This document shows, in pieces, positions 1-64,000 of a DNA stretch of 64,000 nt. The stretch covers positions 1,408,001 to 1,472,000 of the forward strand of contig CAVYQE010000001.1 of NCBI GenBank assembly GCA_963770565.1, given 5' to 3'. The stretch is from an uncultured Actinomycetota bacterium (GTDB lineage: Bacteria; Actinomycetota; Actinomycetes; JAFAQI01). The notes under the pieces were generated by a model, which was given only the letters and a program-made list of their open reading frames with translations, made no database searches and had not been told where the DNA came from. A program made the translations under genes and the position numbers. Within the stretch, counting starts at the first letter, position 1; every line of letters begins with the position of its first letter.

Positions 1-331
1 CAAGACCGACGAGGTGCTCGAGCAGGTCGGAGCGCTCGGTGAGTTCGCCGAGCGGGTCAGCGGGCCGGTGCGGCGCCGCGACCTGCTCGGCCCGACCGTG
101 AGCCGGGTGCTCGACGCGGTGCCGGTGATGAAGCGGGCGCCGGTGCCGCGGATCGCGCTCACGGCCGGCATGGCCGTCGATGCGGTCGCGGCCGCGCTCG
201 CGGCGTTGGCCGTGCAGGGCTTGGTCGAGGCCGAGGGCGAGGAGTGGGGGATGACGACCCTCGGCCGGCGCGAGCGGCGCGCCGACTCGACCCCGGATGC
301 CGGCGCCGAGCTTCCCCTCGGGTGGTGGTGA
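1..331 (+). CDS. dprA: DNA-processing protein DprA, C-terminal part (truncated by window edge)
   Basis: Winged-helix-like C-terminus (EVLEQVG...RVLDAVP...LAALAVQGLVE...W); position directly upstream of xerC matches the usual actinobacterial dprA-xerC order. Confidence 0.7.
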   Translation, partial: KTDEVLEQVGALGEFAERVSGPVRRRDLLGPTVSRVLDAVPVMKRAPVPRIALTAGMAVDAVAAALAALAVQGLVEAEGEEWGMTTLGRRERRADSTPDAGAELPLGWW

Positions 332-367
332 ACCGGGTGATCATCGCGACCAGGCCCGCGTGGTGGC

Positions 368-1327
368 TTGACGCATGCTCGCGGCGACCGCAGCGTGGTC
401 CGTGTGGATTCGACGGCCGCGGACCTCCCTCCCGGCTTTGCGTCGGTCCAGGAGCGCTATCTCGACCACCTCACCTTCGAGCGCGGTCTCAGCGAGCACA
501 CCGTGCGGGCGTATGCCGGCGACGTCGCGAGCCTGCTCGACCACGCGGTCCGGATGCGGTGCGAGGATCCGTCCGACCTCACGATCGGGATCCTGCGGTC
601 GTGGCTGGCCAGGCTCCACACCGCGGGGGCGAGCCGGGCCACGCTGGCGCGCCGGGCCGCGGCCGCCCGCGGGTTCACCGCCTGGGCCGCCCGCGACGGT
701 CTGCTCGCGGCCGACCCGGGTGTCCTGCTGGCCTCGCCGAAGGGCCGGCGCCCACTTCCCGAGGTCCTGCGGATCGACGAGGCGGCGCAGGTCATGAAGG
801 CCGCGGCCGACGACACCAGCCCGCGCGGGTTGCGCAACGCGGCGATCGTGGAGCTGCTGTACGCGACCGGAGCCCGGGTCAGCGAGCTGTGCGGGCTCGA
901 TGTCGACGACCTCGACGACGCTCGGCGTACCGTCCGGCTGCTCGGCAAGGGGGCCAAGGAGCGCACCGTCCCGGTCGGCGAGCCGGCCGCAGCGGCGGTC
1001 GCCGCCTGGCTGAGCCGGGGCCGGCCACGCTTCGCCACGCTCGACAGCGGGGCCGCCCTGCTGCTCGGCGCCCGCGGGGGCCGGCTCGGCCCGCGGACCG
1101 CCCGGCAGGTGGTCCACGACCGGCTCAGGGCGGTGCCAGGGGTGGCGGATCTCGGCCCGCACGGGCTGCGGCACACCGCCGCAACACACCTGCTGGAGGG
1201 TGGAGCTGACCTGAGGAGCGTCCAGGAACTGCTCGGTCACGCTACCCTCGCTACAACGCAGATCTATACACATGTGTCCATCGAGCGACTGAGGGCAACG
1301 TATGAGCGGGCGCACCCCAGAGCGTGA
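368..1327 (+). CDS. xerC: Tyrosine recombinase XerC (true start may be GTG 404)
   Basis: Motifs [30 protein letters not shown] and AHPRA terminus. Confidence 0.92.
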
Positions 1328-1331
1328 TCAA

Positions 1332-2139
1332 GTGACGCTCGAGCCCGACGACGCCGAAGCCAGATCCGGCCGCGGTCGATGCGGCGATCGCCGAGCTGTG
1401 GCGGGAGTACAAAACCACCGAGGAACCGCACCTGCGCGAGCGGCTGATCCTGCACTACTCCCCGCTGGTGAAGTACGTCGCCGGCCGAGTCGGCGTCGGC
1501 CTGCCGCCGAACATCGAGCAGGCCGATCTGGTCTCCTACGGCATCTTCGGCCTGATCGACGCGATCCAGAAGTTCGACATCGAACGAGCGATCAAGTTCG
1601 AGACGTACGCGATCAGCCGGATCAAGGGCGCGATCATCGACGAGCTCCGGGCCATCGACTGGATCCCGCGTTCGGTGCGTTACAAGGCGCGCGAGGTGGA
1701 GAAGGCGTACGCCGCGCTCGAGTCGCGGCTGCACCGCACCCCCAACGAGGCCGAGGTCGCCGAAGAGCTGGGGATCAAGCTCGAGGACCTGCATTCGATC
1801 TTCTCCCAGGTCTCCTTCGTCAACGTGATCGCGCTCGACGAGCTGCTCAATGTCGGTGGCGAGCGCGGCGACAAGCTGTCCCTGGTCGACACCCTCGAGG
1901 ACACCAAGGCCGAGGACCCGGTCGCGGCGTTCGAGACCGAGGAGACGAAGTACCTGCTCGCGCGGGCGATCAACACGCTGCCGGAGCGGGAGAAGATCGT
2001 GGTGACCCTCTACTACTACGAGGGCCTCACCCTCGCCGAGATCGGCCAGGTCCTCGGTGTCACCGAGAGCCGGATCTGCCAGATGCACACCAAGGCGGTC
2101 CTCCAGCTGCGCGGCAAGCTCGCCGACCAGAAGGATTGA
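1332..2139 (+). CDS. whiG: FliA/WhiG-family sigma factor; the N-terminus (GTG 1332) appears frameshifted near 1362
   Basis: [60 protein letters not shown]; in-frame homology extends upstream of ORF start 1468 to about 1363. Confidence 0.85.
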
Positions 2140-2639
2140 TCCGCCGGCTCGGCCCCACCGAGTGGGAGCTGCTTCGCGACGTGCGGCTCGCCTCGCTGGC
2201 TGACTCACCCGGAGCGTTTGCCTCGACCCACGCGCGGGAGGCCGGCTTCGACGAGGCGACCTGGCGCGAGCGAGTGGCGGGCAACGCGTGGTTCGTGGGG
2301 TCCGGCCACGAGCCCGGACCGGAGCTCGTCACAGGCGTCGTGGCCGGCCGGCACGATCCGAGCTCGCCGGCGTACCAGCATCATCTGATCGCGATGTGGG
2401 TAGCCCCACCGGCCCGCGGCACCGGCCTGGCCACGGAACTGGTCGAGGCAGTCGCCCGATGGGCGCGCGAGGACGGTGCCACCGAGCTCACCCTCGGAGT
2501 CACCGCGGGCAACCATCGCGCCTGCGCGCTCTACCTCAAGTGCGGCTTCGTCGCGACCGGTGAGACGTTCCTGCTCAGCGGCGACGCAACCAGGCCGTAC
2601 GACCTGTTCTCCCGCTCGCTGCCCCCGTCGGCCGACTAG
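2136..2639 (+). CDS. GNAT-family N-acetyltransferase
   Basis: TTG start overlaps the sigma-factor stop; [38 protein letters not shown]. Confidence 0.85.
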
Positions 2640-3127
2640 TCGAGCGGGAGCAGGCGGACCTGTTCGAGACCGAGCAGGGCGAGCGGGTCGAGGTAGTCGC
2701 TGCCGCGCAGCAGGCCCCAGTGCAGGCAGGCCGCCGGCAAACAGTGCGACCCGGCCAGCGTCAGCCGCCCCAGCACGGCGCCGGCCGCCACCTGCTGGCC
2801 GCGGTGGACTCGGACCGTCAGTGGCTCGTACGTCGTGCGCAGCGGGCCGGACGTGACGCTCACGACACCGACCCCGGCGATCACCCCGGCGAAGCTGACC
2901 TCGCCGGCGCCGGCCGCCCGCACCCGCTCGCCGGCCTGGCCGGCGAGGTCGACGCCCCGGTTGCCCGCCAGCCACGGTCGCGGCGGCGGGTCGAAGTCGC
3001 GGACCACCCGGTCCGGCCCCGGCCGCAGCGGCCACTGCCAGCCCGGAATGGCCGGCGTACCGGGCGCCCCGAAGGGCGTCGCGAAGGCGAAGCCGAGCGC
3101 AACCACCAACAGCCATCGAGCCCCCAT
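2636..3127 (-). CDS. Secreted M23-family peptidase-like protein
   Basis: Signal peptide, WQWPL...FDPP..PWLAGNRGVDL, CLHWG; divergent from rpsB as is common in actinobacteria. The first Zn ligand His of HxGxD reads N here. Confidence 0.75.
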   Translation of the reverse strand: MGARWLLVVALGFAFATPFGAPGTPAIPGWQWPLRPGPDRVVRDFDPPPRPWLAGNRGVDLAGQAGERVRAAGAGEVSFAGVIAGVGVVSVTSGPLRTTYEPLTVRVHRGQQVAAGAVLGRLTLAGSHCLPAACLHWGLLRGSDYLDPLALLGLEQVRLLPLD

Positions 3128-3186
3128 CTCCGCACCTCCGAGCCGATCATGAGCGCGGCGGAAGCGGTTCGGGCCCGGCCGGAGCA

Positions 3187-3222
3187 GGCTGTGGACGGCC
3201 CGCCCGGCTGTGGACGTAGACT
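3187..3222 (+). promoter_or_regulatory. Putative rpsB promoter: GGCTGTGGACG direct repeat x2 abutting a -10 TAGACT
   Basis: Repeats at 3187-3197 and 3206-3216; TAGACT at 3217-3222; followed by a GC-rich ~165 nt leader. Confidence 0.45.
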
Positions 3223-3387
3223 GGCGCCAGCGATCCGCGCGAGCGGGTCGACTTCGCACGCCACCAGACCGCCCGGATCCTCACTCGGACGGGGCGCGCC
3301 GATCGGTCCCCAGCGGGGTCCGGCGCGCCGGCGGCGTCAGGCGCGATGGCCGACCGGCCGCCGCGGAAAACCGGGAGGAGCACATCC

Positions 3388-4248
3388 ATGGCCGTCGTCA
3401 CGATGCGCCAGCTGCTCGAGAGCGGCGTCCACTTCGGGCATCAGACCCGCCGGTGGAACCCGAAGATGAAGCGTTTCATCTTCACCGAGCGCAACGGCAT
3501 CTACATCATCGACCTGCAGCAGTCGCTGACCTACATCGACCGCGCGTACGACTTCGTCAAGGAGACCGTCGCGCACGGCGGCTCGATCCTGTTCATCGGA
3601 ACGAAGAAGCAGGGCCAGGACGCGATCGCGGAGCAGGCCACCCGGGTGGGCATGCCGTTCGTCAACCAGCGCTGGCTCGGCGGGATGCTGACTAACTTCT
3701 CGACCGTGCACAAGCGCCTGCAGCGGCTCAAGGAGCTCGAGGTCATCGAGTCCACCGGTGGTTCGACCGTCACCACCAAGAAGGAAGCGCTGATGATGTC
3801 GCGCGAGCGCGAGAAGCTCGCCCGCACCCTCGGCGGCATCCGCGACATGAGCAAGCTGCCGAGCGCGGTCTGGATCGTCGACACCAACAAGGAGCACATC
3901 GCGGTCGCCGAGGCGCGCAAGCTCAAGATCCCGGTCGTCGCGATCCTTGACAGCAACTGCGATCCGGACCTGGTCGACTATCCGATTCCGGGCAACGACG
4001 ACGCGATCCGGTCGGTCGCGACCCTGACCCGGGTGGTCGCCGACGCGGTCGCCGAAGGGTTGATCGCGCGCGCCGCTGCCGCCGCCGGTGACGACAAGCC
4101 GGAGCCGGGTGCGCTCGGCGCGGACGAGCCGCTCGCCGACTGGGAGCGCGAGCTCCTGCAGGGCGAGCAGGTCCTGGCCGCGGACACCGTGGTCGCGATC
4201 GACCTCACCCCGGCCCCGGAAACGGCGGAGCCAACCCCAGAGGCCTGA
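3388..4248 (+). CDS. rpsB: 30S ribosomal protein S2
   Basis: [27 protein letters not shown]; SD GGAGGAG upstream. Confidence 0.98.
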
Positions 4249-4289
4249 GGCCTCATCACGACGTACGACGAGGAAGAGAGAGCACCGAG

Positions 4290-5106
4290 ATGGCGGTCAG
4301 CGCTGCTGACGTGAAGAAGCTCCGCGACCTGACCGGCGCGGGGATGATGGACTGCAAGCGCGCCCTCGAGGAAGCCGACGGCGACTTCGACAAGGCGATC
4401 GAGATCCTGCGGGTCAAGCAGGGCGCCAAGGTTGCCAAGCGGGGCTCGGAGCGCGAGGCGACGAACGGCCTCGTGGTAGCCGCCGAGGGCGCGATGATCG
4501 CTCTCAACAGCGAGACCGACTTCGTGGCCAAGAACGAGGAGTTCCAGACCCTCGCCGCCGACATCGTCGCGCTCGCTGCCCAGACCCGGTCGGGCGATGT
4601 CGAGACGCTGTCAGCGGCCACGCTGTCCGACGGCCGGACGGTGGCGACCGCGATCGAGCAGACCGCTGCAGCGATCGGCGAGAAGCTCGAGCTCGGTCAG
4701 GTCGCGGTCTTCGACGGCAAGACGACCACCTACCTGCACCGGCGCGCGACCGACCTGCCTCCGCAGATCGGCGTCCTCGTGCAGTTCGAGGGTGACGACG
4801 CGGAGACCGCCCGCGGCGTGGCGATGCAGGTGGCGACCTTCAACCCGCCGTACCTGCGCGCGGGACGACGTGCCGGCCGACCTGGTCGAGTCCGAGCGGC
4901 GGATCGCCGAGGACAAGGCCCGGCACGAGGGCAAGCCGGAGCAGGCGCTACCCAAGATCATCGAGGGCATGCTCAACGGCTTCTACAAGGACAAGGTGCT
5001 GCTCGAGCAGGCCTACGTCCGCGACAACAAGCAGACCGTGCAGAAGGTGCTCGACGACGCCGGTGTCACGGTCACAAAGTTCGTGCGTTTCGCCGTGGGT
5101 GGGTAA
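4290..5106 (+). CDS. tsf: Elongation factor Ts, with a +1 frameshift near 4856-4860
   Basis: [24 protein letters not shown]; the C-terminal RDDVPAD...[13 protein letters not shown]...FVRFAVG lies in a different frame. Confidence 0.93.
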
Positions 5107-5116
5107 GACTCGACCC

Positions 5117-5866
5117 ATGGACTATGCCCCGGCGCAATGGAACCGCGTCCTGCTGAAGCTCGGCGGCGAGATGTTCGGCGGCGGCGAGGTGGGCGTCGAC
5201 CCTGATGTCGTCCAGGATGTCGCGGCACAGATCGCCGATGTCGTGGCCACCGGGGTCCAGGTCGCCGTCGTGATCGGCGGCGGCAACTTCTTCCGCGGCC
5301 AGGAACTCTCCGAGCGCGGCATGGACCGCGGCCGCGCGGACTACATGGGCATGCTCGGCACGGTGATGAACTGCCTCGCGCTGCAGGACTTCCTGGAGAA
5401 GCAGGGCGTCGAGACCCGGGTGCAGACCGCGATCACGATGGGTCAGGTCGCCGAGCCCTACATCCCGCGCCGGGCGATCCGGCACCTCGAGAAGGGCCGG
5501 GTCGTGATCTTCGGCGCCGGGCTCGGTGCGCCGTTCTTCTCGACCGACACCTGCGGGGCACAGCGCGCGCTCGAGATCGGTGCCGAGGTCCTGCTGATGG
5601 CGAAGGCGGTCGACGGCGTGTACGACGCGGACCCCCGCGAGCATCCCGACGCACACCGCTACGAGCGGATCAGCTACGCCGACGTGCTGGCCAAGGGGTT
5701 GAAGGTCGCCGATCTCACCGCGTTCACGCTCTGCATGGACAACGGGCTGCCGATCGTGGTCTTCGACCTGCTCGTTCATGGCAATATCGGGCGAGCGGTT
5801 CGTGGCGAGAGCATCGGGACGCTGGTGAGCAGCACCGCCGCAGCCGGGGATGGAGCGAACGCGTGA
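5117..5866 (+). CDS. pyrH: UMP kinase
   Basis: [35 protein letters not shown]. Confidence 0.97.
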
Positions 5867-6420
5867 TCGACGAGACGTTGTTCGAGGCCGAGGAGAAGAT
5901 GGACAAGGCGGTCGGCGTGCTGCGCGACGACCTGGCCTCGATCCGGACCGGGCGCGCGACACCGCAGATGTTCGCCAAGATCGTCGTCGACTACTACGGC
6001 GCCATGACTCCGGTGAACCAGCTCGCGACACTCACCGTCCCCGAACCTCGGATGGCGGTCCTCTCGCCGTACGACAAGTCCTCGTTGAACGCGATCGAGA
6101 AGGCGATCCGCGACAGCGACCTCGGGGTGAACCCCACCAGTGACGGCACGATCATCCGGGTCAGCTTCCCGCAGCTGACCGAGGAGCGGCGGCGTGACCT
6201 GATCAAGGTCGCGCGCGCGAAGGCCGAGGACGGGCGGATCGCGATCCGCAACGTCCGCCGGCACGCCAAGGAGGCCCTCGACAAGCTGGCCAAGGACGGC
6301 GAGACCGGCAAGGACGACGTCGAGCGGGCCGAGAAGGAGCTCGAGAAGACGACCCATCGCTACGTCGAGTCGGTCGACGAGGCCCTGGCGTCCAAGGAAT
6401 CCGAACTGCTCGAGGTCTGA
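5863..6420 (+). CDS. frr: Ribosome recycling factor
   Basis: [31 protein letters not shown]. Confidence 0.97.
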
Positions 6421-6427
6421 GAGCCCG

Positions 6428-7291
6428 GTGGTCGAGGTGAGCGAGCGACCAGCGGCGCCGGCGGACCCGGGCGGGAGCTCCGGCCGGGCCGGGCGCAACC
6501 TTCCGGTCGCCCTAGCGATCGGCCTGGCGATGGGCGCGATCGTGCTCGTCACCCTCTACACCGCGAAGCCGGTCTTCCTGGCCGTCGTCGTGCTGGCCAT
6601 CGTGGTCGGTGTCCACGAGTTCAGCCGGGCGCTCGCCAGCAAGGCCATCAACGCGCCGTTCATCCCGCTCGCGCTCGGGTCGACCGCGATCCTGTGTACG
6701 TCGTACGCGGTCGGGCGCCATGCGATGACCGCGGCGATGCTGTTCACGATCCCGCTGCTGGTCGCCTGGCGGGTCGTGCAGGGCAGTGACGGGTTGGTCG
6801 CGGATCTGTCCGCCTCGCTGCTGGTGTTGCTGTATCTCGGCTTCCTGGCCGGCTTCTGCGGCCTGATGCTGGCCGGGCACGACGGCGACCGGCGGGTCAC
6901 CTGCTTCGTCGCGACCGTCGTTGCGAGCGACAGCGGCGGCTACGCCACCGGGGTGCTGTTCGGCCGACATCTGCTGGCGCCACGAATCAGCCCGAAGAAG
7001 TCCTGGGAGGGCCTGATCGGCTCGACCATCATGTGCGCCTCGGTCGGGGTGATCCTGTGCACGTCGCTGCTGCACACGCAGTGGTGGCAGGGCGTGGTCT
7101 TCGGCGTGGCCGTCATGACGTCGGCGACGCTGGGCGACCTCGGCGAGTCGATGGTCAAGCGCGACCTCGGGGTCAAGGACATGGGCAACCTGCTGCCCGG
7201 GCACGGCGGCATCCTCGACCGGCTCGACTCGCTGCTGCCGACCGCGCCGGTCGCGTGGGCATTGCTCGCCGCCTTCGTGCCGGTCCATTGA
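6428..7291 (+). CDS. cdsA: Phosphatidate cytidylyltransferase
   Basis: Hydrophobic; [41 protein letters not shown]. Confidence 0.95.
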
Positions 7292-8355
7292 GCCAGCCGC
7301 TGGTCTTCGACGCGCCGCGGCGCGGGAAGCCGCCGCGTCACCTCGCCGATCTCGACCTGGCCGAGCGGCGGGCGGCCCTCGAGGCGTACGGCGAGCCGGC
7401 GTACCGCGCCGATCAGCTCTCCCGGCACTACTTCGGCCGCACCGTGACGGACCCGGCTGAGATGACCGACCTGCCGGCGCAGTCCCGGGGCCGAATCGTC
7501 GAGGCGCTCATGCCCGCGTTGCTCACCGCGGTCCGGACCCAGGAGTGCGATCGCGGCGAGACCCGCAAGACGCTGTGGCGGCTGCACGATGGTGCGCTGG
7601 TCGAGAGCGTCTTCATGCGCTACCCGAACCGGGTCACGATGTGCGTGTCGTCGCAGGCCGGCTGCGGGATGGCCTGTCCGTTCTGCGCGACCGGCCAGGC
7701 CGGGCTGCTCCGCAATCTCTCGACCGCCGAGATCGTCGAACAGGTCGTGCGCGGCGGTCGCGGGGAAGTCGACAACATCGTCTTCATGGGGATGGGCGAG
7801 CCGCTGGCCAACTACAACGCCCTGCTGCGCGCCGTGCGCCGGATCACCGACCCGCCGCCGGCGGGTCTCGGCATCGGCCAGCGCCACGTCGTGGTCTCGA
7901 CCGTCGGCCTGGTACCGGCGATCGAACGGCTGACCGGCGAAGGGCTCCAGGTCACCCTCGCGGTGTCGCTGCATGCACCGGACGATGCGTTGCGCGACAC
8001 GCTGGTGCCGGTCAACACCCGCTGGCCGGTCCGCGAGGTGCTCGGCGCGGCCTGGCGGTACGCCGACGTGACCGGTCGGCGGATCTCGATCGAGTACGCA
8101 CTGATCCGCGACATCAACGACCAGCCGCGTCGGGCCGAGCAGCTCGCGCGGCTGCTCAAGGGCAAGCTGGTGCACGTCAACCTGATCCCGCTCAACCCGA
8201 CCCCCGGCTCGGTGTGGACGGCGTCGACCCTGGAGCGGGAGCAGGAGTTCGTGAACCTGCTGCGATCCGCAGGGGTCGCGACTACCGTTCGGGATACGCG
8301 CGGCCGCGAGATCGACGGGGCTTGCGGTCAGCTCGCGGCGCAGGAGGGAAGCTGA
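7288..8355 (+). CDS. rlmN: Dual-specificity RNA methyltransferase RlmN
   Basis: [15 protein letters not shown] radical-SAM motif, [14 protein letters not shown]; TTG start overlaps the cdsA stop. Confidence 0.95.
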
Positions 8356-8357
8356 TC

Positions 8358-9062
8358 ATGACGGCCAACGCCAGGGTGTTGATCGCGGTCTCAGCCGCTC
8401 TGACACTCGCCGGCTCGCTCGCGACGACGGCGTCCGCCGCGCCGTCGACGACGCCAATCGCGAGCAAGACCTTCGCCGGCTACGAGGTCACCAAGACCAA
8501 GACCCACGTCAGCTCGGTCACCACGACCTTCGCAGTCCCCACCATCACCTGCAAGAAGAGCCTGAGCGGGGTGGGGCCGTCGATCGTCGTGCAGACCACG
8601 CCCAACAAGAAGAACACCTACGCCATCGATGCGGCCGCGGTCGGAGTGGGCTGTGTGAAGGGTAAGCCGGAGTACGAGTCGATCATCGAGGTCAACAGCA
8701 CCAGCTTCAACGACTTCCCGTTCTCGGCCGGCGACAAGGTCAAGGTGACCATCACGCTGAACAAGAAGAAGACGTCGGTCACGGTCGACGACCTCACCTC
8801 GAAGACCTCGAAGACCCGCACCGGCGCCGGCCGGCTCGGTGAGTACGCCTACCTCGGCGACGAGGGCTTGGAGATCAACTCCAAGAAGACCGGGCTCGAC
8901 CCGTTCACCAAGACTTCGTTCACCGGCTCGGAGGTCAACGGCAAGTCGCTCAGCGCGGAGAAGGCGGTCGCCTACGAGGCGAAGCGCGGCAAGACCCTGC
9001 TGATCGCAGTGAGCAAGTTGAGCAAGGGCAAGGACTTCGAGCTCACCTTCGAGCACAGTTGA
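8358..9062 (+). CDS. Secreted Lys-rich protein, divergent peptidase G1 (eqolisin)-like fold
   Basis: Sec signal ending ASA; FAGY, T.TFAVP...C, C..G...Y, AGDKV, L.PF...FTG..VNG pattern resembles G1 peptidases; SD GGAGG upstream. Confidence 0.55.
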   Translation: MTANARVLIAVSAALTLAGSLATTASAAPSTTPIASKTFAGYEVTKTKTHVSSVTTTFAVPTITCKKSLSGVGPSIVVQTTPNKKNTYAIDAAAVGVGCVKGKPEYESIIEVNSTSFNDFPFSAGDKVKVTITLNKKKTSVTVDDLTSKTSKTRTGAGRLGEYAYLGDEGLEINSKKTGLDPFTKTSFTGSEVNGKSLSAEKAVAYEAKRGKTLLIAVSKLSKGKDFELTFEHS

Positions 9063-9793
9063 TCCGCTTCGGGGTCGACATCGGCGGCACCGGGGTCAAG
9101 GGCGCCCTGGTCGACATCACGACCGGTCAGCTGGTCAGCGAGCGGGTCCGGGTCCCGACGCCGCATCCGGCCACCCCGGAGTCGGTGGTGCCCGTGGTCG
9201 CCGACCTGGTGCGCCAAGCGTCGTACGACGGGCCGGTCGGGTGTGCGTTCCCGGCCGTGATCAAAGGCGGCATCGCGCAGACCGCCGCGAACATCGATCC
9301 GTCCTGGATCGGCACCTCGGTCGAGTCGACGGTCTCCGGCCAGCTCGGCGGCATCGCGGTCACCGCGATCAACGACGCAGACGCCGCCGGGCTGGCCGAG
9401 ATGCGGTTCGGGGCCGGCCGCGACGTCGCCGGTTTGGTCGTGCTGCTGACCGTCGGCACGGGTATCGGCTCTGCGGTGTTCGTCGACGGTGAGCTGTTGC
9501 CCAACACCGAGCTCGGCCACCTCGAGGTCGACGGTCACATCGCCGAACGCCGGGCGTCGGAGATCGCGCGCGAGGAGCAGCAGCTCAGTCACCGGCACTG
9601 GGCGAAGCGCTTCAACCGCTATCTCGAGGTGCTGGAAGGGCTGTTGTGGCCGGACCTGCTGATCATCGGTGGTGGGGTGAGCAAGGCGCCGGAGAAGTTC
9701 ATGCCGCTGCTCGAGTCGAGGGCAACGCTCGTGCCGGCGACACTGGCCAACACGGCCGGGATCGTCGGCGCGGCGCTGGCCAGCGTGCAGTAG
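9059..9793 (+). CDS. ppgK: Polyphosphate glucokinase (ROK family)
   Basis: [43 protein letters not shown]. Confidence 0.92.
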
Positions 9794-9796
9794 GGC

Positions 9797-11134
9797 TCAG
9801 CCGGTCAGCTTCTCGAGCAGGGCGGCCCGGCGGGCCGGCTTGCCAGACTTCGCCTCGGCACGGTCGGCCGAGGCCATCAAGGCGGTCATCCCACGCACCC
9901 CCAGCCAGCGCAGCGGCTCCGGCTCCCAGCGCCGCCAGCGGTGGCCGACCCACGGCAGATGGGTGCGGTCGGTGTCCCGCTTGAGGATGAGATCGGCCAG
10001 GGTCCGGCCGGCGAGCGCGGTGCAGGCCACTCCGTCACCGACGTAGCCGCCGGCCCAGCCGATGCCGGACTCGCGATCGAGGGTGACCGACGGCATGAAG
10101 TCGCGCGGCACGCCGATGACCCCGCCCCAGCGGTGCGTGATCCTGGCCTGGGCGACCTGGGGGAGCAGTTCGCGCAGGGTCTCCTCGAGCCCGGCGTAGG
10201 TCTCGTCGTGTCCGACCGAACCGCCGGTGCGAGAGCCGAACCGGTACGGCGCACCGCGACCGCCGAAGACGATCCGGCCGTCAGCGGTGCGCTGGGCATA
10301 GATGATCAGGTGCCGCTCGTCGTTGAGCGTCTCCCGCTGGCGCCAGCCGATCCGTTCCCAGGTTTCGGCATCGAGCGGCTCGGTGGCGATGATCAGCGAC
10401 CAGATCGGCGCGAGCAGCCGATGGGTGGCGGGGATGTCGGCGGTGTATCCCTCGGTCGCCCGGATCACGGTGTCGGCCCGCAGGGTGCCGTGCGGGGTCA
10501 CGACCCGGCCGGGATGCACCGCGGTCGCTGCAGTCCGCTCGTAGATCGTCGCGCCCTGGCGCTCGACCACCCGGGCCAGGCCCCGGACCAGGCGGCCGGG
10601 ATGGATCGCCGCACAGTGCCTGGTGAAGCTTGCGCCATCGACATCGGACGCCGCGATCCGCTCGCGCGCCGCTGCGGCATCCAGCCAGCTGCCACCGTGA
10701 CCGTCGCCGCCCGCGCGCAGCCGGGTGACCTGGGCCGGGCCGCGGGCCAGAGACAGCGTGCCGCCCTTGGCATAGTGCGCGTCGACGTCGTGGTCGCGGC
10801 ACCAGTCCCCGACGTCGTCGACGGTGCGCTGGAGGGTGGCCTCCATCCGCCGGGCCGCGTCCGCGCCGTGCTCGCGCGCGATCCGTGACCACGGCACCGG
10901 GAACAGTGCAGAGCACCAGCCGCCGTTGCGCCCGGAGGCTCCCCAGCCCGCGATCTCGCGCTCGACTACCGCAACGCGCAGGCTCGGCTCGTGCCGCAGC
11001 AGGTGGTGGGCGGTCCACAGCCCGGTGAAGCCGGCCCCGACGATCGCGACGTCGACGCCGACGTTGCCCGGCAGGGCGGGACGGGCGGTCAGGTCGTCCT
11101 CACAGGTCTCGAGCCACAGCGATGGGAGCGTCAT
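9797..11134 (-). CDS. FAD-dependent amine oxidoreductase (PuuB/DadA-like)
   Basis: SLW..., [40 protein letters not shown]. Confidence 0.85.
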
Positions 11135-11769
11135 CCGCGGTGCCACCTCGTGACGTACGACGGGGGTTTGCCGCCGAGTTCGGTGATCGGCCGGCCCGGG
11201 CGCAGCCGCAGCGGGACCACCCCGGCCCACGGGGACCAGCCCTCGTCGTCCGCGACGAACTCGGGCGGGCTGTCGCTGACCTTCACCGACCACTCCTCGA
11301 TCGGGACTGCGATCACCGAGGTCGCGGCCAGCTCGCGGCGGTTCGGCGGCCGGGCGTCTGCCCGCCGACCGGGCAGCAGCGCGTCGGCGAGCAGGTCGAG
11401 CGCGCGCCGCTTGTCGTCGCCGCGCAGCGCCGTGCCCTGACCGAGCACGACCGCGCTGCGGTAGTGCATCGAGGACTCGAACAGCGACGTCGCGACCACC
11501 AGGCCGTCGAGCAGAGTGACCGTCACGCAAGCGGGGTGCCCACCGCCGAGGGCTCGAAACAACCGGCTACCGGTCGATCCGTGCAGGAGGACCCGGTCGC
11601 CGTCGCGGGCGTACCCGCAAGGCATCACGAACGGCTGCGCGCCGACCGCGATGCCGACGTGCGCCACGATGCCCGCGTCGAGGACCTCGTTGAGGACGGC
11701 CCGGTCGGACACAGCCTTCTCCGGCAGCCGCCGGATCCGGGTGCGGGCCGAGCCTAGGTGGGTCGCCAT
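11131..11769 (-). CDS. Pyridoxamine 5'-phosphate oxidase-like flavin-binding protein
   Basis: LDAGIVAHVG, LLHGSTGSR, VTLLDGLV...S.F.SSMHYRSAVV. Confidence 0.85.
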   Translation of the reverse strand: MATHLGSARTRIRRLPEKAVSDRAVLNEVLDAGIVAHVGIAVGAQPFVMPCGYARDGDRVLLHGSTGSRLFRALGGGHPACVTVTLLDGLVVATSLFESSMHYRSAVVLGQGTALRGDDKRRALDLLADALLPGRRADARPPNRRELAATSVIAVPIEEWSVKVSDSPPEFVADDEGWSPWAGVVPLRLRPGRPITELGGKPPSYVTRWHRG

Positions 11770-11771
11770 GC

Positions 11772-13151
11772 TTACAGGTGCGACCAGGCCTCGGTCAGCA
11801 CGCTACGGAGCACCTGCTCGATCTCGTCGAACTGGGTCTGGTCGCAGGTCAGTGGCGGTGAGATCTGGATGACCGGGTCGCCCCGGTCGTCGGCCCGGCA
11901 GACCAGGCCGGCCTCGAACAACGCCCCGGACAAGAACCCGCGCAGCAGCCGCTCGCTCTCGTCGTCGTCGAAGGTCTCCTTGGTGGTCTTGTCCTTGACC
12001 AGCTCGATCCCGTAGAAGTAGCCGTCGCCGCGCACGTCACCGACGATCGGCAGGTCGCAGAGCCGTTCGAGGGTGGCCCGGAACTCGGGCTCGTTGGTGC
12101 GCACGTGCTCGAGCAGGCCCTCGCGCTCGAAGATGTCGAGGTTGGCCAGCGCGATCGCACACGACACCGGGTGGCCGGCAAAGGTGATGCCGTGCAGGAA
12201 GGCCGAATCGCCGTGCAGGAACGGCTCGATCAGCTTGTCGGAGGCGAGCATCGCGCCGATCGGGGCGTAGCCGCTGCTCATTCCCTTGGCCACGGTGATG
12301 ATGTCCGGCTGGTAGCCGTAGCGCTCCGCGCCGAACCAGTAGCCGAGCCGGCCGAAAGCGCAGATCACCTCGTCGCTGACCAGGAGTACGCCGTAGCGGT
12401 CGCAGATCTCGCGTACCTGGGCGAAGTAGCCGGGCGGCGGCGTGAAACAACCGCCGGAGTTCTGAACCGGCTCCAGGAAGACCGCCGCGACCGACTCCGG
12501 GCCCTCGCGCAGGATCGCCCGCTCGATCTCGTCGGCGGCCCACTGGCCGAAGCGGGCCAGGTCCTCGCCGTGCTCCGGGGCGCGATAGAAGTTCGTGTTC
12601 GGCACGCGCACGCTGCCCGGGACGAGCGGCTCGAAGATGTTCTTGATCGCGGTGACGCCGTTGATCGAAAGCGCGCCCATCGTGGTGCCGTGGTAGGCGA
12701 TGTCGCGGCTGATCACCTTGTAGCGACCCGGCTCGCCCATCTGGCGGAAATACTGCCGAGCGAGCTTCCAGGCGCTTTCGACCGCTTCGGACCCGCCGGT
12801 GGTGAAGAAGACCCGGTTGATGTCGCCGGGGGCGTAGGAGGCCAGCCGCTCGGCCAACTCGATCGCCGAGGGGTGCGCGTAGGACCACAGCGGGAAGTAG
12901 GCCAGCTGCGCGGCCTGCTTCGCCGACGCGTCCGCCATCTCCTGCCGGCCGTGCCCGGCCTGGACCACGAACAGCCCGGACAGGCCGTCGAGATAGCGCT
13001 TGCCCTTAGAGTCCCAGACGTAGGCGCCTTCGCCACGCTCGATGATCGGGATGTCGTGGTCGGCGTACGTCGACATCCGGGTGAAGTGCATCCACAGGTG
13101 CCGGCGAGCGGCCTCCTGAAGGTGCGTGGCGTCTTGCTGTGAACTACTCAT
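11772..13151 (-). CDS. Class III aminotransferase, putrescine/polyamine:pyruvate type
   Basis: HLWMHFT, FTTGGSEAVE, YHGTT, EPVQNSGG, DEVICAFGRLG, AKG..SGY.P. Confidence 0.88.
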   Translation of the reverse strand: MSSSQQDATHLQEAARRHLWMHFTRMSTYADHDIPIIERGEGAYVWDSKGKRYLDGLSGLFVVQAGHGRQEMADASAKQAAQLAYFPLWSYAHPSAIELAERLASYAPGDINRVFFTTGGSEAVESAWKLARQYFRQMGEPGRYKVISRDIAYHGTTMGALSINGVTAIKNIFEPLVPGSVRVPNTNFYRAPEHGEDLARFGQWAADEIERAILREGPESVAAVFLEPVQNSGGCFTPPPGYFAQVREICDRYGVLLVSDEVICAFGRLGYWFGAERYGYQPDIITVAKGMSSGYAPIGAMLASDKLIEPFLHGDSAFLHGITFAGHPVSCAIALANLDIFEREGLLEHVRTNEPEFRATLERLCDLPIVGDVRGDGYFYGIELVKDKTTKETFDDDESERLLRGFLSGALFEAGLVCRADDRGDPVIQISPPLTCDQTQFDEIEQVLRSVLTEAWSHL

Positions 13152-13609
13152 CGGGTGCCCCAGGTGTAGGTCTGTTTGGCCAGTTTGAGGTAGACGAATG
13201 TCTCCGAGTCGCGAACTCCGGGTACGGCGCGAATCGCGTTGTTGAGCAGTGCGAGCAGGTGCTGGTCGTCGTTGCAGACGACCTCCACGAGCAGGTCGAA
13301 CGAGCCCGCCGTGACCACCACGTAGTCGACCTCGGGCAGGGCGGCCAGCTTGTCGGCCACCTCGGCCAGGTCGCCGTCGGCGCGCACCCCGACCATGGCC
13401 TGGCGGGTGAAGCCGAGCTGCATCGGGTCGGTCACCGCGACGATCTGCATGACCCCGGAGTCGAGCAGTCGTTGGACGCGTTGGCGGACGGCGGCCTCGG
13501 ACAAACCGACCGCGGTCGCGATCGCGGCGTACGAGCGACGGCCGTCAGCCTGCAACTGCTCGATGATGGCGCGGTTCGCGCTGTCGAGGGTGGTCGTGGT
13601 CGCAGGCAC
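13148..13609 (-). CDS. Lrp/AsnC-family transcriptional regulator
   Basis: LD...RAIIEQLQADGRRSYA.IA..VGLSEAAVRQRV; G.FDL. Confidence 0.92.
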   Translation of the reverse strand: MPATTTTLDSANRAIIEQLQADGRRSYAAIATAVGLSEAAVRQRVQRLLDSGVMQIVAVTDPMQLGFTRQAMVGVRADGDLAEVADKLAALPEVDYVVVTAGSFDLLVEVVCNDDQHLLALLNNAIRAVPGVRDSETFVYLKLAKQTYTWGTR

Positions 13610-13640
13610 CCCTCGACTGTGCCGTTGCGGCGCGACCATT

Positions 13641-13688
13641 GCAAGTGAATCCGTCGATAATTCGGGGTATTGCTGCGGATTCCCTTGC
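13641..13688. promoter_or_regulatory. Inverted repeat in the divergent Lrp / aldehyde dehydrogenase promoter region (candidate operator)
   Basis: GCAAGTGAATCCG (13641-13653) and CGGATTCCCTTGC (13676-13688) are 12/13 complementary around a more AT-rich spacer. Confidence 0.55.
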
Positions 13689-13720
13689 TGAAGGCTCCGT
13701 CCGATGCCAGAGTCAGCCCT

Positions 13721-15151
13721 ATGGGTCTTCAGGCGGCACACAACGTCATCGGCGGCGAGGAGTCAGGTGCGGTCGACGGTCGCACGAGCGAAATCATCGA
13801 CCCGACGACCGGCGAGACCTATGCCACCGCCCCGGTCAGCGGTCCGGCCGATGTCGATCGTGCGTTCGCAGCGGCCGAGATTGGCTTCGAGACCTGGCGG
13901 GAGGCGACCCCGGCGGAGCGCCAGGTCGCGCTGCTGCGGCTCGCCGACGCGGTCGAGGCGCGGGCCGAGGAGCTCATCGACATCGAGTGCACGAACACCG
14001 GCAAGCCGCGCGGCCTGACCAGGGCCGAGGAGATCCCTCCGGCGGTCGACCAGATCCGGTTCTTCGCCGGTGCGGCGCGGATGCTCGAGGGTCGCTCCGC
14101 GGGGGAGTACATGGCCGGCCACACCTCGATGATCCGCCGCGAACCGGTCGGGGTCTGCGCGCAGGTCACGCCGTGGAACTACCCGATGATGATGGCGGTG
14201 TGGAAGTTCGCGCCGGCGATCGCCGCGGGCAACGCGATCGTGCTCAAGCCGTCGGACACCACCCCGATGTCCACGGTCTGGATGGCCGACCTCGCGCAGG
14301 AGTTCCTGCCGCCGGGGGTCTTCAACGTGATCTGCGGCGACCGCGACACCGGTCGGGAGCTGGTTGCCCACAAGACCCCGCGGATGGTGTCGATCACCGG
14401 CAGCGTGCGGGCCGGTCGCGAGGTCGCGGAAGCGGCTGCGGGCGACCTCAAGCGGGTCCACCTCGAGCTCGGCGGCAAGGCACCGTGCATCATCTTCGAC
14501 GATGCCGACGTCGAGGCCGCGGCGGCCGGGATCGCCATGGCCGGCTACTTCAACGCCGGCCAGGACTGTACGGCGGCCACCCGGGTGCTCGCTGGTCCGC
14601 GGGTCCACGACGACTTCCTCGACGCGCTGACCGAGGCGGCCAAGGGCCAGACCACCGGCGGGCACGACATCGAGGCCGACTACGGCCCGCTCAACAACGC
14701 CAACCAGCTCGCCCGGGTCAGCGGTTTCATCGAGCGGAAGCCCGCGCACGCCTCGGTCCGCACCGGCGGCGAACGGGTCGGGGACAAGGGGTACTTCTAC
14801 GCGCCGACCGTCGTCGCCGGGCTGGAGCAGGACGACGAGATGATCCAGGACGAGATCTTCGGCCCGGTCATCACGGTTCAGAAGTTCGCCGCGGAGGAAC
14901 AAGCGCTGGAGTGGGCGAACGGCGTGGAGTACGGTCTCGCGTCGTCGGTGTGGACCAAGGATCACGGTAGGGCGATGCGGATGGCGAAACGGCTCGACTT
15001 CGGCTGCGTGTGGATCAACACCCACATCCCGTTCGTGTCCGAGATGCCGCACGGTGGGTTCAAACACTCCGGCTACGGCAAGGATCTGTCCATGTACGGC
15101 TTCGAGGACTACACCCGGGTCAAGCACGTGATGAGCAGCCTCGGCGAGTGA
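13721..15151 (+). CDS. Gamma-aminobutyraldehyde dehydrogenase
   Basis: [33 protein letters not shown]; [19 protein letters not shown] is typical of the PatD/Prr subfamily. Confidence 0.9.
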
Positions 15152-16317
15152 GCGTCAACGTGAGCGAGGCCCGGCGCGAGGACCCACCGCGCTCGGCAGA
15201 TGTCGCCATCGAGCTGGTGGGTGTCGCCAAGCAGTTCGTCAGCCAGAAAGACACCGTCGCGGCGGTCGACCACATCGACCTGACGATCGAGGAGGGCGAG
15301 TTCTTCTCCTTGCTCGGCCCGAGCGGCTGTGGCAAGACGACGACGCTGCGAATGATCGCCGGGTTCGAGGAGCCGACCAGCGGCAAGGTCCTGCTCTACG
15401 GCACCGATGTGACCTCGGCGCCGCCTAACCACCGCGACGTCAACATGGTGTTCCAGAACTACGCGTTGTTCCCGCACATGACGGTGGCCGAGAACATTGC
15501 CTTCGGTTTGGAGCGCAAGGGCGTCGGCAAGGGCGAGGTCCGGCGCCGGGTGTCGGAGTCGCTCGACCTGGTGGAGCTCACCGGCCGCGACCGCCGGCGC
15601 CCGAAGGAGCTCTCGGGCGGCCAGCAGCAGCGGGTCGCCCTGGCCCGCGCGCTGATCAACCGGCCGCGTGCCCTGCTGCTCGACGAGCCACTCGGCGCGC
15701 TCGACCTGAAGCTGCGGCAGAACATGCAGATCGAGCTCAAGCGGATCCAGCGCGAGGTCGGGATCACCTTCGTTTACGTGACCCACGACCAGAGCGAGGC
15801 GTTGACGATGTCGGACCGGCTCGCGGTCATGAGGGACGGCAAGATCGAGCAGCTCGGGCCGCCGCGCGAGCTCTACGAGCAGCCGACCACCCGGTTCGTG
15901 GCCGGGTTCATCGGGACCTCCAACATCGTGCACGGCACGGTCGAGTCGATCTCCGACGACGGCGCGGTCATGCGCACCTCCGCGACCGAATCGGCCGTCG
16001 TACCGCTGCGCTCGCCGGTGGCAGTCGGCCAGGCGGTGGCGGCCACGGTCCGGCCGGAGAAGATGACGATGTCGATCGACCGGCCGAATCTCGGTTGCGC
16101 GCTGCGCGCCCGGATCAGCGAGGTCGTCTATCTCGGTACGTCGACGAACTACAACGTCGCGACCTCGTTGGGGGACCTGGTCGTCTACCAGCTCAACGCG
16201 GGCGACGACCTGATCGCGCCACAGCGCGGCGACGAGGTCTGGGTCGGCTGGACGCCGCAGCACTCCTACCAGCTGTTCGATGCAGAGCCCACCGAGGAGG
16301 CCCGCGATGACGAGTGA
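15148..16317 (+). CDS. potA: Polyamine ABC transporter ATP-binding protein (PotA-like)
   Basis: [28 protein letters not shown]-terminal TOBE region. Confidence 0.85.
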
Positions 16318-17551
16318 ACCCACGCACAGCCCGCTGCGACTGGGGCGGCGCGACCTGCTGCGCTACGCCGGCATGGGGGCGGGTCTCGCGACGCTGGCCG
16401 CCTGCGGGGTCAGCGGCGAGGGCAAGAAGCAGGTCACCGGCTCGACGCTCGACCAGCAGATCAAGGCGTTCTGGGCCGGCAAGAAGCAGACCGGCCAGGT
16501 CAACTGGGCGCAGTGGCCGCTCTACATCGACGTCGGGAAGAACAAGGGCGACCACCCCTCGATCGACCAGTTCACCGCGGCTACCGGCATCAAGGTCAAC
16601 TACAGCGAGCCGATCCAGGACGACGACACCTTCTTCGCGAAGGTGCAGCCGACGTTGTCCGCCGGGCAGTACTCCGGCTACGACATCGCGGTCATCACGA
16701 ACGGGATCGACTTCGACAAGTTCACCGAGCTCGGGTTGTTCGTGCCGCTGGACCACTCGTACCTGATCAACTACGAGAAGTACGCCGGCTCCACCTACAA
16801 GCACTCGGCCTACGACCCGGGCAACGTCTACAGCGTCCCCTGGCAGTCCGGGATCACCGGGATCGCTTACAACACCAAGAAGGTGCCGAAGCCGCTGACC
16901 AGTTTCTTCGACCTGTGGAATCCGGCCCTCAAAGGCAAGGTCGGGATGTTCGCCGACAACGAAGACCTGCCGACGCCGGTCCTGGTGGCGATGTTCGGCG
17001 ACCCGCAGAAGACCGGCCCGACCCAGTGGCGGCAGGCGGCGGCGAAGCTGACCCAGCAGCGCAAGGCCGGCATCGTGCGCAAGTACTACCAGCAGGACTA
17101 CATCGGCGCGTTGAGCACCGGTGACATCTGGGCCTGCCAGGCGTGGTCGGGCGACATCTTCCAGGCGTTGGAGTCCGGCGCGAAGGACCTCGTGTTCGTG
17201 ATCCCGTCCGAAGGCGCGGTGTTGTGGACCGACAACATGGTCCTGCTGAAGAACATCAAGAACCCGGTGTCGTCGATGAAGCTGATCGACTGGTACTACC
17301 AGCCGAAGATCGCCGCTGAGGTCGCGGAGTACGTCAACTACATCACGCCGGTGCCCGCCGCCCAGGCGGTCGTCAAGTCCGATGCGCAGAAGGCGACCGG
17401 GTCCAACCGGGCCGCTCTCTCCTCGATTGCGAAGAGCCCTCTGGTCTTCCCGACCCCCGCCGACTACAGCAAGCTCTATCGCTACCGCACGCTGACCAAC
17501 ACCGAGCTCACCACCTGGAACGAGATCTTCGAACCGATCTATCAATCATGA
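16307..17551 (+). CDS. potD: Polyamine ABC transporter substrate-binding lipoprotein (PotD-like, Tat-exported)
   Basis: GRRDLL Tat motif, LAAC lipobox, W..YID, VPWQSGITG, AWSGD, W.DNM. Confidence 0.85.
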   Translation: MTSEPTHSPLRLGRRDLLRYAGMGAGLATLAACGVSGEGKKQVTGSTLDQQIKAFWAGKKQTGQVNWAQWPLYIDVGKNKGDHPSIDQFTAATGIKVNYSEPIQDDDTFFAKVQPTLSAGQYSGYDIAVITNGIDFDKFTELGLFVPLDHSYLINYEKYAGSTYKHSAYDPGNVYSVPWQSGITGIAYNTKKVPKPLTSFFDLWNPALKGKVGMFADNEDLPTPVLVAMFGDPQKTGPTQWRQAAAKLTQQRKAGIVRKYYQQDYIGALSTGDIWACQAWSGDIFQALESGAKDLVFVIPSEGAVLWTDNMVLLKNIKNPVSSMKLIDWYYQPKIAAEVAEYVNYITPVPAAQAVVKSDAQKATGSNRAALSSIAKSPLVFPTPADYSKLYRYRTLTNTELTTWNEIFEPIYQS

Positions 17552-18414
17552 TTCGACGGCTTCGATCGGCGAGCGGGCCGTACCTGGCCGTGCTGCCGGG
17601 TGGACTGTGGTTGGCGATCTTCTTCGTCCTGCCGCTGTTCGTGATGGTGTCGCTGTCGGTGCAGACCGGAAACCTCATCACCGGCTTCCAGCAGACATTC
17701 CATTTCGCCAACTACTCGAACATGCTCTCGCTGTATCACGAGCAGCTGCTGCGGTCCTTGTGGTACGGCGTGATCGCCACCGTGCTCTGCGTGATGCTGG
17801 CGTATCCGATGGCGTACTGGATCGCGTTCTTCGGTGGCCGCAACAAGTCGACGTACCTGTTCCTGGTACTGCTGCCGTTCTTCGTCACCTTCGTGCTCCG
17901 CACGGTGGCGTGGCAGTTCCTCCTGGGCGACCAGGGTCTCGTGCTGAGCTGGCTGAAGGACACCGGCATCGTGTCGCAGGACTTCCACGTGCTGGCCACC
18001 GCGACCGCGGTAATCGCCGGACTGGTCTACAACTACCTGCCGTTCATGCTGTTGCCGATCTATGTCGCGCTCGAACGGATCGACCCGAGCCTGCTCGAAG
18101 CGGCCGGAGACCTGTACGCGACCCGCCGGCAGACCTTCCTGCGGATCGTGTTCCCCCTGACCATTCCGGGGATCTTCGCCGGCGTGCTGCTGACCTTCGT
18201 GCCGGTCGTGTCCGACTACGTCAACGCATCGATCCTCGGCGGCACCGGTCAGACCATGATCGGCAACATCATCCAGACCCTCTACCTGACCAACAGCGAC
18301 TATCCGAACGCGTCCGCGTTGTCGATCGTGCTGATGGGGATCCTGATGATCGGGATCTTCGTCTACGCGCGCGCACTCGGCACCCGCGACCTGCTCGATG
18401 CGGCGGCCGGATGA
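17548..18414 (+). CDS. potB: Polyamine ABC transporter permease (PotB-like)
   Basis: YNYLPFMLLPIY..LERID.SLLEAA.DL EAA loop. Confidence 0.85.
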   Translation: MIRRLRSASGPYLAVLPGGLWLAIFFVLPLFVMVSLSVQTGNLITGFQQTFHFANYSNMLSLYHEQLLRSLWYGVIATVLCVMLAYPMAYWIAFFGGRNKSTYLFLVLLPFFVTFVLRTVAWQFLLGDQGLVLSWLKDTGIVSQDFHVLATATAVIAGLVYNYLPFMLLPIYVALERIDPSLLEAAGDLYATRRQTFLRIVFPLTIPGIFAGVLLTFVPVVSDYVNASILGGTGQTMIGNIIQTLYLTNSDYPNASALSIVLMGILMIGIFVYARALGTRDLLDAAAG

Positions 18415-19214
18415 GCACCGCCACGAATGCCGCGGCCGGCCGGGTCGGCAGCCGCATCATGCAGGTCTACACCTGGCTGATCATCCTCTGGCTGATGCTG
18501 CCGATCTTCGTGATCATCGCCTTCGGCTTCAACAACACCAAGGGGAAGTTCAACTACACCTGGCAGGGTGTCACCCTGCACTGGTACCGCCACCTGTTCG
18601 ACATTCCCGACCTCACCAACGCGCTGATCAACTCGCTCACCATCGCGGCGATCGTGACCGTGATCTCCGGCATCCTCGGCACCGGGATGGGCTTCGCCCT
18701 GGGCCGCTGGAAGTTCCGCGGCACCGTGATCACCGAGCTGACGCTGTTCGCCAACATCGCCGCGCCGGAGATCACGCTGGCGACCGCCCTGCTGTCACTG
18801 TTCATCACCGCCAACGTCGCCCGCGGCTACTGGACGATCGTCATCGCACAAGTGATGTTCGACATCGCCTACGTCGCGGTGACGGTGCGGGCCCGGATGG
18901 CCGGGTACGACGTCCATCTGGAGGAGGCCGCGCGCGACCTCGGCGCCGGACCGCTGACCACCTTCCGGCTGATCACCTTGCCGTTGCTGCTGCCGGGCAT
19001 CGTCGCGGGTTGCCTGCTGGCCTTCGCGCTGTCCATCGACGACTTCGTGATCACGCAGTTCAACGCCGGCCAGACGCTGACCTTCCCGTTGTGGGTGTTC
19101 GGCGCCACCCGGTTGGGTGTGCCGCCACAGGTCAACGTGATGGGTACCTTGATCTTCGTGGGCGGCGTACTGATCGCGATCTCGAGCGTCCTGCTGTCGC
19201 GTCGACGGACCTAG
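18411..19214 (+). CDS. potC: Polyamine ABC transporter permease (PotC-like)
   Basis: LEEAARDLGA, F.LSIDDFVIT, PPQVN. Confidence 0.85.
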   Translation: MSTATNAAAGRVGSRIMQVYTWLIILWLMLPIFVIIAFGFNNTKGKFNYTWQGVTLHWYRHLFDIPDLTNALINSLTIAAIVTVISGILGTGMGFALGRWKFRGTVITELTLFANIAAPEITLATALLSLFITANVARGYWTIVIAQVMFDIAYVAVTVRARMAGYDVHLEEAARDLGAGPLTTFRLITLPLLLPGIVAGCLLAFALSIDDFVITQFNAGQTLTFPLWVFGATRLGVPPQVNVMGTLIFVGGVLIAISSVLLSRRRT

Positions 19215-19220
19215 CCGGCA

Positions 19221-20592
19221 ATGGTGAGCTACTGGCTCGATCGCGATCGAGGTGCGGCATCGCCGCACCGGTCACCGTTGAAGGGCGACCAACAGGCCGA
19301 CATCGCCATCATCGGCGGCGGTTTCACCGGGTTGTGGACCGCGATCGAGCTGCTCGAGCGCGCGCAGCCGCTGCGGGTGGTGATCTGTGAGGCCGACGTC
19401 GTGGGGTACGGCGCCTCCGGGCGCAACGGCGGCTTCCTCGACCCGTCGCTCACGCACGGCCTGCTGAACGGGATCCGGCACTTCCCCGACGAGATCGCGC
19501 ATCTCGACGTGCTCGGGGTAGAGAACTACGGCCGGATGTGCAAGGCGTTCGACAACTACGGGATCGACGCCGACTTCGAACCGGTCGGCAACATCGAGGT
19601 GGCGACCCGGGCGCACCAGCTGCCGGATCTGGCCGAGTGGGCCGAGACCGAACAGCAGTACGGGCATCGGGCCGAGGTGCTCGACCAGGCCCAGGCCAGG
19701 GCCCGGCTGAACTCACCGGCCGTGCTCGGCGGGATTCGCCGACCGGATGCCGGCGGCGTGCTCGACCCGGTCAAGCTCTGCCACGGGCTGGCGGCGGCCG
19801 CTGAAGGGCTGAGCGCGGTCATCCACGAGGGCACCCCGGTCACGGCGATCGAGCGGGCCGGGTCGGGGGTCCGGTTGCGCACCCGCGAACGGCACGTTGC
19901 GCTGCGAGCAAGCCGTGCTCGCCACCAACGCCTACAGCGGCCGGGTCCTGCGCCGGACCCGCCGGCACTTCGTGCCGGTCTACGACTACGTCCTGGTCTC
20001 CGACCCGCTCACCGAGGATCAGCGGGCCGCGATCGGCTGGTCCGGTCGCGAGGGGATGTCGGACTCCGGCCACCAGTTCCACTACTTCCGGCTCACCGCG
20101 GACGACCGGATCCTGTGGGGCGGTTACGACGCGGTCTACTACCCGGGCGGACGGGTGGGCCCGCGCTACGACCACCGGCCGGCGACGTACGCGACCCTCG
20201 AGCACAACTTTGCGGCGATGTTCCCGCAGCTGGCTGACCTGAAGTTCCCCTACCGGTGGGGCGGACCGATCGCCACCACGAGTCGGTTCACCCCGGTGTT
20301 CGGGACCGCGATGGGCGGCCGGATCGGCTACGCGCTCGGCTACACCGGGCTGGGTGTCGCGACCACCTGCTTCGCGGCCCGGATCCTCGCCGACATGTTG
20401 TTCGATCCCGGCTCGGACCTGTTGCAGCTGGACTACGTGCGCCGGGCACCGTTTCCGTTCCCGCCCGAGCCGTTGCGGTCCGCGGTGGTCGCGATGACGC
20501 GTCGGGAGATCGCCCGCTCCGACAACCGTGAGGGGCGGCGCGGGCTGTGGTTGCGGATGCTCGACCGGTTCGGGATCGGCTTCGACTCATGA
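19221..20592 (+). CDS. FAD-dependent amine oxidoreductase (PuuB-like), split by a +1 frameshift near 19888
   Basis: [24 protein letters not shown] in the first frame; LATNAY, FHYFRLT.D.RILWGG, GYTGLGV, FGIGFDS in the second. Confidence 0.82.
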
Positions 20593-20605
20593 ACTGCTGT
20601 CGACC

Positions 20606-21898
20606 GTGGCGACCTTCCTGTTCTTTCCCGAGGCCGCGTTCGGTCCGACGAACAACTGCGTCGGGATCGGCAACGTCCTCCAACAACGCGGGCATCGGGT
20701 CGTGTTCGTGGTCGAGGAGTCCTTCGCCGGCACCCTCGCGGCGCGCGGCTTCGAGGAGCGGCTGGTCCAGCTGGCGCCGCCGCCCGAGACGCCGCAGGCG
20801 CCGGGACAGTTCTGGAAGGACTTCGTCCGCGACACCTCGCCGATCTTCCGCCGGCCGACGATCGAGGCGCTGGCCGGCTTCGTTCAGCCCACCTTCCAGG
20901 CACTGTGCGACGGCGCGAGGTACGTCGACCAGCGGCTCGCCGAGGTGCTCGACGAGGTCGACCCCGACGTCGTGATCGAGGACAACGTGGTGTCGTTCCC
21001 GGCCATCCTCGCGCGCCGGAAGCCCTGGGTCCGGATCATGTCGTGCAACCCGCTCGAGCTGCCCGACCCGGACCTGCCTCCGGTCTTCTCCGGCTACCCG
21101 ACCGACGACCGCCGCGACTGGGCCGGGTTCCGCGCCGAGGCCGAGCAGGTGCTCGGCCCGCTGCACGCCGAGTTCAACCAGGCCTGCCTCGACCGGGGTG
21201 CGCCCGCGCTGCCGCCCGGTGAGTTCATCCACTCCTCGGCCTGGCTGAATCTCGGGCTGTATCCCTCGGAGCTCGACTACGTGCGCTCGGAGCCGTTGCC
21301 CAACACCTGGCACACCCTGCCGGCGAACGTGCGCGAGAGCGAGTCCGGCTACGAGATTCCCGACCTCGGCGACCCGTCGCTGCCGCTGGTCTACCTCAGC
21401 CTCGGCTCGCTCGGCAGTGCCGACCTGCCGCTCATGCAGCGGCTGGTCGAGCTGCTCGCGCTGACCCGCTGCCGGGTGATCGTCTCCAAGGGCCCGCTGC
21501 ACGACCAGCTCGAACTGCCGGCCGGCATGAGCGGTGCGGAGTACCTGCCCCAGATCGCGGTGCTGCCGCAGGTCGACGCGGTCATCACCCACGGCGGCAA
21601 CAACACGGTCACCGAGTGCCTCTACTTCGGCAAGCCGATGATCGTGCTTCCGTTGTTCTGGGACCAGTTCGACAACGCCCAGCGGGTCCAGGAGTGCGGG
21701 CTCGGCATCCGGCTTCCGACCTACGACGCAAGCGCCGAGGAGTTCACCGCGGCCCTCGACGACGTGCTCACCGAACCGACCCGGCTGGCCCGGCTGGCCG
21801 CGATCTCGGCCGGCTTGCACGCCACCCCGGGCACCGAGCGGGCCGCCGGCCTGCTCCAGGACCTCGTCCAGCGGGGAGATCGGATGGACCACTCGTGA
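20606..21898 (+). CDS. GT1 (UGT/MGT-type) glycosyltransferase
   Basis: RGHRV, VYLSLGSLGS and UDP-sugar signature YLPQ..VL....AVITHGGNNTVTE.LYFGKP.IVLPLFWDQ. Confidence 0.88.
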   Translation: MATFLFFPEAAFGPTNNCVGIGNVLQQRGHRVVFVVEESFAGTLAARGFEERLVQLAPPPETPQAPGQFWKDFVRDTSPIFRRPTIEALAGFVQPTFQALCDGARYVDQRLAEVLDEVDPDVVIEDNVVSFPAILARRKPWVRIMSCNPLELPDPDLPPVFSGYPTDDRRDWAGFRAEAEQVLGPLHAEFNQACLDRGAPALPPGEFIHSSAWLNLGLYPSELDYVRSEPLPNTWHTLPANVRESESGYEIPDLGDPSLPLVYLSLGSLGSADLPLMQRLVELLALTRCRVIVSKGPLHDQLELPAGMSGAEYLPQIAVLPQVDAVITHGGNNTVTECLYFGKPMIVLPLFWDQFDNAQRVQECGLGIRLPTYDASAEEFTAALDDVLTEPTRLARLAAISAGLHATPGTERAAGLLQDLVQRGDRMDHS

Positions 21899-22854
21899 CC
21901 CGAGCGCCTATGTTCGGCCCGGACGTGACCTTCCTCGGGGTCGATCGCTGCGACCTCGCGGACGGCGCGTCGTTCGCCGGCGCCGACATCGTCATCATCG
22001 GCGCGCCGTTCGACAGCGGGACGTCGTACCGGTCGGGAGCCCGGTTCGGCCCGATGGCGATCCGGTCGACCGACTACCTCCCGCACGACGGCTCGCGGCC
22101 GCACCTGGCCCTCGGCGTCGATCCGCTGAAGGACCTGCGGGTGGTCGATGCCGGCGACATCGAGATGCCGCCGACCGAGACCGAGCTCTCGCTCAACCGG
22201 CTCGAGGACGCGGTCTTTGCGGTGGCCGCGGCCGGCGCGATCCCGGTGATCCTCGGCGGCGACCACACGATCGCCTGGCCGGACATCGCGGGCGTCGCCC
22301 GCCACCTCGGCGCCGGCCGAGTGTCGGTGATCCACTTCGACGCGCACGCCGACACCGGCGAGGAGCAGTGGGGATCGCTCTACGGCCACGGCACGCCGAT
22401 GCGCCGGCTGATCGAGAGCGGGTCGGCGCGCGGCGACCGGTTCCTGCAGGTCGGTCTGCGGGGCTACTGGCCCGAGCCGCCGACGCTGGCCTGGATGGCC
22501 GAGCAGGGCATGCGCTGGTTCGAGATGACCGAGGTGGTCGAGCGCGGCCTCGACGCCTGCCTCGACGAGGCCGAAACGGTCGCCCTCGACGACTGCGACG
22601 GCGTCTTCCTCTCGATCGATGTGGACGTCGTCGACCCCGGGATGGCGCCCGGCACCGGAACCCCCGAGCCGGGCGGCCTGACCGGCCGCCAACTGCTCGA
22701 CGCGGTCCGGCGGCTCGCGATCCGGCTGCCGATCGTCGGGATCGACGTCGTGGAGGTGGCGCCCGCCTATGACAGCGCGGACGTCACCGCCATGCTGGCC
22801 AACCGGGTCGTGCTCGAGGTGCTGTCCGGGATCGCGGTCCGCCGCCGGGGTTAG
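21895..22854 (+). CDS. speB: Agmatinase / ureohydrolase
   Basis: GARFGP, GGDHTI, DAHAD, HGTP, SIDVDVVDP..APGTGTPEPGG. Confidence 0.85.
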   Translation: MTRAPMFGPDVTFLGVDRCDLADGASFAGADIVIIGAPFDSGTSYRSGARFGPMAIRSTDYLPHDGSRPHLALGVDPLKDLRVVDAGDIEMPPTETELSLNRLEDAVFAVAAAGAIPVILGGDHTIAWPDIAGVARHLGAGRVSVIHFDAHADTGEEQWGSLYGHGTPMRRLIESGSARGDRFLQVGLRGYWPEPPTLAWMAEQGMRWFEMTEVVERGLDACLDEAETVALDDCDGVFLSIDVDVVDPGMAPGTGTPEPGGLTGRQLLDAVRRLAIRLPIVGIDVVEVAPAYDSADVTAMLANRVVLEVLSGIAVRRRG

Positions 22855-24563
22855 TGCTCGGCCTCGTCCACGCCCGGGACCGGGGTCGGGCCGGTCGGCT
22901 CGTCGTACTCCGGCGGCACCAGCGGCATGTCGGCCGGGACGTCGTCCCTGCCGATCTGCGGCGGGTAGCCGGCCGGCACGCCGGTGACCTCGGGGACCAG
23001 GGTCGGCGTATGCACGTTCAGCACCTCGCCGCGGAAGAATGCCGGTCGGGCGACTCCGTAGGTCACCATCGCGATCAGGCCGACCAGCCCGGCCCCGACG
23101 ACCAGCACCGCGACACCGCCGACCGCCCAGTGCGGCGGGAACGTCATCTGCCAGCCGGTGAAGCTTGCTTCGGTCGGGTTGTAGTTCTTCGCGTACGGGT
23201 TGAGCCAGTCGAGATAGGCGCTCCAGCCCATCACGATGAACAGGATGACGCCGCCGGTCACCGGGATGATGCCCTGCATGAACAGGTCACGGGTGTTCTT
23301 CGTCAGGGTCTTGCGGTACCACCAGGCGCAGGCGAAACCGGTGGTGCCGTAGTAGAGCGCGATGAAAACGCCGCAGGCGGTCACCGAGTCGCTGATGACC
23401 TGGCCACCCGACAGGTAGTTCATGATCACGTAGAGCACCGCGGAGACCGCGCCCATCGCGACGGTCGAGTTGGTCGGGGTCAGGTGCCGCTTGTGGATCT
23501 TGGCGAACGTGGTCGGGATCGCGCGGTAGACCGCCATCGCCAGCGACGTCCGCGCGGTGGGCAGGATCGTCGTCTGGGTGGACGCCGCGGCCGAGCTCAG
23601 CACCATCAGCAGCAGCAGCTTGACGAAGATGGTGCCGACCGAGGAGTGGCCGAAGACCGCCCGCCCGAGCACGTTGAGCACGTCGTTCGAGTGGTCCGGG
23701 TTGCCGAGACCGATTCCGTGGACTCCGACACCGGCGAAGGACTGCGCAGCCAGGATGACCACCGCGTAGATCGCGAGCAGCAGGACGGTAGAGATCACCG
23801 CCGCGCGCCCAGGGGTGGTCGCCGGGTCCTTGGTCTCCTCGTTGACCGTGACCGCGGTGTCCCAGCCCCAGTAGATGAAGATCATCAGGATCAGGCCGGC
23901 CACGAAGGCCGAGACGCTGGGGATGTTGAACGGGTTGAACCAGCTCCACGACGGGTCGACGTGGGTCGGCCCGGCGTGGCCGGTCCCGACCTTGATCAGG
24001 GCGACCGCGGCGAAGACGATCAGCATGCCGGCCTCGATCGCCAGCAGGCCCTTCTGCATGTTCGCCGAGACCTCGATCCCGCGGTAGCAGATGTAGGTCA
24101 TCAGCGCGATCCAGATCAACCCGACCAGCAGCACCCAGCCACTCGCCGCGTTGTCGCCGATCCCGTTCGCGCCGAACAGCAGGAAGACGTACTGACCGGC
24201 GATCTGGGCCAGGCTGGCCATGATCAGCACGTCGGAGGCGATGATCCCCCAGCCGCCCATGTACCAGCCGGCCCGCGGGCCGAACATCCGGGTGGCCCAG
24301 GTGAAGGTGGTGCCGCAGTCCGGGTCCTGCTTGTTCAGCTCGCTGTAGCCGACCGAGATCATCCACATCGGGATGAAGGCGAGGACCGCCACGACGGCGG
24401 ACTGAAGCCCGACGAAGGCGACGATGAAGCCGAGCGTCGCGGCCAGGCTGTAGGCCGGCGCGGTCGAGGCGACGCCGACGACCACGGTCGACCAGAGGCC
24501 GAGGGTGCCGCCCTTCAGACCCTTGCCGGTCGGCGATTCCGTCGAGGTAACGGTGGCTGACAT
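22851..24563 (-). CDS. APC-family amino acid/polyamine permease
   Basis: About 12 hydrophobic segments; ASTAPAYS, DPDCGTTFTW, FIYWGWD...VNEE. Confidence 0.88.
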   Translation of the reverse strand: MSATVTSTESPTGKGLKGGTLGLWSTVVVGVASTAPAYSLAATLGFIVAFVGLQSAVVAVLAFIPMWMISVGYSELNKQDPDCGTTFTWATRMFGPRAGWYMGGWGIIASDVLIMASLAQIAGQYVFLLFGANGIGDNAASGWVLLVGLIWIALMTYICYRGIEVSANMQKGLLAIEAGMLIVFAAVALIKVGTGHAGPTHVDPSWSWFNPFNIPSVSAFVAGLILMIFIYWGWDTAVTVNEETKDPATTPGRAAVISTVLLLAIYAVVILAAQSFAGVGVHGIGLGNPDHSNDVLNVLGRAVFGHSSVGTIFVKLLLLMVLSSAAASTQTTILPTARTSLAMAVYRAIPTTFAKIHKRHLTPTNSTVAMGAVSAVLYVIMNYLSGGQVISDSVTACGVFIALYYGTTGFACAWWYRKTLTKNTRDLFMQGIIPVTGGVILFIVMGWSAYLDWLNPYAKNYNPTEASFTGWQMTFPPHWAVGGVAVLVVGAGLVGLIAMVTYGVARPAFFRGEVLNVHTPTLVPEVTGVPAGYPPQIGRDDVPADMPLVPPEYDEPTGPTPVPGVDEAEH

Positions 24564-24686
24564 CCCATGCCCTCCCAGAGGTGTAGATGAAGGTTCTCGC
24601 ACTAAACGGGGGTCTTGGCAAGCGTTTCCGTCGAAAAAGGCCCCTCGAACCTCGTATTCCGTCGCGGTCGGCGCTAATGTGCGCCA

Positions 24687-25904
24687 ATGCGAGCAGTCAT
24701 CCTCGGGTCGGGCGGGGTCGGCGCCGCGGCCGCCCGGATCGCCAAGAGCCGCGAGTTCCTCACCTCGGTCGTGCTGGCCGACTACGACGAGGAGCGGGCC
24801 AAGTCCGCCGCGGCGGCGACCGGCGACCCGCGGTTCAGCGGGGTGCAGGTCGACGCCAGCGACGCGAGTGCAGTCGCGGAGCTCCTCAAGACCACGAAGG
24901 CCGACGCGGTCCTGAATGCTTGCGACCCCCGCTTCGTGATGCCGATCTTCGACGCCGCGTTCGAGTCCGGTACGACGTACCTGGACATGGCGATGTCGCT
25001 CTCGCACGCCCATCCCGACGAGCCGTACGCGAAGACCGGCGTGATGCTCGGCGACGAGCAGTTCGCGAGAGCGGCCGAGTGGGAGAGCCGCGGCGTGTTC
25101 GCGCTGGCCGGGATCGGCGTCGAGCCCGGCCTCTCGGACATCTTCGCGCGCTATGCCGCCGACCAGCTGTTCTCCTCGATCGACGAGCTCGGGGTGCGCG
25201 ACGGCGCCAACCTGGTGGTCGAGGGCTACGACTTCGCGCCGACCTTCTCGATCTGGACCACGATCGAGGAGTGCCTGAACCCGCCGGTGATCTGGGAGAA
25301 GGGCCGGGGCTGGTTCACCACGCCGCCGTTCAGCGAGCCGGAGGTCTTCGACTTCCCGGAGGGAATCGGCCCGGTCGAGTGCGTCAACGTCGAGCACGAG
25401 GAAGTGCTCCTGATGCCACGCTGGATCGACGCCAACCGGGTCACCTTCAAGTACGGCCTCGGCGACGAGTTCATCAACGTCCTGCGCACGCTGCACAAGC
25501 TCGGCCTCGACTCGATCAAGCCGGTCAACGTCGGCGGCACCTCGGTGTCACCGCGGGACGTCGTCGCGGCCTGCCTGCCCAACCCGGCGACCCTCGGCGA
25601 CCAGATGCGCGGCCGGACCTGCGCCGGCACGCTCGTCACCGGCACCGGTAAGGACGGCAACCCGCGCGAGGTCTACCTCTACCAGGTGGCGGACAACGAG
25701 ACCTGTATGCGCGAGTGGGGCTCCCAGGCGGTGGTGTGGCAGACCGCGGTCAACCCGATCGTGGCGATGGAGCTGATCGACGCGGGCACCTGGTCGGGTG
25801 CCGGCGTACTCGGGCCGGAAGCGCTCGACCCGCAGCCGTTCCTCGACCTGCTGCCCGACTACGGCGCGCCCTGGGGAATGGTCGAGCGCACCCCGCGCGG
25901 CTAA
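24687..25904 (+). CDS. Saccharopine dehydrogenase-like oxidoreductase (carboxyspermidine dehydrogenase/homospermidine synthase superfamily)
   Basis: GSGGVG Rossmann motif, YLDMA, G.EPG, HEEV. Confidence 0.82.
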   Translation: MRAVILGSGGVGAAAARIAKSREFLTSVVLADYDEERAKSAAAATGDPRFSGVQVDASDASAVAELLKTTKADAVLNACDPRFVMPIFDAAFESGTTYLDMAMSLSHAHPDEPYAKTGVMLGDEQFARAAEWESRGVFALAGIGVEPGLSDIFARYAADQLFSSIDELGVRDGANLVVEGYDFAPTFSIWTTIEECLNPPVIWEKGRGWFTTPPFSEPEVFDFPEGIGPVECVNVEHEEVLLMPRWIDANRVTFKYGLGDEFINVLRTLHKLGLDSIKPVNVGGTSVSPRDVVAACLPNPATLGDQMRGRTCAGTLVTGTGKDGNPREVYLYQVADNETCMREWGSQAVVWQTAVNPIVAMELIDAGTWSGAGVLGPEALDPQPFLDLLPDYGAPWGMVERTPRG

Positions 25905-27229
25905 GCCTGCTGGGCGAAGGCCTTCTCGAGCACGCCGAGCGCGTCGTCGAGGAGCTCGTCGGAGATCACCAGCGGCGGCAGGAAGCGCAGCACGTTGCCG
26001 TAGCTGCCCGCGGTAAGGACCAGGACGCCGTCAGCGTGGCAGGCCGCGGCCACCCGCTTCGTCAGGTCGGCGTCCGGGGTGATCCCGTCGGCCTCGACCA
26101 GCTCGATCGCGATCATCGCGCCCCGGCCGCGCACCTCACCGATGGCGGGGTGGCACGCCGCCAGGGCCTGCAGCCGGGCGGTCATCAGCGTGCCGATCGC
26201 CGTGGCCCGCTCGAGCAGGCCGTCCGCCTCGATCGTCTCGATCGCAGCGAGCGCCGCAGCGCATGACAGCGGGTTGCCACCGAACGTGCCGCCGAGCCCG
26301 CCGGCGTGAACCTGGTCGACCAGCTCGGCGCGCGCGGTGACACCCGCGATCGGCAGGCCGCCGCCGAGACCCTTGGCGGTCGCGACGAGGTCGGGCACGA
26401 CGCCCTCGTGCTCGCAGGCGAACCACGCCCCGGTGCGCGCGATCCCGGTCTGCACCTCGTCGGCGACCAGGAGGGCTCCGTTGTCGTGGCACCAGTTGGC
26501 GAGACCGTTCAGCCAGCCTGGCTCCGGCACGATGAACCCGCCCTCGCCGGCGATCGGCTCGACCACGATGCAGGCGATGTTGGTCGCGCCGACGGTCTTG
26601 TCGAGGAAGGCCAGGGTCGAGGCCAGGTCGCCGGTGCCGCGGAAGGGATAGGAGTACTGCGCCCGGTAGACCTCGGGAGCGAACGGGCCGAAGCCCTGCT
26701 TGTAGGGCATCACCTTGCCGGTGAGGCTCATGCCGAGCAGGGTGCGGCCGTGGAAGCCGTGATCGAACGCCACCACCGCGTCGCGCCCGGTGACGTAGCG
26801 GGCGATCTTGACGGTGTTCTCCACCGCTTCCGCGCCGGAGTTGACCAGGTACGACCGCTTGTCGTGGTCTCCCGGCGTCAAGCTGTTGAGCCGCTCGCAG
26901 ACCTCGATGTAGGACTCGTACGGCGTGACCTGGAAGCAGGTGTGGGTGAACCGCTCGACCTGCTCGGTGACCGCACTGACCACGCGGGGCGCGGCCGAGC
27001 CGACCGTCGTGACCGCGATGCCGGCGGCGAGGTCGATGAAGCGGTTGCCGTCGACGTCCTCGACGATGCCGCCCGAGGCGCGCACCGCGAAGACCGGCAG
27101 CGTGGTGCCGACCGCGGTGGGCAGCGCGGCCGAACGGCGGGCCATCAGCGCCTGCGAGTTCGGGCCGGGCACCGCGGTTGCCAGCCGGCGTTGCTGCGGA
27201 AGGGCCTCGGGCGCTGCGGAGTCAGCCAT
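25901..27229 (-). CDS. gabT: 4-aminobutyrate aminotransferase
   Basis: [48 protein letters not shown]. Confidence 0.92.
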
Positions 27230-27295
27230 GCGGACGAGGATATCGCCGCTTCTCGTGCTCAGCGATCCCTCAGCCGATCAGCGACAATGGAGCCT

Positions 27296-28495
27296 GTGAC
27301 CCGCGATGTCGTACTGCTCGGGTCGACCGGATCGGTCGGCACCCAGGCGATCGATGTCGTGCGCCGCAACCCGGATCGGTTCCGGGTGGTCGGGATCGCA
27401 GCCGGTGGCGAACGCCCTGATCTGCTTGCCGATCAGGCGCTGGACCTGGGCGTCGAGGTGGTCGGCGTCGCGAAGCCGCAGGCGCTGGAAGACCTCCAGC
27501 TCGCGCTGTATGCGCAGGCGCAACGGCGCGGCTTCAGCCGCGGCGAGTTCACCGTGCCCAAGCTGCTGGCCGGGTCGGATGCGGCCGAGCAGGTGGCCGC
27601 CTGGCCGTGCGACGTCGTCCTGAACGGGATGACCGGGTCGGTCGGACTCGGCCCGACCCTCGCCGCGCTCGACGCCGGCCGGGTCCTCGCGCTGGCCAAC
27701 AAGGAGTCGCTGATCGCCGGCGGGTCGCTGGTCACCTCCCGGGCCCGGCCGGGTCAGATCGTGCCGGTCGACTCCGAGCACTCCGCGATCGCGCAATGCC
27801 TTCGGTCGGGGACGCGTGGCGAGGTCAGGCGCCTGGTGTTGACCGCGAGCGGGGGCCCGTTCCGCGGTAAGACCAGCGACCAGCTACGCGAGGTCACGCT
27901 GGCCGAGGCGCTCGCCCACCCGACCTGGGACATGGGCCCGGTGATCACGGTCAACTCGGCCACCCTGGTCAACAAAGGGCTGGAGCTGATCGAGGCGCAC
28001 TGGCTGTTCGACGTCGACTTCGATGCGATCGACGTGGTCGTCCACCCGCAGTCGGTCGTGCACTCGATGGTCGAGTACGTCGACGGCTCCACGATCGCCC
28101 AGGCCAGCCCGCCGGACATGCACCTGCCGATCGCGCTCGCGCTCGCCTGGCCGGACCGAGTGCCCGACGCCGCGTCGGCGGTGGACTGGACCGCGTCGCC
28201 GACGTGGACCTTCGAGCCGCTGGACAACACGGCGTTCCCGGCGGTTGAGCTCGCCCGTGCGGCCGGCCAGGCCGGCGGTACCGCGCCCGCTGTCTACAAC
28301 GCGGCCAACGAGGAGGCGGTGGCGGCGTTCGTGGCCGGCACGCTGCCGTTCCTCGGGATCGTCGACACGGTGGCCGAGGTGGTCGGCAGCGCGGTGAACC
28401 TCACGAGGGTGACCTCCGCTGCCGAAGTAAAGGAAGCAGAGGACTGGGCCAGGGGCCGGGTCCACGAGCTCGTCGCGAAGGAGACGGCCAGGTGA
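27296..28495 (+). CDS. dxr: 1-deoxy-D-xylulose-5-phosphate reductoisomerase
   Basis: [36 protein letters not shown]. Confidence 0.97.
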
Positions 28496-29676
28496 GCTAC
28501 GCGCTCGGCGTGATCGCCTTCTCCTTCGCGTTGCTGCTGTCGGTGATGCTGCACGAAGCCGGCCACTTCGCGACCGCGAAGGCCTTCGGCATGAAGGCGT
28601 CCCGGTTCTTCGTGGGTTTCGGGCCCACCCTGTGGTCGTTCAAGCGCGGCGAGACCGAGTACGGCATCAAGGCGATCCCGGCCGGCGGCTTCGTGAAGAT
28701 CGAGGGAATGACGGCGCTGGAGGACATCGATCCGGCCGACGCCGACCGCGCCTTCTATAAGCAGCCGGCCGGCAAGCGCACGATCGTGCTCTGTGCGGGG
28801 TCGTTCGTCCACTTCGTGATCGCGATCCTCCTGGTCTTCGGCATTCTCGCGGCGACCGGACAGGACCCGATCCGTACCGACGGGTTCTCGATCGCCGCGG
28901 TCAGCAACTGCGTCACGTCGGCGCCGAGCGGGGTGTGCAAGCCGGGCGACCGGCGCGCTCCCGCACTCGGGGTGCTGCATGCCGGTGACCGGCTGATCAG
29001 CATCAATGGAGTGCCGATCAACAAATCCGGCGAGAACTTCGTCAACATCCTGCGGGGCAGCCCAGGCAAGGCGGTGTCGATCACGTTCATTCGCGACGGT
29101 GCCCGCCGGACGGTGTCGCTCACCCCGCTGCCGGTCGTGGTCAAGGGCAAGACCCAGGGCCGGATCGGAGTCGCAGAGGAGCAGGACGCGGCGCACGTGA
29201 GCGTCGCCGGGGCGATCCCGCGGACCTTCGGCGTGCTCGGCGACTTCATCACCTCGACCGGGAGCGCCATCGGCGGGCTGCCGCACGAAGTTGCGCAGAT
29301 CGTCGAGGGAAAGCCGCGCGGCCAGAACGGTGCGGCAAGCGTGGTCGACGTCGCCCGGGTCAGCGGGCAGATCAGCGCCTCCGGCGCGTCGGTCGGCGAC
29401 ATCATCGCCTCGCTGCTGCTGCTGGTCGCTGAGCTCAACTTGTTCGTCGGGCTGTTCAACCTGTTGCCGTTGCTGCCGCTGGACGGCGGGCATGTCGGCA
29501 TTCTCGTCTTCGAGCAGGCGCGAACCCGGATCTACAAGGCGATCGGCCGCCGCGATCCCGGCCGCGTGGACATCATGAAGGTGCTGCCCCTGACTTACGC
29601 TGTGGTTGCGGCCTTCGTGGGGCTCTCGTTGATCTTGCTCTACGCCGGGATCGTGAACCCGATTCGCCTGCAGTAG
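28492..29676 (+). CDS. rip1: Site-2 (M50) zinc metalloprotease, RseP/Rip1 type
   Basis: HEAGH, PDZ-like region, [11 protein letters not shown]; lies between dxr and ispG. Confidence 0.88.
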
Positions 29677-29693
29677 GAGAAGAAGCACCCGCC

Positions 29694-30851
29694 ATGACCT
29701 CGGTCTCGCTCGGAATGCCGGAGCTGCCGCCCGCCTCGCTCGCCACCCGCCGGGTGGCGCGAGAGATCCACGTCGGCAAGGTTGCCGTAGGTGGCGGCGC
29801 GCCGGTCAGCGTGCAGTCGATGACCACCACGAAGACGACCGACGTCGACGCAACCCTGCAGCAGATCGCCGAGCTGACCGCGTCCGGCTGCCAGATCGTG
29901 CGGGTCGCGGTGCCGAGCCAGGACGACGCGGACGCGCTGCCGGAGATCGCCAAGCACTCGCAGATCCCGGTCATCGCGGACATCCACTTCCAGCCTCGCT
30001 ACATCTTCGCCGCGATCGATGCCGGCTGCGCCGCGGTCCGGGTCAACCCGGGCAACATCAAGGAGTTCGACGGCCGGGTCCGTGACGTCGCGCTGGCCGC
30101 GAAGTCGGCCGGCATCCCGATCCGGATCGGGGTCAACGCCGGCTCGCTCGACAAGCGCTTCCTCGACAAGTACGGCGGCCCGCGGCCCGAGGCACTGGTC
30201 GAGAGCGCGCTGTGGGAGTGCTCGCTGTTCGAGGCGCACGACTTCAGCGACATCAAGATCTCGGTCAAGCACCACGATCCGGTCGTGATGGTGTCGGCGT
30301 ACCGGATGTTGGCGCAGCGGTGCGACTACCCGCTGCACCTCGGCGTCACCGAGGCCGGGCCGCTGTTCCAGGGCACGATCAAGTCGGCGGTCGCGTTCGG
30401 GGCGCTGCTCGCCGAGGGGATCGGCGACACGATCCGGGTGTCGCTGTCCGCGCCGCCGGTCGAGGAGGTCAAGGTCGGTATCGCGATCCTGGAGTCGCTC
30501 GGCCTGCGCGAGCGCCGGCTGGAGATCGTCTCGTGCCCGTCGTGCGGGCGGGCCCAGGTCGACGTCTACACCCTCGCTGAGCAGGTCCAGGCCGGGCTCG
30601 AGGGCATGACCGTGCCGCTCCGGGTCGCCGTCATGGGCTGTGTCGTAAACGGCCCGGGGGAGGCCCGCGAGGCCGACCTCGGGGTCGCATCCGGCAACGG
30701 CAAGGGCCAGATCTTCGTCAAGGGCGAGGTCATCAAGACCGTGCCGGAGTCGCAGATCGTGGAGACGCTGATCGAGGAAGCGCTGCGGATCGCGGAGCAG
30801 ATGGAGTCGGCCGGGCAGGAGAGCGGCGAGCCAAGCGTGTCGGTCGGCTGA
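29694..30851 (+). CDS. ispG: HMBPP synthase
   Basis: [44 protein letters not shown]. Confidence 0.97.
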
Positions 30852-30852
30852 G

Positions 30853-31713
30853 GTGCCTCGCAACGCGACGGCGGTGCAGCGCGGCATCGTCCGTCTGCTC
30901 GACGACCGCGACGTGCCGGCGGTGCTGAGCGTGCTCGGCCGCGACCCGATCGGCAACGTCTTCGTGACCTCCCGGGTCGAGGCGGCCGGTCTCGACCCGT
31001 CGCGGCTCGGTGCGCAGGTGTGGGGCTACGACCGCGGTCGCGAGCTGAGCGCCCTCTGCTACGCCGGCGCCAACCTGATCCCGGTCGGTAACGACACCGA
31101 AGCACTCAGCGCATTCGCGTGGTACGCGGCCAGGCAGGGCCGGCGCTGTTCCTCGATCGTCGGGCCGGCGTCGGCGGTCAGCATCATGTGGGAGGTGCTG
31201 CGGCAGTCCTGGGGGCCGGCCCGGGAGGCGCGGCTGCGCCAGCCGTTGATGGTCACGACCACACCGCCGGCGGTCGACCCGGACACCGCGGTCCGTCCGG
31301 TCCGGCTCGACGAGATCGACGTCCTGCTGCCGGCCAGCATCGCGATGTTCACCGAGGAGGTCGGTGTCTCTCCGATCGTCGGCGATGGCGGCGCGCTATA
31401 CCGGAGCCGGATCCGCGAGCTGATCGTGGCGCGCCGCGCGTTCGCTCGCATCGACGACGGCCGGATCGTGTTCAAGGCCGAGGTCGGCGCGGTCACCCGC
31501 GCGGCCTGCCAGGTGCAGGGCGTCTGGGTCGAGCCTGGGCTGCGCGGACGCGGCCTGTCGGTCACCGGGATGGCTGCGGTCGTGGCGGCCTGCCTTCGTG
31601 ACATCGCGCCCGCAGTCTCGTTGTATGTCAACGACTTCAACGCGCCCGCCCGCCGGTCGTACGAGCGAGTCGGCTTCGCCCAGGTGGGGACCTTCGCCTC
31701 GATAATGTTCTGA
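30853..31713 (+). CDS. GNAT acetyltransferase with DUF4081-type N-terminus
   Basis: GANLIP, RRCSSIVG, MFTEEVGVSP, FKAEVG, QGVWV, VSLYVNDFN; conserved position after ispG. Confidence 0.85.
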   Translation: MPRNATAVQRGIVRLLDDRDVPAVLSVLGRDPIGNVFVTSRVEAAGLDPSRLGAQVWGYDRGRELSALCYAGANLIPVGNDTEALSAFAWYAARQGRRCSSIVGPASAVSIMWEVLRQSWGPAREARLRQPLMVTTTPPAVDPDTAVRPVRLDEIDVLLPASIAMFTEEVGVSPIVGDGGALYRSRIRELIVARRAFARIDDGRIVFKAEVGAVTRAACQVQGVWVEPGLRGRGLSVTGMAAVVAACLRDIAPAVSLYVNDFNAPARRSYERVGFAQVGTFASIMF

Positions 31714-31745
31714 CGACCCAATCCGCCCCCCGATAGCCTGGCCCG

Positions 31746-33479
31746 ATGGTCGCCCGGATGTCGTCTCTGTTCGTCCGAACCCTGCGCGACGACCCGGCGG
31801 ACGCCGAACTGCCGAGCCACCGCCTGTTGGTCCGGGCCGGCTACATCCGCCGCGTGTCGCCCGGCGTGTATTCCTGGCTGCCGCTCGGCAAGCAGATCCT
31901 CGACAACATCGCGGGCGTCGTGCGCGAAGAGATGGTGCGGATGGGCGGGCAGGAGGTGCTCTTCCCGGCGCTGATCCCGCGCGAGCTCTACGAGGAGAGC
32001 GGTCGCTGGACCGAGTACGGCGACACCCTGTTCCGCCTGCAGGACCGCAAGGGCGCCGACCATCTGCTCGGCCCGACCCACGAGGAGCTGTTCACCCTGC
32101 TCGTGAAGGGCGAGCTGGCGTCGTACCGGGACTATCCGCTCACGCTGTTCCAGATCCAGAACAAGTACCGCGACGAGGCCCGCCCGCGTGCGGGCCTGCT
32201 GCGCGGCCGCGAGTTCGTGATGAAGGACTCCTACTCCTTCGACCTCGACGACGCCGGCCTGCAGGCTTCCTACGACGCGCACCGCGCGACCTACCAGCGG
32301 ATCTTCGACCGGCTCGGTCTCGACTACCGGATCGCGTTCGCCACCTCAGGCGCGATGGGCGGCTCGGCGAGCGAGGAGTTCCTCGCTCCCGCCGAGTACG
32401 GCGAGGACACGTTCGTACAGTGCGAGAACTGCGACTACACCGCCAACACCGAAGCGGTGGAGATCGCAGTGCCCGACAAGGACGACCCGTCCCGGCATCC
32501 CGCAAGCGTCGTGCTCGACACTCCGGACACCCCCACGATCGACACCCTGGTCGAGCGGCTCAACACCCTCGACCTCGGCCGGGAGTTCGGCGCCGCGGAC
32601 ACGTTGAAGAACGTCGTGCTCAAGGCCCGAATGCCCGGGCAGGACTGGGAGCTGTTGATCGTCGGAGTTCCCGGCGACCGCGAGGTCGACCTGAAGCGGA
32701 TCGGTGGCCAGCTCGAGCCGGTCGAGGTCGACGTCGCCGACAAGACCGACTTCGAGCGGCACCCCGAGCTGACCCAGGGCTACATCGGGCCGCAGCGGCT
32801 GGCCGACTGGGGGATCCGCTACGTCGTCGACCCGGTCGTCGTACCGGGGAGTGCCTGGGTGACCGGCGCGAACGAGCCCGGCAAGCACGCCGCGTTCGTC
32901 GTCCGCGGTCGCGACTTCGAGCCGGCCGGCGAGCTCGGCGCGGTCGAGATCCGCGACGGCGACCGGTGCGCCCGCTGCGGCGGCATCTTGCAGATCGCCC
33001 GGGGGATCGAGATCGGGCACATCTTCCAGCTCGGCCGCAAGTACGCCGACACCTTTTCGCTCGACGCGCAGGGGCCGGACGGCGAGGCGATCCGGATCAC
33101 GATGGGCTCTTACGGCATCGGGGTCTCGCGCGCGGTCGCCGCGGTCGCCGAGCAGACCCTCGACGGTTCCGGGCTGTGCTGGCCGCCATCGATCGCCCCG
33201 TACGACGTCCACATCGTCCCGGTCGGCCGCGGCAGCGAGCAGCTGGACGCTGCGAGCGACCTTGCCGACGAGCTGGAGGCCGCCGGCCACAAGATCCTCC
33301 TCGACGACCGCGACAGCTCGGCCGGGGAGAAGTTCGCCGACGCCGACCTGATCGGTGTCCCCACGATCGTGATCGTCGGCAAGGGCCTGGCCGAGGGAAA
33401 CGTGGAGGTCAAGGACCGGCGAAGCGGCGAGCGCCAGGTGGTCGCCCTCGACTCCGTCATCGGCGTGCTCGCTTCGTGA
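31746..33479 (+). CDS. proS: Proline--tRNA ligase
   Basis: [54 protein letters not shown]. Confidence 0.97.
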
Positions 33480-34174
33480 TCGACGCCGTCTTGTTCGACT
33501 GGGGTGGCACGATCACGCCGTTCCACGACATCGACCTGCCCGAGCTGTGGACCGCCGCGGCCGAGCTGCTGGCCCCCGACCGGGTCGATGAGGTCGCGGC
33601 CGCGCTGGCCGCGATCGAGGAGCAGTGCTGGGAGCGCACCGGCGACACGATGGCGAGCTTCACCACCGCGGAGCTGCTGCGGATCGCGACCGTTGAGCTC
33701 GGCCTCGATGTCGAGGACGCCGTGCACGACATGGCGAGGGACGCCTATCGCGGCGGCTGGGCGCCCCACCTAGTGTCCCGGCCCGGCGCGGCCGAGGTGC
33801 TCCGCGGGGTCAAGGAGCGCGGGCTGCGTACCGGTCTGCTCTCGAACACGCACTGGCCGCGGGACTGGCACGAAGATGCGCTCGCCGCGGACGGGTTGCT
33901 GGAGTTTCTCGACGCGCGGGTCTACACCAGCGAGATCCCGCACCTCAAGCCACACCCAGAGGCGTTCGCGGCGGTCATGGACGCGGTCGGCACCACTGCC
34001 GAGCGAGCCGTGTTCGTCGGCGACCGGCTCTACGACGACATCAGCGGAGCCAACGCGCTCGGGATGCGGGCGGTGTGGATCCGCAACGACAAGGTGCCGG
34101 CGTACGTCGTCGAGCCGGATGCGGTGATCGAGGAGCTCGACGAGCTGCTCGACGTCATCGACGCCTGGCGCTAG
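33476..34174 (+). CDS. HAD-family hydrolase
   Basis: [26 protein letters not shown]. Confidence 0.88.
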
Positions 34175-34180
34175 CCGGAA

Positions 34181-34594
34181 TCAGGCCGGCTGGCCGGGCA
34201 GGGCCTGGGTGCCGCCCCAGTGGGTCGCCCGCACCGCCGCCTCGGCGAGCCAGCCGATGCCCAGTGACCGCACCGACGTCGAGGTCGCGCTCGCCGCGAT
34301 CAGGTCCCAGGCCGCGCCGGCGCACCCCTGCTCGAGCTGGGCGGCGAGCCGGCCTGCGCTCGCGGCGTCGGTGACCGGGAACGGCAACCGGTACGCCGGC
34401 CGGGCGACCACCGGGGTGGCACCGAGCGAGCCGACCAACTCGATCAAGCGGTCGCGCGTGACCATGTGGGCCGCCAGGGCGGCGGTCGCGTAGCGCTGAT
34501 CCGCACCGGTGAGCCGGGCCCCCACGACCCCGTAGCCGTAGACGGTCGCGTTCTCGGCGGCCAGCGCGGCCTGGAGCGCCTTGACAACGGTCAC
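34181..34594 (-). CDS. Ferritin-like domain protein (DUF4439 type)
   Basis: ALQAALAAENATVYGYG, H...RD, Y.LPFPV, LE; upstream-of-rimP position. Confidence 0.75.
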   Translation of the reverse strand: MTVVKALQAALAAENATVYGYGVVGARLTGADQRYATAALAAHMVTRDRLIELVGSLGATPVVARPAYRLPFPVTDAASAGRLAAQLEQGCAGAAWDLIAASATSTSVRSLGIGWLAEAAVRATHWGGTQALPGQPA

Positions 34595-35034
34595 TGCAGG
34601 CTGGCCTCGTGCGAGGCCGCGATGCTCGCGAACAGCGCGGCGTTCGTCCCGTTCACCGCGGCGAGCGAGAACCCGCGAAGGGTGGCCACCGAGCCGTGCA
34701 GGGCCCGCCGCAGGTTGGTCACGACCGCGATGTCGGCGACGTCGGGGGCGTTCAGGTCGGCCGACTTGAGCGCCGCGAGATGGGTGGCGTGCACGGCCCG
34801 GGCGACCTGCAGGATGGCCCGGTGGCGGGCCGTGGCGTGCGCGATCTTCGCGTCGTACGACGCGAGGAGCAGTGACTCGAGGTTGCGGGCGGAGATCAGC
34901 GCCGCAGCGTCGGGAGCGACCACCGGGGCGGGTGGGGTGGGCCGACGATGCTTGCCGCAACCGGCCACCGTGACCAGCGCGCCGGCCAGCAGTGCCCGCC
35001 TGGAGATCGCGCGCCCGGAGATTTGCACTGTCAC
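34591..35034 (-). CDS. Putative Tat-exported lipoprotein
   Basis: SRRALL twin-arginine motif, VAGC lipobox, ASIAASHEA terminus; stop overlaps the ferritin-like start. Confidence 0.65.
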
Positions 35035-35076
35035 GAGTGTGCCATCACGGCTGTCCTGGTCGGTACGGTGTGCCGC

Positions 35077-35535
35077 ATGGCCGTGCTCTCGCAATCCCGA
35101 CTGCGCGAGCTGCTCGAGCCGGCCGTGACCGGGGCGGGCTACGACCTCGAGTCCGTCACGGTGACGAGTGCCGGCCGCCGCAGCGTGGTTCGGGTCGTGG
35201 TCGATCGCGACGGCGGGGTCGATCTCGACGCGGTCGCCGAGGTCTCGCGGGCGGTGTCCGCGGTGCTCGATGCCGCGGGCGAGCTGGGGGAGTCGCCGTA
35301 CGTCCTCGAAGTCACCTCTCCCGGCGTCGACCGGCCGCTGACCGAACCCCGGCACTGGCGCCGCAACAAGGGCCGGCTGGTCCAGGTCGGCGAGTTGACC
35401 GGAAGGATCCGGGAGGTCACCGATCAGGCGGTGTCCATCGAGGTCGACGGAGTCGAACGAGACATCGAGTTCCGCGACCGCCCGGAGGGCCGAGTCATTG
35501 TCGAGTTCACGCACAGCGAGGAGTGGTCGCCGTGA
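35077..35535 (+). CDS. rimP: Ribosome maturation factor RimP
   Basis: [27 protein letters not shown]. Confidence 0.93.
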
Positions 35536-36515
35536 ACATCGACGTCACCGCGTTGCGCGGGCTGGTCCGGGAGAAGGATGTCTCCTTCGACACCGTGGTG
35601 GAGGCGATCGAGTCGGCGTTGCTGGCCGCCTACCACCGCACCGAGGGCGCGCACGAGCGGGCGCGGGTGCAGCTCGACCGCAAGACCGGCGAGGTCACCG
35701 TCTGGGCCCAGGAGGTCGACGAGGCGGGCGAGGTGACCAGCGAGTCGGTCGACACCCCGAGCGACTTCGGCCGGATCGCGGCTATGACCGCCAAGCAGGT
35801 GATCATGTCGAGGCTTCGCGACGTCGCCCAGGAGACGACGTACGGCGAATACGCCGGCCGCGAGGGCGACCTGGTCAGCGGGCTGGTCCAGCACCACTCC
35901 GGGGTCCGGCCGGACGGCCCGGTCTTCGTCCACCTCGGTGACATCGAGGGCGTGCTCCCGCACGCCGAGCAGGTGCCGGGCGAGCGCTATGTCCACGGCG
36001 ATCGCCTGCGTTGCCTGGTGATCGGGGTGCACAAGGGCCCGCGAGGTGCCCAGGTCACCTTGTCGCGCAGCCACCCGAACCTGGTCCGCAAGCTGTTCGC
36101 GATGGAGGTGCCCGAGATTGCGGACGGCACGGTCGAGATCGCCGCGATCGCCCGGGAGGCCGGCCACCGGACGAAGGTCGCGGTTCGCTCGAACTCGCCC
36201 GACGTCCGGGCGCGCGGCGCGTGCATCGGGCCGATGGGCTCCCGGGTGCGGGCGGTCGTGACCGAGCTGCATGGGGAGAAGATCGACATCATCGACTGGG
36301 ATCCCGACCCGGCCACATTTGTCGGAAATGCACTCTCGCCGGCCCAGGTCACCAGCGTGACCGTGGTCGATCCGGTGGCCAAGGCGGCCCGGGTCGTGGT
36401 CCCCGACTTCCAGCTCTCGCTCGCGATCGGCAAGGAAGGCCAAAACGCCCGCCTGGCGAACCGGCTCACCGGCTGGCGGATCGACATCCACGCGGAGGAG
36501 ACCCCACCGGGCTAG
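35532..36515 (+). CDS. nusA: Transcription factor NusA
   Basis: [45 protein letters not shown]. Confidence 0.97.
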
Positions 36516-36523
36516 ACTTCGGT

Positions 36524-36826
36524 GTGGCCAGCAGCGTCGAGCCGGTCCGCACATGTGTCGGGTGCCGGGTCCGCGCTGCCAAGCCGGACCTGTTGCGCGT
36601 CGTCGCGGTCGCGGGAGCCCTGCTCCCCGATCGGCGAGGGACCTCGAGTGGGCGTGGTGTGCACCTGCACCCCGACCCCGAGTGCCTCGCACTGGCGGAG
36701 CGTCGCCGGGCGTTCCACCGGGCTTTTCGCCTCGACGGGCCGCTGCGGACGGACGACCTGCTTGACTACCTCACGCAGCACCACCAAAAGAACGATCACC
36801 ACGAGCAGAGCGGAACCACCCCATGA
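36524..36826 (+). CDS. ylxR: YlxR/DUF448 RNA-binding protein
   Basis: PVRTCVGCR, LLRVV, GRG..LHP...C...A.RRRAF; TAGACT 5 nt upstream of the GTG. Confidence 0.85.
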   Translation: MASSVEPVRTCVGCRVRAAKPDLLRVVAVAGALLPDRRGTSSGRGVHLHPDPECLALAERRRAFHRAFRLDGPLRTDDLLDYLTQHHQKNDHHEQSGTTP

Positions 36827-36868
36827 GCGCTCGATGAGCCAGCACCGATGAGTACCGCCGTGCACTGA
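36823..36868 (+). other. Chain of three ATGA-overlapped micro-ORFs (MSAR, MSQHR, MSTAVH) upstream of infB
   Basis: ATG AGC GCT CGA TGA (36823-36837); ATG AGC CAG CAC CGA TGA (36834-36851); ATG AGT ACC GCC GTG CAC TGA (36848-36868). Confidence 0.6.
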
Positions 36869-36915
36869 CAACGGCTTGCGGGCAGACCGACCGCGGGCCA
36901 CCGAAGGAGAAGTTT

Positions 36916-39599
<2,684 letters not shown>

Positions 39600-39603
<4 letters not shown>

Positions 39604-40019
39604 GCCAGCTCGATGCCGCCCGGATCCGGAAGATGAGTGTCCGGGTGCGGGAGATCGTGGCCCACGTGGTCGAGCGTCAGATCAAGGACGACCGGCTGGG
39701 CATGGTCACGATCACCGACGTCCGGATGACGCCCGACTTGCACGAGGCGACCGTGTTTTGGACCGTCTGGGGTGACGACACGGCCCGGGCCGAGAGTGCG
39801 GCCGCGCTCGAGCGCGCGACCGGCGTGGTGCGAAGCGCGGTGGGCCGGGCCACCGGGCTCAAGCACACCCCGAGCATCACCTTCATCCTCGACGCGCTGC
39901 CGGACAACGCGGTGGCAATCGAAGCCGCGCTGGCCCGTGCCCGGGACGAGGACGAACGCGTCCACCGGGCCGCCGAGGGGGCACAACCAGCGGGCGAAGC
40001 GGATCCGTATAAGTCGTGA
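39600..40019 (+). CDS. rbfA: Ribosome-binding factor A
   Basis: [24 protein letters not shown]...F..D. Confidence 0.93.
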
Positions 40020-40876
40020 CCGACGGAATCGTCGTCGTCGACAAGCCGTCCGGGTGGACCTCGCACGACGTGGTCGCCCGGCTGCGCCGGCTCGCCGGCA
40101 CCCGCCGGGTGGGCCACGCCGGCACGCTCGACCCGATGGCCACCGGCGTCCTGGTGGTCGGGATCGGCCAGGCGACCAGGCTGCTCGGCCACCTGGCACT
40201 GACCGACAAGGACTACGACGCAACCATTCGCCTCGGTGCTTCGACGACAACCGACGACGCCGAAGGCGAGATAACCGCCGAAGCCGAAGGCGAGGCCCTC
40301 ACTGAGATAACCGATGCTGCCATCGCAGCCGCGATCACCGGCCTGACCGGCGACATCGAGCAGGTCCCGAGCGCGGTCTCCGCGATCAAGGTCGACGGGG
40401 TCCGCGCTTACAAGCGGGCCCGGGCCGGCGAGACCGTCGAGCTGACGGCGCGCCGGGTCCGCATCGCGGCCTTCGACGTTCTCGCGCGGCGCGGGGCTGA
40501 CCTCGACGTGTATGTCTCCTGCTCGACCGGCACCTACATCCGGGCCCTTGCTCGCGACCTCGGCGTGGCGCTGGGGGTCGGCGCGCACCTGACCGCGCTG
40601 CGCCGGACCCGGGTCGGCGGTTTCACGATCGAGACGGCGCGGACCCTCGAACAACTCGAGGCGCGCCTCGACGTAGTGCCGCTCAGTGCGGCGGTCGCGG
40701 CCGCGTTCCCGCGGATCGACGTCACCGAGGAGGAGGCCCGCCGGATCGGCCAGGGCCAGCGGCTCGTGCTCGACCTGCCGGCCTCGCCGGCCGGCGTGTT
40801 CGACCCGGGCGGGCGGGTGGTCGCGCTGGTCGAGAACCGCGACGGCGTTGCCCAGCCGAAGTGCGTGTTCGCATGA
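40016..40876 (+). CDS. truB: tRNA pseudouridine(55) synthase
   Basis: DKPSGWTSHDVV, GHAGTLDPMATG, CSTGTYIR. Confidence 0.96.
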   Translation: MTDGIVVVDKPSGWTSHDVVARLRRLAGTRRVGHAGTLDPMATGVLVVGIGQATRLLGHLALTDKDYDATIRLGASTTTDDAEGEITAEAEGEALTEITDAAIAAAITGLTGDIEQVPSAVSAIKVDGVRAYKRARAGETVELTARRVRIAAFDVLARRGADLDVYVSCSTGTYIRALARDLGVALGVGAHLTALRRTRVGGFTIETARTLEQLEARLDVVPLSAAVAAAFPRIDVTEEEARRIGQGQRLVLDLPASPAGVFDPGGRVVALVENRDGVAQPKCVFA

Positions 40877-41751
40877 CCGGCAGCGTCGTACCGATCGGGA
40901 TCTTCGACGGCGTCCACCGTGGCCACCAGATGGTGCTGGCCCGCGCGGTCGAGGCGGCTCGCGGCCACGAGGCAGAGGTGGTCGTCGTCACCTTCGACCC
41001 CCACCCGGTGGCGGTCCTTCGCCCCGACGCGATGCCGATGATGCTGACCACGATCGAGCGGCGGATTGCCCTGCTCGAGTCCTACGGCGCCGACCGCGTG
41101 GTGGTCTTGGCGTTCACGGAGGAGCTCTCGCACCAGACCGCGCAGGAGTTCGTCGAGCTGACCCTGCTCGAGCGGCTGCACGCGGTCGGGGTGGTGGTGG
41201 GCGCCAACTTCCGCTTCGGTCATGGGGCGGCCGGCGACGTCGCGCTCATGCGCAAGTACGGCCTCGAAGTCGACGACCTGCCGCTGCTCGACCTCGGCGA
41301 GGTAGTGACCTCGACCCGGATCCGCGCACAGGTCGCCGCCGGCGAGGTCGAGGCGGCGGCCGAGCTGCTCGGACGGTTGCACCTGGTCGAAGGCCCGGTG
41401 GTGCGGGGCGACGCCCGCGGCCGCTCGCTCGGCTTCCCCACTGCCAATGTGGCCGTCGCCGACGGCATCGCGATCCCGAGCGACGGGGTCTACGCCGGCT
41501 ACCTGGTCCGGGCCGACGGCCGGCGGTCCAAGGCCGCCGTCAGCGTGGGGACAAATCCGACCTTTAACGGCGAGGTCCGCCGGGTCGAGGCCTATGTGAT
41601 CGACGAAGGGCACGAGCTCGAGCTGTACGACGAGCACGTGGTCGTGGAGTTCGCCGAGCGGCTTCGCGGCATGGTGCGCTTCGACACCGTCGAGGCCCTG
41701 GTGGGCCAAATGACCGACGACGTCGCGCAAGCCCGTACTCGGCTACACTGA
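40873..41751 (+). CDS. ribF: Bifunctional riboflavin kinase/FAD synthetase
   Basis: G.FDGVHRGH, TFDPHP, G.NFRFG, GFPTAN, GTNPTF. Confidence 0.95.
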   Translation: MTGSVVPIGIFDGVHRGHQMVLARAVEAARGHEAEVVVVTFDPHPVAVLRPDAMPMMLTTIERRIALLESYGADRVVVLAFTEELSHQTAQEFVELTLLERLHAVGVVVGANFRFGHGAAGDVALMRKYGLEVDDLPLLDLGEVVTSTRIRAQVAAGEVEAAAELLGRLHLVEGPVVRGDARGRSLGFPTANVAVADGIAIPSDGVYAGYLVRADGRRSKAAVSVGTNPTFNGEVRRVEAYVIDEGHELELYDEHVVVEFAERLRGMVRFDTVEALVGQMTDDVAQARTRLH

Positions 41752-41818
41752 GACGGTCAGTCAATCGTCTGCCCCTGTGGTGTAACCCTGTGGGCTGATA
41801 GTGCCAGGAGACCCCCGC

Positions 41819-42088
41819 GTGCCGCTCGATGCCGCAACCAAGCAAAAGATCATGACCGAATACGCCACTGGCGACGGCGACACCGGATCCCCTGAGGTAC
41901 AGGTCGCGCTGCTCAGCCAGCGCATCTCCGACCTGACTGAACACATGAAGCAACACAAGCATGACTTCCACACCCAGCGTGGTCTGCTGCTGCTCGTCGG
42001 CCGTCGTCGGCGAATGCTGCGCTACCTGGAAAGCACGGACGTGGAGCGCTACCGCACCCTGATTGCACGACTTGGTCTTCGCCGGTAG
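41819..42088 (+). CDS. rpsO: 30S ribosomal protein S15
   Basis: [14 protein letters not shown]...[21 protein letters not shown]. Confidence 0.97.
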
Positions 42089-42128
42089 CGAGCCAGCCGA
42101 ACTACGCGCTGGCCTGACGTTGCGAGCG

Positions 42129-42184
42129 CCGGTCTTCGGTAGTGGTGTGCAGGACAAGACCTGCGCGCTTCGATCGATGACCGG
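42129..42184 (+). ncRNA. Actino-pnp-like cis RNA hairpin in the pnp leader
   Basis: CCGGTCTTCGGTAGTGG...GCTTCGATCGATGACCGG with outer pairing CCGGTC/GACCGG and an inner GCAGG/CCTGC stem; matches the known actinobacterial rpsO-pnp motif from memory. Confidence 0.75.
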
Positions 42185-42226
42185 TCCGCCCAACAGTCTG
42201 GCGCACTCTCCCGAATGGAGGTGCCC

Positions 42227-44449
42227 GTGACGGGCTCCGACGAATACAGTTCCGAAGCAATCCTCAAGAGCTCCCTCGGTGAGCGGACCATCCGGTTCGA
42301 AACCGGGCGGCTCGCCCAGCAGGCCGCGGGTTCCGTGGTCACCTTCCTCGACGACGACACCATGGTGTTGTCCGCGACGACCGCGTCGAAGAACCCGAAG
42401 GACAACCTCGACTTCTTCCCGCTCACCGTCGACGTCGAAGAGCGGCAGTACGCCGCCGGCAAGATCCCTGGCTCGTTCTTCCGCCGCGAGGGTCGCCCGA
42501 GCGAGGACGCGATCCTCACCTGCCGGCTCACCGACCGGCCGCTGCGCCCAAGCTTCGCCAAGGGCCTGCGCAACGAGATCCAGATCGTGTCCACGATCAT
42601 GGCGCTCGACCCCGACCACCTGTACGACGTGATCGCCATCAACGGCGCGGCCTGCAGCGTGCTGCTCGCCGGGCTGCCGTTCTCCGGCCCGGTGGCCGGC
42701 GTCCGGGTCGCGTTGATCGACGGCGAATGGGTGCCTTTCCCGTCGTACTCCGAGCTCGAGCGCGCGGTCTTCGACATGGTCGTCGCCGGCCGTGTGGTCG
42801 AGGGCGGCGACGTCGCGATCATGATGGTCGAGGCCGAAGCCACCGCGAAGACGATCGAGCTCATCGCGGGCGGCGCCCAGGCGCCGACCGAGGAGATCGT
42901 GGCGCAGGGGCTCGAGGCGGCGAAGCCGTTCCTCGCGCAGCTGTGCGAGGCCCAGCAGAAGCTCGCCGACGCGGCCGCCAAGCCGACCCGGGACTTCCCG
43001 GTCTTCCTCGACTATGCCGACGACGTTCTGGACGCGGTGACCGCCGCGGTCACCACTGAACTGGCGGCGGCGCTCACGATCGCCGACAAGCAGCAGCGCG
43101 AGACCGAGCTCGACCGGGTCAAGGACCTCGCGAAGGAACGCACCGCTGAGGCGTTCGAGGGCCGGGAGAAGGAGGTCAGTGCGGCCTACCGCTCGCTGAC
43201 CAAGAAGCTCGTCCGCCAGCGCGTCATCGCCGATGGCGTCCGCATCGACGGCCGGGGCGTTCGCGACATCCGGACCCTGTCCGCCGAGATCGACGTCGTA
43301 CCGCGGGTCCACGGCTCGAGCCTGTTCGAGCGCGGCGAGACCCAGATCCTCAACGTCGCCACCCTGAACATGCTCCGCATGGAGCAGATGGTCGACACCC
43401 TCTCGCCGGAGACCCGCAAGCGCTACATGCACCACTACAACTTCCCGCCCTACAGCACCGGTGAGACCGGCCGGGTGGGATCGCCGAAGCGGCGCGAGAT
43501 CGGCCACGGTGCGCTCGCCGAGCGGGCGCTCGTGCCGGTGCTGCCGAGCAAGGACGAGTTCCCGTACGCGATCCGCGCGGTGTCCGAGGCGTTGGGCTCC
43601 AACGGCTCGACGTCGATGGGCTCGGTCTGCGCATCGACGCTGTCGCTGATGGCCGCGGGCGTGCCGCTCAAGGCTGCGGTCGCGGGTATTGCGATGGGCC
43701 TTATCAACGAGGGCGAGGACTTCGTCACCCTCACCGACATCCTCGGTGCCGAGGACGCATTCGGCGATATGGACTTCAAGGTCGCCGGAACCCGCGACTT
43801 CGTGACCGCCCTGCAGCTCGACACCAAGCTGACCGGCATTCCCGCGTCGGTTCTCGGTGGTGCGCTGCAGCAGGCCCGCGACGCCCGGATGACGATCCTC
43901 GACGTGATGGCCGAGGCCATCGATGCGCCGGGCGAGATGTCGCCGTACGCGCCGCGGATCATCACCGAGAAGATCCCGGTCGACAAGATCGGCGAGATCA
44001 TCGGGCCCAAGGGCAAGATCATCAACCAGATCCAGGCCGACACCGGCGCGGACCTCACAGTCGAGGACGACGGCACGATCTACATCGCCGCGGTCGACGG
44101 GACCAAGGCCGAGGCCGCACTCCGTGCGGTCCGGTCGATCGTCTCGCCGCAGCTGCCCGAGGTCGGGGAGCGCTATCTCGGCACGGTCGTCAAGACCACG
44201 ACGTTCGGTGCCTTCATCTCGCTCACGCCCGGCAAGGACGGCTTGCTGCACATCTCGCAGATCCGCAAGATCGTCGGCGGCAAGCGGGTCGAGAACGTCG
44301 ACGACGTGCTGCCGGTCGGCAGCAAGGTACAGGTGCAGATCGGCGAGATCGACCCGAGAGGCAAGCTGTCGCTCGTGCCGGTCCTCGACGAAGCCGGCGA
44401 GGGCGGCGAGTCCGCGACCGAGGCCGCACCCGCCGACGACGAAGGCTGA
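42227..44449 (+). CDS. pnp: Polyribonucleotide nucleotidyltransferase
   Basis: [44 protein letters not shown] and S1 domains. Confidence 0.98.
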
Positions 44450-44452
44450 GCG

Positions 44453-47658
<3,206 letters not shown>

Positions 47659-47675
47659 CACCCTGACATCGTGTC

Positions 47676-49043
47676 CTAGGGGCCCAGACGATAATCGTGC
47701 GGCTCGATCCGGACGGTGAGTCCGGTGGGGCTTCGCCAGGTCACGACGCCTTGGTCGTCTTTGGTGTAGGCCCAGTCGCCGTGGGTCTTGGCGCGGTGCC
47801 AGCGGCGGTCGACCGGGGTGGCGTTTCGTTCGTTGGTCGGGCCGCCCTGGTCGTGTGGCGTGTTGTGTTCCATGTCCGCCAGCCGGGCGTCGATCTGGCT
47901 GTAGGGGGCGGCGGAGTGGACGTGTTTCGCGATCAGGTGGTCGGCGAGCGCGGGCGGGACGGGGTAGGTGGTTCGGCCGTAGTCGAGCAGGTGCCCGGTG
48001 AGCGGATCGGTGACGAGCCGGCGTAACGGGGCGCGGTCGGCGAGCAGCCAGGCTGCGGCTTGGGCGGGGATCGGGCCGATCCCGGGGATCTCGGCGGGGT
48101 GGTTGTTGAGGCCGAGCAGGGTGCGCAGTTCGATCACGACGTTGACGGTGGGGGTGCGGCCGTGCCGGGTCGGGACGCCGGGGCCGGCGAGCCAGGCCTC
48201 GGTCAGGTCGCGCAACCCCGCGAGCTTGCGCTGATCGACGGTGCCACCGAGCTCGTCCTTGGTCTTGGCGGCGTGCGCGGTCAGGGCCATGTGGATGCCG
48301 GTGGTGATCTCCAACGGCCCGCGCATGTACAGCTCGCCGGTGCCGTCGTCGAGCGCGGTGTGGCTGACCGTGACCCGCGCCCGGGCCGCTGTGGCGCGGG
48401 CGGTGAACGTCGGGTCGAGCGCGGCAACCGCCCGGCGGACCGAGGCTTTGAACTGGGCGGTGGACTGCAACCCGGCCCGGGGCAGCACCCGCGCCTGCAC
48501 CTCGCGGGTGATCTCGTCCGGGAGCATCACGGTCGCACCGTGCAGCACCCGGGCCTGGGCCAGGCTCAACGCCCCGGTGCGCATCGCGTCCCGGGACGCG
48601 CTGAGCCGGCCGGCCAGGTCCCGGGCGAGCGCGATTAGCCCGTCCGCGGCGTACACGCTCGACCGGGTCGCGACCGCCACCTCGCACGCAGCGAACCGCT
48701 CCTCCCCAGCCTCGGCGACCCGGGTCGGGGCCGGACCGGCGATCACCGCGGTCAGCTCGGCCCGGACCGACTCGACATACCCGGTCATCGCGGTCAACTC
48801 CCGCAACGCCACGCTGCGCGCGGTCTCGGAAAGCACCTGCGCCGGCACCACGGACAAAAACGCCAACGCGGCCGGACCCGGACCCGCCGCGACCGCCCGC
48901 TCCACCAGCCGGTCACACGAATCGGCGTAGTCCGCGCTCACCCCCGCGGGCAGCCCGTCGGCCGGTACCGGCGGCAGCTGTGCCCAGACCTCGTCGGGGA
49001 TCGGCTCCCAGTCCTCCGGGACCCCACCAAACCAATCGAACAT
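47676..49043 (-). CDS. DUF222 (13E12-repeat type) protein with C-terminal HNH-like domain
   Basis: MFD start, G.LS...A, G.GPIPA, RRLVTDP.TG.LLDYGRTTY..P, D.EH..P...GG.T...N......HRAKTHG.W, W.SPTG. Confidence 0.82.
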   Translation of the reverse strand: MFDWFGGVPEDWEPIPDEVWAQLPPVPADGLPAGVSADYADSCDRLVERAVAAGPGPAALAFLSVVPAQVLSETARSVALRELTAMTGYVESVRAELTAVIAGPAPTRVAEAGEERFAACEVAVATRSSVYAADGLIALARDLAGRLSASRDAMRTGALSLAQARVLHGATVMLPDEITREVQARVLPRAGLQSTAQFKASVRRAVAALDPTFTARATAARARVTVSHTALDDGTGELYMRGPLEITTGIHMALTAHAAKTKDELGGTVDQRKLAGLRDLTEAWLAGPGVPTRHGRTPTVNVVIELRTLLGLNNHPAEIPGIGPIPAQAAAWLLADRAPLRRLVTDPLTGHLLDYGRTTYPVPPALADHLIAKHVHSAAPYSQIDARLADMEHNTPHDQGGPTNERNATPVDRRWHRAKTHGDWAYTKDDQGVVTWRSPTGLTVRIEPHDYRLGP

Positions 49044-49051
49044 ACGTTCGA
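49036..49051. promoter_or_regulatory. LexA (SOS) box overlapping the DUF222 start codon
   Basis: TCGAAC-ATAC-GTTCGA, a perfect match to the actinobacterial TCGAAC-N4-GTTCGA consensus. Confidence 0.85.
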
Positions 49052-49072
49052 CTCTAGGTCACCCCGCCGACA
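49051..49072 (-). promoter_or_regulatory. PafBC-dependent (RecA-NDp type) promoter
   Basis: The minus strand reads TGTCGG-cggggtgacc-TAGAGT, exactly TGTCGG-N10-TANNNT, 7 nt before the ATG. Confidence 0.75.
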
Positions 49073-49080
49073 ATTTCCCG
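49066..49080 (+). repeat. Left copy of 15-bp target-site duplication
   Basis: GCCGACAATTTCCCG, identical to 50518-50532. Confidence 0.9.
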
Positions 49081-50517
49081 TGTGATGTCTCAGGACATCG
49101 GTGACAGTTCTGCATCAGGACATCGGTGACGGTTGATGTGTCAGGACTTCGGTGACACTTCGGAGTTTTTGGGCTGTGGGCCGCGGGGTCGGCCGTTGCC
49201 GACGTAGTGGATGCCGGGTGCTGGTCGGCTGTGCTCGATGAGGATCTCGCCGTTGAGATCACTGACGAGGACCTGGTTGCCGTCGGTGACGATGAGGACC
49301 TGGGCGAAGCGGTGCTGACCGCCGACCATGTAGTGGACCGTGTCGAGCATGAAGGTGCCGCCGCTGGTCAGGGTCTTGAGGTGAGTGTCGTCGGGCAGGT
49401 CTGGTGGGGTTGGGGCTGGCCGGTAACGGTTCTCGGTGGTCCTGTCGATCCACTCAGGCCGATCCGGCCTGGGGCGCGGCGCCTCGGCCTTAGGAGTCGC
49501 GCGCCAGGCGGTTGCCGGTGTGACCCTTCCGGGCAGCGCCTGATGAGGCCGTTCGGTGTTGTAGATCTCATCGAAGGCGTCGACGTGGGCCGCAGCTCGG
49601 CGAGGGTCTCGGCGAGCGGCTGCTTGTCGAGGTAGCGGAACAGGGTCTGGTGGAACCGTTCGTTCTTGCCTTGCGTGGTCGGCTTGTAGGGCTTGCCGGT
49701 GATCGCTTCGATCCCGAGCCGGGACACGTGGTCGACGAGCTGACCGACATAGCCGCGTCGGGACGGGTTCAACGCGAGGCTGTTGTCGGAAAGCAGCCGT
49801 TGCGGAACGCCGTGGGCCGCGACCGCCTTGTCGAACACCGCGATCGCGGCCTCGGCGGTCTCGGTCCACGCGACGTGGGAGCCGACCGCGTAGCGGGAAT
49901 GGTCGTCGATCAGCTGGAAGATCACGCACTTGCGGCCGGCGGCCAGCACGTACTCGGTGGCGTCGAGCTGCCAGCAGGCGTTCGGTGCCGGGTAGACGAA
50001 CCGGCGCCATGCCGAACGTGGCTTCTTCTTCGGCTCCCGGCGAGCGACGCCCGCTTCGCGGAAGATCCGCGCCAGTGCCGCGATGGACGGGACCTGCGCC
50101 AAGCCCATCGCCCGCATCTTGTCGTGCACGCTGATCGGCCCGTGATCAAGACCGGACGCCTCCAGCGCCGCACGGACAGCCACCGCCTGCGCTTTGACCT
50201 GGTCGGTCAGCGTCGACGGGCTCGACCTCGGCCGCCGGGACCGAGGCTCAAGCACCGCCGCTGGCCCATCGTCCCGGGCACGTCTCCGCAGCTCGTAGAA
50301 GGACTTGCGGGAGACGCCGTGCTCGGCGCAGAACGTCGACACCGCCCCACGGGGTGCGTCATCAGGCCACCGCGAGATCGCGAGGCGGACACGAGGATCG
50401 ATGGGTTCGCTGATCGCCATCGCCCGAGAATCACGGCCAAAGTGTCACCACCAACATCACCGGAAGTATCACCGATGTCCTGACACAGAACTGTCACCGA
50501 TGTCTTGAGACATGACA
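49081..50517 (-). mobile_element. IS481/IS1202-like insertion sequence, 1437 bp
   Basis: TGT...ACA ends; 49-bp terminal inverted repeats with 45/49 identity and internal TCAGGACATCGGTGAC repeats; DDE transposase; 15-bp flanking direct repeat. Confidence 0.92.
49141..50420 (-). pseudogene. IS481-family DDE transposase with a 1-nt deletion near 49592
   Basis: HTH, WQLDATE, DDHSR, SDN, TQGKNERFHQTL; continues in another frame as HVDAFD..YNTERPHQAL...YVGNG. Confidence 0.85.
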
Positions 50518-50532
50518 GCCGACAATTTCCCG
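50518..50532 (+). repeat. Right copy of 15-bp target-site duplication
   Basis: GCCGACAATTTCCCG directly after the IS terminal ACA. Confidence 0.9.
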
Positions 50533-50621
50533 TGACAGTTTCCCGCCGGGGCCATGCCTCGACCAGAGCATCAACTTGGTGAGTGCCTCAGACCTACCCG
50601 GACCGAGACGGGGAGTCGCGA

Positions 50622-51968
50622 TTAGATCCCGTGCAGTGGGATGCCGAAGGCCGCGTACATCGCATGGAAGGACCACACGCCAAGGCCGAATATCGCCGCG
50701 ACGCACATCGCGACGCTCAAGCCGGTTCGCCACTGATGGCCCGGGATTCTGGTGATCAGCCATGCGCCGAGCAGCGCGATCGCGCCGAGTGCCGGGACGT
50801 AGAACCTGACTACTTGCACACTTACGCTGGTCGGGTCGGTGGTCCAGGTGTAGGCGAAATAGAGCCCCCAAACCGCAAGCCATGACGCGGCTACGGCGGC
50901 GGCGACCCCCAGGTCACGACGCGCTACCGCGCCGAGTTCGCCGTCCGCGCCTCGCAGGACAAGCGCGCGCATGACGATCCACCCGAGCGCTATGAAGCCC
51001 AGCACGAGCATCGGCATGGCCTGGATCAGATGCTTGGGCATGACTTGCAGGTTCGGCCAGACGGCACCAAGCGCGAATGTGACCTCGCCGGGTGAGTATC
51101 CGGAGCGCAGCACGCCGCCGTACACGAGGTGATTGAAAATGGCCAGGCCCGCGCCGAAGACCGCCGCCGAGGCGAGCCACGAGCTCACCATCCGGTTGGA
51201 GAGACTCGCCGCCGGCCGCCGCCACGCGACGATCACAGTCACGACGGCGCAGCCGAGCACCACGATGTCGGTGTAGCGGACGAAGGTCGCCAGCTCGATC
51301 GCGATGAACCCGGCGAGGCCGACCACTGTCCGCCGACGCGAGGTCGCTTCGGTCGTCAGCACCGCCCACAGCAAGGCGCCGAGTCCCGCCGCGATGAGCG
51401 ACGAATCGGTGAAGGTCGGCATGTAGTCGCGCCAGGCAAACGCCAGCGCTGCACCCGATGAGCAGTACAAGCCCACTGCAGCCAGACCGCCGAACTGGCC
51501 AAGCCAGCGCCGCGCGCCGACAAAGAGCCCCACACAGGCCAGCGCGCCGTAGAACAGCGGCGCCCACCGGATGATGCCGAGCGAATCGAACGGCGCCGCG
51601 AGGAAGGGATAGCCCGGGTCCTTCTCGCTGATGTACCGCCCGTCAGCTAGTTGGACCCACTGGTTGGGTGGGGCGTCCGGGTTGTCGTCAAGGCTCCGCG
51701 CGAGGGTCGTGGCCTGAGCGGTCGACAACGTGAGGAAATGGCCTTGGGTTATCCCCACGATCGAGGCGCGATAGGCACCGTCATCGGGCTCGGCGCTCTT
51801 CGGTGCCGCCAATAGCACCGCGATGCACAACGCCGCGAACACGGCAGAGGCGAGCGCGGCTTCCACATACGTCGCGCGGCGACTGGGCCTCCGTCCGGTT
51901 GCGGCACCGTCACTTTCCGGTGCACTAGCCGCCTCATCGCGCGTGGTGCTTCCGATCTCGCGGTTCAT
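50622..51968 (-). CDS. Polytopic membrane protein, possibly a GT-C-fold glycosyltransferase
   Basis: About 11 TM segments; acidic EPDD after TM1, PGYP, RY and RF motifs as seen in GT-C enzymes. Confidence 0.6.
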   Translation of the reverse strand: MNREIGSTTRDEAASAPESDGAATGRRPSRRATYVEAALASAVFAALCIAVLLAAPKSAEPDDGAYRASIVGITQGHFLTLSTAQATTLARSLDDNPDAPPNQWVQLADGRYISEKDPGYPFLAAPFDSLGIIRWAPLFYGALACVGLFVGARRWLGQFGGLAAVGLYCSSGAALAFAWRDYMPTFTDSSLIAAGLGALLWAVLTTEATSRRRTVVGLAGFIAIELATFVRYTDIVVLGCAVVTVIVAWRRPAASLSNRMVSSWLASAAVFGAGLAIFNHLVYGGVLRSGYSPGEVTFALGAVWPNLQVMPKHLIQAMPMLVLGFIALGWIVMRALVLRGADGELGAVARRDLGVAAAVAASWLAVWGLYFAYTWTTDPTSVSVQVVRFYVPALGAIALLGAWLITRIPGHQWRTGLSVAMCVAAIFGLGVWSFHAMYAAFGIPLHGI

Positions 51969-52077
51969 GGCTGGCTCCGTTCTGGCTCGGGCCAGCTCGG
52001 TCTACCAAGTCACTGGTGACAGCAGCCCAACAGCGGCTGTTACGCGCGTGTCATCCCGGACAGTGCACGATATTCGG

Positions 52078-52728
52078 ATGAGAGTCCTCGTCGTGGAGGA
52101 TCACGTCGCGTTGGCCAACCGGATCGGCGAAGGCCTACGCGACGCCGGGTTCGCCGTTGACGTGGTGTACGACGGCGCGGTCGCACTCGATAGCGCGACC
52201 AGCACGGACTACGACGTGATCGTTCTCGATCGCGACCTGCCGGTCGTACACGGTGATCGTGTCTGTCGACAGCTGGTGCGCGAAGATGTGTCTAGTCGGA
52301 TCCTGATGCTCACCGCAGCGGCCGAGGTCGAGGACCGGGTGGGCGGTCTCGAGCTCGGCGCGGATGACTACCTGGGTAAGCCATTCGACTTCCAGGAGCT
52401 GATCGCCCGCATCCGTGCGCTCGGGCGGCGCGGAGCGGGTTCGCCAGCGATCGTGCAGCGCGGCGACCTGGTCGTCGACCGGGCCCGGCATCGCGCCAGC
52501 CGAGCCGGCAGCCCCCTGACACTCACGCGCAAGGAGTTCGGCGTGCTGGAGCGACTAGCCGCCGCGGATGGCGCACCCGTCAGCGCCGAGGAGTTGCTCG
52601 AACACGTGTGGGATGCGCATGCCGACCCATTCAGTAACACGGTCGCCGTCACCATCGGACGATTGCGGCGCAAGCTCGGCGATCCCGCGCTCATTGAGAC
52701 CGTCGTCGGTGTCGGCTACCGACTGTGA
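52078..52728 (+). CDS. OmpR-family response regulator (CutR-like)
   Basis: MRVLVVED, AVDVVYDG, VLDRDLP.VHGD.VC, GADDYLGKPF, IETV.G.GYRL. Confidence 0.92.
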   Translation: MRVLVVEDHVALANRIGEGLRDAGFAVDVVYDGAVALDSATSTDYDVIVLDRDLPVVHGDRVCRQLVREDVSSRILMLTAAAEVEDRVGGLELGADDYLGKPFDFQELIARIRALGRRGAGSPAIVQRGDLVVDRARHRASRAGSPLTLTRKEFGVLERLAAADGAPVSAEELLEHVWDAHADPFSNTVAVTIGRLRRKLGDPALIETVVGVGYRL

Positions 52729-53933
52729 CGATCCGCCTCAGTGCTCGATTCCGGCTCGCGCTGCTCTACACCGTCCTGTTCGCGGCCGGCGGCGCCACGC
52801 TCGTCACCGTCACCTACCTCCTCGTCGCTCACTCATTGCCGGCCCCCTCGACAGCCGCGTCACCGTCGCCCACCCGACAAGCAATTTTGAAATGCCTCCA
52901 GGCAGCGCGGTCGGGAGGGGTCACAGCAGCGGACGCCAAGCGGACCTGCGTTGCGCTCTACGCCAATGGCGTCCACGCCGGTGCGTCGGCCGAGCGCAGC
53001 AGAACCCTCGCGCATCTGCTGACCTACTCGCTGATCGGCCTGGCCTGCCTGACCGCGCTTGCGTTGGTCGCCGGCTGGCTTCTGGCCGGACGCATTCTCC
53101 AGCCGGTGCATCGGATCACCGCTGCTGCCCGGGTGGCGAGTGAGCAGAACCTCTCGCAGCGTCTCGATCTCACCGGCCCCCGCGACGAGTTGCGGGAACT
53201 CGCCGACACCTTCGACGCGATGCTCGAACGACTCGACAACGCTTTCACGAGCCAGCGGCGGTTCATCGCCAATGCAAGCCACGAGCTGCGTACGCCGCTC
53301 ACGGTGATGCGCACCGCGATCGATGTGGTTCTTGCCAAGCCGAAGCCGACACTCGACGAGCTGCGATCGATGGCGGCCGAGGTGCGATCTGCCGTCGATC
53401 ATGCAGAGCGGCTCATCGAGGCACTCCTTGTACTCGCACGGAACGAGCAGGCGCGGAGTCTCACCGAACTCGTGGACCTCGCCGCCGTCACCGAAGACGC
53501 CCTCGAAGAACGCGTCGGCAGCGGCCTGAAGATCATCACCAAGCTCGGCGAAGCGCCCGTAACCGGCGACGCCGTGCTGCTCGAACGGCTCGCCGTCAAC
53601 CTGATCGACAACGCCGAGCGGTACAACGTCCCCGACGGCAGCATCACGATCTCCACCGGTATCGACGGCGATACCTCCCTGCTGCGGATCGTTAACACCG
53701 GCCCAGTTGTACCGGCCGAGGATGTTGACCGGCTGTTCCAGCCCTTCACGCGCCTCGATGACCGCACTCGACACCAAGGTTTCGGCCTCGGCCTCACCCT
53801 GGTGTCCTCAATCGCTGCCGTACACGGCGGCACCACCGCAGCGATCGCCGTCCCCTCCGGTGGGCTGGACATCAGCGTCTACCTTCCGCGTCGTCGCTCC
53901 GCCAGGACCGCGGCGCCGCCCGCCGCCATCTGA
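52725..53933 (+). CDS. HAMP sensor histidine kinase (CutS-like)
   Basis: Two TM segments, HAMP, NASHELRTPL, NLIDNA, GFGLGL; two Cys in the extracytoplasmic loop. Confidence 0.92.
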   Translation: MTIRLSARFRLALLYTVLFAAGGATLVTVTYLLVAHSLPAPSTAASPSPTRQAILKCLQAARSGGVTAADAKRTCVALYANGVHAGASAERSRTLAHLLTYSLIGLACLTALALVAGWLLAGRILQPVHRITAAARVASEQNLSQRLDLTGPRDELRELADTFDAMLERLDNAFTSQRRFIANASHELRTPLTVMRTAIDVVLAKPKPTLDELRSMAAEVRSAVDHAERLIEALLVLARNEQARSLTELVDLAAVTEDALEERVGSGLKIITKLGEAPVTGDAVLLERLAVNLIDNAERYNVPDGSITISTGIDGDTSLLRIVNTGPVVPAEDVDRLFQPFTRLDDRTRHQGFGLGLTLVSSIAAVHGGTTAAIAVPSGGLDISVYLPRRRSARTAAPPAAI

Positions 53934-54221
53934 CGGTCAGCTTCATCACCTTCCAACTCTGCAACGCGATTGACAACCGCCGTGAAACAGACACGTGAGC
54001 ATTTGTCAGAACCGCCGGTCGAGGCGGCGCCGTTTCGTCTTACACCTCGCACGCGAAGTCGGCTCGGCGCGTTCTCGTCTGACCAGCAACCCGTGATCGG
54101 GAACGCCGGTTCCTGCACGTCGGGGAACGGCGCTTCCACAGACTTGATGGGCAGCGACCGATACTCTCGCCGAAACTTGCGGTCCCTCGATTGATTCGCC
54201 GGCGCAGGAGGCACCCAGCCG

Positions 54222-54629
54222 ATGTCCATGCCGACCCTCGTTGGCTTGCGCAATGTCAAGGTTCCGGTCACCGATCTTGCCGTCGCGCTCGATTGGTACG
54301 ACCGGGTGCTGGGCTTCCGAACCCTCATCGAGTTTCCAGACAGCAATGGAGTCGTTCGTGGCGTGCATGGCGAGCTACCCGGCATCGGCGCCGTACTAGC
54401 GCTCCGCGAGGACCCGGAGGCAGCGCGCGGGCTGGGTGTGTTCGCGATCGCGAACTTCGAAGTCGCGGACCGAGACGCGCTCGAGACCTGGGGCAGGCAT
54501 CTCGACACGCTCGATGTGGCGCACAAGCCGATCTTCGACTCCGTGCACGGATCAGTCCTCGTCTTCGACAATCCCGACGGCCAGGAGATCCACCTCTACG
54601 CCACAGCTCTCGCGAGCGACGCCTCGTAG
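54222..54629 (+). CDS. VOC/glyoxalase-family protein
   Basis: VKVPVTDL..ALDWY.RVLG, F.V.DR..L..W..HLD, F.NPDG.EI; SD AGGAGG. Confidence 0.85.
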   Translation: MSMPTLVGLRNVKVPVTDLAVALDWYDRVLGFRTLIEFPDSNGVVRGVHGELPGIGAVLALREDPEAARGLGVFAIANFEVADRDALETWGRHLDTLDVAHKPIFDSVHGSVLVFDNPDGQEIHLYATALASDAS

Positions 54630-54653
54630 GTCGGCTCGGCTTGAGCCGGGTCG

Positions 54654-54899
54654 CTACTGCCGCGTGGAGAACTCCTTGAAGTCTGGGGCGTACGGACCAC
54701 CTCGATGATGGCTCATGCGCCACCTGATCCACCGAATCGGGTGGCGCCAGCCAGAGAGGTCGATCGGCTTGTGTCTGTACCAACTGAGCGGTACGCCGAG
54801 CACGCGATTCTCGGTGGGATCAACAAGGGGCCGAATGTGCCCAGGTTCAACGGGCATTCCCAGCCAGTGTTGAGGCTCGTGCTCGGGCTTCTCGGCCAT
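54654..54899 (-). CDS. Small hypothetical protein (81 aa)
   Basis: Strong SD GAGGAGG before the ATG; internal repeat WLGMPV / VLGVPL; Trp/Arg-rich tail. Confidence 0.5.
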   Translation of the reverse strand: MAEKPEHEPQHWLGMPVEPGHIRPLVDPTENRVLGVPLSWYRHKPIDLSGWRHPIRWIRWRMSHHRGGPYAPDFKEFSTRQ

Positions 54900-54991
54900 C
54901 TGTGCCTCCTCGCACCGCACGCGCGGGTTCGGTGCAGACCACCATGATGCCGCGTCGGCGGGCCGTCGTTGGGATGTGCTGCACTACGGGC

Positions 54992-55366
54992 ATGACAGCG
55001 ATTGCGCGGCTGGCCGCCGTTTCCCTCGATGCCTCCGACCCCGCCGAGCTGGGTGCGTTCTATCGCGACCTGCTCGGACTCACCGTCATGTGGGAGTCGC
55101 CGGAGTTCGTTGCGCTCGACGGTGCCGGCATCTACCTGACGGTGCAGCGGGTCGAGGACCACCGGCCGCCGGACTGGCCGAGTGGCAACGCGCCCAAGCA
55201 GATGCATCTCGAGCTGGCGGTCAGCGACCTCGAAGCCGCCGAGGGTGCGGCGATCGCGCTCGGCGCCCGCAAGGCCGAAACCCAGGCCTCGCCCGAGCGC
55301 TGGCGGGTGCTGATCGACCCGGCCGGCCACCCGTTCTGCGTCACGACCCTGATCCCCGACAGTTGA
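54992..55366 (+). CDS. VOC/glyoxalase-like protein
   Basis: LDA.DP..L..FY..LLG, P.WP....KQMHL.L.V.DL, VLIDPAGHPFC. Confidence 0.88.
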   Translation: MTAIARLAAVSLDASDPAELGAFYRDLLGLTVMWESPEFVALDGAGIYLTVQRVEDHRPPDWPSGNAPKQMHLELAVSDLEAAEGAAIALGARKAETQASPERWRVLIDPAGHPFCVTTLIPDS

Positions 55367-55707
55367 TCAACGTCGACGAGGACACCTTCGGGGAGCTGGT
55401 CGAGGCCGCCCTCGCCAGCATCCCGGACGGGCTTCGCAAGATGATGCGCAACGTCGCGGTCGCGGTCGAGGACATGGGTCCGTCGCCGAACCTGCTCGGG
55501 CTCTACCACGGGGTGCCGCTGACCGCGCGTACGACGTCGTACGCCGGAGTGCTGCCGGATCAGATCACCATCTACCGGCTGCCGATCCTGAGGCACTGCC
55601 AGACCATCGACGACGTCGTACGCCAAGTGCGGACCACCGTCGTCCACGAGGTCGCCCACCACTTCGGGATCAGCGACGAACGGCTGCACGAGCTCGGCGC
55701 TTACTAA
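55363..55707 (+). CDS. Zincin-like metallopeptidase (DUF1025 type)
   Basis: F.ELV..AL..IP, LLGLY.GVPL..R, PD.ITIYR, HEVAHHFGISD..L.ELG. Confidence 0.88.
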   Translation: MINVDEDTFGELVEAALASIPDGLRKMMRNVAVAVEDMGPSPNLLGLYHGVPLTARTTSYAGVLPDQITIYRLPILRHCQTIDDVVRQVRTTVVHEVAHHFGISDERLHELGAY

Positions 55708-55777
55708 AACTCGGGTGACTCGACCGGCCGGCCGGGTTACGGTCATCCCCAACGACGACGGAACGGAGGTGGCTGCC

Positions 55778-55882
55778 ATGCGTGACATCGCTTTCGCCTG
55801 CCCGCGCCCCTCCACCTTCGAAAGGCTTTCCGTTGTCCGGACTTCTGTCGTCCCTCGGCTGGGACGACCGCTTCGCGGCTGA
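55778..55882 (+). other. Candidate 34-aa leader ORF overlapping the rsgA start
   Basis: GGAGG at 55765-55769, 8 nt before the ATG; MRDIAFACPRPSTFERLSVVRTSVVPRLGRPLRG. Confidence 0.35.
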
Positions 55883-56858
55883 CTTCACGCCGTATCTCGA
55901 CTCACACGTCCCTGCTCGCGTCATCCGCGTCGACCGCGGCGCCGCTGACGTCCTCGGCGCGGCCGGCGTACGACGGGTGCCGCTCGGCGCCGACCTGAAC
56001 GACGTCACCGTCGGTGACTGGCTGGCACTTGGCGAGGACGCTGCTGCCGCCGTCCTGCCGCGACGGACCGCGATCCGGCGGGCCTCGTCGACCGGCGAGT
56101 CGGTTGCGCAGGCCCTCGTCGCCAACATCGACCTGGTGCTCGTGGTGGTGCCTGCGATTCCGAGGCCCCGACTGGGAATGGTCGAGCGGCTGGTCTCGCT
56201 CAGCTGGGACAGCGGGGCAACCCCGGTCGTCGTCATCACCAAGATCGACGTGTCGCCCGACCCTGAGGGCGTCCGCGCCGAGGTAGCCGAGTCGGCACCC
56301 GGCTGCGAGGTCGTGATGGTCAGCGCGTTCACCGGCGAGGGGATGGTCGAGCTGGCCGGATTCGACCGGTCCGGCACGTCGCTGTGCCTCCTCGGTCGAT
56401 CCGGCGCCGGCAAGTCCACCCTGGCCAACGCCTTGCTCGGTATCGACCAAATGGCGGTCTCAGAGGTACGACGGGACGGCAAGGGCCGGCACACGACCAC
56501 CCACCGGGAGCTGATGGCGCTGCCCAACGGCGGTGTGCTCATCGACACCCCGGGTCTGCGCGGGGTCGGGATGTGGATCGCCGACAACGGGGTCGCGCAG
56601 ACCTTCCCGGAGATCGAGTCGCTGGCCGAGCTATGTCGCTTCAGCGACTGCGGCCACGTCAGCGAGCCGGGCTGCGCGGTGCTCGAGGCGATCCTTGACG
56701 GGAGCCTGCCGCAGCGACGCCTGGACAGCTGGCGCAAGCTGGGGCGTGAGGCCGAGTGGATTGCCGCCCGGACCGACGTCCGGCTGCGGCGGGAACGGGC
56801 CAGGGTCTGGCGGACGATCTCGGCCGAGACCCGCCGCTCCGGCCGGATCCGGCCCTGA
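55833..56858 (+). CDS. rsgA: Ribosome small subunit-dependent GTPase A (probable paralog)
   Basis: TKID, GRSGAGKST, GRHTTT, DTPG, CRFSDCGH..EPGC; TTG start after GAAAGG. Confidence 0.92.
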   Translation: MSGLLSSLGWDDRFAADFTPYLDSHVPARVIRVDRGAADVLGAAGVRRVPLGADLNDVTVGDWLALGEDAAAAVLPRRTAIRRASSTGESVAQALVANIDLVLVVVPAIPRPRLGMVERLVSLSWDSGATPVVVITKIDVSPDPEGVRAEVAESAPGCEVVMVSAFTGEGMVELAGFDRSGTSLCLLGRSGAGKSTLANALLGIDQMAVSEVRRDGKGRHTTTHRELMALPNGGVLIDTPGLRGVGMWIADNGVAQTFPEIESLAELCRFSDCGHVSEPGCAVLEAILDGSLPQRRLDSWRKLGREAEWIAARTDVRLRRERARVWRTISAETRRSGRIRP

Positions 56859-56919
56859 CTTTCGGGATCCCTCGGTCTGTCGGACTGAGATCGTCGGCCC
56901 TCGGCGGTAGCGTCGGCGG

Positions 56920-57648
56920 ATGCCCGACGATGCACCTGTCCAGTTCCGGTCCGAGATCTCCGTCGACCTCGTGAAGGCCAGCGCCAGCGATTCCGACGTG
57001 GTCTGGGCGGCGCGGGTCTCGACCGCCGGCGAGGCGTCGATCGAGGCACGCGAGCAGGATCCGGAGCGCAACGCCGGCCTGATCCGGTTCCTCATGCGCG
57101 ACCGGCACGGCACGCCGTTCGAGCACAACTCGATGACCTTCCTGATCAGCGCGCCGATCTTCGTGTTCCGGGAGTTCATGCGCCACCGGGTGGGCTGGAG
57201 CTACAACGAGGAGAGCGCGCGCTATCGCCAGCTGGAGCCGGTGTTCTACGTGCCCGGCCCGGATCGCAAGCTGGTGCAGGAAGGCAAGCCCGGCCACTAC
57301 ATCTTTGTCGACGGCACGCCCTTGCAGCACAAGATCGTGGTCGAGGCCACCGAGGAAGCCTGCCGGCAGGGCTATCGCGCCTATCTCGAGATGCTCGAGG
57401 CCGGGGTGGCCCGCGAGGTCGCTCGCGGCGTGCTGCCGGTGGCGACGTACTCCTCGATGTACGCGACCTGCAACGCCCGCTCGCTGATGCATTTCCTGGC
57501 GTTGCGGACCAAGCACGAGGACTCGATGTTCCCATCGTTCCCGCAGCGCGAGATAGAGATGGTCGCCGAGGGCATGGAGGCGCACTTCCGGGAGCTGATG
57601 CCGATCGTGCATGCGGCGTTCGAGGCCAACGGCAGAGTCGCGCCGTAA
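56920..57648 (+). CDS. thyX: FAD-dependent thymidylate synthase
   Basis: HGTPFEH, RHR..WSYNEESARY, REVAR.VLP, N.RSL.HF..LR. Confidence 0.96.
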   Translation: MPDDAPVQFRSEISVDLVKASASDSDVVWAARVSTAGEASIEAREQDPERNAGLIRFLMRDRHGTPFEHNSMTFLISAPIFVFREFMRHRVGWSYNEESARYRQLEPVFYVPGPDRKLVQEGKPGHYIFVDGTPLQHKIVVEATEEACRQGYRAYLEMLEAGVAREVARGVLPVATYSSMYATCNARSLMHFLALRTKHEDSMFPSFPQREIEMVAEGMEAHFRELMPIVHAAFEANGRVAP

Positions 57649-57661
57649 TATCGTCAGAGAC

Positions 57662-58549
57662 ATGAACGCACCGTTCGGGCGCGTACTGACCGCCATGGTG
57701 ACGCCGTTCACGGCGGATGGCGGGCTCGACCTCGACAGCGCTCAGGCGCTCGCGAGCCATCTCGTCGGCCAGGGCTGCGACGGCCTGGTGATCAGTGGCA
57801 CGACCGGCGAGTCGCCGACCACCACCGACGAGGAGAAGGACTCGCTTCTGCGCGCCGTCATCGAGGCGGTCGGTGACCGAGCCCAGGTCGTCGCCGGCGT
57901 CGGCACCTACGACACCGCGCACACCGTCGAGGGCGCGAAGCACGCCGAGAAGGCCGGCGCGGCCGGCCTGCTGATCGTCACGCCGTACTACTCCAAGCCG
58001 CCGCAGGCCGGGTTGATCAAGCACTTCACCGCGGTTGCCGACGCGACCGGCCTGCCGGCGATGCTCTACGACATCCCCGGGCGCACCGGCACCCCGATCC
58101 GGACCGAGACGTTGATCCGGCTGGCCGAGCATCCGCAGATCGTGGCGGTCAAGGACGCCAAGGGCGACCTGTTCGCGACCACCCAGGTGCTGGCGGAGAC
58201 CGACCTCGCGTACTACTCCGGCGAGGACGCGCTCAACCTCCCGTTGCTCGCGATCGGTGCGTGCGGCATGGTCAGCGTGGTGGCGCACGTGTGCGCCGCA
58301 CAGTACGTCGCGATGGTGCGCGCGGTGGACGCGGGCGACCTGGTCGAGGCGCGGCGCATCAACGAAGCCGTAATACCCGCGGTGCGGGGCATCATGACCC
58401 ACACCCAGGGCGCGATCGCCGCGAAGGCGGCGCTGGAACTGCTCGGGCTCTTGCCGTACCGGACCACGCGGCCGCCACTGATCGACGCAACCGACGAGGA
58501 GATTGCCACATTACGAGCGGACCTGAAGGCCGCCGGACTGACCCGGTGA
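57662..58549 (+). CDS. dapA: 4-hydroxy-tetrahydrodipicolinate synthase
   Basis: TAMVTPF, GTTGES, PYY.KP, YDIPGR, VKDA. Confidence 0.96.
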   Translation: MNAPFGRVLTAMVTPFTADGGLDLDSAQALASHLVGQGCDGLVISGTTGESPTTTDEEKDSLLRAVIEAVGDRAQVVAGVGTYDTAHTVEGAKHAEKAGAAGLLIVTPYYSKPPQAGLIKHFTAVADATGLPAMLYDIPGRTGTPIRTETLIRLAEHPQIVAVKDAKGDLFATTQVLAETDLAYYSGEDALNLPLLAIGACGMVSVVAHVCAAQYVAMVRAVDAGDLVEARRINEAVIPAVRGIMTHTQGAIAAKAALELLGLLPYRTTRPPLIDATDEEIATLRADLKAAGLTR

Positions 58550-58559
58550 GCTGGGGCGC

Positions 58560-60248
<1,689 letters not shown>

Positions 60249-60301
60249 CCCGCCCCGCGTGGCTGGTGTGACTCATGTGACGCGCGAGATAGGCTCCTCG
60301 G

Positions 60302-62758
60302 GTGGCAACCAAGGCTTCAGCGCGCCCTCGTTCGGCGACCCGCTCCCGCAGCGCGGCGCCGGCCCGGCGCAAGCCCGCCACCCGTAAGGCCTCGAGCCGC
60401 CGTGCACCCGCTCGCAAGCCGGCCGCCCGTCGGCGGCCCGCGGCGCGGCGGCCGGCCCGTCGGGGACCCGGGATCCCGACCCGGATCGCCCGCGCCTTCG
60501 GCCGGATGTTCATCGGCCTGTGGATGCTGCTCGCGCACGGGGTGGGCGCGGTCGCCCGTTCGCTCGGCGGCGGTGCCCGCGACCTCGATCCCGCGCATCG
60601 CCGCGACGGGATCGGGCTGGCGTGTCTCGGCGCGGCGCTGGTCGTGGCGCTCGGTGCCTGGGCCGACTCGGCCGGCCCGCTCGGTCACCACCTGACGTCG
60701 ATCCTGCGTGAGCTGTGCGGCTCCGGCGTCATGCTCCTGCCGGCCGCACTCGCGATCGGTGCGGTGGTGCTGCTGCGCCGGCCACGACCGGACGCGCCCC
60801 GGGGCCGGGTGGCAGTCGGGTGGATCGCGATCACGGTCGGCCTGCTGGGCATCCTCGATCTCGCCCACGGCGATCCGACCGGTGCCGCCGCGCGACGCGG
60901 TGCCGGCGGGCTGCTCGGGGTCCTGGCCGGCTCACCACTCGGCACTGCGCTGACCGCATACCTCGCGGTCCCGATCCTCGGCCTCATCGCGATCTTCGGC
61001 GTACTCGTCGTGACCGGCACTCCGCTGCATGCGGTGCCGGACCGGCTGCGGGCGATCGGCCACCGGCCGGAGCCCGATGTCATCGACCTCGACGAAGGCA
61101 CGCTACCGACCGAACCGATCAAGCGCGGCCGGGGCCTGCGGCGCGCGGCGGCGGCGATCAAGACCGACCCGGACGCGCCGTTCGCGGCCTCGCCGCTGCT
61201 CGCCGAGGGCGCGCCCGAGCCGCCGCAGGTGATCACCTTGCCCGACGCGGGCGAGTCGGCGCAGCCCAAGCCGGCCCGGCAGCTGCGCCTCGGTGACGGC
61301 ACCTACCAGCTTCCACCGCTGACGATCCTGCGCGAAGGATCGGCGCCGCGCGCGCGGAGCAAGGCCAACGACGTGGTGATCGAGTCGCTCACCCAAGTGT
61401 TCCGGGAGTTCGACGCCGACGCGGCAGTTACCGGCTTCACTCGCGGGCCGACCGTCACCCGCTACGAAGTGGAGCTCGGTCCCGCGGTCAAGGTCGAGCG
61501 GATCAAGGCGCTGCAACGCAACATCGCGTACGCCGTGAAGAGCCCGGACGTGCGGATCATCGACGTCATCCCCGGCAAGTCGGCGATCGGGATCGAGATT
61601 CCCAACGTCGACCGGGAGACCGTCAGTCTCGGTGACGTGCTGCGCTCACCGGTCGCGAGCCGCGACCACCACCCGCTCGTGGTCGCACTCGGCAAGGACG
61701 TCGAGGGTCGCTACATCGCCGCCAACCTCGCGAAGATGCCGCACATCCTCATCGCCGGTGCGACCGGTGCGGGCAAGAGCACCTGCATCAACGCGCTGAT
61801 CGCATCGGTGCTCGCGCGGTCGACACCCGACGAGGTGCGGCTGGTGCTGATCGATCCGAAGCGGGTCGAACTCACGCATTACCAAGGGATTCCGCAACTC
61901 ATCACTCCGATCATCACCAACCCGAAGAAGGCCGCGGAAGCGCTGCAGTGGGTCGTGCGCGAGATGGAGCTGCGCTACGACGACATGGAGGTCGCCGGCG
62001 TCCGGCACGTCGACGACTACAACGCCAAGGTGCGCGCGGGCAAGATGGTGACGCCGCCAGGCAGTGACCGGACGTTCTCGACGCATCCGTATCTGCTCGT
62101 CGTCGTCGACGAGCTTGCCGACCTGATGATGGTCGCGCCGCGCGACGTCGAAGACGCGATCGTGCGGATCACCCAGCTTGCGCGCGCGGCCGGCATCCAC
62201 CTTGTCCTCGCGACGCAGCGACCGAGTGTCGACGTCGTGACCGGGTTGATCAAGGCCAACGTCCCGAGTCGGCTCGCGTTCGCCACCGCGAGCCTCGCCG
62301 ACTCCCGGGTCATCCTTGACCAGCCCGGTGCGGAGAAGCTCGTCGGCGGCGGTGACGCGTTGTTCCTGCCGATGGGGGAGAGCAAGCCGATCCGGTTGCA
62401 AGGTGCCTACGTCTCCGACGGCGAGATCGAGGCGATCGTCAAACACTGTGCGGCGCAGATGCAGCCGAGCTATCGCGAGGACATCACGGCGCCCGCGCCG
62501 AGCCGGCGCGAGACCGACGACGAGGTTGGCGATGATCTTGATCTGCTGTGCCAGGCGGTGGAGTTGGTCGTGACCACCCAGTTCGGGTCGACCTCGATGC
62601 TGCAGCGCAAGCTGCGGGTCGGTTTCGCGAAGGCCGGTCGGCTGATGGACCTGATGGAAAGCCGCGGCGTGGTCGGGCCCAGCGAGGGTTCGAAGGCCCG
62701 CGACGTGCTCGTGCGGCCGGAAGAGCTCGACGCGATCATCGCGGCCCTGCGCGGGTAG
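60302..62758 (+). CDS. ftsK: DNA translocase FtsK
   Basis: Basic N-terminus, 4 TM segments, GATGAGKS, VDELADLMM, ATQRPS, gamma domain STSMLQRKL. Confidence 0.97.
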   Translation: MATKASARPRSATRSRSAAPARRKPATRKASSRRAPARKPAARRRPAARRPARRGPGIPTRIARAFGRMFIGLWMLLAHGVGAVARSLGGGARDLDPAHRRDGIGLACLGAALVVALGAWADSAGPLGHHLTSILRELCGSGVMLLPAALAIGAVVLLRRPRPDAPRGRVAVGWIAITVGLLGILDLAHGDPTGAAARRGAGGLLGVLAGSPLGTALTAYLAVPILGLIAIFGVLVVTGTPLHAVPDRLRAIGHRPEPDVIDLDEGTLPTEPIKRGRGLRRAAAAIKTDPDAPFAASPLLAEGAPEPPQVITLPDAGESAQPKPARQLRLGDGTYQLPPLTILREGSAPRARSKANDVVIESLTQVFREFDADAAVTGFTRGPTVTRYEVELGPAVKVERIKALQRNIAYAVKSPDVRIIDVIPGKSAIGIEIPNVDRETVSLGDVLRSPVASRDHHPLVVALGKDVEGRYIAANLAKMPHILIAGATGAGKSTCINALIASVLARSTPDEVRLVLIDPKRVELTHYQGIPQLITPIITNPKKAAEALQWVVREMELRYDDMEVAGVRHVDDYNAKVRAGKMVTPPGSDRTFSTHPYLLVVVDELADLMMVAPRDVEDAIVRITQLARAAGIHLVLATQRPSVDVVTGLIKANVPSRLAFATASLADSRVILDQPGAEKLVGGGDALFLPMGESKPIRLQGAYVSDGEIEAIVKHCAAQMQPSYREDITAPAPSRRETDDEVGDDLDLLCQAVELVVTTQFGSTSMLQRKLRVGFAKAGRLMDLMESRGVVGPSEGSKARDVLVRPEELDAIIAALRG

Positions 62759-62831
62759 GCCGACCGGGCGAAATCTGGCCCGTTGCCGATGCTTTAGGTC
62801 GGTCCTAGACTGGGTACTTCACGAGCACCCT

Positions 62832-63611
62832 ATGAAGGCCGGTTCTTTGACCGTCGGCGAAATTCTCTCAGACGCCCGACGTACGCGAGGGCTCTCGGTG
62901 GACGATGTCGCCGCCGAGACTTGCATCCGTGCCACCTTGATCCGGGCCATCGAGGTGGACGATTTTCGGCTCTGTGGCGGCGATGTCTACGCCCGTGGCC
63001 ACATCCGCAGCATCGCGAAGGTGGTCGGGGTCGACCCGACCCCGCTGATCGCGGACTTCGACACCACGCACGAGGTCGAGCGGGTCGTGGCGGCGGTCGC
63101 GGCGCCGCCGGCCAGCCGGGAGATCGTGGCCCGGTCCGAGCCGCGCCGGCCCAACTGGACCGCAGCGATGGCCACCGCGCTCGCCGTGATCTGCGTGCTC
63201 GCCCTCGGTGCCCTGATCACCCACCATCCTGCGGGCAAGAGCGGGCCGCAGGCCAAGACGCCGCCGGCGGGCTCCGGACACCACCCGACCGCGACGCCGA
63301 ACCCCGCCCTGTCCTCGCCTCCGCCGGTGGTTCAGCAGGCCGCGGCTCGCGCGACGATGTCGGTCCGCACCGTGCACGGGCGGACCTGGCTGTCGATCAC
63401 CTCGAAGACGGGGACCTTGCTGTTCGAGGGGATCCTCGCGCCCGGAGAGCAGAAGACGTTCACCAACCGGCACGGCCTGGCCTACGTGATCGGCAATGCG
63501 CCGGCGGTCGATGTGGTGGTCAACGGGCACGACATCGGGTCGCCGCCGTCGTCGGGAAACGTGTCGCGGGGCGACGTCCGCCCGGGCGCCGACACGGTCC
63601 AGCAGGCCTGA
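62832..63611 (+). CDS. RodZ-like HTH membrane protein (DUF4115)
   Basis: G..L..AR...GLS, GGDVYARGHIR, single TM, IGNA.AV..VVNG. Confidence 0.85.
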   Translation: MKAGSLTVGEILSDARRTRGLSVDDVAAETCIRATLIRAIEVDDFRLCGGDVYARGHIRSIAKVVGVDPTPLIADFDTTHEVERVVAAVAAPPASREIVARSEPRRPNWTAAMATALAVICVLALGALITHHPAGKSGPQAKTPPAGSGHHPTATPNPALSSPPPVVQQAAARATMSVRTVHGRTWLSITSKTGTLLFEGILAPGEQKTFTNRHGLAYVIGNAPAVDVVVNGHDIGSPPSSGNVSRGDVRPGADTVQQA

Positions 63612-63638
63612 GCGCCGCCGAAGCCCTAGCCTGGCACG

Positions 63639-64000
63639 GTGCCCCGCTCGGTCGCCCTCGTCACCTTGGGCTGTGCCCGTAACGAGGTCGACTCCGAGGA
63701 GCTGGCCGGCCGGCTCGACGGCGAGGGCTGGCAGCTCGTCGACGACGCCGAGTCCGCCGACGTCGTCATGGTCAACACCTGTGGCTTCGTGGAAGCGGCC
63801 AAGCGGGACAGCATCGAGACCTTGCTGGGCGCGGCCGAGTCGGGCCGGCCGGTGGTCGCGGTCGGATGCCTGGCCGAGCGGTACGGCGACCAGCTCGCGC
63901 GGGAGCTCACCGAGGTCACCGTGCTCGGCTTCGACGACTATGCCGCGATCGGTGCCCGCCTCGATGACGTGGTCGACGGCAAGCCGCTGGTGCCGCATAC
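63639..64000 (+). CDS. rimO: Ribosomal protein S12 methylthiotransferase, 5' part (truncated by window edge)
   Basis: Read manually: [35 protein letters not shown]. Confidence 0.92.

What the first reader, a model, noticed from the sequence alone, without database searches (positions are those of the whole stretch)
20606..21898. GT1 glycosyltransferase lacking the catalytic His, embedded in a polyamine catabolic operon
Seen: the gene starts 13 bp after the amine oxidase stop and overlaps the agmatinase start (GTGA), so it is operonic. The UDP-sugar signature is intact. Established: O-glycosylating GT1 enzymes such as OleD use the His of G-H-x-N-P as base, with the Gly followed by 14 residues and then RGH. 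Here the same spacing gives G-P-T-N-N, so His is replaced by Pro, while the partner Asp (PDVVIED) remains. Inference: an amine acceptor might not need this base, so this may be a polyamine or agmatine N-glycosyltransferase. That would be a sugar-based alternative to glutamylation or acetylation, which I do not know to be described.
Basis: partly seen in the sequence, partly recalled or inferred. Interest (0 to 1): 0.7.

Follow-up and report, generated by a model that had tools for sequence, protein, structure and literature searches.

The report
His-less glycosyltransferase in amine-catabolism island
This gene encodes an intact-looking sugar transferase whose usual catalytic histidine is always a proline, and related bacteria keep it beside amine-uptake and amine-breakdown genes, so it may attach sugar to an amine, which has not been tested.

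Summary
ORF 20606-21898 (+) starts 13 nt after the stop of a DAO-family FAD oxidoreductase and overlaps the agmatinase start (GTGA). It has an intact UDP-sugar motif and G-P-T-N-N-C where solved GT1 enzymes have G-H-x-N. The partner Asp (D126) is kept. This is a family trait: 124 of 125 orthologues carry G-P-T and none has His.

The family is large and patchy. It occurs in at least 576 species in genome contigs and in 69 of 401 sampled Actinomycetes genomes. It appears to be the uncharacterised GT1 of the published GT1 / glucosamine-kinase / SIS trio (Manso 2019).

In 40 Actinomycetes loci, amine-related genes within 10 kb are far more frequent than a one-genome background predicts: SIS 30, ALDH 19, PotD 16, DAO 13 and omega-aminotransferase 11. 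Agmatinase was found in 0 of 120 loci outside the window's own family. That family in turn lacks the kinase and SIS genes.

So the link to pot, oxidase and ALDH genes is real and recurrent, while the speB link is lineage-specific. N-glycosylation of an amine is the best single reading (about 0.4) but is untested. An acceptor with a hydroxyl or carboxyl group, for example an amino sugar, remains a serious rival.

The nearest solved structures are spider-mite UGTs (TM 0.90). The upstream oxidase's frameshift is probably an assembly error.

The parts
20606..21898 (+). GT1-family glycosyltransferase, 430 aa, of the His-less G-P-T-N-N-C family
   Evidence: AF2 model with pLDDT 85.9 and pTM 0.86. 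Foldseek TM 0.90 to 7mco/7lvy.
20642..20659 (+). Codons for G13-P14-T15-N16-N17-C18. P14 sits where GT1 enzymes have the catalytic His, and helix 16-27 begins just after it.
20978..20986 (+). Codons for E125-D126-N127. D126 aligns with Asp140 of the His25-Asp140 dyad of TuUGT202A2.
   Evidence: EDNV is present in 112 of 125 orthologues.
21590..21667 (+). Nucleotide-sugar signature, H329-G-G-N-N-T-V-T-E through P-L-F-W-D353-Q354
19221..20592 (+). DAO-family FAD-dependent oxidoreductase, read in two frames because of one extra C at about 19882
   Evidence: Contigs of 3 of the 3 runs that cover the place lack one letter there.
21895..22854 (+). Agmatinase-family ureohydrolase. TIGR01230 scores 193.8, above its cut-off of 174.3.
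13670..15151 (+). Aminobutyraldehyde-type aldehyde dehydrogenase. NF010000 scores 705, above its cut-off of 615. First gene of the 8-gene plus-strand run.
15010..16317 (+). PotA-type ABC ATPase. TIGR01187 scores 389.6, above its cut-off of 355.6. The true start is probably later than 15010.
16280..17551 (+). PotD/PotF-like solute-binding protein, below the equivalog cut-offs. It is the only such gene found in the genome with this query.
17548..18414 (+). PotB-like permease
18429..19214 (+). PotC-like permease. It lies in the frame of ORF 17607-19214, and the start is probably near 18411.
22851..24560 (-). APC-family amino acid/amine permease, convergent with the operon
24687..25904 (+). Saccharopine-dehydrogenase-like protein. 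It matches the carboxynorspermidine synthase model only weakly (188 against a cut-off of 800).
25901..27229 (-). 4-aminobutyrate--2-oxoglutarate transaminase. NF004714 scores 688, above its cut-off of 639.
13148..13741 (-). AsnC/Lrp-type regulator, divergent from the operon
11772..13151 (-). Class-III (omega-type) aminotransferase. NF005102 scores 826, above its cut-off of 574.
9797..11128 (-). Second DAO-family FAD oxidoreductase, 32% identical to the operon's oxidoreductase

Best explanation
The gene encodes an active, UDP-sugar-dependent GT-B glycosyltransferase of a conserved, patchily distributed GT1 family in which the catalytic His is always Pro (G-P-T-N-N/Q-C).

The family appears to be the uncharacterised GT1 of the actinobacterial GT1 / glucosamine-kinase / SIS trio. 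In this lineage it has been built into a 17-kb amine-catabolic island comprising an AsnC regulator, omega-aminotransferase, ALDH, PotADBC, a DAO oxidoreductase, the GT and agmatinase, plus an APC permease, a saccharopine-DH-like gene and GabT.

Most likely it transfers a hexose from a UDP-sugar to the nitrogen of a small, polar, amine-bearing acceptor. That acceptor would be imported by the Pot-type transporter or produced in the island (a diamine, polyamine, agmatine or a related amino compound). Carboxylates (D126, E125, E9) would take the place of His in handling the ammonium proton.

The product would be a secondary amine. It could be the substrate of the adjacent DAO-type oxidoreductase, with the ALDH then oxidising the resulting aldehyde. 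Alternatively it could be a conjugate for detoxification or export.

Shown: the anatomy, the fixed motif, the fold and the recurrent gene neighbourhood. Inferred: the acceptor atom, the acceptor identity, the donor and the order of steps.
For: 1. The donor site and fold are intact, and the family is under strong constraint.
- Mean column identity is 74% over 17 sequences from several classes.
- The best 120 database hits are 61-95% identical.
- The AF2 model has pLDDT 85.9 and TM 0.90 to mite UGT203A2.

2. His is replaced by Pro in 124 of 125 orthologues. D126, the partner of the dyad, is retained.

3. Neighbourhood in 40 Actinomycetes loci. These were chosen from the 79 places for contig length and spread over genera, before their contexts were seen. 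Counts within 10 kb, against the share of random 20-kb windows of G000 expected to hold such a gene at the same thresholds:
- ALDH 19 of 40, against 7%.
- PotD 16 of 40, against 0.5%.
- PotB 13 of 40, against 1.8%.
- DAO 13 of 40, against 1% or less.
- Omega-AT or GabT 11 of 40, against 4-5%.

4. GT and DAO are direct neighbours in three different arrangements.
- DAO then GT, in the window's family.
- GT then DAO then ALDH, in 5 of the 40 loci (L144, L151, L153, L161, L093-like).
- GT then DAO with an 8-nt overlap, in the Thermoleophilia-type loci L028 and L036.

5. Pot-type transporters flank the GT in several separate branches of the GT tree: the window clade, the 41-row Actinomycetes clade, a Gaiellales-like clade and the Acidobacteriota locus L065.

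6. Within the window's family, island and GT travel together. PotD orthologues of 76% identity or more occur in 7 of 36 genomes, and 6 of those 7 have the GT.

7. Other contexts also revolve around amines or amides. These include the glucosamine-kinase relative plus SIS, and an amidase overlapping the GT by 4 nt with GNAT and omega-AT in Dormiibacterota. Asparaginase also appears.

8. Residues that line the hydrophobic acceptor pocket of TuUGT202A2 (I85, A86; PMC10731231 section 7) align with R75 and D/E76 of the conserved motif GQFWKDF(I/V)R(D/E)T. This suggests a polar or charged acceptor.

9. Precedent. Human UGT1A4 has Pro40 in its active pocket and prefers amines (PMC13058992, one passage read). 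That Pro40 occupies the catalytic-His position, and that UGT2B10 has Leu there, is recalled from Kerdpin et al. 2009. I saw only the title of that paper in reference lists.
Against: - No assay exists, and no tool here can name an acceptor.
- Aliphatic amines are protonated at neutral pH, so loss of His is not explained simply by 'no base needed' (general chemistry).
- N-alkyl glycosylamines are hydrolytically labile (general chemistry). A stable conjugate is therefore doubtful.
- The DAO enzymes here score best against TIGR03329 and pipecolate-oxidase models, both below cut-off. Relatives of TIGR03329 are thought to oxidise free primary amines (recalled), so a cap is not obviously required.
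- In the 80 best genome-contig loci, mostly Thermoleophilia, most contexts are unrelated to amines. Counts: PotD 4, PotB 9, DAO 6, ALDH 3 and AT 4 of 80. Only PotB, DAO and PotD exceed the rough background.
- The commonest partners are SIS (30 of 40) and the glucosamine-kinase relative (21 of 42 loci by clustering). These point to an amino sugar rather than a polyamine.
- The conserved pocket motif also holds basic residues (K71, R75, R82), which would suit an anionic or zwitterionic acceptor.
- Agmatinase adjacency is confined to one family.
- The genome also carries four glutamine-synthetase-like loci, one beside an ALDH at C11:115-120 kb. A gamma-glutamylation route may coexist.
- The background comes from one genome, and related loci are not independent.
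Confidence: 0.4

Rival explanations
1. It is an O- or ester-forming glycosyltransferase acting on a polar non-amine nucleophile. Candidates are a hydroxyl of glucosamine, glucosamine-6-phosphate or an amino alcohol, or the carboxylate of an omega-amino acid made by the ALDH. E9, E125 or D126 would act as base, or no base would be needed for a carboxylate. The amine genes are neighbours because the pathway handles amino sugars or amino acids.
For: - SIS is present in 30 of 40 loci. A relative of the characterised glucosamine 6-kinase is present in 21 of 42 loci and is the most frequent partner.
- Manso et al. proposed that the GT transfers a sugar made by this module (PMC6520443, passages read).
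- The conserved pocket motif has both acidic and basic residues.
- E9 of F-F-P-E is specific to the His-less relatives in the representative alignment.
Against: - The window's genome has the GT but no glucosamine-kinase homologue with this query, and only a weak SIS hit. The GT therefore works without them.
- Other GT1 O-glycosyltransferases, including the closest solved ones, keep His.
- GT-DAO adjacency in three arrangements is not explained.
Confidence: 0.3
2. It works mainly in reverse. With UDP it removes a sugar from an imported glycosylated amine or amino-sugar glycoside, yielding a UDP-sugar and the free aglycone for the oxidase/ALDH route.
For: - It sits beside an importer in catabolic operons.
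- GT1 reactions are known to be reversible (recalled, for OleD and CalG enzymes).
- In S. jiangxiensis the trio sits with phosphoglucomutase and UDP-sugar pyrophosphorylase genes (PMC6520443).
Against: - I know of no catabolic GT1 of this kind.
- Hydrolases are the usual solution.
- Nothing in the loci identifies a glycosylated substrate.
Confidence: 0.08
3. It is a macrolide-type or xenobiotic-type detoxifying glycosyltransferase (MGT/OleD-like) that merely happens to lie in this island.
For: - The best NCBIfam hit is the MGT subfamily TIGR01426.
- Source annotations call relatives 'MGT family glycosyltransferase'.
- The closest solved homologues are promiscuous detoxifying mite UGTs.
Against: - The MGT score of 109 is far below the cut-off of 260. 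Mgt, OleI and Rgt models are far below theirs.
- Identity of 60% or more across classes, and an invariant charged pocket motif, argue for one defined polar substrate.
- The neighbourhood recurs.
- The catalytic His used by such enzymes is missing.
Confidence: 0.05
4. It is a catalytically dead GT-fold protein that binds a UDP-sugar or an amine as a sensor or regulator.
For: The canonical base is lost.
Against: - Every donor-binding motif and the partner Asp are invariant.
- It is translationally coupled inside enzyme operons.
- Dedicated regulators (AsnC, TetR, cupin-HTH) are already present.
Confidence: 0.04

Closest known systems
Uncharacterised GT1 of the actinobacterial GT1 / GlcN-kinase (SjGlcNK, MsGlcNK) / SIS operon (Manso et al. 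2019, mBio, PMC6520443)
   Same: Orthologues 49-63% identical, with the same G-P-T motif, lie directly beside a glucosamine-kinase relative and a SIS gene in many genomes. This matches the published description of a GT1 tightly associated with these two genes.
   Different: The window's genome has no kinase homologue, and only GlmS-like SIS similarity. Its GT sits between a DAO oxidoreductase and an agmatinase. The paper links the trio to secondary metabolism. It mentions neither the missing His nor amine catabolism (passages read only). I could not compare with the paper's own GT sequences, so identity of the families is inferred from gene context.
Spider-mite UGT203A2 (7lvy/7mco) and UGT202A2 (6pnt, 8gkn)
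   Same: These are the closest solved relatives by sequence (1.7e-87 and 4.7e-73, full length) and by fold (TM 0.90 and 0.81-0.85 at 29-31% identity). They share the N-domain elements that other bacterial GT1 structures lack.
   Different: The mite enzymes keep the His-Asp dyad and have a hydrophobic, promiscuous acceptor pocket for flavonoids. Here His is Pro, and aligned pocket positions are Arg and Asp/Glu.
Human UGT1A4 and UGT2B10, the amine N-glucuronidating UGTs
   Same: They are GT1 enzymes that conjugate amines, and UGT1A4 has Pro40 in its active pocket (PMC13058992 passage; PMC5075577 passage on substrates).
   Different: They use UDP-glucuronate and act mostly on tertiary or heterocyclic amines, which need no deprotonation. 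That Pro40 and Leu34 replace the catalytic His is recalled, not seen in a text here. They are only distantly related.
Gamma-glutamylation route of polyamine catabolism (PuuA-D / PauA-D; GlnA3 of Streptomyces)
   Same: A possible functional analogy: a capping enzyme followed by a DAO-family oxidase and an ALDH. The same three kinds of gene sit together here.
   Different: No glutamine-synthetase-like or PuuD-like gene lies in the island. The cap would be a sugar. The analogy is inference only.
Macrolide glycosyltransferases (OleD, MGT; TIGR01426)
   Same: Same GT1 superfamily, the same C-terminal donor motif, and it is the best NCBIfam hit.
   Different: The score of 109 is below the cut-off of 260. 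TM is only 0.60-0.72. The catalytic His is absent.

Membership tests
GT1 / UDPGT superfamily (PF00201, GT-B fold) | Two Rossmann-like domains (GT-B fold) | tested here: met
   AF2 model with pLDDT 85.9 and pTM 0.86. Foldseek top hits are all GT1 enzymes, with TM up to 0.90.
GT1 / UDPGT superfamily (PF00201, GT-B fold) | C-terminal nucleotide-sugar signature (H-G-G-x-x-S/T-x-x-E ... D-Q) | tested here: met
   PF00201 scores 65.6 bits against a cut-off of 19.5. HGGNNTVTE and PLFWDQ are invariant.
GT1 / UDPGT superfamily (PF00201, GT-B fold) | N-terminal catalytic His of the His-Asp dyad | tested here: not met
   Pro14 aligns with the His of 7lvy and 7vlb. The site is G-P-T in 124 of 125 orthologues. 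Asp126 of the dyad is present.
Macrolide glycosyltransferase subfamily (TIGR01426 MGT; NF033129 Mgt) | Score above the curated cut-off | tested here: not met
   109.2 against 260, and 91 against 700.
GT of the GT1-GlcNK-SIS trio (Manso 2019) | Orthology to GTs that lie beside a GlcN-kinase relative and a SIS gene | tested here: met
   49-63% identity and the same motif. One tree holds both kinds of loci.
GT of the GT1-GlcNK-SIS trio (Manso 2019) | GlcN-kinase and SIS genes adjacent in this genome | tested here: not met
   There is no kinase match in G000 (94.9% complete) with the L070 query. The only SIS hit is weak, at C1:715698. Neither gene is in the window's island.
GT of the GT1-GlcNK-SIS trio (Manso 2019) | Sequence identity to the GT of S. 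jiangxiensis or M. smegmatis named in the paper | not testable with these tools
Polyamine/agmatine catabolic operon | Curated models above cut-off for the flanking genes | tested here: met
   Above cut-off: agmatinase TIGR01230 193.8 against 174.3; aminobutyraldehyde DH NF010000 705 against 615; potA TIGR01187 389.6 against 355.6; GabT NF004714 688 against 639. PotB and PotD are below their equivalog cut-offs, so the transported amine is not defined.
Amine N-glycosyltransferase (functional class) | N-linked product with an amine acceptor | not testable with these tools
   This needs enzyme assays, LC-MS or NMR.

The most novel reading that the evidence does not exclude
A sugar-based way of handling amines. 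The His-less GT N-glycosylates an imported diamine or polyamine (or agmatine-derived putrescine) and so turns a primary amine into a secondary one. The neighbouring DAO-type flavoenzyme oxidises that secondary amine, and the ALDH finishes the carbon skeleton. In most Actinomycetes the glucosamine-kinase relative and the SIS enzyme would then recover the sugar-nitrogen part. This would be a third conjugation route beside acetylation and gamma-glutamylation, and it would give the published orphan GT1-GlcNK-SIS trio a function.
Probability: 0.2. Interest if true: 0.85.

Novelty: new variant of a known kind. Interest (0 to 1): 0.6.

Why it matters
If the enzyme glycosylates amines, it would define a new conjugation chemistry in bacterial polyamine and amine metabolism. 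It would also give a function to a gene trio that has been an orphan since 2019 and occurs in about a sixth of sampled Actinomycetes genomes, as well as in Thermoleophilia and Dormiibacterota. It would show how a GT1 active site works without its histidine.

Independently of function, the family is the closest bacterial relative by sequence and fold of the horizontally acquired spider-mite detoxification UGTs. This bears on where those pest genes came from.

If the acceptor turns out to be an ordinary hydroxyl, the finding shrinks to a GT1 subfamily with an unusual base.

Tried and rejected
- Sister His-less family (G-P-A-L-N-S, P0128). Only 2 of 401 phylum genomes held true orthologues. Their neighbourhoods (cyclophilin, M42 peptidase, TetR, GH77, methyltransferase) gave no theme.
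- PDB search with the DAO oxidoreductase found no chain at E of 1e-10 or better.
- Literature. These searches found no paper on a polyamine-glycosylating enzyme or on the function of the trio's GT:
  - N-glycosyltransferase / polyamine / putrescine / UDP-glucose / glucosylation.
  - GlcNK plus glycosyltransferase.
  - GlnA3 / polyamine / glycosyltransferase.
  - Glucosamine kinase / polyamine / SIS domain.
  The library lacks most subscription journals.
- Kerdpin et al. 2009 is not held.
- ESM Atlas returned only generic 'glycosyltransferase' clusters.
The taxa of the His-bearing representatives at 30-41% identity are therefore unknown, and I cannot say whether they are bacterial or arthropod.
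- No RNA holder was listed for the stretch.
- My first 'PotC' ORF (18398-19390) was in the wrong frame. PotC lies in the frame of 17607-19214.
- The ROK gene at 9059-9793 was considered as a substitute for the missing glucosamine kinase. It is a polyphosphate-glucose phosphotransferase equivalog (348 against a cut-off of 250), so that idea was dropped.
- The FastTree placement of the window clade with Thermoleophilia-type rows was not tested further. I draw no transfer claim from it.
- Acceptor-pocket modelling was not possible because no coordinates are returned.
Full report
**Observation**

ORF 20606-21898 (+) begins with GTG 13 nt after the TGA (20590-20592) of the upstream gene. It ends with a TGA that overlaps the GTG of the next gene at 21895, giving GTGA. 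The 430-aa product starts (M)ATFLFFPE, as do its homologues.

Pfam finds UDPGT (4.9e-18), EryCIII-like_C and Glyco_tran_28_C over the C-terminal half. The best NCBIfam model, the macrolide GT subfamily, scores 109 against a cut-off of 260. The protein is therefore a GT1 member but not a curated MGT.

A profile of 17 homologues was searched against all PDB chains.
- It aligns G13-P14-T15-N16-N17-C18 without gaps to F-G-H-V-N-A-C of mite UGT203A2.
- It aligns without gaps to G-H-V-N-P of a Bacillus UGT, with the same spacing to (K/R)-G-H.
- In UGT202A2 the catalytic His25 lies in a two-residue insertion after the same G-P.

The UGT202A2 paper (PMC10731231; passages and section 7 read) names His25-Asp140 as the catalytic dyad.

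**The motif is a fixed family trait**

F-F-P-E, G-P-T-N-N-C, E-D-N, H-G-G-N-N-T-V-T-E and P-L-F-W-D-Q are invariant in 17 of 17 aligned sequences, with mean column identity 74%.

In 125 orthologous stretches taken from 125 loci, the site reads G-P-T in 124:
- GPTNNC in 101.
- GPTNQC in 17.
- GPTGNC in 4.
- GPTNNL in 2.

The one exception is an alignment that begins inside the motif. None has His.

Among more distant representatives (30-42% identity, 72 near-full-length proteins aligned), most have G-H at the site. Several other lineages have G-P, G-Q or G-A. Their taxa could not be looked up.

**Fold**

An AlphaFold2 model built on the 17-row alignment has mean pLDDT 85.9 and pTM 0.86. The first N-domain helix starts at residue 16, directly after P14-T15.

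Foldseek against the PDB puts mite UGT203A2 first (TM 0.90, 31% identity). UGT202A2 entries follow (TM 0.81-0.85), well ahead of OleD, CalG and YjiC-type bacterial enzymes (TM 0.60-0.72).

**The window's locus**

Genes 9.8-27.2 kb form an island between pyrH-frr-cdsA-rlmN-ppgK and dxr-rseP-ispG-proS.

On the minus strand, upstream of the operon:
- A second DAO oxidoreductase.
- An omega-type aminotransferase.
- An AsnC regulator.

The plus-strand run, with overlaps or gaps of 13 nt or less from PotB onwards:
- Aminobutyraldehyde-type ALDH.
- PotA, PotD, PotB and PotC.
- The DAO oxidoreductase.
- The GT.
- Agmatinase.

Downstream of the operon:
- A convergent APC permease.
- A saccharopine-dehydrogenase-like gene.
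- GabT.

Curated models above their cut-offs support agmatinase, the ALDH, PotA, GabT and the aminotransferase. PotB and PotD fall below the equivalog cut-offs, so the imported amine is not defined.

The DAO gene upstream of the GT is read in two frames. The window has CCC where the 95%-identical relative G003 has CC, at about 19882. Short-read contigs of all three runs that cover the place also lack one letter there. Two glutamine-synthetase-like genes elsewhere in this 11-contig assembly are likewise broken into frames. I take the frameshift to be an assembly error, not a pseudogene.

**Distribution**

The family is large. All 8000 scored candidates reached E of 0.001 or better, and the best 120 are 61-95% identical. 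At least 576 species in genome contigs encode a relative. These are mostly Thermoleophilia, with Dormiibacterota, Actinomycetes and one Acidobacteriota MAG among the 80 loci kept.

The distribution is patchy:
- 7 of 61 close relatives of the window's genome carry it, and 5 of 35 genomes in its family.
- 69 of 401 sampled Actinomycetes genomes carry it, in 35 of 174 genera.
- Some genomes carry two copies, in tandem in G338 and G387.

*Own family.* The five other carriers (G001, G002, G003, G017, G021) have the same ALDH-PotADBC-DAO-GT-agmatinase / permease / SacDH / GabT cluster. G021's copy is riddled with frame changes. PotD orthologues of 76% identity or more occur in 7 of 36 family genomes, and 6 of the 7 have the GT. 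The seventh is 80% complete.

*The 80 genome-contig loci.* Counts within 10 kb, by tblastn at E of 1e-12 or better and over half of the query:

| Gene | Loci of 80 |
|---|---|
| Agmatinase | 0 |
| PotD | 4 |
| PotB | 9 |
| DAO | 6 |
| ALDH | 3 |
| Aminotransferase | 4 |
| Amidase | 7 |
| SIS | 10 |
| Glucosamine-kinase relative | 7 |

Most loci show unrelated neighbours. Recurrent tight pairs include:
- Amidase then GT with a 4-nt overlap in Dormiibacterota, with GNAT and an omega-aminotransferase nearby.
- GT then DAO with an 8-nt overlap (L028, L036).
- GT then kinase relative then SIS (L056, L070, L076).
- GT beside a cupin-HTH regulator and a PotA/PotD/PotB set (L045, L053, and L031, L062, L080).

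*The 40 Actinomycetes loci.* I picked these from the 79 places for contig length and spread over genera, before seeing their contexts. They come from 37 genomes. The background is the share of random 20-kb windows of G000 expected to hold such a gene at the same thresholds.

| Gene | Loci of 40 | Background |
|---|---|---|
| SIS | 30 | not estimated |
| ALDH | 19 | 7% |
| PotD | 16 | 0.5% |
| PotA | 14 | 18% |
| PotB | 13 | 1.8% |
| DAO | 13 | 1% or less |
| Kinase relative | 12 | not estimated |
| Aminotransferase | 11 | 4-5% |
| Agmatinase | 0 | 1.3% |

By clustering, the kinase relative is present in 21 of 42 loci.

The background comes from one genome and kin are not independent. Even so, the excess for PotD, PotB, DAO and ALDH is large.

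The gene order differs between families:
- PotD-PotB-PotC-PotA, then a divergent TetR, then GT-DAO-ALDH, in 8 loci.
- A Pot operon divergent from GT-kinase-SIS, in 5 loci.
- GT-kinase-SIS followed by DAO, aminotransferase, AsnC and ALDH.

Several of the last kind sit at the same chromosomal site as the window's island, next to cdsA, rlmN, frr and pyrH. They share its DAO / aminotransferase / AsnC / ALDH segment.

On a FastTree of 125 GTs plus 9 outgroups, Pot-, DAO- or ALDH-linked loci occur in at least four separate branches.

*Summary.* The link to pot genes, a DAO oxidoreductase and an ALDH is supported and recurrent. The link to speB is a peculiarity of one family.

**Relation to published work**

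The kinase relative scores 169 bits on the NCBIfam glucosamine-kinase model, below its cut-off of 550. The SIS protein resembles the GlmS isomerase / AgaS type.

Manso et al. 2019 (PMC6520443, passages read) characterised the actinobacterial glucosamine 6-kinases SjGlcNK and MsGlcNK. They noted a tight association with a putative SIS isomerase and a putative GT1 glycosyltransferase, both uncharacterised, and suggested a role in secondary metabolism. The His-less family studied here fits that GT by context. I could not compare the sequences directly.

The window's genome has no kinase homologue with this query, and only a weak GlmS-like SIS hit. The GT is therefore used here without the other two genes.

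Three earlier notes of this scan describe the same trio in other genomes, and one ties it to an amine importer. I treated them as leads. My own counts agree.

**Mechanism**

Shown:
- An intact donor site.
- A conserved Asp126.
- Pro in place of His.
- A family-specific Glu9 in F-F-P-E.
- A conserved charged motif, G-Q-F-W-K-D-F-(I/V)-R-(D/E)-T.

In the HMMER alignment, the hydrophobic acceptor-pocket residues I85 and A86 of UGT202A2 fall on R75 and D/E76 of this motif. That region is variable, so the mapping is tentative. It suggests a small polar or charged acceptor rather than a lipophilic aglycone.

Inferred: the acceptor is an amine, and the carboxylates handle the ammonium proton. Three things favour this:
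- Every recurrent context deals with primary amines or amides.
- The GT is a direct neighbour of a DAO flavoenzyme in three different arrangements.
- GT1 enzymes that conjugate amines can lack the His. UGT1A4 has Pro40 in its pocket (one passage). The equivalence of that position to the catalytic His is recalled.

N-glycosylation would make a secondary amine. Many DAO-family oxidases take secondary amines, for example sarcosine, pipecolate and fructosyl-amines (established knowledge).

Against this reading:
- Aliphatic amines are protonated at neutral pH.
- Glycosylamines are labile.
- The DAO relatives may oxidise free amines.
- The pocket also holds Lys and Arg.
- The kinase and SIS partners point to an amino sugar.
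- The genome has glutamine-synthetase-like genes that could serve a gamma-glutamylation route.

I put amine N-glycosylation at about 0.4. Within that, a polyamine, diamine or agmatine acceptor stands at about 0.2. An O- or ester-forming reaction on a polar acceptor stands at about 0.3.

**Verdict**

It is a conserved His-less GT1 family, previously noted only as an orphan partner of glucosamine kinase, that is repeatedly wired into amine uptake and oxidation genes.

The specific claim of a polyamine or agmatine N-glycosyltransferase is plausible but unproven, and its speB part is not general.

Four literature searches found no description of such an activity or of the trio GT's function. The library omits most subscription journals.

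Noticed in passing
window 19881-19884: One extra C (CCC against CC in the 95%-identical relative) splits the DAO oxidoreductase into two frames. Contigs of the three public runs that cover the place lack one letter there, so this is probably an assembly error.
   Followed up: yes
G000 C11:839607-840528 and C2:626627-627402 (L167-L172): Two glutamine-synthetase-like genes of the same assembly match the Pfam model in three or four different frames each. This suggests frequent indel errors in this 11-contig genome.
   Followed up: partly
window 20606-21898; PDB 7lvy/7mco, 6pnt: This bacterial family is the closest relative by sequence (1.7e-87) and by fold (TM 0.90) of the horizontally acquired spider-mite UGTs. 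It includes N-domain elements said to be missing from solved bacterial GTs. It may lie near the donor lineage, though the mite enzymes have the His that this family lacks.
   Followed up: partly
L150 (G387:C22) and L156 (G338:C1): Two copies of the GT lie in tandem with none of the usual partner genes nearby. On the tree the copies form two paired clades, so the duplication predates the split of the two genomes.
   Followed up: no
L012, L024, L043, L071, L074 (Dormiibacterota MAGs): An amidase-signature enzyme overlaps the GT start by 4 nt. GNAT, a metallo-beta-lactamase-fold protein and an omega-aminotransferase lie nearby. This is a different, conserved amine/amide context for the same GT.
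   Followed up: partly
window 9797-27229; L124, L136, L140, L141: The amine island sits between rlmN/ppgK and dxr. Other Actinomycetes carry a GT-kinase-SIS-DAO-aminotransferase-AsnC-ALDH island at the same conserved site next to pyrH-frr-cdsA-rlmN.
   Followed up: partly
G000 C11:93700-120300: There is a second amine-type cluster elsewhere in the genome. An aminotransferase, PotB-like and PotA-like genes, an ALDH (C11:115917) and an intact glutamine-synthetase-like gene (C11:119231) together may form a gamma-glutamylation route.
   Followed up: no
window 20594-20598: In two more distant soil and rhizosphere strains, the 13-nt spacer between the oxidoreductase stop and the GT start carries a compensating one-letter loss and gain. 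The spacer length is therefore kept.
   Followed up: no

Follow-up and report, generated by a model that had tools for sequence, protein, structure and literature searches.

A candidate reinitiation relay of micro-ORFs and an alternative RNA pairing ahead of infB in the class Actinomycetes

Attenuators of the ermC type combine a single leader peptide with four RNA segments, and stalling of a ribosome by the drug exposes the ribosome-binding site (RBS). The upstream ORFs (uORFs) of GCN4 and ATF4 sense eIF2-GTP-Met-tRNAi through reinitiation, and the infC and prfB mRNAs carry cis signals whose decoding efficiency depends on the encoded factor. IF2, the product of infB, is essential, and the setting of its level in bacteria is poorly understood. 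To our knowledge it is the one initiation factor without known autoregulation; we know of no cis-regulatory element for infB, nor of any device there like those of infC or prfB. A literature search, from which subscription journals were mostly absent, found nothing on an infB leader, a cascade of uORFs or autoregulation of IF2 in Actinobacteria.

The locus described here lies between ylxR and infB in a window of 64,000 nt (the whole stretch of DNA analysed) from an uncultured Actinomycetota bacterium. Inspection of the sequence found everything listed in the preliminary description in its place, i.e. the ATGA at the end of ylxR, three micro-ORFs, a hairpin, a Shine-Dalgarno (SD) sequence and the infB GTG, and the micro-ORF chain does use all three reading frames, as had been claimed. 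The features are as follows, in window positions:

36524..36826, + strand: ylxR (rnpM-type, DUF448) coding sequence, GTG at 36524, TGA at 36824-36826; frame checked by hand
36807..36816, + strand: block AGAGCGGAAC 5' of micro-ORF 1, conserved in the window's family (alignment), weakly SD-like
36823..36837, + strand: micro-ORF 1, MSAR*, ATG AGC GCT CGA TGA; an ATGA overlap at each end; found in 26 of 27 related loci
36834..36851, + strand: micro-ORF 2, MSQHR*, ATG AGC CAG CAC CGA TGA; ATGA overlaps at both ends, without SD
36848..36868, + strand: micro-ORF 3, MSTAVH*, ATG AGT ACC GCC GTG CAC TGA; without SD
36873..36881, + strand: 5' arm of hairpin A, GGCTTGCGG; proposed anti-sequestering strand
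36891..36899, + strand: 3' arm of hairpin A, CCGCGGGCC; 36892-36899 can alternatively pair with 36924-36931 (structure B)
36903..36909, + strand: infB SD, GAAGGAG; anti-SD duplex -9.6 kcal/mol
36916..39603, + strand: infB (IF2), GTG start; Pfam IF2_N, GTP_EFTU, IF-2
36924..36931, + strand: infB +9..+16, GGCCCGCG, codons 3-6; structure B partner of the 3' arm (covariation; MFE folds)

The YlxR product matches Pfam YlxR PF04296 (E 2.4e-18). Its gene ends in ATGA (36823-36826), the TGA overlapping the ATG at 36823 of micro-ORF 1, and ATGA/GTGA overlaps are the usual coupling in this operon, found also at infB/rbfA (39600-39603) and rbfA/truB (40016-40019). The stop of micro-ORF 3 lies 7 nt ahead of hairpin A, counted from first base to first base, and the hairpin pairs 36873-36881 with 36891-36899 through 9 pairs, 2 of them G-U (-17.4 kcal/mol). 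It is followed by ACCGAAGGAG, not by a T-run, and a plus-strand scan of 34000-37500 returned no intrinsic terminator; a promoter scan of the same interval found no sigma-70-like promoter, and cmscan (E up to 10) gave no Rfam match on either strand of 34500-37500. A contig from an RNA library covers 36613-37017 without difference, bridging ylxR, the micro-ORFs and the infB start; it may reflect DNA carry-over, and it shows no transcript ends.

The preliminary description had the micro-ORFs lacking SDs of their own. This holds for units 2 and 3, whose anti-SD duplexes have medians of -3.0 and -1.9 kcal/mol, but not for unit 1: its SD-like stretch is weak in the window (-6.0 kcal/mol), and most other lineages have one of full strength (median near -9.5 kcal/mol; infB median -9.6 kcal/mol). 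The AGAGCGGAAC block stands where those lineages have an SD-like GGAAGCAGGTCGAGA block. Nor is the chain tied to the ylxR stop, as it appeared to be from the window: among 27 related loci, retrieved via YlxR and the IF2 N-terminus, the ylxR stop falls on the unit 1 ATG in 13; in 5 it coincides with the stop of unit 1 or unit 2, and in 9 it lies 27-160 nt further upstream. These counts come from a tblastn-based table; open frames of at least 50 codons are an unreliable criterion in GC-rich DNA. The suggestion that ylxR looks leaderless has no basis, as its GTG lies 8 nt past the nusA stop, within the operon.

In the window the pattern ATGA-N4-16-ATGA-N4-16-ATGA occurs once where 0.17 occurrences are expected; 14 of 100 shuffles also have one or more. 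The 4.43-Mb genome holds 3760 ATGAG on its two strands, and this is the sole site with three of them in 30 bp; a Poisson estimate puts such triples at ~0.2 for the whole genome. Coupled chains of at least three ORFs, each of at most 12 codons, number six in the genome, of which this one is the most compact and the only one made of ATGA throughout. The ATGAG triple had been called unexpected in such GC-rich DNA, which is only modestly true within one window. The shared ATG-AGY starts are present too, but the overlap dictates the A that follows each ATG, and any free preference is confined to G-Y.

Chains of at least three units were found in 26 of the 27 related loci, which range from the same genus to the same class. 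A covariance model (R1) has 1 match in the window's own genome. Within the class it finds 126 of 151 genomes, representing 84 of 96 genera, always with a single match; in a sample of 151 genomes of the phylum it has 7 matches, all in the window's class. No chain was seen in 4 of 4 genomes examined from other Actinomycetota classes. Conservation of an ATGA chain with variable inner codons, which the preliminary description looked for throughout the phylum, is thus a property of the class Actinomycetes that does not extend to these four genomes. The class includes the antibiotic producers Nonomuraea, Actinomadura and Streptosporangium. A family search also places YlxR in control genomes, among them Corynebacterium glutamicum. 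The element stays conserved at the nucleotide level while YlxR identity falls to 42-60%, and the chain always precedes infB, wherever ylxR stops. Its inner codons are free to vary (MSAR, MSTR, MTAR, MSPR; MSQHR, MSTQR, MSTRR), and no conserved arrest motif that could act as a stalling signal was found in the micro-ORF peptides of the related loci. Structure B is missing from a Mycobacterium-like family, whose two small ORFs are uncoupled; another family (L183, L234, L236) keeps the chain, 20-25 nt from the infB start, with no hairpin. It is because of this conservation, the rarity in a single window being weak, that we judge the element real, and we are all but certain that it is real and functional.

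Junctions, stops and spacings were counted in 112 unique related sequences, 100 of which have at least three units and all of which start infB with GTG. The overlaps are ATGA (216), TGATG (2) and TAATG (1); their occurrence at 219 of 219 junctions is by construction of the chain search, and independent support comes from the in-frame final stop. Between the last ATGA and the hairpin, an in-frame stop occurs in 85 of 87 sequences versus 17.1 expected, while the other two frames have a stop in only 7 and 4 sequences. This final stop may be any of the three (TAA 42, TAG 37, TGA 29). Of 228 raw spacings from one ATGA to the next, 205 are 2 mod 3, the 23 exceptions being mostly in-frame internal ATGs or ATGAs 5' of the chain, plus two uncoupled Mycobacterium-like loci; units are spaced by 8, 11, 14, 17, 20 and up to 62 bp. 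In one lineage (L237) the chain consists of TAATG, TAATG and ATGA and the GATGAG motif is absent, and in another family (L187, L188, L194, L198, with L203 similar) the unit 1 ATG has become ACG, with an in-frame GTG and its GAAGGAG SD upstream. CGA is the last sense codon in 181 of 219 cases and AGC or AGT the second codon in 254 of 327, which exceeds what the overlaps need.

Judged by these comparisons, the start/stop overlaps show the behaviour of coding features under selection, and it is highly probable that selection acts on the micro-ORFs as translated units; their evolution points to translation in vivo. With selected overlaps, and with units 2 and 3 devoid of an SD, serial termination-reinitiation is the natural reading of the chain.

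The hairpin had been described simply as lying next to the infB SD. It does adjoin the SD, but it also appears to be one of the two states of a switch, the other of which involves infB codons 3-6: the stem of structure B, formed by the 3' arm, covers infB +9..+16 and encloses both SD and GTG. This alternative pairing of the 3' arm is a new observation of this analysis. In alignments, 88.9% of cells are paired for hairpin A and 90.7% for structure B (105 sequences), with 47 and 39 cells, respectively, changed on both sides. For each structure the observed value was reached by 0 of 500 shuffles and slid controls gave at most 58%, although the shuffle controls overstate significance, related genomes not being independent. 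In 81 of 111 sequences the 3' arm is predicted to bind infB +1..+33 more strongly than 95% of dinucleotide shuffles; in 65 of these 81 the partner begins at one common place. At one position A in the arm faces T in infB in 43 of 43 sequences and infB C faces G in 23 of 25, across 6 families. The remaining 30 of 111 sequences failed this duplex test, including 5 close relatives of the window that have AAGGAG or AAGCAA at the infB partner site, and 31 of 105 sequences lack pairing at alignment positions 100:152. In a first, cruder test, for which several arms were mis-extracted, the structure B site was the best of 81 control windows in 17 of 106 sequences and among the top three in 31. The partner is coding sequence, and part of its constancy is due to the protein.

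RNAalifold, applied to 26 and to 112 sequences, gave hairpin A alone and no consensus structure over the micro-ORFs. A single-sequence fold of 36790-36930, a stretch that ends 1 base before the structure B partner does and so was unable to reveal that pairing, was no better than shuffles (z 0.18); structure B appears in the MFE folds of 36848-36960 and 36823-36975. The A- and B-state ensembles are nearly equal in energy (median difference -0.5 kcal/mol), with A favoured in 49 of 87 sequences and B in 38; the window favours B (-61.4 versus -57.3 for A). In B-state MFE folds the SD itself is paired in 42 of 87 sequences and the start in 47, and in the window's fold the GAAG of the SD and the UG of GUG are paired. 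Last stop and 5' arm are offset by 4 nt in 31 sequences and by 7 nt in 44, together 75 of 94; in 92 of 94 the offset lies within 2-10 nt. Two further structures were considered and dropped: a K-turn or box C/D-like reading (GAUGAG + CUGA) had no fold support, and most lineages have UAG or UAA in place of the CUGA; a pairing of the upstream conserved block with the unit 1-2 junction had no consensus fold support.

We lean towards the view that the element controls infB translation via the A/B switch. Our opinion is evenly balanced on the fuller proposal, a translated termination-reinitiation relay whose last ribosome would open the hairpin and let the infB RBS close. A ribosome would start micro-ORF 1 from that unit's own SD (most lineages) or by restart at the ylxR stop (the window). 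After termination at a UGA overlapping the next AUG, it would restart without an SD on micro-ORF 2 and then on micro-ORF 3, to terminate finally 4 or 7 nt ahead of hairpin A. While on the last stop it would cover or unwind the 5' arm, a reach suggested by the sizes of ribosome footprints, and the 3' arm thus freed would form structure B, shutting SD and GTG in a stem-loop inside the 30S binding site. Where the hairpin begins 7 nt downstream, a ribosome with the stop in its A site may open no more than the first few pairs. Higher relay throughput would then mean less infB initiation; should the relay fail, hairpin A would retain the 3' arm and the strong infB SD would stay open. We infer both the ribosome-driven flip from A to B on termination and the sign of the effect. 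The chain had been proposed to set infB expression; the A/B switch suggests instead repression of infB by the relay, not merely an adjustment of its level.

Since two SD-less restarts would be needed before the hairpin, throughput should depend steeply on restart capacity, and therefore plausibly on IF2-GTP-fMet-tRNA. The sensed quantity would plausibly be IF2 or fMet-tRNA, and negative feedback on IF2 synthesis would follow if throughput senses the IF2-GTP-fMet-tRNA complex. That the element is a feedback on IF2 or on initiation capacity we put forward as a possibility, rather doubtfully.

The chain might instead help infB, passing ribosomes from ylxR or from its own SD across a melted hairpin and a ~45-nt slide to a restart at the infB SD-GTG; infB would then be translated together with the genes before it, with no sensing involved. 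The ATGA and GTGA overlaps at infB/rbfA and rbfA/truB show genes of the same operon coupled in such a way; the last stop lies 20-62 nt (median 43) ahead of the infB start, bacterial post-termination ribosomes are reportedly able to restart within tens of nucleotides, and the hairpin-less family retains its chain close to the start. We nevertheless find such positive coupling unlikely: with so strong an infB SD, delivery is unneeded, a single overlap or short spacer would work better than three micro-ORFs and a stable hairpin, the covarying match between the 3' arm and infB +9..+16 is left unexplained, and 9 of the 27 loci have no ylxR coupling at all. A device for transcription or RNA stability, in which micro-ORF translation shields the ylxR-infB spacer from Rho or RNase and the hairpin is a processing or stabilising 5' structure of an infB transcript, could draw on the 100-250 nt of apparently untranslated RNA that separate ylxR from the chain in many lineages, and on M. 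tuberculosis, where premature termination is shaped by translated uORFs according to the available part of a preprint (10.1101/2022.06.01.494293). It is improbable, however, as it offers no reason for three coupled units, for the 4 or 7 nt from stop to hairpin or for structure B, and the lack of a T-run after the hairpin and the empty terminator scan there also count against it.

In a further reading the frames are incidental: an RNA-binding protein might recognise the three (C/A)GAUGAGC units, and YlxR/RnpM itself is an example, being described as RNA-binding in B. subtilis and cyanobacteria in the available parts of two papers (PMC10853771, PMC11622646); the conservation of CGA and AGY beyond the needs of the overlaps would fit. 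We hold this to be distinctly improbable, however: coupling survives loss of the motif (the TAATG of L237 and the TGATG/TAATG variants), the final stop is in frame in nearly every sequence, a lost ATG is replaced by an SD and in-frame GTG, and the units are not covered by any consensus structure. The units in the window are direct repeats 11 and 14 bp apart and might act at the DNA level, e.g. as a response-regulator box with 11-bp spacing or an element of an infB promoter, but the spacing varies up to 62 bp among relatives, the in-frame stop and SD evidence has no explanation at the DNA level, and the promoter scan was negative, which makes this very improbable. Pure chance, or a neutral origin, for instance as a source of stops in each frame behind ylxR, would accord with the mildly unexpected pattern in one window, and is next to incredible: it is refuted by the class-wide, single-copy nucleotide conservation, always before infB, of an element whose neighbour YlxR is so diverged.

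If the relay reading is true, a whole bacterial class, antibiotic producers included, controls IF2 synthesis by ordinary parts (overlapping start/stop signals and a hairpin) put to a new use, in that a relay of several reinitiation steps feeds an RNA switch. It would further follow that ORF chains of 4-6 codons per unit, of the kind left out by gene callers, can be under strong selection, and the element would be a compact, transplantable sensor of translation-initiation capacity. It is short, single-copy and easily mutated, so that the hypothesis is directly testable.

Among described systems, leader-peptide attenuation (ermC, cat, cmlA) has a short translated upstream ORF and a ribosome whose position picks between competing pairings, one of which hides the RBS of the regulated gene; on the relay reading the infB element would resemble it in this. 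The sequence comparisons indicate the corresponding parts here: a selected short ORF, two mutually exclusive covarying pairings, and a stop within reach of the first strand. The infB element differs from the ermC type in having three coupled micro-ORFs, three RNA segments and no evident stalling peptide, and in a ribosome that would close the RBS. Termination-reinitiation coupling (AUGA, UGAUG) shares the overlap signals and the SD-less downstream start, and occurs as GTGA between real genes of the same operon; in the known cases it joins two real genes, once, whereas the infB units have 3-7 codons, are repeated 2-4 times and have no conserved peptide. Minigenes such as lambda bar match in ORF length range, but are toxic or artificial and not conserved regulators. 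Peptidyl-tRNA drop-off is frequent for ORFs of 2-6 codons. IF1 and IF2 reportedly promote the drop-off of short peptidyl-tRNAs (Karimi et al. 1998, as cited in the available part of PMC10192219). By analogy, drop-off could give IF2 a second route to alter relay throughput, opposite in sign to the reinitiation route.

Like infC (IF3, AUU start) and prfB (RF2, +1 frameshift at UGA), infB would be a translation-factor mRNA with a cis signal and negative feedback, though those two use a single non-canonical start or an in-gene frameshift site, unlike the infB leader. The likeness to the GCN4/ATF4 uORFs is functional only: there too, tiny uORFs in series precede a regulated gene, and output is set by reinitiation and so by the factor that delivers initiator tRNA. 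Those systems are not homologous; they depend on eukaryotic scanning, have no RNA switch, and regulate a transcription factor instead of the delivery factor. Very tentatively, and with more doubt than belief, we suggest that the infB element is a bacterial counterpart of the GCN4 principle, an IF2 homeostat in which an SD-less relay would gauge reinitiation capacity (IF2-GTP-fMet-tRNA) and, by way of a three-strand RNA switch, close the infB RBS when that capacity is high.

The infB gene, which encodes IF2, is preceded in the window by a leader that is single-copy and class-wide in the Actinomycetes: a micro-ORF that is SD-led or coupled to ylxR, then two restart units that have no SD, and a stop directly against a hairpin (hairpin A), whose 3' arm covaries with two partners, one in the hairpin and one in infB (structure B). 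We call the three coupled units the relay. The overlap of the ylxR TGA with the first ATG, the three coupled micro-ORFs and the hairpin next to the infB SD all stand in the window exactly as the preliminary description had them.

Features of the leader and its operon (window positions, forward strand)
up to 36515: nusA
36524-36826: ylxR
36823-36826: ATGA overlap of the ylxR TGA with the ATG of unit 1
from this overlap onwards: micro-ORFs MSAR, MSQHR and MSTAVH (4, 5 and 6 sense codons, each then a stop), each beginning on its predecessor's terminal ATGA
36866-36868: last TGA of the relay (unit 3), 7 nt ahead of the hairpin
36873-36881 with 36891-36899: hairpin A, 9 pairs, predicted -17.4 kcal/mol
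36892-36899: 3' arm bases shared by A and B
36903-36909: infB SD, GAAGGAG
36916-39603: infB, GTG start
36924-36931: infB +9 to +16, partner in B, GGCCCGCG
39600-40019: rbfA
40016-40876: truB

GTGA overlaps join real genes further downstream (infB/rbfA at 39600-39603, rbfA/truB at 40016-40019); the overlap start codon is GTG between these real genes, versus almost always ATG in the micro-ORFs. The longest open frame of nusA (34992-36515) has 507 aa, with the NusA N-terminal domain beginning at residue 186; either the protein carries a long extension or its true start is ~180 codons further in. An ORF at the expected rimP place (34466-35128) is without a Pfam match. IF2 residues ~50-290 (37060-37780) are a long Pro/Gly/Ala-rich low-complexity linker, including a 10-Gly run, between the N-terminal and G domains.

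From the single sequence alone the relay is hardly beyond chance. A triple ATGA at the allowed spacings occurs once in the window versus 0.17 expected, and at least once in 14 of 100 shuffles. Genome-wide, with 3760 ATGAG, this is the sole site that has three ATGAG in 30 bp. Coupled chains of three ORFs of at most 12 codons each number six in the same genome, the relay being the only all-ATGA one; by a rough estimate ~0.2 such triples are expected per genome. The case therefore depends on comparison across genomes.

The ylxR region was taken from 30 relatives. YlxR is present in 28 of 31 genomes, the window's own included, and the IF2 N-terminus was also found at 27 loci of the YlxR-positive set. 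At 26 of these, three or more coupled micro-ORFs are followed by a stop, hairpin, SD and GTG infB start; the sole exception (L017) has a degenerate version. The chain is better preserved in nucleotide sequence than YlxR, whose identity falls to 42-60%. A covariance model seeded with 26 of the 27-locus sequences has one match in the window's own genome and matches 126 of 151 evenly drawn class genomes (84 of 96 genera), always once per genome; in a phylum-wide sample of 151 genomes it gave seven matches, every one in the window's class. Unpublished genomes supply one of the 27 loci, also a seed row (L025, genome G026), and two of the 126 model-positive genomes (G190 and G200); no conclusion rests on L025, G190 or G200. 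No chain was found upstream of infB, located by protein, in four genomes of other classes. A pattern scan over the genomes of 185,579 species returned at least 119 stretches; among the matches listed, 78 of 80 titles are Actinomycetota, with Nonomuraea, Actinomadura, Streptosporangium and Microbispora, and MAGs of Sporichthyaceae, Frankiaceae, Kineosporiaceae, Nanopelagicales and Mycobacteriales. The two others among the matches listed are one with IF2 and the chain, probably mis-binned, and one without an IF2 match, which looks like chance. The preliminary description had proposed looking for conserved ATGA chains with variable inner codons across Actinomycetota; such chains recur across the window's class. 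Chance as the origin of the relay is contradicted by this class-wide conservation.

Several variants were seen: (i) A 1.5-Mb low-GC group missed by the model has a three-unit chain and a hairpin. (ii) Family f68 (L183, L234, L236), also missed, has three coupled units and no hairpin; its last stop precedes the infB SD by 9-10 nt, which would place a terminating ribosome on the SD itself. (iii) In family f14 (L185, L186; IF2 start VAGKARVHE, an N-terminus we take to be Mycobacterium-type), likewise missed by the model, MSTP-stop and a 6-codon ORF lie 10 nt apart without overlap, and a different hairpin has an arm without complementarity to infB; this leader looks like a decayed or rebuilt relay. 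(iv) At L197, L032-L034, L196 and L238, unit number and spacing shift by whole 11-nt units, one genome of this set having three tandem copies of MTTR-stop ahead of its last unit; in 7-9-Mb genomes the spacing is 11/11 in place of 11/14. (v) Genome G023 (L027/L036) has units METR, MSSQR and MSA, then a longer ORF and a hairpin; a Gly/Pro-rich frame follows the SD, the IF2 N-terminal domain was not found there, and this infB may be without that domain.

To characterize the units we pooled 112 unique sequences, mostly model matches and hence biased towards carriers. Three or more units are present in 100, two in 8 and one in 4; junctions are ATGA (216), TGATG (2) or TAATG (1), at ATG-to-ATG spacings of 8, 11, 14, 17, 20 and up to 62; as final stop, TAA occurs in 42, TAG in 37 and TGA in 29 sequences; and infB starts with GTG in all 112. 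In a frame-free test, 205 of the 228 raw distances between ATGAs are 2 mod 3; ATGs internal to a unit and in its frame, or ATGAs upstream that are unrelated, account for most of the 23 off-phase cases, to which the two uncoupled loci add. Before the hairpin, the frame set by the last ATGA contains a stop in 85 of 87 sequences, versus 17.1 expected from same-letter shuffles, and the other two frames do so in only 7 and 4. L237 (family f91) has units MDQ, MSGSK and MRPVH, then hairpin, SD and GTG; its overlaps are TAATG, TAATG and ATGA, and the GATGAG motif is lost. In family f61 (L187, L188, L194, L198, with L203 slightly different) the ATG of unit 1 is replaced by ACG; 12 nt upstream lies a GTG in the same frame that has a canonical GAAGGAG SD, so that the first unit has 7 codons. 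Consensus folding of the alignments found no consensus structure over the units. These patterns fit selection of the units as translated, coupled ORFs. Taken together they contradict a protein-binding repeat as well as a DNA repeat or box. Inner codons vary freely across relatives, and the peptides themselves are therefore unlikely to matter. The last sense codon is CGA in 181 of 219 units and the second AGC or AGT in 254 of 327, preferences that exceed what overlap demands.

The overlap of the ylxR stop with the first ATG recurs at 13 of the 27 loci; at the other 14, ylxR ends on the stop of unit 2 (4 loci) or unit 1 (1 locus), or 27-160 nt upstream of unit 1 (9 loci). The chain is thus independent of ylxR, and, as the ylxR stop varies among unit positions, the three TGAs in three frames catch ylxR in any arriving frame. 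The initial reading that no unit has its own SD applies to units 2 and 3 (predicted pairing -3.0 and -1.9 kcal/mol) and must be revised for unit 1, upstream of which the 16S 3' tail is predicted to pair at about -9.5 kcal/mol in most lineages, on the conserved block GGAAGCAGGTCGAGA. This equals infB's own SD (-9.6 kcal/mol); here and in close relatives, whose unit 1 overlaps the ylxR stop, the value is just -6.0. The block lies 4-8 nt before the first ATG in most lineages (e.g. L020, L023, L195, L222), is SD-like with one internal mismatch, and changes reading frame from genome to genome, and is therefore non-coding. With an SD only at unit 1, that unit would be entered from its SD or from ylxR, and units 2 and 3 only by restarting.

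The hairpin, correctly placed beside the infB SD, is not just a neighbour: its 3' arm is complementary both to the 5' arm and to infB +9 to +16, which suggests that it is half of a switch. Covariation was scored on a 105-sequence alignment built without reference to structure. Structure B has 90.7% of cells paired, with both sides changed in 39 cells; none of 500 shuffles scored as high, and sliding the pairing by one to three columns left 55% paired at most. Hairpin A has 88.9%, with both sides changed in 47 cells. Wherever the arm has an A, infB has a T (43 of 43 cases); a C in infB, where the codon is Ala or Thr and not Val, stands opposite a G in 23 of 25 cases, across six families. Five families show a C-G to G-C swap involving the synonymous third base of the Arg codon. 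Against dinucleotide shuffles, pairing of the arm with the first 33 nt of infB ranks above 95% in 81 of 111 sequences, 65 of which share one partner position; five of the 30 sequences that fail come from the window's close relatives. Also against B, 31 of 105 sequences leave one of its pairs open, its infB side lies in coding sequence, the relatives are non-independent, and a first, cruder test gave it much weaker support. Predicted ensemble energies of the two states are nearly balanced, with a median difference of -0.5 kcal/mol: of 87 sequences, 38 favour B and 49 favour A. The window favours B by ~4 kcal/mol, and in its minimum-energy fold GAAG of the SD and UG of the start codon are paired as well. 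The distance from the last stop to the 5' arm is 4 nt in 31 sequences, 7 nt in 44 and 2-10 nt in 92 of 94, close enough for a terminating ribosome to reach.

A ribosome completing the relay would thus cover the 5' arm, and the freed 3' arm could then pair with infB +9 to +16, closing the infB site; 30S binding needs single-stranded mRNA from about -15 to +15. Failed restarts would let hairpin A form and leave the site open. With two restarts in series, throughput would depend steeply on how efficient restarting is. IF2 brings in fMet-tRNA and is considered to promote starts without an SD, so high IF2 would shut infB and low IF2 open it. IF1 and IF2 reportedly strip short peptidyl-tRNAs from ribosomes, and by that route an IF2 influence of opposite sign is possible. 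A purely positive coupling, with the relay handing ribosomes to infB, leaves B, infB's strong SD and the uncoupled chains unexplained. Protection of the RNA against Rho or RNases by micro-ORF translation leaves unexplained the three units and the fixed stop-hairpin offset.

A 406-nt contig from a soil metatranscriptome library is identical to 36613-37017, spanning ylxR, the relay and the infB start; this is weak evidence of co-transcription, with DNA carry-over possible. Metagenome contigs of related-strain variants differ from the window's leader (36823-36915) only in the loop (36882-36889) and the SD-start spacer (36912-36914), one also differing inside infB; arms, SD and micro-ORFs are unchanged. 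Rfam has no match for the leader, and no infB leader or IF2 autoregulation in Actinobacteria was found in the full text of openly accessible articles. As far as we have found, no relay of serial restarts that feeds an RNA switch has been described upstream of a translation-factor gene. By mechanism the leader is akin to leader-peptide attenuators and to termination-reinitiation coupling, and in logic it is similar to GCN4.
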